A stretch of DNA of 63,394 nt from Paraphysomonas bandaiensis. Its lineage: Eukaryota > Protista > Chrysophyceae. Numbering within the stretch: position 1 is the first letter of the stretch; every line of letters begins with the position of its first letter. Below are positions 1 to 63,394 of this stretch, piece by piece. Location: assembly GCA_965644295.1 (NCBI GenBank), contig CBFFRP010000179.1, positions 1-63,394 of the forward strand, given 5' to 3'. A model generated the notes under the pieces. The model was given only the letters and a program-made list of their open reading frames with translations, had not been told where the DNA came from and did not search any database. The translations under genes were made by a program, and so were the position numbers.

Positions 1-635
1 ATTCATTGACGTTCACCAACTCTTTTTATCTCTACTACACCAACCATTTCTAGTACGATCTTACATCGCCACTATCTTGTACAGTCAGTATATTTCAGTT
101 TCATCACTACAATGGCTATCATATTATTGGTTCTCATAATAAAGCTAGCTACTACTGTATTCTTTGAGTAACGGTTATAATTCTAATATCTTGGAAACTA
201 CAGCTTTTAATTGGTTACAAACAGCAAACCTCAACAGCCGCTGCTAATATGAGCGTTATGTGGAGCCCAATTCTGGTCAAAAGAGCTTCTTTGAAGACAA
301 AATGGGGAAAATACTATATTGCAGTATACTATTCCCTATTCGAAGTCGTGCACACACAAACGTGACAATGTTCAAAATTTAGTTATCAAAACTAAGACAC
401 CTTTGATTATAATTTATTACTATTCGAAATCGCTTCGTGTGGAAGGCGGCTTCGTCTTCACATTTTACTATTACTTCACTTAACTTCAAATTCACAGTAC
501 GTTGATTTATCTCAAGCGCCAATGCAGTTTTTTAAATCTCCAGTGAATTACTTTTCAATATACAAGCTTCTTCACAGTAGACTCAAAGTTTGAGAATCAG
601 GAACATTAAGTTGCTGATTCAAAATATTTCGGATC

Positions 636-3600
636 TCACGGAGTAGCGTTCTGAGCATCACTCACTGTGTCCTCCAAATTCGAAGGACAGATTCGTGATA
701 CAACGATACTCTTGTTTTGGAGATACTTACGAATGTTCTGTACTCCAACCGGTATGCTCCCTATGGTGCCCTCTGGGCCAGCCAAATACAACATTGGCAT
801 GAAAAAGCACAGTGAATACATCCAGCTGAATAGAATAGTGGCTACAATAAGGACAGCCATCTTTACAAAGAATATCAATTGGCATGCAAACATGAACACT
901 CCGGCTCCAATGGTAGTTATCGCCCCACCAATCACTGTCAGCAACAGAACATGACTGGTCATTTCAAATTTGCTTTTCTTGTCACTTAACCCTTTTGCCT
1001 CGGCTTCGTTGTACATGTGCCCCAGATGTACTGTGTAATCAACAGAAAAACCAATGATAATGATACCCGCAATGCTCTCAGCAATGCCAAGGTTCCAATG
1101 CATAGAATAGTTTGTGAACCCCAACACACCGAACACAATGAAGAAAACAGTCAAAATTGCATAAAGTGCAATGATAACATTTCCGGTAGCGAACAATAGC
1201 ACCGCAAAGGCCACGGGGAATGCAATTGAAAGTCCTTGGTAGAACCCACTCACAATTCCCTCCTCTGACTTCATCCAGGAAAAAGCATACTCTCCAGAGT
1301 ACATGAGACTACTACAATCACACTCATCGCACTCCTCGTAGTTCTTCACTTTACGCACCAGGGAGTCTAACCGACTGGCTACTTCCTGTTTTAGTTTCAT
1401 CGAAGCTTGACTTTCCATCGTTGAAGTAAAAAATACACTTCCGAATTTTAGGTTACCTTCTATAAACCCAATTTCATCTTGCCAATCTGCGAATGCGTTG
1501 TACTTTTGGTTTTCCTCTTCCCTAAAGTTTGACAAGGTAGAATAAAAGCGAGTCTCTGACATATTGTATGTATCTTCTCCATATGTACTCTTCGCCCAGC
1601 TACGAAAGTCTTTCATGAAACACTCCGTAGTATTATCGCGTGCAATTCTCTTTGTTGGCTTGCATGCCTCTGACCGACACTCGTATGTGGTTATATCATC
1701 ACACATACGTATCATGGCTTTCTGACATGCAGGCTGAGCAAGATTCCAGTTTGAATCAAATTTTGCATCGCCACGGTTCTTTCCTGGTTTATAGATATTG
1801 AATGACCCACGATCTATTCCCTTAATTCCAAATGTAAATGTTACGGTTTCATACGAAGAGTCATCTGCGCCAAGAAAGCCATTGACCAATACGTCTTGAG
1901 CGCGGGTAAACATATGTCGTTCAGGATACCAATTCTCAACTTCAGTTGGCGGTGTCAGTTCCAAACCATACATAGCCCCGATAACGCCAAATACGAACAA
2001 GCCTGCCACCAATACCATGGCAACTACTGGTGCGTTCTTGCCGCTGCCCAACGGAATGCTAGCCTCAATAAATTTAATGTAGAAATCAACTACAGGTGAT
2101 TCATTTCCGATCGCAGAATTACTATTCTTATTCGATACGTCAGACGCTTCGACATTACCCATATGAGGCGACATTTCAGAATCTCCAACAACAGTTGGGA
2201 GCTCGATTACCGACACCACATTTTTCTCGGAGTCGTTACGCTCCATGATGTCAGGATCGCCAAGCATGACACTATCATACGATCCTACTGCATGCTCAGA
2301 ATTTCGGACGTCATTACGTTCGCCTTCCTCGTCCATATTCACAGTCTTCACTGGTATCTTTCGAGAAGAGGGTAAGCACGGGACCCAACGGTAGAAATAC
2401 ATTTCCGAAATGACCACAGCTGGGGGCATCAGGGTAACCACAAAAACAAAGTTCAGGACAATGCATGTTGCCGCAAACCAGCCAAACGTAGCAATAGGCA
2501 TAAGAGGGGAGAATCCAGTAGCAATGAAAGCGGCAGCGGTGGTGACACTGGTATTAAATACTGTAGATATTGTGTGCTATGGAAAAGATTATCAAGTACA
2601 CTCATATCCACTGATGCACGTACCTCATAACAGTAATTCAATCGCTTGTGTGTCAGCTCACGATCCCGTCCGTCAGATATGTCACCCTCAAACATGTTAG
2701 CTGTTTGCTTCCACGAATCTACCAGAACGAAAATATTATCGGCACCTACTCCAAGGACAATGAAAAGCACCAATATGTGTAGCTCTGAAAAGTAAGGGAT
2801 ATTATATACTCCTTTATACAGGAGTAAACTACAGGGAATGGAGCAAAATATCATATACATTCCAGTTGACGCAATAAAGAGAGACCTCGTGTGCACGCAT
2901 AACCACGTCCACACAAAGAGAATGCTGAATATTGAAAACACCAAGTCTGCGGCTACAACTCGTGTGGCTTCGTTGTCGACATTCCACACACTGTACCACA
3001 TCACTTCGACTTTATTCTCCGATGCAGACAACAAGTAAGGAGACGGGTAGTACGAAAATAAGCTATCCACACTTGCAGAGAGATCAAAAAAATCTAAAAG
3101 ATTTTCCTCCACACCATCTATCGCCCCGTTGATACCCGTGACGAACTTTTGGTACTCTTCTTTCTATACATAAAAAAGGGCCCATTAAAATTTAATTTAG
3201 AATGGAAAACAAGTCATTCTACCTGCTTATCTTCTTTTTCAGATACCGACTCGTATCCCTCTAAAGGAGCTCCAAATTGCCAAATGCTCTGAGCCTTAGT
3301 CGAATATCCCGTGCTCGTGGACTGTTTACTGAGCCAGTATCCATACTGCTCTTGACCTTCAGGCGTCTGCATTGCATCATACAATTCGTCACTTTTCTCT
3401 TCAACAGCAGCATCAGAGAGAAGGTTACAGCTCCACTGTGACAGGTTTTGAAATCCGTAAAAGTGTACTACAATTGACGTCGACGGCAACACACATTCTC
3501 CATTGCTATCAAGTAAGCAGTAATTTTCAAAGTCTTCATTAAGCGCAATGAGAGATTCAACTCGACACATATCAAGAAGATTCTGTGGGGTATATATATC

Positions 3601-3945
3601 CTTCTTATCTTTTGCTTCATGAATAAATATAAATGACTCCTCATATTCTTGTGTACGTACACCTGACTGAGTGTTTAACTTATCAGTACGTTCCACTGCA
3701 TCATTTAATGCATCTGAGTTACGTGATTCTTCAGTAGATGCAATGACCCAATCATATGGGGTTGGACTTGTAATTGTCGCATATCCCAATTGAATTACAG
3801 TGAACACCATAAGGAATATTATGATCACAGTACATGAACACATACGTATAGGATGGTATGACATTTCTCGTGTAATACGATATATCCATCCATTATCATG
3901 TCCTTTTTCTTTATCATGCATTGTCTGATGACTGTCTTTACCCAT
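636..3945 (-). CDS. Dispatched/Patched-family (RND, sterol-sensing domain) multi-pass membrane protein, 3 exons
   Basis: ORFs 3214-3945, 2453-3112 and 636-2501 join in frame through GT-AG introns 3164-3222 and 2577-2623. Motifs GVGADNIFV, FNTSVTTAAAF and GFSVDYTVHLGH, with two TM bundles, are typical of the Dispatched family. Confidence 0.88.
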
Positions 3946-4799
3946 CCTGAAATCAGATTGTGATAATACCCCCTGGTTAAGTCACTAGAAGGATGACTTA
4001 ATGAGCTTGATATAATGCCAGTCATCTTGCATGGAAATACATAGTTAGACTCTCTACACACTCCTACATACATAAGACTCTATCGAATTCTATGAAGATT
4101 TAACCAATTATATAAATAGATAGATATTTACAATGATATGATTGGATAATTGGAAACGTAGGAGAGAAAGTGGAGAAAGTTCGTCAGTGGGTTGATGAAT
4201 GGATGATAACTTCAATGTAATCCGTTGAAAAAAGAACGGATATATGGCCGAATTAAACGGATATTGTTATTTATTTTCATGTAGCCCGTTAATTAAACGC
4301 ATCATATGTAGCCCGTGTATAATATGTTACGTGAAATATCAGGATATCTATTGTTGACCAATCATATAATAATACAATCTGTTGATTTGATAAATGTAAA
4401 AAACTGCCACACAACCGTTAATACAATCTATCATGCACATGCATTGCATCCAGTCTCCATGCAACTCCATTGGAATGCAAATAGATATATAAAAGATGCT
4501 CTTAGAAGAAATGCTTTGCAACTTAACTCATCTGCAAGTAATACTGCACCAATCAAATTCAAGAAACATCATCGTGTCTACTAACGGGTGACTGTATTGT
4601 TTTCGGACTGTTGGCACTGCTGTAAGAGGGAATACGTCATGGATGTCATGAGGCTGATAGTGGCTCACTTGTCAATTTATTTGTAAGCTAATGATGTGTA
4701 GCCTGTAATCAAAACCTTGTGTGATATGACGAGAAACACTCCCGTTAAAACATTTTGAGATGATCCTTCTGCGTGTACTGTGGATATAAACACTCTCTT

Positions 4800-5318
4800 A
4801 TCTTTTCAAGATTTGTGAGAATGATTTGTGAGAGCTGAATTAGAGCGACTTTTTACATTCTCAATACACACACACGAAGATCGCATGCGATACTGGGACA
4901 GTCTGCTCTACAGGAACTGTCATGTATTAAGTTGTCTTATACACTCCTATATCTCTGGATGATATAGCAGATGATTCAGAAAGGTTACTCTCGCAATCAG
5001 TTCTTATAGATGCGTTTTAGGATTGGGAAGACGATGACAATCTATGTCACGATGAGATAGAGAATTTTGATTGGGAAGAAAACGATTAATAATTACTACT
5101 GGATCCTGCTTAAGAAAGAAAACGCTACGGTGGTATTCACTTATGTGGTGGTATACTCCTTTCATCAACTAACTAATTCTACAATATGATCAACATTCAA
5201 AAGTTCATTTTTATAATAGTAATGTAATATAAAAATTATAATAGTATTTTTGGGCCGGTTTAAAATGTTCTTCAATACTATTGGCAATAGTATTGCACTA
5301 TGCTATTCCCTAGCCTTG
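4800..5318 (+). mobile_element. Degraded hAT (family A) 3' end remnant
   Basis: ERLF-like and acidic-tail coding remnants. 5240-5318 (GGCCGGTTTAAA...GTATTGCACTATGCTATTCCCTAGCC) resembles the 3' termini at 21480-21567 and 39260-39350. Confidence 0.5.
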
Positions 5319-5649
5319 TAAAAATATATTGTACAACACTCTTTCATCTTAATTGCGTTAAGCATTTGTTAACATCTTGTTAAAAAATTTCAGTCAGTGT
5401 TCAGCATCTAGCGTTATGACACTCAATATATATATATATATATATGCCTTCAACAAAGTTGGACTTGCATCTTTTTGTGGTGCTCTGGGGGATAAGTACC
5501 GGAGATATTTCTCAGGAAAACTACCGCGAGCCGCATATATAATCAGCATATATTGTTCTGTCCACTCATAGCCAAATGTTTATGTGGTACAAGGGACACC
5601 AAAATATAATTTTATTTTCTTGGAGTTTATTATCAAAATTATTTATTTA

Positions 5650-6195
5650 TTTTCATTCTCAAAATTCGGATCATTGACAATGGAAGTTGCTTTTCTTTTT
5701 TGCAGATAGTGAATACTTTGCCCCGAAATCCCTCAATAAGCCATCAAAAATGTTCCGGCATTCATAAAGATTCACTTGACTTGTTGATCCTCCTGTTTGA
5801 AGCAACTTCCTCAGATCATCTACAAGGGCGATGATATCGGTATTCTGTCAAGGAGTAGGAATCATATCAGTAACTGCATGCGGTAAGTCTTCGATTTTTA
5901 AAACATGATTTTTTATACACATCCATTTAACGAGAACCTGATATATAGAAGCCCATCTTGTGACATTTATCCTTTCTGGCAGCCCACTGGTTTGGCCAGG
6001 CAGCAAGGAAGCATTCTTAATCTTCTTCAACTTCCCCATTAGTAGGTCTACTTTCCGAATAAGAGGCCTAATGCCTTCGTCAGTCTTGTCACATCTCCTT
6101 GGTTATTTGCTACCAATGAGTTCATTGACATCAAGATTTAGTCGGTGATATGCACATCCAACTAGGGGTAAATGTTCCTACTTTTGTATGCATTC
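5650..6195 (-). pseudogene. hAT transposase internal fragment
   Basis: Translates to PLVGCAYHRLNL (CxxH), NVTRWASIYQVL (TRW motif) and SIVNDPNFEN, with stops and frameshifts. Confidence 0.75.
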
Positions 6196-6198
6196 ATC

Positions 6199-8095
6199 GT
6201 AGTAGTGAATGTCTGATTATTTAGCAATAGGCGTTGAGACCTTGCATCAATTAGTGGCTAGAAGAATGCTAGTCATACTAGTTAGACCACTACCCGTAAC
6301 TAATCAATACAAACTCTTTTATCCTACTATTTAACGCTACGAAAGCTGCTTGTGCGTCGCCGCAAGCACCAAGGTGCAACCACTTCCGTTCTTTTTGTGT
6401 GATATGAAATTCGCCTTTATCGTGTGTCCGTGGACTCACCGGCGCTTTTGATCTGGGGGTCTCCCTTTGGGATGGGTCTCCATTGGTTTTGGAGGGGGCT
6501 CAGCATTCTGAATTAGGGTCCTGAGTGCACCTAGTTCCAGATGTGTGGGTTGGGAGTGGTGGGGATTGTTGTGAGGAGGAGTTGGGTTTGTAGTATGTGT
6601 TACTGTGCTCCTGTGGGGCCGCGGGTGTAGATAGAGTTGTCGAAGCCGTCGGCGTTGTGGAGGTCTGGGCAGTCCAGTGCTCTGTCGGGTAGGACCTGTG
6701 AGGTGTGCACGTGTGTCTGGAGTCGGATACGCTGTGGGGGGTCTTCGTTGGACCCCTAGTAGTCGAAGGACTCTCGGACGTTGTCTTGACTGACTGCGTT
6801 TCGGACGGGGTCTCGGGAGTAGCCTGGGCGGCCTTTTGGACATGGTGATATAGCGACAACCGCGATCCTGTAACATAAGCTTCGCTGCAGTGTAAAGCGG
6901 TTGCAGGAGATTAATAACCACTGTTTCTAGGTTCCGTAGACTGTGAACCGTCAGGTGGTTGTGTATGTCATCTCCGAAGACCGTTTCCAGTTGGGCTGCT
7001 GTGATGGTTCCAGTCCAGTATCTCTCGACCTGTGGGATGGAGGGATTCCAGGCTCTGCTGGAGAGTCTCCGTAGTGCAGATGTGATCCAGTTGGGTAAGT
7101 TCTGAGTTCTCTGTATTTCGTGTAGCACATTTTTATGCGATTGAAATGCAGTTTCCCTTATTTGGGTGATGGATTCATGTGTGCAGTCGAGGCACATATG
7201 TTTTAGGGAATCTAGTCGAAACCCGCAGTCAGAGCATGCGGCTTTGGTCAGGTCAAGCCCCTGTTTGGTTTTGGCCCGGTTCCTCCCTATGCAGAAAGAT
7301 TTGTCCCATGTCAGTGCCGTGTTGAGAATTCTTTGGCGTAGATTTGAGCTGAGTTTGTCTTTGGATGCACTGCCATCCGCTTGAGCTAGTTTGCGCGGGA
7401 GGTGTACTCCGCTATTGGTCCAGTAGCCAGGCGCTCGATCAGGATTGTTTCCGTAGCGTTGATCTCTGGTTGAAGTGTAGTTCTCAAGTGTCCTTAGGTC
7501 GCAGAGATCTTGGAAATCAGTAAGGAGTGGGCTAGAGTAGTATGGCCGTCTTGTACTGTGCAAACGCCAGTGCCATAATCCAGCGGTTAGTAAGCGTTCA
7601 ATGGCACTGTCAATCGCAATTGTACAGACAGTGTAGTTATTTTTTCCAAGGATGCGATCGACTTCATGCCAGTCTTCACCCGCGACTGCGTCCGCAATAT
7701 AGATGCCCTTGTCCTCAAACGTCCACTCCGTTTCATCTGTGGTACGTCGTTCGGGATGGGACCTCACCCAGGTCACCTGTCGTTTGCAATCTCTACTGGC
7801 CGCGATGCTTTCGAGTAGTACCCCTTTTGCACGGTGACCGAGAGCTCTGCGTCTTGTGGAGAGTGCTTCCTCAGTACGGGTGCACACTGCCTGACAGTCT
7901 GTGTGGCTGCTTATGTGTTCGGGAATGCGTGTTGAGAGTATAAGCCCCATGGCTGTGCCTATGAGTTCATATGCGTATGAGTCCAAACCTGGCACATCAC
8001 GAAAGGGTGTATCTAGTCGTAGTATTATGGTTGTACCATCTTCCCAGGCATTTTCTGGGGGTAAGTAGACGACCGCTGCACCTCCTCGGTGTGTC
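6199..8095 (-). mobile_element. 5'-truncated non-LTR retrotransposon: RNase H + CCHC zinc finger + basic C-terminus + 3' UTR
   Basis: ORF 6436-7995 stays open up to ~8094. It has RNase H motifs (ELIG, HTDCQ, WVRSHPE...GIYIADAVA) and CSDC..HMCLDC. The 3' UTR ends in GACATTCACTACTAC and is repeated elsewhere in the window. Confidence 0.8.
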
Positions 8096-8099
8096 CATC

Positions 8100-8452
8100 A
8101 TTCAGATGTCTCTTCTTATCACTATATGATATATATATTTTATATTAAGAGAATTACTGTACCTGCTGTACATACATGTGTAGAGTACTGTTTGAGCTGG
8201 CGATGCATAACAAATAGAAAATAACATCAAAAGTAGGCTTTCTTTCTTATTTTCCAGATATATATAATATATATACATGGACTTATATTTTTTACCCTAC
8301 AGTTAAAAAGCTTTCTGTATATGACTATCATAATATTGATTGCAATATATTGTGAGCTACAATAACAGAAACAATATTGATGGAATATTTTACCAGTCCA
8401 CCAATCAATATATTTTACAATATATTGCAATACAATATTGTACTCTATCCCT
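8100..8452 (-). mobile_element. hAT family A 5' terminal segment
   Basis: Reverse complement matches the 5' ends at 20750-20950 and 38579-38900 (ATATATTGATTGGTGGACTGG...; degenerate TIR near 8430-8452). Confidence 0.7.
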
Positions 8453-8761
8453 TCTACATTCACTACTCTCAATATATGCACGTAAATATTCCTTTGTTAT
8501 TAGTTCATGCACATCGAAATCTCGAGTATTTGAGAAAGATAAATGGATTCGATTCAATTTTAACTATAATTATTAGATGTGATTACGTCAGGAACAAACC
8601 ATCGCGACAGACCAATGATGTTAGAATATCATATAAAGGGTTAGCATCTCCTACAACGTAAGACTGCAACTAATGATACCTAAATAATCGATACTTTTGA
8701 GGTAATGTAGTCTCGTACTGATCAAGTATCCGAAACAAGCAAACAGGTAGGTAGGCATACA

Positions 8762-11700
8762 CTACAGCTGAATAGCTGAAAACTTTTCGCTTGTTTCAGG
8801 AGACCTTTGCCGGTTGCGAATGTACTCTACAGGATAATGTATAAACATATGTAACAATAATAATATCAGTAGTAGCTATAGTTGCAAAACAGTGTAATAT
8901 TCAGCATTTTAGTTCTGAACTCACCAAGTGTGTTGCGGTAGTGGGCTTTCACAGCTGACCCCATCGGCTGGGCAGCTGCTCCCTGTCCTCCATCCTCGGA
9001 TCCCATCTGTTCGTTAATAAGGGCGATCAGGCCGCTCAAATATCGCACGTGGATAAGTGGGTTGTTGTTCTCGAAGTAAAATATGTATCTGAAGTAGAGC
9101 ACACCCGTCAGTATGTCACGTATAAACAAACCGATAGTACAAATGTAAGCAATGGACACGCAGAATGCAGAAGTATATATGAATAGTAAAAATACAAACC
9201 TGTCCAAGATCTCCACGAATATGTTGGGGTTACACACAGAGGCAATCTTAAGTGATCTTTGCATGCACTCCAGCACCCTGTCACAATCTGCATACCTCGC
9301 CCCATGCGTAGACGGCTCTTCTTCTCCATCAACAATTGTTGGTGGATCCTTGGGCCAAAACAAGTGGGAACAAAGGGTAACCATACGGCACTGATCGGGT
9401 TTCTTAAGGAGTTTGTTGGCATACTACACACATGAGGGAAATTTAAAAAATCAACGCTTAAAGCAAAAGCCAGATGCTGTAATCTCAAAGCTCACAATTG
9501 TGTGATAACAGCACAATGTGGGAAAAATTTCACATATACTGTTTCCATAATACCACTTCCTGTACCAACCTGTGCAGTTTTGGTGATTAGTGCCTCGTAG
9601 TCCTCGGTGGGGAAGTTGCGGCAGTTCAACAGGGTGCCAATAATAGCCGTCAAGGCACGAACTTGGGCCTTGCTCTCACTGATTTCACACTCATAGATAA
9701 GCAAACCCTCTTTCACAAACTCGTACGCAATAGCAGAGAAGTTGCATGCATCCGCCGCCTGGAGATCAACAAATTAATAGGCATATATGACAAGAGCAGG
9801 AACATGTGTCAGATGCATTCATATCGAATTGCTACGCAGTTAACAAGTAGCGTGCACGATTCCAACAAACATTACCTGTGCAGCTTGTAGGAAAAGTTTC
9901 ATTGATATTTCTGGATGAGAGGTTGCCATGGCGGTGACAATCTCAATGATAAATTGGAACACCTTTCGGGTGCTGTATTGCGGGGGAGCATCTTGCTCCA
10001 TTGAAGCCGCCTTTTCTCTTGCAAGCACGCGTTTAGCAAGTGATAATGCAGCGAACACCAGTGGAACAAGTGTAAACTGAATGCGTTGGGCACCGCCATT
10101 AATAAACTTCGTCCGCGCGGCGACAAAAATACGCAACAAGACATCTGTGTCGTCATTTTGCATTAAATGTACAACTTTCGCAACAAGCATTTGCTCCTCC
10201 TTAAACTGATCATCAATAGGAGGCTCTTTGCCATCCTCATCAGCTTCTCTAGTTGTGCCATCGGGATCCTTAAGAAGGGGTGTAATGATCTCAAACAGCT
10301 GTTCAGCCTGATCCACTTCAGTAAGGAGAGCATTACGAGCAACAACACTTCGCAGGAGTGAGGCTGCAACTTCCTTCCAATTACCCCATGGTAAGAAAGA
10401 CATGAGCGTAGGATACTGTTGCAGACTTAACACCTTTAGGGCGAGGGAGGATAACGGGGCTGAGAGAAGCTGCTCAATCTGCGCGGTGGTATCTCGCAAG
10501 GACTTCGTGGTGGGGTGTGCACCCTCGGCGGCCAAGGTCGCTTGGAAATCACTTTTCTCTATTAGTGCAACACTCGCTGCCAGACAGTGCGAAACATAAT
10601 CCAGCTTATTCGGGTAGCACTTCAAGGAGAAGTTTGTAAGGGCCGTCTGAAGCCGCAAGGTTTCAGTAAGAGTCAAATTAGTGCGGTTCTCGATAAGAGT
10701 TGTGATACAATCGTTGAACATCTTAAACGCATGAACCTCTGAAGGAATCTGACCAGTGTTATTAGCCGCATAGTATGCCAGGCGATCCATCATGGCCTCA
10801 AGTATCGCCCGGACGTTAACCTTGTCCTTCAAATTGGCGCACGTGTTCAAGAATGGCTCAAGAGTAGCAAGATGAAACTCATCAGGAAAAACCTGTATGG
10901 TGCAGTCCATCAGGTACGACTGGGCGATAGTGTCTTTGCACAACACAACTTGCTCCAGGATCTTAGGAAGAACGTTGGCGCGGTACTCCTGTAGATCAAG
11001 ACCCTCGAGTTCACTCAAACGGACAAGGTTAGTGCCGACAAGAATGCGCAGATCTTGACGCTCTTTCTCGCGCTTCTTGCGGTCCTCCTTGGCGCCCTGG
11101 TTCTGCAAACGTACCCAAAGGCGATTAGCCTGCTCAAAATTTTGGAGGACAAAATCGTAAGCATCTTGAACATTTCCACCAGTTCCTTCAAATGCGGAAC
11201 CTGTATCAGGGAGCCGCTTTTTAGTCACATGGCTGAGGTAATTGCGGAGAAATAGACCCCTCATTGGATGCTGTACTCCTTTGATCATATCAACCAAATC
11301 TTTCAGAATATCTTTTGCTGGGGCTTCTTGAGAGTCAATGTAGACACCACCCACACAACAGAGAAGGTAAAGACGTGGAAGTACTTGAGAGCACGCTTGA
11401 ACTTTCTCATAGATTTCTTGAATCTTATGCCCATTTCGTTGAAGAGTTAAGAAGTACTCTTCCATCTCTCTCATCTCATCAAGAACATTCATATAAAGTT
11501 CATAGTAGTTTTTTGGTGTGAGTTTACTAGTGCGAAGTTCTCTGAGCATTTCAGTGGCATGGTCTAATGCTAGTTTGACATTATCTCCATCCTATACCAT
11601 AAAATACAGATATTAACACCGCATACACTCAATATAACACACATCTATATATACATCTATATATATACATATATAACATACCAGACACATACATACACAC

Positions 11701-11907
11701 ATATCACACACACATATATATATAGAGAGAGAGAGAGAGGAAGGGAGGGAGGGGGGTACGTACCATCGCCCGCTTCATAAAAAATGCTTGTTCCTTAACC
11801 TTCGTGACGGCCTCATCCACCAGCCTGTTAAGTTTATTAAAGATATCCACAAGAGATACATGTATGTATATATACCGCAACTGATCTGATTCATTTATAG
11901 CTGACAT
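8762..11907 (-). CDS. VPS35: Retromer cargo-recognition subunit VPS35, multi-exon
   Basis: Spliced N-terminus MSAINESDQLRLVDEAVTKVKEQAFFMKRAM-DGDNVKLALDHATEMLRELRTSKLTPKNYYELY. Contains PRLYLL, GVQHPMRGLFLRNYL, LRILVGTNLVRLS and KLLKKPDQCR..CSHLFW. GT-AG introns; stop at 8762-8764. Confidence 0.97.
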
Positions 11908-12219
11908 CCTCCTTGCAGTCTCACAGAGATATGTGGTTTAATGAGGGGGGGTAAGGGTGATGTATATATATATATGTGTGTATGTGTGGAGAGAAGTGAT
12001 TGATATGCCGTGTATATATATATATATATATATGCAGACACACACACACACAGAGAGAGGGGAGTGTATGTAGAGGTGTGGAGTGCAGGTGATGCTATCC
12101 TACCTGACATGGTGCATTGTGTGTTGTGTGGGTAGCTTTGTAGGTATGTATATATGTATGTCTGCATGTAGGTAGGTAGGTAGGTACGAGCGTAGGGAGG
12201 TACGATCCCAGTATGTAGT

Positions 12220-12575
12220 TATGTATGTATGTATGTATGTATGTATGTATGTATGTATGTATGTATGTATGTATGTATGTATGTATGTATGTATGTATGT
12301 ATGTATGTATGTATGTATGTATGTATGTATGTATGTATGTATGTATGTATGTATGTATGTATGTATGTATGTATGTATGTATGTATGTATGTATGTATGT
12401 ATGTATGTATGTATGTATGTATGTATGTATGTATGTATGTATGTATGTATGTATGTATGTATGTATGTATGTATGTATGTATGTATGCATGTATGTATGT
12501 ATGTATGTATGTATGTATGTATGTATGTATGTATGTATGTATGTATGTATGTATGTATGTATGTATGTATGTATG
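12220..12575. repeat. (TATG)n microsatellite, ~355 bp
   Basis: Directly visible, one internal substitution. Confidence 0.98.
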
Positions 12576-13080
12576 AAGAGCCATCGCTTCTGTTGTCCAT
12601 GTATTGGGCAGTGTAAACGACCATCTCTGCATAATGAAAGCACCCACAGGACTGCACTATGAACATAAATGCAACAAATACTACCATTGGATGAGACCAA
12701 GCACAAATCGCTGTGTCTAGTTGATGGGACTAACCCACAATCATTGCTCTTTTGCTTGTTGCAGGGAACGAGTATCTTCATAATAGTCAGAAGAATAACT
12801 TGTATAAGAAGAAAAGTTTGGCTCTATTGCAGGCTTATGACCCCGTGTACGAAACTAATGGTGAAACTGAAGGGCCAAATCTCGAAATCACTGACTAGGC
12901 ATGTGACTCAGCTACCGCTAGATTTTGCTTAATTGAGTCGATAGTCTTGTATGTATGATATTGAAAAGCATAGCTGTCGAGGGAGTATGAGGTGTTTAGT
13001 AAATTAGCAAGAACGAAGTGATCGGGCCGCCAAGGTGTCCCCTCTCCTCGTGTTTTCCCATACACTAGTGGTATTGATTT
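12576..13080 (-). pseudogene. Possible Ulp1/C48-like (CE clan) cysteine protease remnant
   Basis: Minus-strand translation SIPLVYG..PDHFVLA..KTIDSIKQ then NKQKSNDCG|ICCIY gives His-Asp-Gln-Cys in clan CE order. It contains an in-frame stop and ends at the microsatellite. Confidence 0.35.
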
Positions 13081-13516
13081 AGCATTTCATGGTAAGACCA
13101 TTTAATTAAAAGTATAACTTAATTCCTGAGATCAGTCATGGACAAGTGAGTTATGTCCAGTCACAGATTTGCATGGCATAGTCAGTTATATAAATTTCCA
13201 TCGTATTCACGCATAAGTTATAGCTTATGAGCTATCGATTCTACATGGACATCGCCAACAACACTAGTATTTAATGGTGTGAAATTTGAAGTTGAGCCTA
13301 AAAATAGTTATGTTACAGTATTCGTTCATACACATATTTCTAAGGATGCATAGCAAAACCAGAAGGCAAAAGTATGCACAACTTAGAAGTAAAATAATCC
13401 AAACTTAAAACCCACAGAAAATATATATAACAAGGCATAAAAAGTCGACGAAATAAAATAATATGTTTGACTGTAGACAAACAGAAGGTAAATTTCGTAT
13501 ACAAGTACGATAGTTC

Positions 13517-14626
13517 CTAAGCATCATCATGCATATCTTCTCCGGTGCCGTAACATGCTGGTATTCCGGTATTCGATAAATACGTTCTGAATTTCATTTT
13601 GAGCTTTTTCTCAGTGATAGTAGCTTCCATGCGAATAAACTTCGCCCAAGCATAAACACGTGGCAATTCCCCGCCAGAACTCGACGTAGCACTCAGTCCT
13701 TCGTAGAGCACAGGATGGATCCTTCCTCCATACTCCTTCATACCCAACCACGAAGCTATTGACGCATGCGATTCAATGACTACTTTGGTTTCGCCTGTAT
13801 AAGCAAGTGAAAAGGTGCCATAATCTCCAAAGGCGGCCTTTGCAAAGTCCACAGATGGGATTATAACTGTGACTTCAGTTAAAGGCTTCTTTCCTGCTGA
13901 ATGGGGAGTGCGCTTGATAGCGGAACAAATTATTCGGCGGAGCGCTATCATAAATCTCTGTAATTCTTCGGTGTCTACAGTTGCACTGGATTGAGTAGCA
14001 CTAACAGTGGAAAATTCCTCTGATCTCTCTGCGTCTACTGCTGTAGCGGAGCCTGTCTTAGTCCCTGGGGATTTTGATGACATCCTTCTCCGGCTCTGGC
14101 GGGATTCATCAGCAAGAGGAACATTCACAGGTAACTCTCCAAGAACACGCTTTTTCCCTACAATCATTTTTTGTTTACGGGTAGATGACGACGTCTCTTC
14201 TCTTTCAGTTTCCACATACTTTTTATGTTTTCCTTTTGATATATTCACATAACTACTGCTCGTATCCCGCTCTGTACGAGCAGTGTATTGACTCGTCTCA
14301 GCACTCCCCTGAGACTCCGCTGTGCGGCTATGTATAGATCTCATGATTGGTTTCTTATGAAGTATTTCATCACTCCCCTGAGACTCCTCTGTATGGCTAT
14401 GTATAGATCTCATGATTGGTTTCTTATGAAGTATTTCATCACTCCCCTGAGACTCCTCTGTATGGCTATGTATAGATCTCATGATTGGTTTCTTATGAAG
14501 TATTTCATGGATCTTGTTTCTAGAGGGAACTGATGTATGAGCCCTCATATTAGCTGTTGATACACTAGGGGATGATGAGGGATACAGACGCTGAAATGAA
14601 CAGCGATGGATGGTGTGTTTTTTCAT
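13517..14626 (-). CDS. Hypothetical protein with three 23-aa tandem repeats
   Basis: 369-aa intronless ORF; N-terminal half low-complexity, C-terminal half globular-looking; family not recognised. Confidence 0.55.
   Translation of the reverse strand: MKKHTIHRCSFQRLYPSSSPSVSTANMRAHTSVPSRNKIHEILHKKPIMRSIHSHTEESQGSDEILHKKPIMRSIHSHTEESQGSDEILHKKPIMRSIHSRTAESQGSAETSQYTARTERDTSSSYVNISKGKHKKYVETEREETSSSTRKQKMIVGKKRVLGELPVNVPLADESRQSRRRMSSKSPGTKTGSATAVDAERSEEFSTVSATQSSATVDTEELQRFMIALRRIICSAIKRTPHSAGKKPLTEVTVIIPSVDFAKAAFGDYGTFSLAYTGETKVVIESHASIASWLGMKEYGGRIHPVLYEGLSATSSSGGELPRVYAWAKFIRMEATITEKKLKMKFRTYLSNTGIPACYGTGEDMHDDA
14302..14508. repeat. 69-bp tandem repeat x3 (EILHKKPIMRSIHSHTEESQGSD)
   Basis: Near-identical units visible in both DNA and translation. 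Confidence 0.92.
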
Positions 14627-15034
14627 GAGTAATATGGAAGATGTTTTGTTCTATAGAAGGAGTGCAGTGGTGTTGTATATAGTGTGATATGATTGTATAT
14701 GTTATGATCTATATGATACTATGATCTAGATGAGAACTCCGTGGAGCTAGCTATACACGACGACTATAGGCAGAGAGTGTATGGGGTGATATGATTGGAT
14801 GATGGACGAGGAATACTGCTGTGGAATACACCAACTATTTCATGTATGTGTGGGATGATGGTGTGTGTGTGGTATGGACAGAGCAGTCGTCTCAATAAAA
14901 TTTATTATAAAAACAAAAATTACAACAGTAAAAAATAAAATATTGACCACTATATGAGATCTGCTATATAAAAACTCCAATATTTTTCATTTTTTCATAT
15001 TTACAATTTTTAATATTACAAAACCAAACAAACA

Positions 15035-15152
15035 CATACATGTACATGCATACATACATACATACATACATACATACATACATACATACATACATACATA
15101 CATACATACATACATACATACATACATACATACATACATACATACATACATA
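15035..15152. repeat. (CATA)n microsatellite
   Basis: Directly visible; ~100 bp upstream of the ATG at 15253. Confidence 0.97.
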
Positions 15153-15252
15153 GATAAGCCTTACTATATATATATACATACTAACACCCTCGTCACTTAA
15201 CCATATATAACCATACACTACATCCCTTCTTATTATCTTATGATCTAACCAC

Positions 15253-17631
15253 ATGTCAACTGATTTAGATTATATTGATGTGGAATTTGATTTTGAAAGT
15301 TATGTACGTGAATCTGTACTGCCTCAAATAGTGGAAACACCACAAGCTAACAATACATTTGGATTAGGTAACTTTGGTCGAGTTGATCCAAAGTTACGTA
15401 CTGTAGTATGCCTATACTGGCTATTAGGATTATGTCAAAAAGGGGAAAATTGTGATTTTTTACATAAATTTGATAAATCTAAAATGCCACAATGTAAACA
15501 TGGAAAATCTTGTAAGATAAAAAACTGTCCATTGAAACATGAAGATGAAGAAGAGCGTGCAGAGTGTATATTCTTTCGTCAAGGATTTTGGTATGTTATA
15601 ATATATGGATATATATGTAGTATGAGGCTATGTGGTGTGTAGTATGCATGGTCCAGTGTGCAAGTTTAGGCATATCAAGAGACCCCCAGATGAGTGCCCT
15701 TCAGTTGCAACCTTCGACCAGTACGTCGCTTCAGGTAGATATTCTAGAGTAGTCGTATAGAAGTTTATGCTTTTTTATAACAGGAAATGTTCCATTGTCA
15801 AAGAAGCGCAAAACTCACCAGCCGAATCAGTTTTATAAGATCACTCTCTGCAAGCATTGGCTGGAACATGGAAATTGCCCTTTCGGCGAGGAATGTCACT
15901 ATGCTCACGGCGAGGCGGACCTGAAGATGGTTGCTGGACAAGGCGAAGGGGAATCACAAGGGGATGAGGGTTATGATCCGCTAAAGGGACGAATGGATGC
16001 AGTGCTGGACCTGCCGTATAATAGCACCACAAAGGCAGCGTATTTCCTAATGCACGCCCCTGACCTAGCTACCCTACAACGCGCAAGGGTTCGAGGATAC
16101 TGGGGCACATCTTTACGCATTGCTCACGAAATGAACGATGCTGTACGTACCTTCGAATGGGTAGTTATATTTTTTACTGTCCGCGGGCTAAAAGGTGTCT
16201 ATGGCGTGGCATCTGTGCCTACTATGATACCAATTGTGCCCTCGCCATACTCTCCATTAGTGGTGGAGTTTCCTGTACGTTGGATGCGCACAGTACGGAT
16301 GTCGATGCGAATGCTATCCCACCTTAAAATGGTATCCGGGGGCAGCACAAATGTAGGCCGGAGCAATTTTGATGGACGGATAGACAAAAATGCAGGGTAC
16401 GAAATTCTTCTAATCGCATATCGTAAACCGGAGTGGGACTGGCATGCGGATATTGAAAGGGCGAGTTGTACGATATCTGATAATGGAACCCTCACAGCTG
16501 TCTCTCCCCCTGCTCCTCCGTCACCAGATCCGACCATACTATTCTCCATGCAGTGGATACAGCAGGCTTTCTCTGGAGGGCACGGGCGTGGTGACGACGC
16601 CAGAGGTCGAGGTGGTCCTCGGAATCATCATGCCCCTCCAGGGGATGCTGCTGGTGGTGGAGGAGATTATTATGGAGGGAATTTGCCTGGGTTTGTTGTA
16701 GGATGTACTCCTCAGATGATGCAAGAATGCTTCGCGAGGTCACTCTTTGGGCTACCAGCTAACCGAAGGGTACAGTTTTGACTAGCACATAGCGCTAGTT
16801 AATGTTTCACTATTTTCTGTCTGTAGGGCGATGCACAACAGGGTATTCGACAGGGAACTCCTTTGTTCCTTCAGGACTTAGGCTCCGGAATGTTGTATGG
16901 TTTATTTGAAGCAGTTTCCCCTCCACTCGACAATGCCGAGCCATCTGCCTGGGCAGGAAGAGACCGTGGAGCTATGACTCCTTTGCCAGTTCAGGTGAGA
17001 TTTAGGATTGTGCTACGTGCTCCTCCACTACAACCAATGGACCCAGAAGCCGCGCAAGTATTCAGCAATAGGCCACCCGCGGACCGGATAGGGCCCATCT
17101 CCTTGGGGCAGACAAAGGTCCTTTCCAACATGTTTGCTGCACGTGCTGGTGTGTGGAACCCTCCTGTAGGAGGTGGCGGAGGACCTCCCCATCGCCCTCC
17201 CCATCAGCAGGGGGCTGGTGGTGGTAGGGGCGGTCCACAATCGGGGCTCTTCTATAAACCCCCCTTCAAATTCTCCCAAAATGTTCCTGTCAACATTCCC
17301 TTCACTGGCGATGGGTTTGGAGTACGTAAGCGGTACGTTTAAATTTGCATGTCGTGTTTTCCTGACGAGTGAGATCTTGTACAGGCTTTTAGGACCCCAG
17401 GCGTCAAAGATTCATGCAGTCGTAAATGAGTTCGGTAGTCAGCAGACGATAAAGGTTAGGTTACGAGGAATTGGTTCGGGATTTAGAGAAGGGCCGAATA
17501 GAGAGGAGGCACCCGAGCCTCTGCATTTTGTTGTCAGTGTCAATGAGGAACAGTTACTCCAACCAGTATGTGCTAGTGTGCAGAAAGTTATAGACTCAGC
17601 AAGATCTGAGTACATGAGTAGTCGTGACTAA
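15253..17631 (+). CDS. CPSF30-like CCCH zinc-finger protein fused to YTH, DCD and KH domains, 5 exons
   Basis: Exons approx. 15253-15590, 15643-15734, 15784-16769, 16827-17332 and 17385-17631 join in frame. RTVVCLYWLLGLCQKGENCDFLHKFDKSKMPQC is CPSF30-type; YKITLCKHW..CPFGEECHYAHG is TIS11-type; YFLM..GYWGT..VVIFFTV..YGVA..FPVRW is YTH; GFVVGC..ECFARSLFGLP..LFL..LYGLFEA..PVQVRF is DCD; LLGP..VRLRGIGSGFREG..EPLHFVVS is KH. Confidence 0.85.
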
Positions 17632-18493
17632 AGCATGTTGGAACTGCAATACTTATTCTGCTTTTAAAATGATTGTGTTAAATAAAAAGAGAGAAAATAT
17701 GTGTATTGTTTTGGCGACATGGATAGGCGATTTTATTCTGACGAGATTCTGTCTTGTCACCAATAGGGGCCTGTTTCCTAGTTGATGTTTCCTAGTTATA
17801 AGCACATCAAAACAGAAACAGTTCAATAGAAACCGGCTCTACGTATTGCTATTGAAATAAGATTCGAAATTGGTTCGCTGTTCGTGCATTTTGCTAGCAA
17901 TAAACCTTAAGTATGTCTGACAAATACTATGTCATATACATGAATGCGATGAACGATGAGATAGCAACGAACTTCTTAAAGCAGACCATGTTATGCAAAA
18001 TATGTGACTGTACAGTATTCGCTTGAATATGTTTGGTTTTAGTACATAGACAGAAATCAAATATAGACAGACATAGTTTTGAAATGTTGAACAGTTTTAT
18101 AGCACTAGCTTTCATTTGCTTAACATGTAAAATATAAAATATAATATTGACATATTTTAATAACAATATATCGCGCAATTACAATATATCCCTTCCTGCC
18201 TAGTATGGTAAACTCAACGGCAACAATATCTACATACTAATAGTTTATAGTTTATCTATGATAGAAATGATCCTGTGCGCGTATTGTACGTAGCCAGGAA
18301 TATACTTTTCTGATCACTTCAGATAATGCAAAAGATGAGTGGCAAACACATTAGATAGAATTGTTTACAAAATTGTCTCTTTAATGACATACAAATGATA
18401 TTATTTCAAAGTCAAAAAGCAATCATTACCAAATATTACTTGGTACTAGTTCAACTATATGATAGGTTCTACATGCCTCATCCACTACGTCCA

Positions 18494-19283
18494 CTAAAAT
18501 GTTCCAAAGTTACTGCTTTGACCCATAAGACCAGTTCTATCAGTACTTTGGCTGTGTTGCGGAATATTATTTGTACCATCAAATGCATCTGAATTGCGGT
18601 TAATTTGAGCGAATCCGTAAAGTACAGCTGATGCGAACAACAGCAACCCCGCCCCTATACAAGGTGTGCTCCCAAGAAAGCATATTATAGAAAGGCATGT
18701 GTATAGCATCGCGCGAAAAACAGGAAGCTTCATGTACAGTTTCTCCATAAAGAACTCATGTGCAATATCCGCCTATGAGTAGGTTCACATAGATATGTTA
18801 ATAGTCGATAGATAGTATAGCACAGCACAGCTTCATAAGTCAATGTATGTAGACGTGTATATGGTATAGTCTAGCATTGTATAGCGCTGTGGACTATAGT
18901 ATCATGTAGTATATATAGACATGTACGTATACATATATATAGACATGTACGTATACATATATATAGACATGTACGTATACATATATATGTATGTAGAGTG
19001 CATACTGTATATAGTTAACAGCAGTGTACCTTAGGCACACATGCACAGGCAGAAGGAACCTCCCATATAGCCAACACACATCCGCATAGAATACTCCATA
19101 TAGCAATCCCTGTACTATATCCGAACACGATATTTACTATACCAAACACACAGCAACCGATAGACGCTACGGATCCACTTATATCCGCATATCTAGCCCT
19201 GTAGATACAATGAGAGAGGTTAGTAGAGGAGAGGGGACGTACCAGTCGTAGCCGGTGAATTGTTCGATGAGAGATATTGGCAT
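18494..19283 (-). CDS. TVP18/Flower (Cg6151-P)-like small membrane protein, 3 exons
   Basis: Spliced product MPISLIEQFTGYDWARYADISG..IWSILCGCVLAIWEVPSACACVPK|ADIAHEFF..FRAMLYTCLS. Four hydrophobic segments with the E-x-P and RA-x-x-Y family motifs. Confidence 0.7.
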
Positions 19284-19380
19284 ATTGATTAACTAGATTG
19301 ATAGTGCATATATATGTATATATGTGTGCTATGCTATACCATAGTCCACATATAGAGATAACACTCTGTCCAAGTATACG

Positions 19381-19427
19381 TACATACATACATACATACA
19401 TACATACATACATACATACATACATAC

Positions 19428-19458
<31 letters not shown>

Positions 19459-19479
19459 CATACATACATACATACATAC

Positions 19480-19510
<31 letters not shown>

Positions 19511-19904
19511 CATACATACATACATACATACATACATACATACATACATACATACATACATACATACATACATACATACATACATACATACATACATACA
19601 TACATACATACATACATACATACATACATACATACATACATACATACATACATACATACATACATACATACATACATACATACATACATACATACATACA
19701 TACATACATACATACATACATACATACATACATACATACATACATACATACATACATACATACATACATACATACATACATACATACATACATACATACA
19801 TACATACATACATACATACATACATACATACATACATACATACATACATACATACATACATACATACATACATACATACATACATACATACATACATACA
19901 TACA
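19381..19904. repeat. (CATA)n microsatellite, ~520 bp, between divergent TVP18-like and LSM3 starts
   Basis: Directly visible. Confidence 0.98.
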
Positions 19905-19970
19905 TGAACATGGCTGTATATGTTATTAGTTGGGTTATTTTCTCTGGTATTATAGTCATAGTATTCCATA

Positions 19971-20475
19971 ATGTCATCGGTTGAAGTACCTCTCGATCTC
20001 ATTCGTCTCTCAATAGACGAGAGGATATTTGTGAAGTGCAGAGGAGACAGAGAGCTGCGCGGGAAGCTGCATGTATGTATATCTTCATATATACACATAC
20101 GAGAGGAGGCATATATATATATATGTATACACCGCACTGTATTGTAACGCGGAGTAGTAGAGGGTCTTATATATATATAAACACACACAGAGACATACAC
20201 ATACAGCACTATGGGGACGTTACTGATATATGTATATATGTATAGGCATTTGATCAGCATCTAAATATGGTTCTCGGTGATGCGGAGGAGATTGTTACCA
20301 CCCGTGAAATAGACGAAGAAACGGATGAGGAGATTGTCCGGGTAAGTTATAGATACATTATGTTTGTTAAGGTATTACTAACACATCTACTCAGACCTCG
20401 AAGCGTACAATTGAAATGCTTTTTGTTCGTGGAGATGTGGTCATATTGGTCTCGCCCCCTTTGAGAACCGCTTAA
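19971..20475 (+). CDS. LSM3: U6 snRNA-associated Sm-like protein LSm3, 3 exons
   Basis: Exons 19971-20072, 20246-20341 and 20395-20475 give [34 protein letters not shown]|[32 protein letters not shown]|[26 protein letters not shown]. Confidence 0.96.
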
Positions 20476-20749
20476 TTGCAGTCTTATATTATATAGTATA
20501 TGCGTAGGTTGTAGTGCTAAGTACGTGCTTTGCTTGAGCCAGTCATGGATATGTAAAATTACACAATCCTTGAAATTGATAATAATTCTGTATTCACTTT
20601 GCTGATTCAGTGTATTATGCCCCTTAGAGTGTTGTAAAAATTGTATATAACTAAATGCTTAGACCAGGAATAGGAAACAACATATATTATATTATATAGT
20701 TATATACTTACACACATATATTCTATGATTATTCCCTGTGTCTGCAGAG

Positions 20750-21567
20750 CAGGGATAGGGAACAATATATTGTATTGCAATACATTGTACAATATATTGC
20801 AATATATTGTAAAATATATTGATTGGTGGACTGGTCAAATATTCCATCAATAGTGTTTCTGTTAAAAGAGCTCACAATACTATTGCAATACATTGCAATC
20901 AATATTATGATAGTCATATAAGAGAAGATTCTCAACTGTAGGGTGCAAAATGGATATAAATAACCGAGAAATTGATTACAACATTACAAAGGATAATGAA
21001 GCTGATGTTGACAATGCGACTAAAAATCTTCAGTCAGCTCAAAATATTAAGAAACGTACAGATCCACGAGTCATTAACGGTTGCCTGGCCCTGGTATGTA
21101 CTTCCAATACATGGGAGCGTCTGTTCAGCGCAACTAAACATATTATATCAGTGTTTCGCAAAAGTATCCATCCTACTTAATATGCTGTTGTTTCTGAAAG
21201 CTATTCGACAGTTTTGGCCGGATACTAGCATATTTCAATTAATTCTGTGGATGAATATGTTGATGTTGACCTCACCGATGATGGCTCAGAGGATGAGGAC
21301 GAGGTCAGAGGATGAGGACGAGGTGGATTTTTAGTAGCTATAAGCAGCAGTTGGTTTGGTTGTCATGTGATCTTAATGACTACTACTAAAAATGAAATCT
21401 ACGGATGTGTTTACCTACTGAGTAGTCATACTAATATATTGCAATACATTGACAATATATTGCAATATATTGTAATTGTATTGTAGGACCAGTTTAAAAA
21501 ATCCATCAATATTATTGATGGAACGCTATCTAACAATAGTATTGCAATATATTGTTCCCTATCCCTG
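20750..21567 (+). mobile_element. Non-autonomous hAT element (family A), complete termini
   Basis: Perfect 23-bp TIR CAGGGATAGGGAACAATATATTG, 8-bp TSD CTGCAGAG on both sides, and an internal hAT dimerisation-domain remnant (TSNTWERLFS..LLFLK..FW). Confidence 0.93.
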
Positions 21568-22257
21568 CTGCAGAGTCGCCCATCAGTGCGTTCACAATCT
21601 CATGTTCACCTTCGCGAATAGTACGTGGGGTTTCTCGTTGCTGTATATTGTGTATATTTCGAGCAGATTTTAGTAAGGCCACGATGAAGCACTTATTGTG
21701 TAGATCTAGCTACTACAGCTTGCTCCGACTAGCGTAATTGTATTAATCAGACATTCAATAACACATTCTCTCCGAATATGACCAACCGGTGGTATAACCG
21801 GTGTAGATTTTTTAGATGATCATGTGGCCATTATGTAGTGTTTGCTGTTGTTAAATGTTTTGTTTTCATTTGGCTTTTCGATTCTAAAACTCCACAACTA
21901 TAAGCGCCCAGTGTGACATATCTATCAGCCCGCTAAAGGCTATTCCTATGTGTCTCTTGGGCAATTTGTTAAATCCGCGTTCTAAGTATATCTCATCTGA
22001 CATATTCTGCGCCATATTCACTTGCTCTTGCACACCTCACATCATTCGCCGTGTACAGACTCTTCGCTAGCTGGGAACCCCTTATCAGTGAGATCTAGCA
22101 ATATCAGTGAGTCGTCCAATATATAACCTCTAGAACCTTAGCCTCTCAGATTCAACACTGTCGACGAACTCTACTCCAGATTTACTTGAAATAATCTGCA
22201 TTGTGACTTTTCTGCCTGCACTGTGTTGTAGAATCAAAATCATGTATGTGCTTTGGA

Positions 22258-22358
22258 GTAGTGAATGTCTTATGATTAGCCATAATTTTATCATCAAGAT
22301 TATTAAACTAACTAGTACTCAACTCTGCTACTTTTTAACGCTACGAAAGCTGCTTGTG
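22258..22358 (-). mobile_element. Short LINE/SINE 3'-tail copy
   Basis: Shares CACAAGCAGCTTTCGTAGCGTTAA and terminal GACATTCACTAC with the 6199-6380 tail. Confidence 0.7.
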
Positions 22359-22458
22359 GGGGATACTACAATTTGTACACACAATAATACAGCATAAACA
22401 CCAGCGAAAAGCATCAACAAGCTACAAGTATGTCAGTAGATCATAATACATAATACAT

Positions 22459-22615
22459 CAGGGCTAGGAAACAATATATTGCAATATATTGTAAAATATA
22501 TTGATTGGTCGACCGGCCAAAAATCCCATCAATATTGTCTCTGTTAAAGTATAAGAAAAATAAGAAAAAGCCTATTTTTGGTATTATTTTCTATATTTTA
22601 TGTATCGCCAGTAGT
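22459..22615 (+). mobile_element. hAT family A 5' end fragment
   Basis: CAGGGCTAGGAAACAATATATTGCAATATATTGTAAAATATATTGATTGG matches the family A left end. Confidence 0.7.
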
Positions 22616-23091
22616 ACACTTATTTCTCAACATTACTACTATTACAACCACATGTCACAATTTTCATTACCTATATAACATCTAACATCTATACTGTTGT
22701 AATTAATTACATGTTACTCTATACCCCCTAGTAAACGAACACTTCTATTGACGCTACGGCTACGACAAGCGCTGTCTAAATACTACAAGATATACTACTT
22801 TTATATACGAAATCAAACACTTGAGATTTAACTATTAATAAAACATAAAGTGTGAAATTAATAATTGAATTTTTAAACTATTTTCCACAATCATCAGTGC
22901 ACGCAAGAGCAAGTTATTTTTCTCAAAGAAAACCAACCTCAAATCAATGAGTGATAATGCTAAAGTTTTACACTACAGATACACACGAGATATTAAATTT
23001 ACAAAGCCACGAATGGACCACCAGTATTAGGACCCTACACAGATGATTCTCCATCTTGATTCAATTGTATCTGGTTCCGTAAATTCTTCTG

Positions 23092-26000
23092 TTACAACAA
23101 ATTAATTCGCACCACATCAATAGTACGGTGCCATACCTCTCCTGCACTAGCGTGGATGTTTACCATCCCAATAATATTACCCCTGGACATACCTTCTCTC
23201 TGTCGATACCTCGACCTTGAATCTGCTTCCGGGATACGTACCAGATCCTTCTCATTGTGAAGGGTGTCGTTCTCACCATCACTAGCAGCTGTAGCACTCC
23301 TCTCACTATGGATCTCAGTGCGCTCACTGCCATCACCGTCTCCAAGCACACGCTCTCGCCAACCCTTTCCACGCGTGCTATCATCGGTACCCTGACCTAA
23401 TTCGGCAGTTTTAACCTGGCGCCACATCGCAGCTACTAACACCGCTACAGCGGCAAGAGCAACAAGAAGAACAGGAATGAATATTAAGCCTTCCTGGCGA
23501 AGCGTTTCGTCCATAATCACATGTTTAACAGCTGCCTGGCCGTTTCCAATGGGACCAGGAGTAGGCGATGACGACAAACTGACAAAGCTGTAACTAATGT
23601 CTGTTTTCCTAATGGGCAATACACGATCTATCCTGGCGAACGAGAGAGTAGAAGACGGATAAGAAGACGAAAAGTAACGAATGGTGCTCTGAAGACTTCC
23701 GTCCCGGAAACTGTCATCAAGAGCTCGTTGTTTATCGTTCACGAAGCGATCAACATCATGATAGTTCGATCCCACTACGTCGTAGTCTTCTACCACAACG
23801 CTCACCACGAATGTTATGTCAAGCACATAAGTCTCCGTGAGGTGGCGTTTGAAAGTAAGCAGCTGAGTAAGGTGGGATACAAGTGGCAAAGGATCCATAC
23901 TGGTTCTCCTGTGCCCACTGTGACCATCATCATTATCATCATCATTATCATCATCATCACCATATCCGCTAGAGCACAACACATGGGGATCAGTTGAACA
24001 AACAGACAACACAGCCACATTCGCCTCATCCACACCGAGGATACTAGCAATAGCAGCCTCCATAACAACAGTATCCAACACAGAGAGAGTACTAGCAAAG
24101 ACATTCTCTACAAGTACCTCTCCACGCATGGTAACAGTAGTGCGTTCAACTGTCGCACCCATGGCAGCAGCGGTTTGCTGTCGACCAGGAATGCACTTAC
24201 CCTTGTGCATAGCAAATGAAAGCTCTTCACTAGCCCCACCGCTTACGCCACAGAAAGTCCACGACACTTGTAAGGCCGCATCCTCATCCCCAGCTCCACC
24301 CACTCGGAAATAATAGTCTCCATCAGGCAGGCTTGTTACACAGTCCTCTTTGATCAAATCTCCACATACCGTGCCCGAATCAAGCAGATGAGTTTTAGAA
24401 TTGTCAGATATGGAGTAGCGAGTGCCCAGACCGGAGGAGAGAAACCAACCATCACCAACCACGTCGTGCAGAACAAAAGGTAGATCGTGCTCTTTCGGAA
24501 GAGGGGTGTCAGGTTGCGGATTAGGGTCATGTGGAGGTGGAGGAGGAGGAGGAGGGGAAGGGTGTCGGCATCTTCTGCACTCCGCGAACTTCTTGACCAA
24601 ACCGCGGGTGGGTGGTTCGCGTATCTCAAATTCACCAGAAGATCCAAAGTTAAAGTCCATCCTAGTCTTGCTGTCACCTGCATAACAATGAAATAGAATA
24701 TAAATATGGGAACGAATCCACTTACCACTATAAATCTGGTAGTACCCAGAACTCTTGGTGGCAACCTGCCAGAGTATCTCCCACTCGTTGTGCACTCCTT
24801 CCCAAGGCAGATGGATTTCCATAGTATAGGAACCTCTGTCACTCCAGCGGTCTTCATCTAGAGAAGCACATACTTGAAATACAAGTGGATTGTCGCCAGG
24901 CGAAGGGGCATAAGCATCTGAAGTAAAGTAGCGGTTCCCCTGATTGTGTAATGGACCACCAGGGACCGGAGGTGCCACTTCACCTGTGTGATTGAGGATA
25001 AAAGTCGCCCCTGACCATCCATCTCCAAATTCATCAACAAGGGTAATACTGCAAAAAAGTGAGGCAATGACAGCTAGATATTAATAACATTCAGACACTT
25101 ACAGAAGACAGTCTCCGTTCAGCGCTGTAGGGATGGATGTTGGGGCCATTTGAAGAGTAGGGGCATGAGAGACAGTTGGCGCTAGTGTAGGTTCAGCAGA
25201 TGGTAATGGAGTCGGGCTCGAGGTAGGAGCAGAAGAAGTGGGGGAAGATGAAGATGGGGCCACCGTAGGAAACAACGAAGGTGGGGACGTAGGCCGTATG
25301 GTGGGGGCAACTGTTGGTGAAGAAGTTGGCCGATGGGACACTGTCGGAGCAACTGTAGGGCGCTGTGAAATAGTTGGGGCGAGAGTAGGGGAAGGAGTAT
25401 CCACCCAAGTACTAACACGACGGATGGCTGAGTTACCATAGTCCGCTACATACAACTGTGGTCCAGTGCCGAGTTTACCGGTCGAGCTATAAAAACTCAG
25501 AGTCACAGGATAGCTGAACTGGGCCTTATTGGAAAACCCATCTTTGTATCCTGTTGACCGTCCTATAATGCTGCGGAAACTCCCTTCATTACCGGCATAG
25601 TAATCCACCTCTAATGTGTCCAGCTGGAGTCGACGTACAGCCACGGCACCCAGAGCCCCGACAGAAGTGCCGGAGCTAAGGTGAGAGTACACCTCCACCC
25701 AGTACAGCACGTTATCGTCGCCGTCATACTCCATATGCATAGGGAAAGTCACAAGGGAAAATCCCGTAACCTTCGCAGAATTAAGGTTCCCATTCCGGGG
25801 ACGAGGGTAGGTCTGCGGTATGTTGTATTTGACACCGTCCGACACATATACGGACACCTCCGAACTGCTCTGGCACCGAAGCGGCATACGTACAATGGCA
25901 CTTCGAGAAAACGTGTACGCAACGTAGAGCTCCTCGGTACGGGTATTCACAGCAATCGAAGATATAAAAATCTTGGCTGTGCTTATGTCATAATCATTGG

Positions 26001-26658
26001 CCTGCTGCCATGTCTTCAGAGCGCGGTACCTTGTCATGACAGCTGCAGAGAAGGATCCGGACAATGTTCCATCACTCCCAGTGATATTGTACACACTTTG
26101 ACTATCGCTAACGTAAAAATACTCCCCGTATTGTTTGATATCGAGTTCAGGATTGTTATCTGAGACAGCACTACCCAGCAGAGTAAGTTTAGAACCAGTC
26201 GAGGTCTTCATTGTGCCAACAGTACTGCTGACAAAATCTATATACCGTATGAACCCATTCGATCTATCAGTCAATACAAGTCTCTTTAAATCCTCCAAAT
26301 ATATCATACGTGAGGGATCCGCAAATGTAGCTTGTGATAATGATCCATCACTTACACCTGAAGCTCCAGTCCCTGCTACTTTAGTCACAGTACATGATCC
26401 AGTCTCCTCACAGACTCTGTTGGTTGTAATAAAGTTAATATCAGAATTACTAAATGAAGAAAAAAAGATTCCTTCTGAACCCAAATAATAGCCTGATGCG
26501 ATCCCCACTGGAGTAGATAAACCATTAGCTACAGTCGACACATTCACAATCTTATTGTCAGGTAGATTAAGATCATACAAGCTTCTAGATTCCATATGAC
26601 TATCACATAAAACAATATGTATGAATATAAGCAGCATAGCTGCATAATTTAATGCCAT
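23092..26658 (-). CDS. Type I membrane/surface protein: signal peptide, NHL-type beta-propeller, Pro/Thr (PT) stalk, DxxGDGW modules, C-terminal TM
   Basis: ORFs 25099-26658 and 23092-24978 join via an intron at ~25049-25102. VAGTG..DG..ATF.DP and GYKDG..AQFSYP..LYVADYGNSAIRRV are NHL-type; PTxAPT repeats; TM segment LIFIPVLLVALAAVAVLVAAMW. Confidence 0.8.
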
Positions 26659-27324
26659 ATTTGAGGTAATATTCCCTCAATATGTGGCTATATAGTATGA
26701 CTATGTGTGACACGGTGGTATTAAGAGGTCAGCATCCCCATGAATTGAAGATCTCTCTATATAACCCCCCTACCAATCGACGTAGTCCGTGGGTCTATGT
26801 TGGGTAAATTTTTGTATTGGAATACACTTCATATCTTGACTAGACACTTGAGTGGAACTGAAATTAAATGGAGTTTTGAGGGGTTTTTTTAATAGGGTGG
26901 TTGGAATATAGGGGGAATAGAGAATTTAGGGAATAGAAATTAGGGAATTTGAGTGGAAAAATGGGTGATGGATGTTGAAAATAGGGATCATAGGGTGGGA
27001 ATGTAACGAATAGAAGAGAAGAGAAGGAATAGAATTATCTAATTTTTGCATAGAAAATTGATTTTTATAGTTAAATAATGGAGAATTGATTTCTAGATTC
27101 CAATTTCCAACATTTTAATTGTAAAGGCTAATAAAAAGCATAGTTTGAATATACAGGTACATCTGTACCTGCTGTCTCTATGTATCAGTACAGATGTATT
27201 TGTATGTATATATATGTATGTACGTGGGAATGGCCTCATAAGATCTACTGCACTGCACTGGCTTTCCACACTCTACCATACCATAATATTAACAAGGTCT
27301 TCTATACACAATCACACATCCATC

Positions 27325-29011
27325 ATGCTCTATCTATCTCTCCTCTTATATCTCTTCCTACCTATCCATACATACACACACAGCCCCTCCTCTACCATCC
27401 AGCTATCTACAGACGATACAGGCATACTCACCTCTCCTTCGAACCCCATAATTAAACTAAACACACATGAACTCTCCTCATTATTCACTCAACTAGACAG
27501 CCAATCAGATCATTCATTAGATAATCAGTTGAGTGTATTAATCATATGGACATCTGACACATGTATAACATGCGATGCACACGTATCTCATATACAAACA
27601 CTTATATCACAACAAACATATGAGAATCTATCGATTGTTATCACTGAAATAAATGAATCGGATTCTGATACTGATATCATTACTGAAAGATTTAACATTC
27701 AAAGCTATCCGAGTTTTACGATATGGCGTGGTCAAACAGGACATGTTATCACAACACCTCATTTGGATGAAGCAGTATCAGCTTTGTATAGCAATAGTAT
27801 TGAACTGAGAGAAGAGAATATCGTTCATGATTTAGGCAGTGTCAAGAGCCTGACAATGGATAACAGTCGAGACCAACTCCTCTCCCGTTCCGTCTCTATC
27901 GTTATTGTCAGCAGTCTAGAGAAGGGTACAACTGGCATTTTAGAGGCAGCAATGGATGCATCTGAGGCACTGCAGTCGGATGACGATTTGCAGCATCTGA
28001 CTCAAATTTTGCATCTTGACTCACGGTCTCCGAACTGTAGTATTATGGTTGGAGGATGGCGAGTGCAAGGAAGCGAAATTCCAGTATGTAGCAGAGAAAA
28101 CGCGTGGGTATTTCACTGGCGTGACAATACTCTGACAGTCTCTCTACAAGATGCTATCATTAACTTAAAGGGAGATGTCGTGGAGTCTGTGCACGATCTT
28201 ACAAGCCAGAATATAGCTGACGTAGCCAGGGCGCTGGTGCACCTAGACCTAACTTACTTAAGGTAGAGAAAATGCTGCACCCACTTGTGCTTGGTAACAT
28301 TCATAATTTTGACATCATAGTGAGGGTATGCCTGCGGTTTTAGAACCGATGGGAGCAGACATATGGGACGTACATGGGTTGTATTCGCTACTGAGTCGTC
28401 CTGTCGGCCTGACAACACCATCTGGAACCGCTGGGGCAACCGTAGTACTAGTATATGACAAGGGTGGCTACGTCCACAGCAGACACCCAGTAACGCGTGA
28501 GATGGCCAATCAGGAAGCCTTAGCCGCCACGCATCGAGCCTTGAAAACTTTTAGCCAGACTGCTAAGATTCTGCGTGAGCATTTTCCTTACCTTTCTCTG
28601 CTCCGCTTGGATCGCATGGAAGAGCGGGACTATCAGCAAATGGATGCGATGCACCTTCTGGGACTGGAAGAAGTCCCGGCTGTAGTGATGTTTGTAGGTG
28701 AGTACTACGAGATGTCATAAACTTGTGTTTAATTGAATACCTTCCCTGCTTTCTCTCTTTTTGCGACAGAGGACTCAGAATATGAACGCGTTCCATTTGT
28801 TTTTCGAAGTGATCTAGTGACTGACGCCTCAGCCCTTGCAGCAGCTGTGCAGAGAGCACTGGAAAAAGGGTTTGATTCAAAATATAGAGGAGGGTCCTCG
28901 CGTAGTTTTCATGCTCGCCCGCCTCCTCAGATACTAAACGCATCGGATATGGCTCCGGAGGAGCTCAATAAATATCTTAAGAAGACTCCTAGAAGATCTA
29001 AAAAGGTATAG
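27325..29011 (+). CDS. Secreted thioredoxin-fold (PDI-like) protein, multi-exon
   Basis: Hydrophobic signal MLYLSLLLYLFLP; W..CITC CxxC motif and FNIQSYPSF cis-Pro motif; introns at ~28263-28320 and ~28698-28769. Confidence 0.6.
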
Positions 29012-29230
29012 ACTTACATTTGACAAACTTATAGTTGATCAGTGGACGAATATATTATAGTATAAATAGAGTGTTGGTATAACGTAATAAATAGCGCAAT
29101 TAGCAATTGTAGTATATAAATTTCTTGATGGAGCTTATATACCTTCTTCGATTCTGCAAACAAACTTTCAAACCAAAAGTACACTTCTACTATTTTTATC
29201 ACAAACAGCACCCTACATAAAACATATTCT

Positions 29231-29418
29231 TGAATGTCTTTTTATTTAGCAATAGGCGTTAAAAACTCGTTCCGATATAGTGGCTAGTTTAATGCTAGAC
29301 CTACTAGTTAGCTAGTTAGACCTCTACCCGTAACTAATCAGCACGAATTCTATTATATCCTACTATATTTAGCGCTACAGAAGCTGCTTGTGCGTCGCCG
29401 CAAGCACCAAGGTGCAAA
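29231..29418 (-). mobile_element. LINE 3'-tail copy
   Basis: Strong similarity to 6205-6380 (TTAGCAATAGGCGTT...TACCCGTAACTAATCA...GCTGCTTGTGCGTCGCCGCAAGCACCAAGGTGCAA). Confidence 0.8.
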
Positions 29419-29659
29419 TACATAAAACTTAAAACTACACTCTTACTTATCATATTTCCGGGTATATATCGTTACTAAACCGTGTGGTACAGTTTCTTCT
29501 GTCGGTCTTAACTGCTAGCTCAGATGACGCTATATAAATTTCGTTTCAATAAGATTATTTTATAGAATACGGGCTGTATACTAGAGTAGCTCATCATAGA
29601 TCATAGAGTCACGTAGATCATTAGCAATAAAGGAGTAGTATAGCTCATTAGTACAGCGG

Positions 29660-30071
29660 TGCCTCAAATTCAGACTTTTACCTCGGAACACTACCCTCCC
29701 ATCCGCATAACTCTGGCCCCTACCCCAAAGGGCGCCCCCCTGATTAACCGCACCTCTATTGACACTAAGGACTACACGTCTACCGTCTACACATCCATGG
29801 GAAGCCTTCACACTTACTTAAAGACTCACAATTCTGAAGACAGCAGATGTCAAGTATATCAACATTCTTCTTTCTCACTGCGTTTGCTTTGAGCAATCGT
29901 TCACCTTAGTGACAGAGAGCGAAAGTGATTGCACCTTGGTGCTTGCGGTGACGCACAAGCAGCTTTCGTAGCGCTAAATAGTAAATAGCAGGATATCAGA
30001 TTTAAGCACAAGTTCGTAGTTTAATTGTTTTGCCAAATTAGTTCTTTTGCTGATAATAAGACATTCACTAC
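29660..30071 (+). mobile_element. 5'-truncated LINE/SINE copy (related subfamily)
   Basis: Contains TTGCACCTTGGTGCTTGCGGTGACGCACAAGCAGCTTTCGTAGCG and ends in AGACATTCACTAC. 29830-29930 is homologous to the reverse complement of 53040-53130. The 5' boundary is approximate. Confidence 0.7.
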
Positions 30072-30207
30072 AATAGTACAGGAGGTTATATTGAATGAAG
30101 GTAGGTTATAGGGTTATAAGTCATACTCTTTCTTCTTTTGAATGTTTCAATGGTTGAGATACATACTACATTATCTTTTAATAACACTCAGTTCTATATA
30201 TAGCAGT

Positions 30208-30598
30208 ACAGGTCATTAATGGGATACCGTTTACGGTCCATTAATGGTAGTGCAGTTCCCGGCAATTATAATGGCTTAATGACAAATGCCCCGGCAATTA
30301 TAATGGCATTACCATTAATGGCTCATTAATGCCATTACCATTAACGGTTACCAGGCCCTGGTATACATATGCTATGAAGTATACAGGATACAGGATACAT
30401 ATTTAACACATATTATACAAAAACACAGGACACTCAATAAATAGCCGAATATAAAAATTACTCTCTAAGACCTCCACTATTGATACCTTCATTATAATTT
30501 CCGGGACAATTTTCATTAATGCCATTATAATTGCCATTAATGCCGTTAACTGGAATACCATTAATGGGCCATGAACGATTAACGGTTACCAGGCCCTG
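30208..30598. mobile_element. Two hAT-like termini (family B, ...TAACGGTTACCAGGCCCTG) with CCATTAATGG subterminal repeats
   Basis: Same-orientation termini end at 30360 and 30598; the subterminal palindromes resemble those of the 49-52 kb hAT family. Confidence 0.6.
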
Positions 30599-31054
30599 CC
30601 CCCTGCCTCCAAATAGCTAAACACTCAACAGATGTTTATATTTGTATCTAGTATGTACATGAACGGGTAATATGAAACATGATTTTTAAAACGTTACTCC
30701 AACCTAACTGTGAAACTTTGTGATTTATGTGGCGATTAGATGCACTATTACTTCGTAATAAATTGACGGCCATATTGCACGGATACTGATTGGGCACTTA
30801 CATTTATTATATCTGTATTTGCATTTCATTGATTACTAGCTACATTTCGGCTACCCTTTCATTAATCACAGAAAGTTAATGCTATATTGCTCTATGCTCT
30901 AGTCGTACATATAACGAATAACCTATTTATTATACATTCAGAAAGGCTCGTATTTCACTACATTCTGCTCAACAGGTGCATTGCCAACACAAATACTAGA
31001 TCTGTATAGAGTACTTTCAACTGAAGAAAAGTTCAAAGTATTCTCCCGCCATCA

Positions 31055-31874
31055 TTATTTGCTTCGTTCCTCTTTATCCCTGCGCTCGAATTCATTCACT
31101 ATGCGCATTATTGGGTGCCGCTCAAGTGTCTGCATATCGTTCAACACCTTGCAAGAATTATGATTACACGAAAGTATAGAAAAAAAGTAGTACTCACTTT
31201 GGCGACGCCATACCGTAGTTGATTGAACTGATCTATAGACACTTCAAAAGTCTTGATAACACTGTTACTTAGAACCATCTGTGCACATTATATTAACTAT
31301 TGAGCTCCAAGAATTACCAATGACTCACCTGCATGAGGACTACAGGTCGAAGAACACGGCTAAGAGAGCCAGATGATATGATCACATCCACCCGCCATCT
31401 TAGCTTCTCCAGCCGAGGAAATCGGATTCTATGACACAACGCGGATGATTCCATCGAGGTCCGGGATGTCTGTATGACGCGCACGATCTCATCAGCGGCA
31501 GGTGCAGGACAATTCATCTTCAGTAAATCGCTATGAATGGAAGCACTCTTTGCTTTCTGTCGAATTGCTATTCGTATAATACTGTATAACCCAGTAAATA
31601 ATAGTCCATAGTCCATCCCTTCAATTTTACTGGCTCCGCGTTGCAATATTACCAGACTCTCATCTGAGACAGGCTCTCCATTAACCATAAGAACTACTTT
31701 ACTTAATGTATCGCTTAGAACTTCAGAAGGAGTTATGTGTAATAATGGTATGGTTTGTTTGACTTCATCTGGTATAGATGGGGCAAAATATGTGGATGTA
31801 TCGATACCTTTCGGTACTTTAGTGGGATCTTGAGTTGAGGCCGCTGTACGTCCAAACCCTTTAACTTTTGACAT
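31055..31874 (-). CDS. COMMD5: COMM domain-containing protein 5, 3 exons
   Basis: FPRLEKLRWRVDVIISSGSLSRVLRPVVLMQ|MVLSNSVIKTFEVSIDQFNQLRYGVAK|VLNDMQTLE matches the COMMD5 COMM domain; GT-AG introns. Confidence 0.88.
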
Positions 31875-32038
31875 GAATAGAGTAGATTGAGGGTGGGAAT
31901 TAATTGGGAAAGGGTGAGGTTATGTTATGAGTTGGATAGATGAGGATATTGTTTGGAGGTTATGACTATGCTCTGTGTGTATGAATATATGCATAGTGGC
32001 TGTATATGATATCCACGTATAGGCTGCTGCTTGTGAGT

Positions 32039-32212
32039 GTATGTATGTATGTATGTATGTATGTATGTAGAGGTGTATGTATGTATGTATGTATGTATGT
32101 ATGTATGTATGTATGTATGTATGTATGTATGTATGTATGTATGTATGTATGTATGTATGTATGTATGTATGTATGTATGTATGTATGTATGTATGTATGT
32201 ATGTATGTATGT
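32039..32212. repeat. (TATG)n microsatellite
   Basis: Directly visible, between COMMD5 (-) and the divergent IQ/PH gene (+). Confidence 0.97.
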
Positions 32213-32713
32213 AGTATACAGTATGTATTATTCTACTACCGTCTTCTATCCATGTTGTGGTGGAACGTTATACGTGGATATGCATGGACTTCGCCCGCAG
32301 CAGTATACACACACATGATGCATGGACTTCGTCCGGAGGATTTTCCTCCACAACATTTTTGTCACTTCATTTCAGTGTCCCCTCACTTCACACTTCATAT
32401 ATATATATATATAGCCGCCCTCATAGTCTCATAGTACATATATATACGCATCATATGCCTTCTATAAGACCATATGATGTCTACGTAATATCTCATAGTT
32501 AAGCACCACTATCTGTATATAACATCTTGTAGTTATATATATAGACATTGAGTGAACTGGAAGTGCTACGAGCATAACGGAGCATATTCCTGTCCCTTCC
32601 CATCACCGAGGACTACCTCTTATTCAATACAATCCTCTCTATTATCCATTAGATCATATGATCGACTATGTTTACTAAATCGCTATATATTCTACTTACT
32701 GACTATCTTGAAT

Positions 32714-35700
32714 ATGATGCAACGGATTCAATCATCCCCTCAAAGGGTCCCTTCCAAGCGGATACGTTCCACATCATCACATCCTCATATGGCATTAGAT
32801 CGAGCCATAAGATCTCAAGGGTATCAGAATGGTATGTCTTCATGGGAGATTGATGCCTTTATCGAGACTTTCGAGAGAGGAGGGTCTCTATCTGATGCCT
32901 ATCGTATACTCACTGCTTACTCCAGTCTTCAAAGCGACGTATCGAAGCTAGTTCATAAACGGGCTTCGTATATTAGCAAGTTAGTTTCTATACTCTGTAG
33001 TAAGGGTACTGAGACAAGATTTGAATTACAATACATAGTATCTAAAATTGCAGAATATTCTCTTAAGGTGTGGATTGCAGTTTGTCGGTTGCGACAGTTG
33101 CAATGGAGCCCGCAACCGATCATGATTTCTTCAGTCTCAGATCCTAACTCATCCAATAACTTTATATTTGTATTCAAGAAGGATATCGCCCTCGTGCTTG
33201 ACGTGGCAAGAAAGAATGATGTGCGCTTTATTGATTATGATGTCGACCCAATGCACCTCATCGTAATGTTGACAACTTCAGCTGCTGAGTCATCGACAGA
33301 TCCCCAAGTTTTGAAAGAACTCTTGAGTTCTAGCATTATTACTAATGAAAGCTTCAAGAGTTCTGATGACATTAACGTGGAAAGTCAAATGTCTCCGTAT
33401 CGTGAACTCATAGAAGTGATGCGAGCAGTAAGTTGGGAGGAGGCTTCTGCGGATAGCACTTGGCAAGCCTTTGCCTCCATAAAGAGTGGATCTGAAAATA
33501 TGCACAACCGCGCTGACATGTTTCCAGTGTTACGGGTTCAGTACGGTGCAGTTCCTCCCCCTTCATGTATGTTTAGCTCGGATTCCCCTGGTGTATATTG
33601 TCGTGCCTGCCGGGTATTATTGGAGTTCTTTTACTCGAAGTTCTTTCCATTATCGAAACGTGCAAATGAAGACTCTCATGAGGTGGTGGTTAGACTCCTG
33701 CTTCGTGTAAGTACGTCTGCTAGGGAGACATCCAGTGTACCGCTTGCTCTTACTAATGAGAGAACTGAAATACCAGACATCAAGCGAGCAGGACAGAAGA
33801 TGAAAGTCTACTCTACAATGCGTCCCCACACTTCTCCTTCTACACGGCACTCTCAAAAGGATGAAAAGGTTAGGGACCATGGCAACCAAGTACCGACCAC
33901 AACTCAAGAAAAGAAGAAAAATAGGTATAGTTGCGATGAGCTCACGAAAATATCGAAGAGCTCGGTCCGGGATGTTTCCTATGAAACTGAAAACATTGGT
34001 GAGATGAAGGAGCAGGGGATAGACAAAATTGATTCTCAAACGCTGAAACAACCGGAAATAAAAAATCAAGTGCCTTCGAGATTGAAAATTAATGAACACA
34101 AAGCTTTGGAGGAAGTTTCCTCCAATAGTCACTCGGGAAATGCCTCTATATTGCGTCCGTATAGCGTACCCTCCGAAATTACTATTGAGGTATGTCAGGT
34201 TATTGTTATTCAAAGCAATTCTGACACAGATATGTTTGCAGGACATACCCCATACGCCATCCACTCAATCCCAACCAGGGGGTGTTGTTGCCGGTGTGGA
34301 GGACGTCAGTACACAATCTTGCAAGCCTGTAAGGCCTGTCTCACGCCCTACGAGAGGATCAAGACTAAGAAGTGCCCAGCCCAGTGGATTTCGGCGGGTT
34401 AACCGACAACGCGAACAGTGCGTGACCCTTATGTTGCAGTCTGTAGCTTCTAAGGACCTTCTATTGGTTCTGGAACGGGTCAGTTACAAAAGCGACTGTA
34501 ATAAACACAGAATATTAGTGCGGGGGTTCCTCCCAGATTGCCCTCTTACAACCATGCGCGACTGCATAATAGGGGATGAGTTGCTGACAGTTGCCGGAAC
34601 TTCTGTTGAAGGGCGATACGTCAAGGACGTATACAAGGCCCTTAGTAACACAACTACATCTGTGCGACCTACAAGTGCCATACAGCACCCGAAGATTGTA
34701 GTGCAAGTGCGCCGATACTATGACAATTGGGAGGAGTATGCTGACCGATCAGATACCGCCTCTGTCACCAGTTATTCGCGCGCGAGAAATGAAACTCTAT
34801 CTCAGGTGGACAATAGTGACGTCAAACCTCTTCATGACTATGAAAACCAGATTCTGCAATTAAAAAATGAGCTCAAAGAAGCTGAAAGTAATGTAACTGC
34901 TAGCGATGAAAAGGGATTTTTGGCGGCTAAGGAATATCTCCTTAGGAAGTTTGACGAGCTGCAGGAGGTACAACAGGGATATCTTGAGGCAAAGACACGA
35001 TTTCACTCAACTAGTGATCCGTCTTTGACTAAAAGGAACACATCTCACAGTGTTTCAGAAGCAGTGCGGACAGCTAGTTCTTCCCATGAAATGAGTGATT
35101 ATTCGAATACGACACCTTTAAAAGTTTCTCTCAGACGTTCGAAATCTGGCAAACACTCTAAAACAGTGGTGCCACCACACTTGGCGCGAGCTAATGTGAT
35201 GTCTTCAAAACCACAACGTGTATCTGTGGAATTCAATCATTGTAGTACAAGAGTAGTTGATGCAGCTCCCACATCTCACTTGGCTCGACCCCAACCATCG
35301 GGGTATAGAAATCAATATGTATATACTCAATCCGTACCTACCAGCCAACAACAGCTTGGCTCGTGCGTATTGAAACCATTGCGCAATACTTCCGCGGTTG
35401 TTCCGACCACACTGAGAGATGCGCTTCATCAGGTCAACAGGAAATATAAGGCGAAAGGTGTGCGCAAGCAGTCTGCAGTGAAGATAGCGGTGTGGTGGAA
35501 GCTAGTTCTCCCGCAGAAAAAGTTACAGCACAGGCTATGGATATGTAACCTGTGTCGGGAATGGATATATGAACTGCTAGATAAATCTGTGGAAAAGGGT
35601 ATTCGTGCTGTGAGGCTACGAAATCATATGATGAGACATGGGGCTGCTGTAAAGTTGCAGAAACAGTTCAGAAACTGGAGGTTAAATGTGCTAAAGTTCT

Positions 35701-38195
35701 ATGTACGCATACAACGACATTGGAAGAGAATACTGGCGCAAAGAGCTGTGCGACGACTTGTGACTATAACTCGTGCTGCGACCCTTGTTGCTAGGTATCT
35801 GTTTAAGAGAAAACTGAGACTCAGGGAGCCAGTCGGGAAGAGACGACTATATAGTCGTGTCATTCGACATTTTATGGAATGTGTTGGGTTTAGAGTTAGA
35901 GATAAGAAGCAAAAAGAAGTGTTTAAGAAGATTGAATCTGCTCCTAGACACTGGACCAGGAATGGGTATTCAATGCGAGAACTTGGTAGGCGACACGATT
36001 TATTCCTTAAGCGATTCAACGCGTGCTTAAAGATCCAGTCTCTTTTCCGAATGAAGCTAGCATCGGTTTTTGTCGCCGAGTATCGAAGGGAAGTACATAC
36101 TAGACGAAATTTAGTCGTATCAATGTGTGGTGTGAAACTGTGTCGCAAGCTCCACCACAGACGTCGGAAAGTTTCTGCTGCAGTAACGTTACAACGCGTG
36201 TGGAGAGGGGCGAGTTCACGCTGGAAGTTAATGATACGCGTGCTGGCGGGTATAAAAATAAATACGTGCTGGCGCAAGTACAGGCAATACTGGAAGCTGA
36301 AGCGCTGTATTCGAAGAACAGAAGTACCAGTGCAAATAGTATTACATGGGGTCAGGGAGTTGCCTGCGAATTTGGTATTGTCAAAAACTGTTAAGGTTCG
36401 CGTGTCAGTATGGTGGGCTAGTTTGCTTCATCTAGTTGAGCAGGATGACTTTAAGACAGTGATTGAAACCAAGCAGCCTAACATTGTCCGGACCACTTCT
36501 CTCTACGAGTGTGTTGAACAGCCCCGAGTAGACCCCCCGATATCTCCCCTAAAGTTTCAAAATTCCAGCGTGCCAACTTCACCCGTGAAACACAATATAA
36601 ATCACAGGAAACTATCTCTCTCACAGACTGCTTACATTTTGCGAAATAAAGAGAGTGGGCGAACGAAAACTGCGGCGGACAAATTAGCAGAATTTGCGAG
36701 GATACATGGTACTCGCGGAGCAAATATTAGGATGGGCGGGTCGTACGACGACTATAAATTAAACAAGCCTGGCAATGCTCGCGTCAAAAAAGCCTTTCAG
36801 AATGCTGTGAAAAAGTCACTAATAATACAAAGTGCGTCCTCTTCACAGGACAACAATGACCAACTCAAGGAAGAAGAATCGGACAGTGATAGCAGTAGCA
36901 GTAGCAGCAGCGATAGTGAGTCTGTACGCGAATCACGCGACAATTCCGGTGCCGGATCCCTGAATATAAGTAATGACAGCATTGGTCGAGAGTGTATAAA
37001 TACACTAGGTTCTAACCTCATAGGAAGTGTAGCTCCAAAGAGCAGAACAATGCTGTTTACACAACCCAGCAGTAAAGATTTCGCGGCTGCTAGTATCCTC
37101 CGAACAACATGTCTGAAGCCCGTATTGAAAACTCCCACTCCGAAGCCGAATGCTATGAATTTGTTGAGTAGAAAAACTTTAAGCACAGTATTTAGTGGGC
37201 GTTCAATGTTTGAGTCATACAGAGGCTTTGATAGAAGTTCACATGACACAGTTGTTCAGAAAGATGTAAAATATACTGTAGATCTACAAGATGAAACTCT
37301 GTACATACCAGGTTGTCACGGAAACTCTGTGATACGCTTCGACTTTTTCGATGGAGAGTAAGTAATTACTTGTACATAAAGGATGTGTTTTTAACTTTTG
37401 AAGTAGAAGAAAAATTGGGACCAATACTTTCCTTTTGTCGTCTGATCAGAGTCTAATGTTTTGGGGAGGAGAGATGACACGTAAAGTGGATGTGAATACA
37501 ACGAAGAAGAATGTAGTTTTAGGAAAGAAGTCTTTTCCAGTAGAGCGATCTCGTTTGGGTATGTCTCAAGCTTGCCCTCTGTTTGAAGTTCGTGTGGCAG
37601 CTGGAGCCGCTTTCCGGTCCAGGTTGGTGCCGTCTCTATAAATGATTGTCACATCCATGTGGTTTTAATATATTATTATCATTAGATGTGGGTGGGCTAT
37701 GGTGAGTTTTCGTGGTAGTGGTCCAATGAAACGTCGAAATAAAACAAAGGGCATATTGAAGAGTCTCTTGGAGAGTTGGGATAACATGTATATTTCAATG
37801 GATGGAGAAATTCTATTTTTCTATACCTCCAAGAGCGCTGCCGAGCCAACGGCTGTGCTGTCACTTGGGCAAGTAAAGAGCATTCACATGGACTTAGCCG
37901 AATCCACTGGAAATAATGTCAATGCAAGGAAGGGAACAAAGTACGTAGAAGATAAGTTCGTCGTCGTACTAACTACACAAGGTCGAGATGTTATACACCT
38001 CAGGTATTCACTGCACCATAATCATTGTCGTTATTGTTTAAGAATTTGCTCAGGTTCCAGGACTCAATGGCACGAGAGAATTGGGTACGAACTCTTGTGT
38101 ACGCCGTAGACTACAACAGAGACTCTTTATTAAAGAAGCTGCCTGGGAATGTGCGTGACCATTCTGGAAGTCAGGATAGGTCACGTCGACGATAG
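32714..38195 (+). CDS. Large multi-exon protein with PDZ-like segment, several IQ motifs and a C-terminal PH domain
   Basis: ORFs 32552-34402, 34092-37361, 37435-37641 and 37699-38109 are linked by GT-AG introns. IGDELLTVAG is PDZ-like; LQKQFR, IQRHWK, IQSLFR and LQRVWRG are IQ motifs; W..MYISMDGEILFFYTSK..RF..RENWVRTL is PH. Start codon uncertain. Confidence 0.75.
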
Positions 38196-38578
38196 ATTCG
38201 ATCATTGAAATTTATAAATATATGGTATTGTATGCATTGTATATTACGGCATTTTTCTGTTTTTCTGATAGCTTCCGTATTTCATATGGCACCGTTTGAA
38301 AGCTAAGTTTACATATTAGCTATTGATTCTTCTTCAAGATACAGTATTATTATGACTAAAGTATTTGGTAGCAATTTTGCCAGTTTTTTTTTTTTAATAT
38401 TTGTAATGTAAATTGTATAATATATATCGTGTTAAATATTCATGTTAAATATTTGTACATAAACTTTCTTCTACTATCTATTTCAGTTAAATAAGTTTAT
38501 CTTTTACAGTCACTGAGAGTGAGTAGCGGTCGATTAACAGTTTTTATCACGCTAATGCTGTCAACAAGCAGATACAAC

Positions 38579-39350
38579 CAGGGTTCGGTAACAATATATT
38601 GCAATGTTGCAGTATATTGTAAAATATATTGATTGGTGGACCGGCAAAATATTCCATCAATACATCAATATTGTTTCTGTTAAAGTAGCTCACAATAGTA
38701 TTGCAATATATTGCCATATCCATAAAACTTCTTAACAGTAGGGTGCAATATATAAGTCCATGTACATAAATATCCGGAAAATAAGTAAAAGCCTATTTTT
38801 GATGTTGCTTTCAAGGTGTTATGTATCGCCAGCTCAAACAATACTCTACACCTCTACATGTGACATGTATGTACTGTAATTCTCTTAATGTAATATAGAT
38901 ATCATAGTGATAGTGATATATCCTCTATCTGCTTTAACGAAAACAATTCCATTGTTTATTGATCCAAATTTTGAGAATAAAATTTTAAAACTCCAAGCAA
39001 AACTCCTACTGCACATAATATTCTATTGTTTTTGAAAAGGCTGATCGACAGTTGTGGCCGGATGCAAGCATATTTTAATCAGTATTGGACGAATATGGTG
39101 ATGTTGACGTCACCGATGATGGCTCAAAGGATGAGTATGAGGAAATTAGTTAGAAGTAGTGGGTTTGATTATCAAGTGACCTTATAATAACAAGTACTAA
39201 TAATTGAAGTTACTATTTTGTTTACTTACTGATTAAAGATACGAAAATATTGTTGCAAAAGTGTTGTTAGGCCGGTTTAAACACTCTTTCAAAACTATTG
39301 ATGGAACGCTATCTAAGAATAGTATTGCAATATATATTTCCCTTTCCCTG
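38579..39350 (+). mobile_element. Older non-autonomous hAT copy (family A)
   Basis: Degenerate TIRs CAGGGTTCGGTAACAATATATTG and TATATTTCCCTTTCCCTG; near-perfect 8-bp TSD GATACAAC/CATACAAC; internal similarity to 20750-21567. Confidence 0.85.
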
Positions 39351-41118
39351 CATACAACAATCAAGCTTGTTGGTAAGTTTTATGAGTTAAACGCAGATTT
39401 AAAAAATCAGTGGAACTATTTAGATAGGAGGGGTAAAATATGTCACATGGTATTCGGCTCAAACGTAAGTTCTTGATCAGTAGCAGTATGTACAATGGTA
39501 TGTTCACTTTCCCATACCTTAACAAAGATTACGCGGACCTTCGTGACCATGCATGACTCAGTATAAGACTCAGTATGGCAATGGCTGAGCACCCTCTTCC
39601 CCTAAAATGCGTGGGGTTGTTGCAGTCATGTTTGGACTATGTAAGTACAGTGTAGATCTTCACTAGGGTTTCTTAGTTTAATGTTTAATCAGCACTACAC
39701 TGTACTACGACACACTCGCGGAATGGGGCAGTTAATATCATTAAAAATTTAAAACATAAAAGATATTTCACGTTTGAAACATCGATCAATTACAATTGCA
39801 ATTATTATATGCTGTCCCAATTTCATTATAGTGCCAATAATTGACAATTAGTTTTTGCGCAGTCCTGGGACACACACACACACACAATAACAGGTGAGAT
39901 ATATCCCTTTCCTTTTATCTTCTCTCTGCTATTGTGCTTTATATCTTTATATTAGCACCCTCTGTAAACTGGGCTTGAAAAATATTTTTTATTTAGTCAT
40001 ATTAAATTCTCCCAAATTTAATTCATCTGTTCATCTATAACAAACCATTCATTTGTGTTGTCATTGAACAAGTTATGCAAGTATATATTTGCTCCTTCTT
40101 GGTAACAATCAAAAAGTCCCCAAAATAATAGATTTAAGGCTGTGTTAATCGTCGCGTTAGTTTTAAAAACTAATTTTAGATCATTTATTATATTAACTGC
40201 ATTTCATTATCCATCATTGCATTTTACGGCGAAGAAATAGTCACTTATTTATATATTACAATTTGTGTTTTACACTACTGTCTGCTACCTGCTTGTCAGA
40301 CAGCTATTATTATCCACCTCCACAACCAACTACAGTGTCTATTATCCATTCGTAAACAACGTCAAACCCACTTGGCCAGGTTTCGTCCTTCGAACTACTT
40401 GTCCCATTACTCAGCTTACGCATACGCAGCAGTACATCTTATGAATCCTGGAATATTCTTTGTGTGAGGCACCAAACAAACTCCAACATATATCTACACT
40501 ATGCATATATGGGTTATACATGATTAAGAACCTCGTGCATTCATTCAGAGGGGTAAGCCAATGCCTTTGCAAGATCTACACTATAAACAAGGGGTGGGGG
40601 AATCAAGTAGCTCTCACAGGGAAGATCATGGAGCAGATATTGTGGTAGAGGTGCATAATCAGTGCTGTTGACTGTTGCATGTATGTGTCTGTGCTGCCGT
40701 GATGACTGTGAATGCACTGCGCTGCATCATATTTTTCGGGAATAAATTGAAGCAGAAATGCTCTATATAACTGCAGTACAACTACGGCTGGAATACACAT
40801 AATTATTGACTCAATATTAGAGGCATCTTTGAACAAAAATATACAAAGGATGCTGATATGTGACAGTTACTGCTATACACTGCAACCTATACACAACTAC
40901 AGCTCGAATACGGATCGTAATACAGTATTCAATTATTAGAATTCAGAAATACGGTAGATTTATCCCATCTCATACTCTAATAATCCTAGTTTTTCCTAAA
41001 ATCCAACTATTTTCAATTGTCATTATCGTAGAAATTAGCAATTTCTTGATTTTGAATCTGAAGAATTCAACCATTTCTGGGAAATAGACACACAAATAAG
41101 ATACGCTTGTCAACACAT

Positions 41119-41201
41119 CACAAGCACAATCACAAGCACAATCACACGCACAATCACAATCACAGCAACAGCAGCAACAACAACAACAACAACAACAACA
41201 G
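41119..41201. repeat. (CACAAK)n and (CAA)n simple repeats upstream of the M15 gene
   Basis: Directly visible. Confidence 0.85.
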
Positions 41202-41210
41202 CCTGTAGTC

Positions 41211-42907
41211 ATGCAAAAACTACTGTTTGCACTATTAACAGCATGGATCCTGTGCACCACACTCACTATCGCCGAGACTAATCTACGTCAGAGCCCATAT
41301 CATCGCCGTGCTAAAGGTAAAGGCGGCAAGGGAGGAAAGGGAGGAAAGGGAGGTAAAGGAGGCAAAGGGGGTAACAATGGGGGGTCAGATGATGATGAGA
41401 CAGCTGATTTTAATGAACTGAATGTCGTAAATAACTTTCCGCCAGATGCGTATGTGGTGGAAGATATCACTGAATTACCGCCTGCTCCTATAGAGCTGCA
41501 GTTGTCCGTTCCTACACCAGAGGATATTGACCCCTTTGAAAACATTGAAGATTCGTCATACATCATCGAGGCAGGAAGAGAATATTATGTTTACGCAATT
41601 GTTCCTCCTCCTGTAAGCACGACATCTGTTGCTGGGACTAACGACCACAGACCGTTACATCAGTGAATGGTATTGGCGTGGCTTTTGGAAACACGGATGA
41701 AAGCGTGGTAGTTACACCATTGGTGTCAAGCGGGGTTTCTAATTTGGGTACTTACAGTGACGGATCAACTCTATACCGCCTACAGATGTCAATTCCTTCG
41801 TCGACGTGCACAAGTAACAGTCACACGGGGTCAATAAATGGATGTTTTGCAATGGATTACAGTTTGTATTCTATAAGCGATAATGGCGAAGTCTCTGAAC
41901 CAGCCAAATCAACATCACATATTTCCTGTGGTAGTGTGTGCTCTGGAAACTCTGTTTGTGCTGTGGGGTGCCAGTCATGTGATGCCGGAGATCAAGTGTC
42001 CGGGTCTGATACCCCAGTATCTCGCAAATTTGATTTGGGTACTACCACTGGGTCATTTGAATTAATGTATGAAACATATGGCGTTCCAGATCGCGTAAAG
42101 GTGTGGAATGATGGTACACTGTTACATGATAGCGGGTGCTTGGGAACATATGGCGAATACAACTTCGATATTCAATTTAGCAGTTCTTCCTCTGAGGTTA
42201 GGGTAGATGTGGAGCCTCTTTGCACGTGCTCAACTGGTGGTCCTTGTTCTGGTACAGCGTGGTACTTTCATATTCAATGCCCTGAAATTGCGAGTCCACC
42301 AACACCCCAGCCAACTGAATCTTGCACTCTAGGCGAGCAATCTGGATGTTCGACATCTGTTGCGAGTGGGCTCACTGCTCAAATTATATCAAAATTGGAA
42401 ACCATGGGGTATGATTTCGAGGATCTAGATGACGAATGGGTGCACTGTACCGATCCTTGTGTGAACTCCCTTCAAGAGAAGGCAGCTAAATCACTTGTAA
42501 AAGCTGCTAAGTCCAAAGATGATTTCATTACTCTAACCTCCGCCTTCCGATCGTCGGCCCAACAGTACCTATTGTACGACTGGAGGAATCGTGGCTTATG
42601 TAACCTTGGATTGGTTGCAAAACCAGGCACTTCTAACCATGAGAGCGGAAGGGCTATCGACACGGCAAATTACAACTACTGGAAGGATACACTGACTGAC
42701 GATAAACGTGGTTGGTCTCACCCATTTCCCACTCGTGACCCCGTTCATTTTGAGTACACCACTGCCACTAATATCGCAAAAAATAACCTAATGGCATTCC
42801 AGAAATTATGGAACGAAAACAATCCTGACGATAAAATTATAGAGGACGGTTTATACGGCACTAATACGGAAAATGCCTTTTCTAAAGCCCCGTGCAATGG
42901 GTGGTAA
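41211..42907 (+). CDS. Secreted M15-family (VanY-like) Zn peptidase with C-terminal peptidoglycan-binding-like domain, 2 exons
   Basis: Signal peptide and GGK repeats. A 38-nt intron at 41613-41650 (GTAAGC..CTAAC..CAG) joins the two ORFs in frame. SAFRS..QQ, AKPGTSNHESGRAID and DPVHFEY are M15 motifs; AFQKLWN..IEDGLYGTNT is PG_binding_1-like. Confidence 0.85.
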
Positions 42908-44451
42908 GGCGTGTGGATTATCAATTAGTTTGCTATTTGCTATCATACATTTCAGCAACTAAAGCATTGCTATAGTAGTAATTATCAAAACTATAATGAC
43001 ATGTATACGTATTCTCTATTCCAGCACATATGTATGGCACTGTTTAACTATATTACATCATAATCACGTATAATTAAGTCCGGATAACTTCTCTCAGCTG
43101 CACAGCCACCATAACATGAAGTTACCTCTATCTAAAACGAGACACTAATTCTTAACGCTATATGTGTTGCCTGTGAAGTGATTACACTGTCGGAATTACA
43201 CTTTTAGCTTCCAGCTACTGCTTCAAAATGAGCTATTTAGCTATTTAGGAACTTCTATATTTTATGGACTTCTGTTGACACATGTAATACTTGAATATTG
43301 GATACTAATGAAAGTTACAATATCGTCGATTTTGATATTAAATACAGTACACCAGTATTTTGTTAGATATATTCATTTTACATACACTTTTTTGACTACA
43401 ACCCAAGTGAATCGATTAGATATACATACTACTGTACATCCACGATAGCATTGGCACAAAGAGCTTATGATATCAACTGTATTCGATATCAAAGAGATTG
43501 TTGGTATACCTTGTCAGGTATACCGGGTCATATACCGCTACATCCACTACATATACATTTAACGTTTCCATAGCCCTGTCATTCAGCAGCTCGTGCCAAA
43601 GACAACGCACTGACGTTGTAGTGGTATACCAGTTTACGTTCGGTGGAACTGTCAAAACGAACAACTTTATTTTGTAATTATCAGTGTCAATGAAATACAG
43701 CACAAACAAAGCCACCGTATATTATGGGCTACTAGACACTAGGCTCACAATCAGTAACAATCAATTGGCATTTGGTAAACAAAACTTATGTTTCAATTGT
43801 GTCGATTCGACGGTCTGGGGGCGCTCAGATTTCCCACTGACGTTGCGTAATTACGAAAGTTATTGTATTTCCCTGGTACAACATAGTGGTAGAATTATTG
43901 GACCAGACCAGTACAAGCATGTGTTGTCCAGGGAGTAACGGAACTACAGCTTGGTTTGTGTCATCGCGAAATTTAAAATGAAACTAGAAGATTAATCTCG
44001 ACATTTCTATCATCCACAAAGTAAACTCGTGCAACAGCAAACTCAAGCGACTCTTTCAATTCACATCCAAATTCCACACCAAGATATGAAGGCAGACTAT
44101 GAAACTCATACAACGTACTGAGGATTTTAATTCGAGTTGTAAGTGTTGTTTGGTTTCAGTGTGAGATATCCTCTTGATAGTCTTTAGCATTACAGTGCAT
44201 AGGAGTGTAATAGTGATAGTACATGCTCGTTAATGTGCGTAGAGCGAGATGGTGGTGAGAGTAGAGCGGAGAGCATCCTTCGTGTATTTTTGTTCCAAGA
44301 TGCCTCTAATATTGAGACAACAATTATCTGTATTCCAGCCGTAGTTATATTTCAGTATTATAGAAGATATTTGCTTCAATATTTTCCCGAAAACAAAAGA
44401 TGCTGACTGCAGTACCATAAAAAGCTGAAATGTGTCACTGAATCTATAAAA

Positions 44452-44504
44452 AACCGAAAAAGTATTAGAAAACCCGAAAAAGTATTAGAAAACCCCGAAA
44501 AAGT
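44452..44504. repeat. Short ~20-bp tandem repeat (AAAACCCGAAAAAGTATTAG) x2.5
   Basis: Directly visible, upstream of the ankyrin-like gene. Confidence 0.7.
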
Positions 44505-44701
44505 ATGAAAATCTCAATATTTTGGAATTCTCGGTATACCGTAAAGGAGTGTGCCTATGTTGAGGAAATTTCTTTTCTTTGGTCTTTGTCCTCGTGTGCA
44601 TGTGCATATATATACATACACATCTCAACTCATCTCATTATTTTGCAGTATATTAAAACACTATTAGTCTCATATAATCTCTGCATATATTTAGTATTAA
44701 T

Positions 44702-46405
44702 ATGTCTAATATACCTGCCATCAATGCTGCTGCAAGGGGTGGACACTTGGATGAACTAAGGCGGCTGCGTTCACTGGACCCTCCATGTCCATGGAATGAT
44801 GAGACTTACACTGCTGCTGCAGAGGGTGGACGCTCTAATGTCCTGGATTGGATTCGTTTGCAGAACCCTCCATGTCTAAGGGATGTAGAGACTTGTATGA
44901 AGGATGCTGCTAGAAGAGGAAACGTGAAAGTGATGGAGTGGCTTCGTTCACTAAATCCTGAATCTGAATGGGATGCATGGCCTTGCATATTGAGTGCAGC
45001 TGAGGGTGGACACTCTAATGTTCTGGATTGGATTCGTTTGCAGAACCCTCCATGTCTAAGGGATGTAGAGACTTGTATGAAGGATGCTGCTAGAAGAGGA
45101 AACGTGAAAGTGATGGAGTGGCTTCGTTCACTAAATCCTGAATTTGAATGGGATGCATGGCCTTGCATATTGAGTGCAGCAGAGGGTGGACACCTCGATG
45201 TCCTGGATTGGATTCGTTTGCAGAACCCTCCATGTCTAAGGGATGTAGAGACTTGTATGAAGGATGCTGCTAGAAGAGGAAACGTGAAAGTGATGAAGTG
45301 GCTTCGTTCACTAAATCCTGAATATGAATGGGATGCATGGCCTTTCATTAAGGCTGCGGCTGAGGGTGGACACTCTAATGTCCTGGATTGGATTCGTTTG
45401 CAGAACCCTCCATGTCTAAGGGATGGAGAGACTTGTATGGAGGCGGCTGCTAGAAGAGGAAACGTGAAAGTGATGGAGTGGCTTCGTTCACTAAATCCTG
45501 AATTTGAATGGGATGCATGGCCTTGCATATTGAGTGCAGCTGAGGGTGGACACCTCGATGTCCTGGATTGGATTCATTTGCAGAACCCTCCATGTCTAAG
45601 GGATGTAGAGACTTGTATGGAGGCGGCTGCTAGAAGAGGAAACGTGAAAGTGATGAAGTGGCTTCGTTTACTAAATCCTGAAACTGAATGGGATGCATGG
45701 CCTTGCATCGAGGCTGCGGCTGAGGGTGGACACTCTAATGTTCTGGATTGGATTCGTTTGCAGAACCCTGCATGTCTAAGGGATGTAGAGACTTGTATGA
45801 AGGATGCTGCTAGAAGAGGAAACGTGAAAGTGATGAAGTGGCTTCGTTCACTAAATCCTGAATCTGAATGGGATGCATGGCCTTTCATTAAGGCTGCGGC
45901 TGAGGGTGGACACTCTAATGTCCTGGATTGGATACGTTTGCAGAACCCTCCATGTCTAAGGGATGGAGAGACTTGTATGGAGGCGGCTGCTAGAAGAGGA
46001 AACGTGAAAGTGATGGAGTGGCTTCGTTCACTAAATCCTGAATTTGAATGGGATGCATGGCCTTGCATATTGAGTGCAGCTGAGGGTGGACACCTCGATG
46101 TCCTGGATTGGATTCATTTGCAGAACCCTCCATGTCTAAGGGATGTAGAGACTTGTATGGAGGCGGCTGCTAGAAGAGGAAACGTGAAAGTGATGAAGTG
46201 GCTTCGTTTACTAAATCCTGAAACTGAATGGGATGCATGGCCTTGCATCGAGGCTGCGGCTGAGGGTGGACACTCTAATGTTCTGGATTGGATTCGTTTG
46301 CAGAACCCTGCATGTCTAAGGGATGTAGAGACTTGTATGAAGGATGCTGCTAGAAGAGGAAACGTGAAAGTGCTGGAGTGGCTTCGTTCACTAAGTCCTG
46401 TATAA
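44702..46405 (+). CDS. Ankyrin-like repeat protein made of ~9 near-identical 60-aa (180-bp) units
   Basis: AAEGGH..VLDWIR..PPC and AARRGNVKVMEWLR..WD repeats of the AA..G..L.WL....CPW class; intronless. Confidence 0.8.
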   Translation: MSNIPAINAAARGGHLDELRRLRSLDPPCPWNDETYTAAAEGGRSNVLDWIRLQNPPCLRDVETCMKDAARRGNVKVMEWLRSLNPESEWDAWPCILSAAEGGHSNVLDWIRLQNPPCLRDVETCMKDAARRGNVKVMEWLRSLNPEFEWDAWPCILSAAEGGHLDVLDWIRLQNPPCLRDVETCMKDAARRGNVKVMKWLRSLNPEYEWDAWPFIKAAAEGGHSNVLDWIRLQNPPCLRDGETCMEAAARRGNVKVMEWLRSLNPEFEWDAWPCILSAAEGGHLDVLDWIHLQNPPCLRDVETCMEAAARRGNVKVMKWLRLLNPETEWDAWPCIEAAAEGGHSNVLDWIRLQNPACLRDVETCMKDAARRGNVKVMKWLRSLNPESEWDAWPFIKAAAEGGHSNVLDWIRLQNPPCLRDGETCMEAAARRGNVKVMEWLRSLNPEFEWDAWPCILSAAEGGHLDVLDWIHLQNPPCLRDVETCMEAAARRGNVKVMKWLRLLNPETEWDAWPCIEAAAEGGHSNVLDWIRLQNPACLRDVETCMKDAARRGNVKVLEWLRSLSPV

Positions 46406-46408
46406 GTC

Positions 46409-48775
46409 TGTTGAGATCTGAAGATTCTATATACTTGCAATTGAGTGCAGTATTATGTGAGATGCAAGGATCGAAAGATATATATGTAATTTGTACATTA
46501 TATTATGTAGTATGAAACTGAAGTAGAAGTGGATGACTATACAGGATACGATCACTGAGTGGGTGGTTTGTACACTATAGTAGTAAATGAATGGTGTTGA
46601 ACACATCGAACACAACTTAGGTTCTTTATCATGTAATGTTTATAATTTCATCTTATCAGTTGAGAATAGTAAACCTTAGCAAATAATGTCAACTTCTGTT
46701 ATGGTAGCGAATGCTAGTTGTAGGGATGGGGAAGATGACAAGAAGCTACGGTTTGACAAGAACCAAGCAGACTATTCAGCGAGAAAAATCAAGATGCATC
46801 TAATGAAGAAAAACCGAAACCATCTTGGCTTGGAGGACCCGCCAGCCGGAGGAAGGAATTTAGAGTCATGGAGAGAGCGTAATGATACCTGTGTTAGTAC
46901 TATTTGGGAGGCTTGCGAGCATGACCCTGATGTGTTGGAGGTAGCCAATCAATATTTGGAGGGGAAGGCAATTTTACCTGCTGATGATCCTGCTAAGGAG
47001 GTGTTATCCAGTGAGCTCCTTCAGACACTGGTTGATAGGTTCAGAGGCGAGATTGGGACTGTATTGGAGAAGACTACGGCAGAATACCATTCGTTCAAAA
47101 TAAGGCCGGGGGAAAAGGTGTCTGTTGGGGTAGATCGACTGAACGGTATAATCCAGAAGCTCATAAAATTGGGACAACCGCAGACAGAGGCAAGTAAATT
47201 AGCAAAGATAAAAGCAGCGCTGCAGATAGAGGAATTACATGATTTATGGATGTCGGTAGCGATGATGCCTAAAGCAACAACTACATTTGATTCGGTGAAA
47301 GAGGCTTGTGAAGAGTATGACGAGGCTATGACGCAGCTGAAGAAACTAAAGGGAGACAAATCTGAAGAGATCAATTTTACGGCGTCGAAGGAGCCAGTGG
47401 TTTGTTCATTTTGTCGGAAGAAGGGACATGTAGCAGCGAATTGTTATGCTAAGGAACGACAAAGAAAAATGGATAAGTTCAAAAGAAAAGGGAAGACAAA
47501 GGAAAAGGCTTCGAAGAGTGTGCAGCAGCCAGGATCAAAGGATTATACTGGTTGTCATATCTGTGGAGATTTTAGTCATAAAGCCCGACAGTGCAAGTCG
47601 AAAAAACGGAAGAACATAAAAAACCCGGATAATGAGAATCCTCGAAAATCGAACAGGAAATTCGAGACAGAATGGAAGAAATACGTCAACGACGGAGAGT
47701 CGTCGGATGATGAAGCGAATATGTTTGGAGAAGAGGTTTTGCTATCGGTGGATACGTCGGAAGAACCTCGTGTATATCTGGACAGTTGTGCAAGTAAAAG
47801 ACTGTTTATAGTAAAGGATAAAATTGCACTGGAGTCATTTACTCCTGAGTTTGGGGCAATCCAACTAACTAGAAAGGGTTCTCAATTGGAGACACAGGGG
47901 GCTGGTACATTCGGGGAATGGAGAGACATCAGAGTTAGTGAAGAAGCGGTGAAGAACATTGTGTCAGGAGGGATGCTGAGATCAATGGGATACGGATTAC
48001 AACTGCTTCGAAAGCCTAAAATCGTGGAATTGGACTCTGGAAACGAGGTGTTGACTGGAGAGTACGATGAGCATGGAGGGATGCCGTATGTGGACTTGAT
48101 GGAGGTGTTAAATCTGCCAAATGTGTCTATGTGCAATCAGATGGAGGAGGTAAATTTGTCGGATAATACAGGACAAGATGCGTTGGATCGCTTACATGAG
48201 CGTACTGGACATGTCTCGAAATCGAAGTTATTAGAAGCTCACCGACACATGTTATTCAGAGGATCAGGACTACAACGACATCACCTTTCGAAGGCAAAGG
48301 AGAAGAGTTGCAAGAAACCCCTGTGTAAATGGTGTGCCAAGGCGAAGATAACCAGGCATTCGTTCAAATCACGGGACAACGAAGAGCTAAGCGCAGTCAG
48401 GTTTCTGGAACGAGTGACAGCGGACATCTCAGTCTACCTAAATTGTGAATCCAGACAAGGGTATAAGTACGTACTCCTATTTACGGACTTAGCAACAAAG
48501 ATGATATGGGAATATGGATTGAGGACTCGAAGCGGAGAGGAGGTGTTCAAATGTCTACGACACTTGTGCGAGGTCCACTTAGTGAAGTACGAGGGGTGGA
48601 ACCGTATAGTGGAGTATCATGCCGATGGAGGATCCGAACTTATTAGTCAGCAGATAAGAGAGTATCTGTTGCAGCGATATGGGACTCGGGTGTCACATAC
48701 AACACGAGACACGCCAGAGCTCAACGCGGTGTCTGAGAGGAAATTCCGAACAATTGGGGAGATGACACTGAAAGC
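46409..48775 (+). mobile_element. 3'-truncated Ty1/copia LTR retrotransposon (putative 5' LTR ~46409-46616; gag-protease-integrase ORF 46686-48833)
   Basis: Two CCHC knuckles, protease YLDSCAS, GAG-pre-integrase LHERTGH..CKWC and integrase D..D..E (TADI, HADGGSE, NAVSERK) in copia order. Begins TGTTG; RT and RNase H are missing. Confidence 0.9.
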
Positions 48776-49331
48776 AAACTATTTTCAAACTTGGGAAAAA
48801 TTTTTCCCAAATATTTTCATTAATGATTTCTAGTTGACTATACATATTTTAAGATGAAAAAAGGATATACAACAGCTTGGATGTTGATAAAAGTAAGGTA
48901 ATATTATCAAGCTGTTTTTCCGTCAACTCTTTCAGTAACTCATACCGTAGCGTTGTTTTCCATAATACAAATGAACTGAAATACACACCCTGTATCTTTA
49001 TTACTTACATTGAGAGAAATGTAAACTTATAACTAAAAAAACTGCTTAAAAGACACAAGATATGACCTGAGGGTCACTAGTTCAGTGGATATTTCCAGGG
49101 AATTATTATTCATTGCAGTCAATTTTAGTTATGAACCTAGTCGCAAATTGTACTTACATATAACTTCTAAATTAATTAAATAAATGGTGTCCCACACAGC
49201 AGTAAAGTGAAAATTTTATTTTTGACCAGGTGAATACCATAAACACCTAGTCAACCCAGTCATTGAAAACTGAAAATATGAATTAGTAAATGAATATGTT
49301 TTTCAACCACTTGGTTAGGTGTTTATGTCAC

Positions 49332-50685
49332 CAGGCTGCGTAACCATTAATGGTAATGGCCATTAATGGCCTTCCCCCATAAAAATGGAAAAGCAACCCA
49401 CAGGATTCACAGGTTTGAAATCCATAGCAATTGTATGACCCACTGCCACAGGATGAATTCCCGAACCAAGCCGGCGAGATAAACGATTAGTTTTCCCCAT
49501 TAAACACACCAAACAATCCTGATGCAAATACACCTGTTCTATTACCGAAGGATTTACCTTTACACCCGGCCACGCTCCATTCTTGATTGCCTTTACCATC
49601 ACTGCTGACGGGGCCGCATGATGAAGTCGAGTGTGTAGTTGAACAACTTCATCAATTTTACCTCGTCGCACACCACGACGATGAACAGCTGTAATCATCA
49701 CGCCTATATCCACTATATCTGAAATTGCCCATGTCAAAGGTAGACATTCAGAAGGCTGGGAACAGGCTTTGGAGAGTGCTTTGGAACAGCAAAAGTCAAA
49801 GGGGGGGACCATATCTAGCTATATGGAGAGGACAGTGACAAGGAAAGCCATCAATATTCACAAATGGTTAGAGTGGGTAATTATGGATTACAGAAATCGT
49901 CTGTAGATCATTATGTTGTGCGTAGCATGTTCGACAAACTTATTGAAAACTTTCCAGATATGGAACAGTATCTTGGTGCTAATGCTACCATTACAACTGA
50001 CCCATTATTCGAGAGAGCTGTTGTGAAGATCCAAAGCCAACTGGAGAATACTCTGACTGTTGCAGAATCTAAAACCGTTAAGGGCTATCTCCTTGCGGCT
50101 CATAAGGATGACGATAGCAGTGGCGATGATGAAACGGGGGAAACAGGAGGATTTGCTGTGAATATATAGTGAGAGAAGCTGTGGCAAAAAAGGCAAAGAA
50201 CAGCAGGAGAGCCACTAAATATCGCTCCATGAATCATTTGGTGACGACTTCCAATATTGTTGAGCGATTATTTAGCAGAGCAAAACTTATTATGAGAGAC
50301 CAGCGCAAGCTAATGGAACCCCAACATTTGGAGCTGCTACTCTTTTTGCGTTGCAACAAATTCTTATGGAACGAAGTTACCATTGATGATATTATAGTTG
50401 CTGATGATGTTTAAGAATATTGTTCGTATTAACTATCTGACCTGACTGTAACATGGGAACGAACTGCTCATCATTGCTGTTAAATAGCTAGTACTTAGTC
50501 TAATTATTAGCACTTTCCATTTACTTCTTTCTAAAAAGCAATAAAGCAATAGTCATCAAACCATAAATGGTCCATTAATGGCCATTAATGGCCATAAAAA
50601 TGGTGGGATTTTTAAAATTAATGGCCATAAAAATGGGGGAAGCAATGCGTCGCCATTAATGGCCATTAATGGTTACGCAAGCCTG
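49332..50685 (+). mobile_element. Internally deleted hAT (family C) carrying a copia fragment
   Basis: TIR CAGGC(T)TGCGTAACCATTAATGG at both ends, CCATTAATGG subterminal arrays and C-terminal TSNIVERLFSRAKL..LELLLFLR. Confidence 0.9.
49397..49724 (-). mobile_element. Copia GAG-pre-integrase/integrase N-terminal fragment inside the hAT element
   Basis: LHTRLHHAAPS..CLVCLMGK..GHTIAMDFKP (HHCC followed by the first integrase Asp). Confidence 0.75.
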
Positions 50686-50911
50686 TGTAGCAATGAAATA
50701 CAGAATATACCTAACTACACTGTAGGAGTAGCTATTACAAGTAATTCAAAGAAACTGAAAATATAGTAGCTGTTAAAGATACAATTTGTAGAACAGAATG
50801 TTGATGTTTGTGATTGACGTGGTTCCTCAATCACAGTGCTACAACATCATAATTTCACTATATCTCTATTAACATAATTCAGTCAATACTGTGCTACAGT
50901 AGCAATGAAAT

Positions 50912-52644
50912 CAGGCTTGCGTAACCATTAATGGCCATTAATGGCGACGCATTGCTTCCCCCATTTTTATGGCCATTAATTTTAAAAATCCCACCATTTT
51001 TATGGCCATTAATGGCCATTAATGGACCATTTATGGTTTGATGACTATTGCTTTATTGCTTTTTAGAAAGAAGTAAATGGAAAGTGCTAATAATTAGACT
51101 AAGTACTAGCTATTTAACAGCAATGATGAGCAGTTCATTCCCATGTTACAGTCAGGTCAGATAGTTAATACGAACAATATTCTTAAACATCATCAGCAAC
51201 TATAATATCATCAATGGTAACTTCGTTCCATAAGAATTTGTTGCAACGCAAAAAGAGTAGCAGCTCCAAATGTTGGGGTTCCATTAGCTTGCGCTGGTCT
51301 CTCATAATAAGTTTTGCTCTGCTAAAAATAATCGCTCAACAATATTGGAAGTCGTCACCAAATGATTCATGGAGCGATATTTAGTGGCTCTCCTGCTGTT
51401 CTTTGCCTTTTTTGCCACAGCTTCTCTCACTATATATCCACAGCAAATCCTCCTGTTTCCCCCGTTTCATCATCGCCACTGCTATCGTCATCCTTATGAG
51501 CCGCAAGGAGATAGCCCTTAACGGTTTTAGATTCTGCAACAGTCAGAGTATTCTCCAGTTGGCTTTGGATCTTCACAACAGCTCTCTCGAATAATGGGTC
51601 AGTTGTAATGGTAGCATTAGCACCAAGATACTGTTCCATATCTGGAAAGTTTTCAATAAGTTTGTCGAACATGCTACGCACAACATAATGATCTACAGAC
51701 GATTTCTGTAATCCATAATTACCCACTCTAACCATTTGTGAATATTGATGGCTTTCCTTGTCACTGTCCTCTCCATATAGCTAGATATGGTCCCCCCCTT
51801 TGACTTTTGCTGTTCCAAAGCACTCTCCAAAGCCTGTTCCCAGCCTTCTGAATGTCTACCTTTGACATGGGCAATGCAACTTGTGTAGCCTTTGCTAAGA
51901 TTTTGCTTCAGTTTCTTTGAACCTGCGCCGCACAATTTGCACATCATACAAAGGTGTGCAGGCATGGATCCGACTCATCTTTCTCGAAAAAGGCTTTGTA
52001 AATTGTAGGGCCGTCGTATAACTTGCTCATTTATTAATATGGTGCATTGAACAGAACATTTATGGTAATCCTGCTGCGTATCGCATTTCTTAAATCTATA
52101 TAATGGGTGGTTTTACTATTACTGCTGTCCAAGTGACAGTTTAAAATATGGAATATTATTGTTTTTTCTCTTTTTTGAGTTTTTAAAGTCAAAAATCAGG
52201 GGAAAAAAATGGGAACATAATAAGCAAGAGATGGATGAAGTTGCAGATCAACATGACTGAGAACTCTGAGCAAATAGCGATTTAATAAGAAGGTGGTACA
52301 ATCAATTCATGTTAACATTCACAACATGATTGTGCTGTTATCACATCAATAGAATTTATATGAATTCTTAAAACAGATTGTTTAAATGACTTAAATAGGT
52401 ATATAATATATTAATAACTAATAATGCACCAGAAGGTCGTGGCTTGTCACGTATTCTCACATGATGCTGACAACTGGATACTAACTAATGGATATTGCCA
52501 TTAATGGACATTAATGGGCACTACATCTCTCCCCCATTTTTATGGCCATTAATGAATTGCTTTTTTTCCATTTTATGGGGGAAGGCCATTAATGGCCATT
52601 AATGGCCATAAATGGCCATTACCATTAATGGTTACGCAAGCCTG
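50912..52644 (-). mobile_element. Internally deleted hAT (family C) with BED finger and dimerisation domain
   Basis: TIR CAGGCTTGCGTAACCATTAATGG at both ends; CKLC..HVKGRH BED finger; catalytic core deleted; near-identical to the 49725-50685 arm in inverted orientation. Confidence 0.92.
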
Positions 52645-52949
52645 TTGCTACATGCTACATAAAATACAGGATAACTACTAGCGATAATAGGCTTTACCAA
52701 ATAGGCGAAGGAGTTGGTTGTAGTTCAATAGATGTATATATTATTATTATTATATATTTGATGCTTAAGGCTGGAGAAGTTTACTGGATAATTCCGAGTT
52801 TATCCAGTAATACAGTATTTCTTTCAGTGCTTATTGTTTATTGACCGTACTTAGAAGTACATTAGATAGAATAACAACTTGTTATTGAGAAGGACCATAT
52901 TCAAAGGATGGTGAAAAGTTAAACCGGTTGTTTACTTTGGGTTGTTGGG

Positions 52950-53130
52950 GTATTATTAGCAATAGGCGTTTAGTTGGAACTAATTTAGTATCACAAATTT
53001 AGTGATTAACTCTGATTGAACGCTACGAAAGCTGCCTGCTTGTGAGTCACTGCAAGCACTTTCGCTCTATCACTCAAAGCAAACGCAGTAATCAAGCAGA
53101 CATCTGCTGACTTCAGGTGAGTACCTTATT
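52950..53130 (-). mobile_element. LINE/SINE 3'-tail copy
   Basis: TTAGCAATAGGCGTT and AACGCTACGAAAGCTGC..TTGTG are shared with the other tails; the upstream block is shared with 29830-29930. Confidence 0.65.
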
Positions 53131-53149
53131 AGGAGCTGATTGGTCTAGT

Positions 53150-53790
53150 TCCAATGGATGAGGGCATGGGAACCATCTAAGTATTCCGCTATGAAGTGTA
53201 ACAAGATACTTTCTAACTGCACTACTCTGTCCATTCATCCAAAGACGGATTTTATCGCTGGTGTTGCTGTGGTACCCTTGTTATCAGCCCATTCTTTTCA
53301 TAGGCTGTATAGCGTACTAACGCCAATACCTAAATAGTCGCTAGCGCGATTCATGACGTCAGTAATACTTCTCAGTTGATGGCCGTTATAGATGTCATGA
53401 CGCATGCATGAAATTAACCTCAAAGACATGCTTATATCATCCATAGACAGAGTAGTACCACTGCAGCGACTACTGGGACATATAAATTCCAATGGGTCCG
53501 CCTTTGGCTCAGACGGAGTGAAGATAGGGGCAGCATGGCGATGGGGTCTGCTAGGGGTCTTAAAGGCAATCTCGGAGGCAATTTAGCGTTTAAATCACAT
53601 AAACGAATGCTTCGACACCCCTCCTTATATACTTTGACCTTATTCTTTGATCCTGGGGGTCTACTATGCTTAATTCGAGGTGTAGTGGTCTCATTTACCA
53701 CTATGTCTCCATCAGCCTCTGAGTCATCTTCAAGGGACTTCTTTCACATAATAATTTTGTCCTCGACATCTAGGAGCCCCTGAGAGTAGC
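53150..53790 (-). pseudogene. Disrupted coding fragment with AT-hook-like (RPPGSKNK) and HTH-like (RASDYLGIGVSTLYSL) motifs, possibly a transposase N-terminus
   Basis: Overlapping ORFs 53432-53701 and 53298-53492 with a frameshift and stops. Confidence 0.35.
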
Positions 53791-54654
53791 GGAGGGTATG
53801 GTCAGGTAGCCGAGAGCGTGCTCTACGATGTTATGCTATTTGGGGTCGTATGGCTTCAAGCTGAATATACAGTGTATTCTGCAGGTGGGAAGATCGTCCT
53901 CGAGTTCACTTCGTGCTCAAAAAACAACATTCTTCATTTTATAATGAAATGTTCAGCATTTAATGGACTATTTCGTGTTAAAATCACAGTATTTCGATTA
54001 CTGAAATTAAAAAGTTATGGAATTAAGATACTTTTTCATGATTTTTGGCCTTTCTCATCACCTTTCTCGTACTTGTATATATAATACATGTATGTATGTA
54101 TCTGCTACAGCAAGATCGCAGAAGTCACCAGCAGCAGATCATAGTCGTACATCATCATCAGCAGATACAATTGGATATCATAAACGTTGGTTCAGTATAT
54201 ATACAGGTCCACTAGTGGTACATTATGAAAATCGAAATGGTGGTGCAGTGCATAAAGAACATGATAGTCCTGAAGCGATATAGAGGGTTCTGATAGAGGG
54301 CTCTGATAGAGGGTCCTAAACCAACAATGTAACCATGCATATGACTCAATAGCGTGATACTATAGCCACATAGATAGGGCATGGGAAATTCCACGTCCTA
54401 GACGCATCCAATGACATTTTTGGACTTTATATCTAGATATCACAAAAAAAAAACAGTTGTTCGGATATACGAACGTAAAATGGTACTGTACGGTGTGTCG
54501 AGAACATACAAAAAATCATATCTTTTTCAAAAGAATGGCCTGTATCACATCACTAGTAATGGTATCTTTTTTGTTCTGTTCTGTTTTTGAGAGATGAATC
54601 ATATCTCTCAATCACAATTGCCCATCCAGTTACTTTCTTACCGCTTTGTGAAGT

Positions 54655-55230
54655 ATGTTAGTGACTGCTGCTGTGCTCCTCGCTGCTCAACTGGTGCAGG
54701 GCGCTTCCCCGCATGGAGCCCTGCAAGCCCAGTCTGCAGGCGATGCCTTAACTGAGATGCGCTCAAGTCAAACCAAGGCTCTCAAGGCCGTCCTGGAGAA
54801 TCACATTCACCAGAGCCTTGCCAATGCACAGACTGCGGCTAAGAAGACCAGTGAAATGGCGGAAGATGCTGTGTTGACTCGTAAGCTGGCATCCTATGGC
54901 ACGGGATACTTGATTGCCAAGTATCACGCCACGAGTGCATGTGACGTGTCTCCAGAAGAATATGGTGAGTGTGATATAGAATGCTCCCTATGGACATTAT
55001 GTCACGGGTTGTACTTATGTAGGTATTCATCTGGGAACCTGTTACTCCTACGGTAGTGGTGTCTCTGTATCATACACTTGCAGTGTGGACGACTCCACCG
55101 GCACAGTAACACTGACAGAACATGACTGGACCACCTCAGATGACTGCACAGGAGCTGAAACCACCGATAGTCGTACACATACGGGCTGTGCTCTTCTCGA
55201 TGACGACGATTACTATTACTATTACGATGA
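54655..55230 (+). pseudogene. 5' part of a secreted Cys-containing protein gene, interrupted by insertions
   Basis: Signal peptide MLVTAAVLLAAQLVQG; intron ~54965-55022 (GTGAGT..GTAG); exon 2 IHLGTCYSYG..DDCTGAE ends near the insertion at 55231. Confidence 0.55.
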
Positions 55231-55352
55231 TGTCACGCATACCTGTAGTTACTGTTATACGTGGAGTTATACGGTGTTATACTGCGGTACTCTAAGTAGC
55301 ATGCTGTTGTACTTTCATTTTCAGTTTATTTAGTATACATTGTGGGGTCACA

Positions 55353-58300
55353 CGCCCTTTCACTCCGATTTGCTGAACAACTGGGTTAGATATGATGAAA
55401 CCCAAACCATTGCTGCCTCCCCACAGGGAAACTTTTTAAAAGAAATATATGCACACATGCTATCCCCTGCCTGTTTAGACATATGGGAAGGATTCATAGC
55501 CAAGGCTTCCAGGACGGACAACTATGATCTCATGATATCATTCACGCTACCAGAGCACAAATTGGACACCACGCACAGCGCCCTACTAGTTGCCCAGCAT
55601 CTCGCGAATGGCAACAAACCCTGGGCAGACTCCACTCATGTTGTATCTAGGCATGTGCGGACCCTTTGCCTGACAAAGGGTATTCCCTCAACAGCCACTG
55701 TTAGTCTCCGTAAGACACTCATGCAATATGAATCCTCGACTCCACACACAGGACTACATCTAGACACGGAGGATTTCCAACTGCTACTCGATCTTCTCTC
55801 CATACCATACAGACTATGGGACGCTGTTCAACCGCACCTGGCGCCTGGTTGGGCACAGCTGTCACCATTCTCCAGACAGGCACTAACAGTGCACGCTTCT
55901 ACCAACACTGTGGTAACCCATGACATCATACGCAGCCAGCATGGGTTTCACATACTCAATGCAACAAATATCCCCACCTGCATCATGCACGCTCTAACAC
56001 GGACTCAGGAGCGGCTATCCTGTTTTCTGCAACACCAGACCTCCAGACAGAGCACCAACATCATCTGGACTTCTGAGCCGTCAACTGTACCATCTATGCT
56101 ACATGAGCACAGAGAGCAACAGGAACAGAGGGAAGTAATTGCAGTCTCCTTGTCACCGAGAGCTCGACGTCAACTACGACAGATGAACCCCACGGACCGT
56201 CGACAACTCCGGCTCCATATGTGCGACATGAGCAGAGTCTATCGCCTCACCCTCAGACCCTCAGCCCTTCGCACACAACAACATATCCCTAGTGATGGGT
56301 ACTGCGCATACAGTACACTCTATCATCTGCACATTCTTGCTTCAAGCAGGCGACACACTCGCTCCTGTCTGAAATTAGACCTCAAACAACGCAAGGACCG
56401 TCACACGCTAGCATCTTTCATAAATACATTAGGCACCCAAGCGTTCGACACAATGCAACGGGAGTACATGGCCCATCACACACTTCAGCCACTACGACAT
56501 AAGTTAGATCACGCACAGGCCGCACTTTTAATACCTGCCAAAACAACATACACTACGGAGGACGACATAACTCACTGGCTCTCAGTGCGAGAGGTCCACC
56601 TTTTAGCCTCTACTATCAACCCCTGCACGACGTGGGCGCAAAATGGTAATTACCTCAGCATTGTAGGCATCCCTACTGACAAAGTAGCTTATAACATCGC
56701 ATGGAAGGTGGACGAACTTAGGAACGCTATTCGTGATAACTACTACCATGTCATACTACAAGATGCTCACTACTTCCTCTTAGACCCTGCCGGTCTTTCT
56801 ACTGCCCTAGACAACGCCCTACTATCTCTTGAAAACACCTTGGCCACCAGTATACTCTCAACGGCTGACCCCATCGCTCCACCTACACTTCCCGCAGACT
56901 CAATCACGAACAACAATAGGACATCAAAGATGACCAGCACCAGAACAACCTCGTCAAGCAGCACCAAGTTAGCACGAACAAATCGACAGATTCTGCAGGC
57001 TTCAACCCCTGGAGCACTACCATCGCACAAGAAGATGCAGTTGAAACACGCCCAAACTGCGTTGACAAGTCGATGCCAGCCAACCCGGAAAGCCAAAAAG
57101 GTCGTAAATTACGATGAAAGTGACCAACCAACGAACCTTCACAACTCACACCCAACCACGACCACACGAACGATCAGACCAACTCCAGCACTAGATACCA
57201 CCGGCTGGGACAGGGACTGGTCAAGAAAGTTCTACATTGCGTACGCCGATAACACTGCCAAAGGACTATCCCTTTATGCGAAGAACACATTCCCAGCAGA
57301 CGTCATCATTGCTGAGTACAAAGGCAAACGCTATCCACTAACAAAGCTGAGTCAGTCTACAAGGCGTTCTGATTACATAGTTCAAGACAGTACTGGTACC
57401 TTCGCAATAGATGGCTTTGACCAAGTCCGACAATGTGTAACATGCGAAGCTGGGTATATTAATGACCCCCTAGCCACAAACATGGCTAATGTCAAGTTTG
57501 TCACGAAAAATAAACGCCTCTATGTCCGTACAATACGTCCCATTGCTAAGGATGAAGAACTTCTCATCAACTACGGGCATCATTATTGGTGTGATCAACG
57601 CTGGCCACTTGAGATATTAATCCAAGCCAGGGCTGCGTACGACAGCGACATAGGCGGTGCCAATATAGCAGTATGGGACAGACTCCTTGCAGACAAGAGT
57701 GGAACTCCTACAGAGACCTCCAGCAGCATCCCCAAGGATCCCTCGGGAGCAGCCATGGGACTCCGACTCTCCACATGGAACACAAATGGCAATCCGGCAT
57801 CTCACACAGGCAAAGCCCAAGCTATCATCCGACACTTTAAGCGGCAAAAATTGGACGTGCTCCTATTACAGGATGTCCGTCTAACAGAAACTCAGGCCAA
57901 CTTCTTCACGCGTATCATAGAAGATGCAATCCAGGGATCAAGAATATGCCTCTTCCTCAGCAAGCAGCCAAAACTGACTTCAAGAGACCCACTAATGGGG
58001 GGTACAGTAGTCATAATCAGCGAATACTGGAAGCGCCGTCTCGCCTTCACAAAGGCTGACTTTACGGGACTTGGTTTAGTGAGCCGACTAGAGTTCAAAA
58101 CGTCGGTGGCGCACACCCTAGTACTAATAAGCGTCTATCTACCCCCGAAGCCATCCACGCCAGGCTCTTGCACATTATGGAGTAAATTGACCAAGCTAGG
58201 GAGAGCGTCCCGTGGCATCTGTACTGCTGACCCCTACAAGCTCCTATGCAACATCCTAATGAAATGGGTCACTAAAGCCAGAGCCAAGGACCATACTGTC

Positions 58301-59413
58301 ATTGTCGCCGGCGACTTCAATGGCTCCATGGAGACAAATCCTAAAGGCAGAGACATACGACCACTTGCCGACAAACTCCAACTGGCTGCACCACTCCATG
58401 AGCTTCTCCTACCCAGGAAAACATATCATACCTTCCACAGATTAGACAAAGGAATATCGCGGATCGATCATATTCTACACACGCCGTTACCTCCGAACAT
58501 GTCTGTTACGGACACTGGCTGCCTTGACTCCCCCTCATTACTCGCAGCAGCCTTCGATCATCGACCGGTCTGGGTCGGTTTCACCGTACCAGTCAATCTT
58601 GACCCTCGACCACCTGAGTCGCACCTCCGAATCCCCCCCCGTCTCACAATGTAAACCCGAAGGACTCCAAGGAAGTACAGGCATACACCGCAAGACTCCT
58701 CCAACTTCATGCACAACTACCACATTTAGACAACGGGTCGACTGCCATACTCCCTCCTGAGGTGGCAGCCAACAGACTAGCGGCCATCCATCACATAACC
58801 CTCCAGGCTTCGCTTGAAGCGAAGCGTCCTGCATGTACACATAGCACACGCCTACACGAACGTTGTCAGCGCACACGCTCAAAGTTCAAGAATGGCTTTT
58901 CCCCGGAAATGAGAGTAATACAGGAAGGAATGCTCATGGTTTTGCGGATTATCCAAAAAATGTTCAATTCTGCCGGATACAAACGGCATGGATGGCGCGG
59001 CCCCCCGGCAACCACCCCCACCCACGAAATCATCACTGCATGGTTCGCCCGATGGGACTCCTATCTCAGGAGTTCTCAGGGTCACATCAAAGGCATATCA
59101 GACATCAACTTCTGGTGCAGCCACCGCAACGCGGACCCACGAGTAATCCTGGGTTGGAACGCAAAGCAAGCCACCAAGAAAAACCTCCTCCGAATTGCCT
59201 TGCGACTGAGAGGACTTCTTCATGGAAGAGCCAGGACAGAAATGCGGACTAGACTCACGGCTCGCACCAATCAGATGGAGGCACTGCTACAGCAGAAAAG
59301 ACTTCAAGCAATTCTTCAGAAAATTGGTCTCAAGGTCAAAACACCACTCCGACTTACCACGGTGAAAACAACTGACGGACACATCCTCACAACACCGCAA
59401 GACATTCATGAAG
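55353..59413 (+). mobile_element. Non-LTR retrotransposon ORF fragment: OTU-like + SET + APE endonuclease + pre-RT linker
   Basis: OTU: IPSDGYCAY..WL..HYF. SET: KGLSLYA..EYKG..GYIND..EELLINYGHHYW. APE: TWNTNG, LLLQDV, GGTVVI, SVYLPP, AGDFNG, SRIDHI, DHRPV. One frameshift at the C8 run near 58633-58640; interrupted by an LTR at 59414. Confidence 0.88.
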
Positions 59414-59875
59414 TGTAGTTGTTCTTTAGAACAACGTGTGCTCAAGCAAAAACAACACTGATCTATAACGTTTTAAAAAGATTTTAAGTGCACGCCAGCG
59501 GGCTGCTACACTGTTAAGCTCACCAGCGGGTGATGCTCCTCAACTCAGACGCAAACCGCGAAAGAATTTAAATAAATCGTTATTTAAAACGTGTAATAGA
59601 AAAGTGAGTAACACTGCTATACAACTCTACAGTAACACACACATACAACATCATGTTCAGCATTTCACTTCAGCACACAACACACCAGATCAGAAGTATT
59701 TTATCCGGTACGTATGTACAGCTTCAACACTCCGTGTATACACTGAAAGAGTAGAAACTGAATATGTAACTGAAAACTGAAAATACAAAAACACTCTGTA
59801 CGTGTTAGAGAGTACAACAGAAGAGTAACATATAATACTACTACCAACGCAGAAAATAACCAGTACTGCGTTACA
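59414..59875 (-). mobile_element. 3' LTR (462 bp, TGTA...TACA) of an LTR retrotransposon inserted into the LINE
   Basis: On the minus strand a polypurine tract GGGGGGAAAGAGGGTAG (59876-59892) directly precedes TGTAACGC; the segment ends ...AACTACA exactly where the LINE ORF stops. Confidence 0.75.
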
Positions 59876-62800
59876 CTACCCTCTTTCCCCCCAGCTGGAG
59901 AAATTAGATTGTGAATACAGACTGTGATTCATGTATGCAAATACTTAAATCAGCCATATTAGATAGCGTCATTCTAAGTATAAACAAACAAAATCAGATT
60001 TAAACAGAAATTGAGAATAAACTAGATAGACAAGGTAGTATTATAATAGAAATAAAAAAAATATTGAGAATATTATCATATAATATAATAGAAGAATAAA
60101 ACCTGTTTACAAGAGTATATCAGGAAAACTCTTGCAAAACTCCGCATCGACAAGCACCATAGTAGATTGATGAACACGTCTTAGTCCGGTTGAACTCCAT
60201 CAATCTGCTGTTTCCGCATTCGTAGTCGTTGTTCTTTAGCAAGAAAAACTTAACATGACAGTAACGACATCCTCGAATCGATGACAGATTGCACTCATTT
60301 AAATAGCATACCGCAGTAAAAGTAAACGATACTAAATTCTCAAATACGGACATTTGGATTAACTTTTGCCTTATATTGTATCCAATAACCAAATGAGAAA
60401 TTCGTAGAATAGTTGATTAAGTAAGTAACTCCCACATTTCAATGAAATTAGAAACATGCATCCGATCATCATAAACTTCACGCAACACCAACTGTAAGAA
60501 ATGTGCTTCAACTACTCGAATACTTGTTCAATTCACACAATGTTTTGACACAATCGAATATCCACGTTGAAATAGTAATGAGAAAAGAACACACTAGTAT
60601 TCATCGAGATATAAGCAATTTACCACCATCAACGTATTGAGATACTCCGAGTCATAACAATAATATCACCAAGAAAATATATTTCACCATGATGAATTGT
60701 CCATCGTCAATCAATTACAGAGTAAACTTTAGAAGTACAAAGTAACTCCGTTAAGAACTCATTGCGACAACATATTAATTTCATGAGAACGAATCAAGTC
60801 AAAAGACAGACTCCCTTTCGAAATATAGATACTTCCCACTGTGTATGTAAAACCAAAGAGACACTTTCATCAACTCATTGACCCTCGTAACGACATTTCA
60901 AACATCTTATTCGCACTAACCAGAACCAGATTTTAGAAATGAATAACATTTGGGTAACATAAGACGATCAAATATGATTTATTTCACCTTGGCAACTCGA
61001 CTAGTTAATCTTCACGTATATGGAAATTTTCCCATTGAAATACAAATAACTTGAGAATAACTCAGACCACATGGAATATCTAAGTTGAAAGTTCAAAATT
61101 TCCAAGATACAGATCAAAAAATTGTAAACCAGAACACAATTACATAACCAGGAATACAAGTATAAAGTGAATCAAAGGAACAATAACCTTAGAAAGAAGC
61201 TGGACAAATATCCACCGAATACTCGTAGCAACGAACGTAATTGAACAATAATACAGTCAAGTTTTAACCTTGTTGTAACCAGACAACATATGTCACAGCA
61301 ACGCTATATAACTCTCATTTCACTCATCATAAATATTGAACCGAGTTCACAAAATAACTTGATAACTCTCTTATTCCGAATGCAAATCCATAATATCAAC
61401 AACCAGAACTACACAAACTCCATACCACACACTTAATTCATCTTCCTGAATTTAATATGAGCTCATCAACTTTCGGAAATTCAACCCAAACTTTAACTCT
61501 GACAACATTCTGACACTAAACCTTCACAAGTTGAAAGTAAACTCAAAATGCTCTCAAAACATTACAAAAGTTCACTCAAACAACACCATAATATGTTGAT
61601 TCAGGCACTTGGACTCAACATTGTTGGCACATTTGTTGTAACTTGAATGTAAAACTGTGTATCAAGATCAGCAATTACTCCTCACTATAGAAGCACCAAT
61701 AATACTTTTCATCTTTATAATCACACACTTCCTTAATTCCATAATATTGAACCTCAAACCTCAAATTTCAAACATGAACAACAAGTTCACACATTCCGAA
61801 TGTCAAACAATCTGATACAGTTTATTTGAACAATTGAACATGTTCCACTTTTAGAATACCGAGAATACTTCAAACCTCTCAAATATTCTTAAAGAATAAT
61901 TGCACCATACGATTGCCTCAAATTTCTTGTATCACCATTGGAATAAGACACACATAACTGAAACTTTTAAGTGTCATATAACCAAATTTGTATAACAAGA
62001 TACAAAAGAAATCAACCATCATCATACCAATTTCTGTCTGAGTCTAGAAAACTCAACTTTGACAAGTCATGAATTCGTATGATAAAATCAATTCATCCTC
62101 ACCGTTTAGAACGAAAACATTTGATTCCATTGTATAGATTTAACCCATACATTACCAGAATATTTCGATCTCAATATCAATGAATAATCATCAACACCAT
62201 AATAAACCAAAACTTATAGCAAGAATCATTTAATCTTTCACATAATCACTGATGAAATAAGCTCTGACAAGAATAATAGTAGTATAATCTGAAAGTTTAT
62301 GAAAACATTCGAAATAACACTCCATAATTGCAACTTGATATCCATCTCAGGAAAACTCTTGTCAAACTTAATACTCATTTGATCCATGTAAATATCACCA
62401 AATCAATCAATAACTACCCATAGAATTCAAACACGTCACTACATAAAACAACTTTTAACCCACGTAAGCATTTTGAACACTGCTACTCGTAATACAAGAC
62501 ATCAGACTCAAGAACTCAAAACTCTTCTCCAAATTAAATACCAATCCATTCCGTCTGAATATATATACTACGATAGTACACTGGTCTTATATTAGTAACC
62601 ATAGGTTAGTAACAATTTTCCTCAAAATAACACTAGAATATTATTGAAGATATTGCCATTCCATTGAAAACAATTCATTTGGAACCATTCCATCCATTTG
62701 AATTAGAGATGACACTTTGGTCAAACACTAAGTTAAATCTCAACAAGGCTTCTCAATTATTGAATCTCAGGGATGATCGATAGAATTTCTCCGATTAACC

Positions 62801-63394
62801 AAAAATCTCACCAACCTCATCAACGCAAATCAATGAACCTCATACAAGATATACAGTTGAATACCCCAAAACAGAAATATATATCCACCATATAGCAAAA
62901 TCTTGATAACTTCCCTGAATATTGAATCACATCCTTTCTAGATTCAAACTTCCATTCGAACCAAATTTTAACTTCAAAACCAACAACAGTAGGTAAATCA
63001 AACTGATTCATTGAACTTCATCCCTTTCAAAGTTCCAAGGACTATGAAACCATCTTACAACTTTCAGCCACACAACTTCAAAGAAACTTTCAGACCGTTC
63101 ACTCACTCGCAGACATTAATTATTGAAATACCTCAGCATAACAATCGCATCTTTTCGTAAACAAGTTGATATGTTTAACCATTCACTCCCACTGCAACTT
63201 GTTAACTTGCTAGCCTTTGGTAGTATAAATCAACTTCATTTCGTTTAGGCAATAGATTGAACAACGGCTGAATAATATCTTGAATAAGATATTGGTTAAT
63301 TTGCCCAACTCAAGGTTACACTCAAAATACTTCAACACCATTATTTTTTCCAACAATACCGCATTATCAAGTGTATAACAATATGATATAAATA
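59876..63394 (-). pseudogene. Heavily decayed internal region of an LTR retrotransposon (probably Ty3/gypsy pol)
   Basis: Position relative to the PPT and LTR. Faint remnants IFRRNGLVFNLEKS (RT-like) and W...FEAIVW (RNase H-like). No long ORFs; strong G depletion on the + strand. Confidence 0.5.

Follow-up and report, generated by a model that had tools for sequence, protein, structure and literature searches.

A LINE retrotransposon of Paraphysomonas bandaiensis carrying SET and OTU-like domains

Introduction

Can a retrotransposon encode, in the same protein as its integration machinery, domains that might act on host chromatin and ubiquitin? This question is raised by a locus on contig CBFFRP010000179.1 of Paraphysomonas bandaiensis (assembly GCA_965644295.1), analysed here over a stretch of 63,394 nucleotides (hereafter, the window). 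From the sequence alone, an original prediction had proposed that one open frame combines an OTU-like domain, a Ser/Thr linker, a compact SET domain resembling the chlorovirus vSET enzymes and an apurinic/apyrimidinic-type endonuclease (APE), followed by a LINE-like pre-RT linker. We asked whether this arrangement is real, whether it belongs to a mobile element, whether it is maintained by selection and what it may do.

Results

The locus is an internal fragment of a multi-copy LINE

The predicted domain arrangement proved to be present. An open frame of 1104 aa runs from 55340 to 58654 on the forward strand, and Pfam places in it a SET domain (PF00856) at aa 642-746 (nt 57263-57577; E 3.8e-9, above the gathering score) and an Exo_endo_phos domain (PF03372) at aa 812-1049 (nt 57773-58486; E 7.4e-10). 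However, blastn showed that positions 55344-59413 (+) correspond to positions 1499-5566 of a 9.4-kb full copy on contig C440 of this genome, used here as the reference, with 98.4% identity. The locus is therefore truncated at both the 5' and 3' ends and has no RT of its own, which the original prediction had missed. Loose ends of metagenome contigs continue into element sequence on both sides.

The copy also carries a private 2-bp insertion at 58645-58646, which shifts the frame and creates the stop at 58652-58654, so that the window reads IPPRLTM* where intact copies read IPPRLNVNPKD. These two bases are absent from the other copies, from the contigs of three of the four sequencing runs compared (X15, X16 and X3) and from part of those of the fourth (X1). 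The APE-RT linker then continues in another frame (NVNPKDSKEVQAYTARLL...) from 58647 to 59413, where the alignment to the full copy ends before the RT domain and AT-rich unrelated DNA follows.

We found at least 45 matches to the element in the genome, most of them 97-99% identical, a multiplicity that had likewise gone unnoticed. A second, separate fragment lies at 6200-8099 on the reverse strand of the window; it comprises the last 1.9 kb of the element (the end of the ORF plus the 3' UTR, ending ...CATTCACTACTA, with no poly-A), is 99.8% identical to the reference and represents a typical 5'-truncated LINE insertion. Full copies are about 9.4 kb or longer and carry a single ORF, of 2788-2819 aa in the three copies listed and about 2,930 aa as estimated for copies that keep the start of the first OTU-like unit. 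The intact ORFs fall into two subfamilies only 55-65% identical in protein, and in both of them SET, APE and RT (PF00078, E 9e-15 and 1e-14) lie in the one ORF.

Several further features identify the element as an APE-type LINE. The reference copy is flanked by a 13-bp target-site duplication (TAGTAATTCATAA), at least 12 copies start at the same base next to unrelated flanks, and the dispersed copies have no LTR or TIR. The RT region matches human L1 ORF2p, its best solved match, at 1e-8, and R2 more weakly. On the other hand, several copies are also 3'-truncated, which is atypical. We also considered a Helentron or Helitron, but Pfam finds only SET, APE and RVT_1 in the 2,800-aa ORF, with no Rep/helicase protein, and the element has an RT and a target-site duplication.

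Domain order of the element

In full copies the order is three tandem OTU-like units, an S/T/K-rich linker, SET, APE, RT, an RNase H-like D-E-D-H-D motif set and a Cys/His (zinc) knuckle, the RNase H assignment being supported by motifs only. The fragment in the window begins within this series. OTU-like unit 2, a degenerate unit that the original prediction had overlooked, lies at 55353-56005. In this subfamily its catalytic-Cys position is occupied by His (TTHSALL, 55571-55591), while the helix motif DTEDFQLLLDLL and QHGFHIL (55937-55957) are kept. Unit 3, at 56234-56833, is the OTU-like domain originally predicted. It carries the Cys motif IPSDGYCAYS (SDGYCAY at 56291-56311, Cys codon 56303-56305), HWLSVREVHLLAST and the His motif DAHYFLL (56762-56782, His codon 56768-56770), and these motifs are present in all 30 copies sampled.

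A low-complexity Ser/Thr/Lys-rich linker follows at 56834-57205, including the basic patch RCQPTRKAKK at 57071-57100; it is poorly conserved between subfamilies, although environmental relatives have an equivalent basic or Pro-rich linker before SET. The SET domain with its family-specific C-terminal extension spans 57206-57619 and shows the motifs KGLSLYA (GxG-like), RRSDYIV, GYINDPL (YINDPL at 57455-57472), EELLINYGHHYW (57554-57589) and RWPLEIL, without pre- or post-SET Cys clusters. The APE domain, at 57758-58585, is complete, with the motifs STWNTNG, GDFNGS, SRIDHIL and FDHRPVW, and is collinear with the environmental SET-APE proteins P0008 and P0005.

The SET domain is genuine but departs from canonical motifs

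A profile built from eight LINE-linked SETs matched KMT2C at 4.5e-12, EZH2 at 1e-10 and SETD7 at 3e-10, in agreement with the Pfam hit. The catalytic Tyr of the EELxxxY motif (EELLINYG here) is invariant across eight lineages and aligns with EELTYDY of KMT2C/D. In contrast, the canonical N-H of the cofactor-binding motif (RFINHSCxPN) is not kept: the Asn is retained but the His is Asp or Glu in all lineages. Moreover, the second Gly of GxG is Ser in this genome (G-L-S), while GxG is canonical in the relatives. Catalysis is therefore not assured.

The proposed likeness to chlorovirus vSET (PBCV-1 A612L) is not supported by sequence. Both are minimal SET domains without pre- or post-SET Cys clusters, are encoded by a genetic parasite and have a similar C-terminal YGxxYW. 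However, vSET is not among the best 60 of 147 solved SET chains for the LINE SET profile, and in a quick tree the one virus-linked SET, that of contig L041, falls in the other half. The LINE SET further differs by its N-D in place of N-H and by the RWPL extension.

The OTU assignment of the Cys/His units is only weakly supported

No unit, including those of the relatives, matched any Pfam model at E values up to 10, and PHROG searches gave no hit. PDB searches with phmmer and hmmsearch returned nothing significant, the weak hits including nairovirus OTU at E 2.4. Both AlphaFold2 models are unusable (pLDDT 42); Foldseek searches with them gave hits at E about 1, non-significant, with the OTU deubiquitinases Ceg23 and OTUB2 at ranks 1-3 for the unit-1 model and nairovirus OTUs lower. 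Pairwise similarity between the units of one protein is not significant either, and about 90 residues separate the Cys from the helix in units 1 and 3, longer than expected for an OTU domain.

What remains is the conservation of motifs and the language-model neighbours. The three units align on P-x-[DE]G-x-C, an LL-x-x-L helix, W and H-[YF]-F, the order found in OTU proteases of viruses and giant viruses (the nairovirus L-protein OTU and Nucleocytoviricota OTU proteins). Units 1 and 3 read EGFCG...NDHFF and SDGYC...DAHYF, respectively, and unit 2 keeps the Cys in subfamily C and in the environmental contig L042 (NCBI PBSN01000010.1) but has His in subfamilies A and B. Unit 1 cross-hits unit 2 of L042 and of a further contig, L038, at 5e-5 and 3e-6. 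Three separate language-model queries, unit 3 among them, returned PF02338 (OTU) clusters as nearest neighbours (0.93 with 180-186 of 256 shared features, 0.91 and 0.89), consisting of proteins of Nucleocytoviricota and haptophytes.

One might therefore argue that the N-terminal ~900 aa are not proteases at all, but a diverged structural or RNA-binding region standing in for ORF1, with coincidental Cys/His motifs. The failure of every profile search and the low-confidence models would fit this view, as would the loss of the unit 2 Cys in subfamilies A and B and the absence of the first half of unit 1 in subfamily A copies, given that both subfamilies are young and abundant. Nevertheless, we consider it unlikely, since the same motif order and spacing recur in three units and in lineages under 30% identical, including the textbook PPDGLCGW...NDHYH of the environmental protein P0119, and since the predicted secondary-structure order fits OTU, with the Cys at a helix start and the His on a beta hairpin. 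The language-model neighbours, and the OTU deubiquitinases that top the Foldseek list even for a poor model, also speak against it.

The accessory domains are under selection and shared with marine relatives

Whether SET occurs only in this copy, and whether catalytic residues are conserved among copies, had been set beforehand as tests of the prediction. Between subfamilies B and C, dN is 0.21 for unit 1, 0.24 for unit 3 and 0.22 for SET, close to the values for APE (0.18) and RT (0.16), while spacers run at 0.54-0.63 (0.63 for the linker before SET) and synonymous sites are saturated. Unit 2 is less constrained (0.37). The motifs are intact in 28-30 of 30 copies.

Relatives were found in marine metagenome contigs, one of them filed in NCBI as a Nitrospiraceae MAG, which share SET followed by APE, or OTU-like followed by SET, at 25-49% identity; the finding also flags mislabelled eukaryotic LINE contigs inside bacterial MAGs. 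The environmental proteins P0008, P0005, P0024, P0121 and P0113 carry SET followed by APE at 25-32% identity, L042 carries unit 2, unit 3, SET, APE and RT at 27-49% identity, and in P0119 the canonical Cys/His unit is followed by SET.

These data contradict a chance capture, in which a host SET or OTU gene fragment would have been picked up by one element lineage and carried along without function. LINEs can transduce flanking sequence, and the window copy alone could not exclude this. However, SET is present in all subfamilies with dN as low as in APE, the SET-then-APE order occurs in at least five environmental lineages at 25-37% identity, and the shared RWPL extension occurs only on that side of the SET tree. 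The fusion is therefore old, and we regard chance capture as very unlikely.

Contigs of a poly-A metatranscriptome cover parts of the element, while the unique flank at 54800-55141 has none. Such contigs can come from contaminating DNA, and they derive from other copies, not from this fragment.

Discussion

Taken together, our analysis establishes that the locus is a dead internal fragment of a recently active, dispersed, APE-type non-LTR retrotransposon in an ochrophyte stramenopile close to chrysophytes, and that its accessory module is ancestral to a clade that also lives in other marine protists and is under purifying selection; what the module does, including methylation, ubiquitin removal, anti-silencing and targeting, is inferred. 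The interpretation given in the original prediction is thus partly supported: the LINE identity and the SET domain as a conserved part of the endonuclease polyprotein hold, the OTU assignment is weak, the vSET likeness is unsupported and the proposed functions remain inference.

The nearest known elements are APE-type LINEs with RNase H (the I/Tad1/Jockey-like group), the nearest named proteins being Rhizophagus irregularis 'jockey-like' APE-RT-RNase H ORFs, which the RT region matches at about 1e-14. APE preceding RT, the target-site duplication and the 5'-truncated copies are shared with these elements, and the 3' UTR is conserved between subfamilies as in 'stringent' LINEs. The element differs by its single ORF of about 2,800-2,900 aa without ORF1, by the absence of a poly-A tail and by about 1,100 aa of extra N-terminal domains (three Cys/His units plus SET) that none of the named relatives carries. 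No paper describing a LINE with SET was found in the literature we could search, where the only SET borne by a transposable element was that of the Proto-Helentron of Phytophthora infestans (Thomas et al. 2014, PMC4067079), another stramenopile. Helentrons also carry OTU-like cysteine proteases and an APE endonuclease. The Proto-Helentron is a rolling-circle DNA transposon with Rep/helicase, and SET and OTU are separate ORFs there, regarded as captured genes. In the LINE they are fused in frame to APE-RT.

We favor, with moderate confidence, a model in which the polyprotein would bind its own RNA through the 3' UTR, nick chromosomal DNA with APE and copy the RNA in place by target-primed reverse transcription. 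In this view, the SET domain most likely acts as a SAM-dependent lysine methyltransferase on a nucleosome or host chromatin protein at or near the integration site, and could make chromatin permissive for insertion or set the chromatin state of the new copy. The Cys/His units (1 and 3 intact, unit 2 having lost its Cys in this subfamily) most likely act as a papain-like protease or deubiquitinase, which could trim ubiquitin from chromatin or from the element's own protein and possibly cut the polyprotein. Substrate, activity and processing site are all hypothetical here.

Alternatively, the SET domain may be catalytically silent and serve as a histone-tail or nucleosome-binding tether that steers the RNP to particular chromatin, reading a mark and not writing one, as the chromodomain does for chromoviral integrases. 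The altered NH and GxG motifs are consistent with this possibility, as is the additional Pfam match to the PR-domain model PRDM2_PR (E 7e-5), since several members of that branch are weak or inactive enzymes. Furthermore, an environmental Ty3/gypsy-type Pol (P0110) carries a related SET exactly where chromoviruses carry a chromodomain. However, the Tyr of EELxxxY, the SDY motif and the aromatic YGxxYW end are invariant across lineages that share only ~30% identity, which fits a kept active site better than a mere binding surface, and the insertion flanks of 12 copies show no obvious common target. We therefore consider this alternative less likely, though it cannot be excluded.

It is also conceivable, but in our opinion doubtful, that the Cys/His units work only as cis-acting polyprotein proteases, as in tymovirus PRO or arterivirus PLP2, releasing the N-terminal part and SET from APE-RT with no role in host ubiquitin. 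The size of the ORF, its long disordered linkers and the absence of a separate ORF1 would be compatible with this, and viral OTU-type proteases often do both jobs. The one conserved LxGG-like site outside catalytic cores, AITLGG followed by E, lies between RT and the RNase H-like region, and a 33%-identical relative has NIAVGG there, but the site is lost in more distant relatives. Moreover, no conserved LxGG-type site lies in the inter-domain linkers, nor any conserved GG/GA/GS site in those flanking the OTU-like units or SET, and three tandem units, one of them decayed, are more than one cis-cleavage needs.

More tentatively, a clade of marine-protist LINEs may bring its own chromatin writer and ubiquitin eraser to the insertion site. 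SET would methylate a histone or a host silencing or repair factor, and the OTU-like units would remove ubiquitin, for example from histones or from the element's own protein, together letting the element open or mark chromatin during target-primed reverse transcription, or escape silencing and degradation. The related SETs on an LTR-retrotransposon Pol, on a viral contig and on oomycete Helentrons would then point to a shared, mobile toolkit of parasite-borne SETs.

Retrotransposons read chromatin through domains of host type that interact with histone marks at integration, such as the chromodomain on the integrase of chromoviruses (Ty3/gypsy elements) and the PHD finger in some CR1/L2 ORF1 proteins. 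Those domains are readers, belong to a different element class and sit in a different position in the protein, whereas SET is the fold of a writer; we found no report of a retrotransposon that carries the fold of a histone-mark writer fused to its integration machinery. The family is young, with intact copies, is widespread in marine metagenomes and its sequence occurs in poly-A metatranscriptome assemblies, so that it is accessible to experiment. If the SET and the Cys/His units are active, this family would give a direct handle on how a mobile element manipulates host chromatin and ubiquitin during insertion, and would also be a compact natural fusion of a methyltransferase, a nickase and a reverse transcriptase.

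The window carries an internal fragment of the element

In the window, an open frame of 1104 aa runs from 55340 to 58654 on the + strand. Pfam finds a SET domain at aa 642-746 (E 3.8e-9) and an Exo_endo_phos (APE) domain at aa 812-1049 (E 7.4e-10), but no OTU family. The motifs named in the original prediction lie where it had placed them, with SDGYCAY at 56291-56311, DAHYFLL at 56762-56782, YINDPL at 57455-57472 and EELLINYGHHYW at 57554-57589. The frame breaks at 58645 because of a 2-bp insertion, which is absent from the other copies and from the contigs of three of the four runs compared (X15, X16 and X3), and the APE-RT linker then continues in another frame up to 59413, where similarity to the element stops. 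The predicted observation is therefore confirmed. However, this copy is an internal fragment equal to positions 1499-5566 of a reference copy, truncated at both its 5' and 3' ends and lacking an RT.

The DNA on both sides of the fragment (55142-55342 and 59417-59900) is itself high-copy, with very high summed contig depth in the source run, and is present in poly-A RNA contigs. The LINE piece sits inside a nest of other repeats. A second fragment of the family, corresponding to its last 1.9 kb, lies at 6200-8099 on the minus strand. In addition, a 187-bp stretch at 29231-29417 (-) is 82% identical to the last part of the element's 3' UTR only, and may be the tail of a related family or of a short element that borrows the same 3' end. 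Three other ORFs were found in the window: one at 41663-42904 (+) with a VanY-type D-Ala-D-Ala carboxypeptidase domain, which is odd in a eukaryotic nuclear contig, one at 46686-48830 (+) with an integrase core, belonging to another mobile element, and an intron-less Vps35 gene at 9840-11546 (-). The host's Vps35 is 85% identical to an MMETSP transcript and 64-65% identical to the first hits whose source names a chrysophyte-type stramenopile, Chromulina and Ochromonadaceae.

The fragment belongs to a dispersed, multi-copy family

A search of the window's own 62.5-Mb assembly gave at least 45 matches, most of them 97-99% identical and several lying in long open frames. Three full copies were read, leaving out further copies of subfamily C and the 76-78% relatives. 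Their ORFs are 2801 aa (contig C440, subfamily A), 2819 aa (contig C433, subfamily B) and 2788 aa (contig C143, subfamily C). Pfam finds SET, APE and RVT_1 in the same order in A and in C, whose proteins are 65% identical. The C440 copy is flanked by a 13-bp duplication (TAGTAATTCATAA) and ends ...CATTCACTACTA without poly-A, while exact-match probes for target-site duplications on the C433 and C143 copies gave none. At least twelve copies begin at the same base (AATTCTCTGCC...) next to unrelated, mostly AT-rich flanks. The family is dispersed and shows no obvious site preference.

Subfamilies A and B differ only in the first ~870 bp, a 5'-end swap, and the 3' UTR is ~80% conserved between A/B and C. 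The 5' region of subfamily A has a 42-bp tandem repeat (G000:C440 reverse strand, element positions ~660-760, C440rc 746-847) that encodes the repeated peptide MSMYLSTCTVGHIT. Many copies (the loci L013, L014, L017, L027 and L028, and the window copy at 59413) are cut off at the 3' side, between element positions ~3800 and ~5800, and are followed by unrelated DNA. This is unusual for LINEs, which are normally 5'-truncated.

The N-terminal region consists of three repeated Cys/His units

B-type copies that keep the whole 5' part (locus L002) start with a first unit, TPMEGFCGLAAIA ... EQWGYTDIIALLAETLSIRIRIW ... NDHFFLD, followed by a second and a third unit, the latter being the OTU-like domain of the original prediction. 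MAFFT aligned all units on the same pattern: P-x-[DE]G-x-C, an L-R-x-x-L stretch, W, an LL-x-x-L helix followed by x-R-x-W, and H-[YF]-F-L. Within one protein the units are not significantly similar, and a first hhalign comparison of the unit alignments found only an overlap artefact. Across lineages they are similar, since unit 1 of this genome hits unit 2 of two environmental relatives at 5e-5 and 3e-6.

Unit 2 has His at the Cys position in subfamilies A and B, the window included (TTHSALL), whereas it keeps Cys in subfamily C (GSTCSAL) and in the environmental relative L042 (GRGFCSV). Subfamily A copies also lack the first half of unit 1. In the spacer between units 1 and 2, the short acidic motif SSD(N/D)SGDGP (L002:~1200-1260 and equivalents; L042:~740-800) is conserved in subfamilies A, B and C, in the protein P0006 and in L042, where it occurs twice, although the spacer around it is not conserved.

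Indirect evidence points to an OTU-type fold

Sequence profiles did not support an assignment of the Cys/His units. Searches of Pfam, PHROG and PDB with single units, with whole N-terminal regions, with the units of relatives and with two unit profiles (A4 and A10) gave no significant hit, and a word-index search with the unit profile found only the element's own family. AlphaFold2 models of unit 3 and unit 1, both built on shallow alignments, came back at pLDDT 42.

What supports OTU is indirect. The order and spacing of the motifs are conserved, and an environmental protein, P0119, shows a textbook version (PPDGLCGW ... NDHYH). In language-model comparisons, the nearest named clusters were PF02338 OTU proteins of Nucleocytoviricota and haptophytes for three mutually very divergent queries: unit 1 scored 0.93, sharing 180-186 of 256 features, with 80 of 100 hits being OTU, unit 3 scored 0.91 and P0119 scored 0.89. 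Foldseek on the two poor models gave nothing below E 0.7; with the unit-1 model, two chains of the Legionella OTU deubiquitinase Ceg23 and OTUB2 took ranks 1-3, with more OTUs further down, but at E about 1, and we regard these entries as weak hints only. A unit profile also gave weak PDB hits to nairovirus OTU (E 2.4), and the predicted secondary structure puts the Cys at a helix start and the His on a beta hairpin. Considering the above, we believe that an OTU-type papain-like fold is likely, although we do not count these units as tested members of the family.

The SET domain resembles vSET in architecture only

A profile of eight LINE-linked SETs clearly hits solved SET enzymes, namely KMT2C (4.5e-12), EZH2 (1e-10) and SETD7 (3e-10), and also PRDM12 and LegAS4. 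Across lineages at ~30% identity several positions are kept: SDY, the Asn of the NH motif, the Tyr of EELxxxY, and a family-specific end, YGxxYW followed by RW-x-L. On the other hand, the His of NH is Asp or Glu everywhere, and the GxG is G-L-S in this genome but canonical in the relatives.

The original prediction had likened this SET to the minimal chlorovirus vSET enzymes. However, vSET is not among the best 60 solved matches. In a quick tree, for which the careful search was unfinished and many forks are weak, all LINE-linked SETs fall in one half, while the SET of a viral-type contig and that of an LTR-element Pol fall in the other. The proposed resemblance to vSET is therefore architectural only.

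The viral-type contig is L041 (Ga0180433_10040082), in which a 182-aa SET ORF lies directly upstream of an AEP/D5-like primase-helicase ORF (L041:1195-4343). Among environmental proteins, P0110 (1195 aa) is a Ty3/gypsy-type Pol (RVT_1, RT_RNaseH, Integrase_H2C2, rve) that ends in a SET domain related to the LINE's, sitting where chromoviruses carry a chromodomain. A metagenome scan for more relatives found one locus, a viral-type SET and not a LINE, and a scan of a collection of genome contigs returned only bacterial SET proteins of Chitinophagia.

The domains are under stronger constraint than the spacers

Between subfamilies B and C synonymous sites are saturated (pS about 0.7), and we therefore report dN alone instead of dN/dS ratios. 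Amino-acid divergence is low in the domains and high in the spacers: dN is 0.21 for unit 1, 0.37 for unit 2, 0.24 for unit 3, 0.22 for SET, 0.18 for APE, 0.16 for RT and 0.14 for the RNase H-like region, against 0.54-0.63 for spacers and linkers. The motifs are present in 28-30 of 30 sampled copies, where the copy reaches that far.

The C-terminal part of the ORF

The best solved match of the RT region is human L1 ORF2p (1e-8), and the nearest named proteins are Rhizophagus 'jockey-like' APE-RT-RNase H ORFs. After RT, five lineages share invariant D, E, D, H and D positions in the order of RNase H. No profile confirms this, as we found no Pfam hit, no match to the Rhizophagus RNase H domain and no PDB profile hit, and the RNase H-like region is thus retained only as a motif pattern. 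A CSDCG...HMCLDC knuckle follows.

A search for conserved cleavage sites in the linkers found none. The only conserved LxGG-like site outside catalytic cores is AITLGG followed by E, between RT and the RNase H-like region (aa 2147-2155 of the protein of locus L034). A 33%-identical relative has NIAVGG there and more distant ones lack it. Its reading as a protease site is speculative.

Relatives occur in marine metagenomes

A full scan of 1.84 billion representative proteins with the N-terminal 1104 aa found only 114 hits, of which a few are fragments of the Cys/His units at 46-54% identity and the rest are SET domains. Several relatives share the architecture. The proteins P0008, P0005, P0021/P0121, P0024 and P0113 continue from SET into APE, collinear with this element, at 25-32% identity. 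Locus L040 continues into the RT, and L044 is a 71%-identical relative. L042 (NCBI GCA_002726235.1, contig PBSN01000010.1) carries unit 2, unit 3, SET, APE and RT at 27-49% identity, with frameshifts; although filed under a Nitrospiraceae MAG with its proteins annotated as hypothetical, it is a eukaryotic LINE of this clade and a mis-binned contig. P0119 has one canonical Cys/His unit followed by SET. The environmental proteins P0002 / P0115 represent an in-frame internal-deletion derivative of this LINE, in which about 300 N-terminal residues, up to the SSDNSGDGPSKS motif, are joined to the last ~35 residues, and which may be a non-autonomous derivative.

Near-identical DNA of the window fragment occurs in marine metagenomes of 15 studies. 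Contigs of a poly-A metatranscriptome also cover parts of it, while the unique flank has none, which fits transcription but does not prove it.

Discussion

In the full-text literature searched, which did not extend to Repbase, we found no LINE or other retrotransposon described with a SET domain. The nearest precedent is the proto-Helentron of Phytophthora infestans, which carries a SET ORF in a DNA transposon family that also bears OTU proteases and an APE domain (PMC4067079).

The interpretation put forward in the original prediction is only partly supported. The window's own copy is dead. While our analysis shows the domain architecture itself, its maintenance by selection and its age, the functions proposed for SET (methylation) and for the Cys/His units (deubiquitination or proteolysis) are inferred. 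Altogether, these findings identify a real, selected and old domain architecture, with a SET domain and Cys/His units that are probably of the OTU type, in an otherwise ordinary APE-type LINE.
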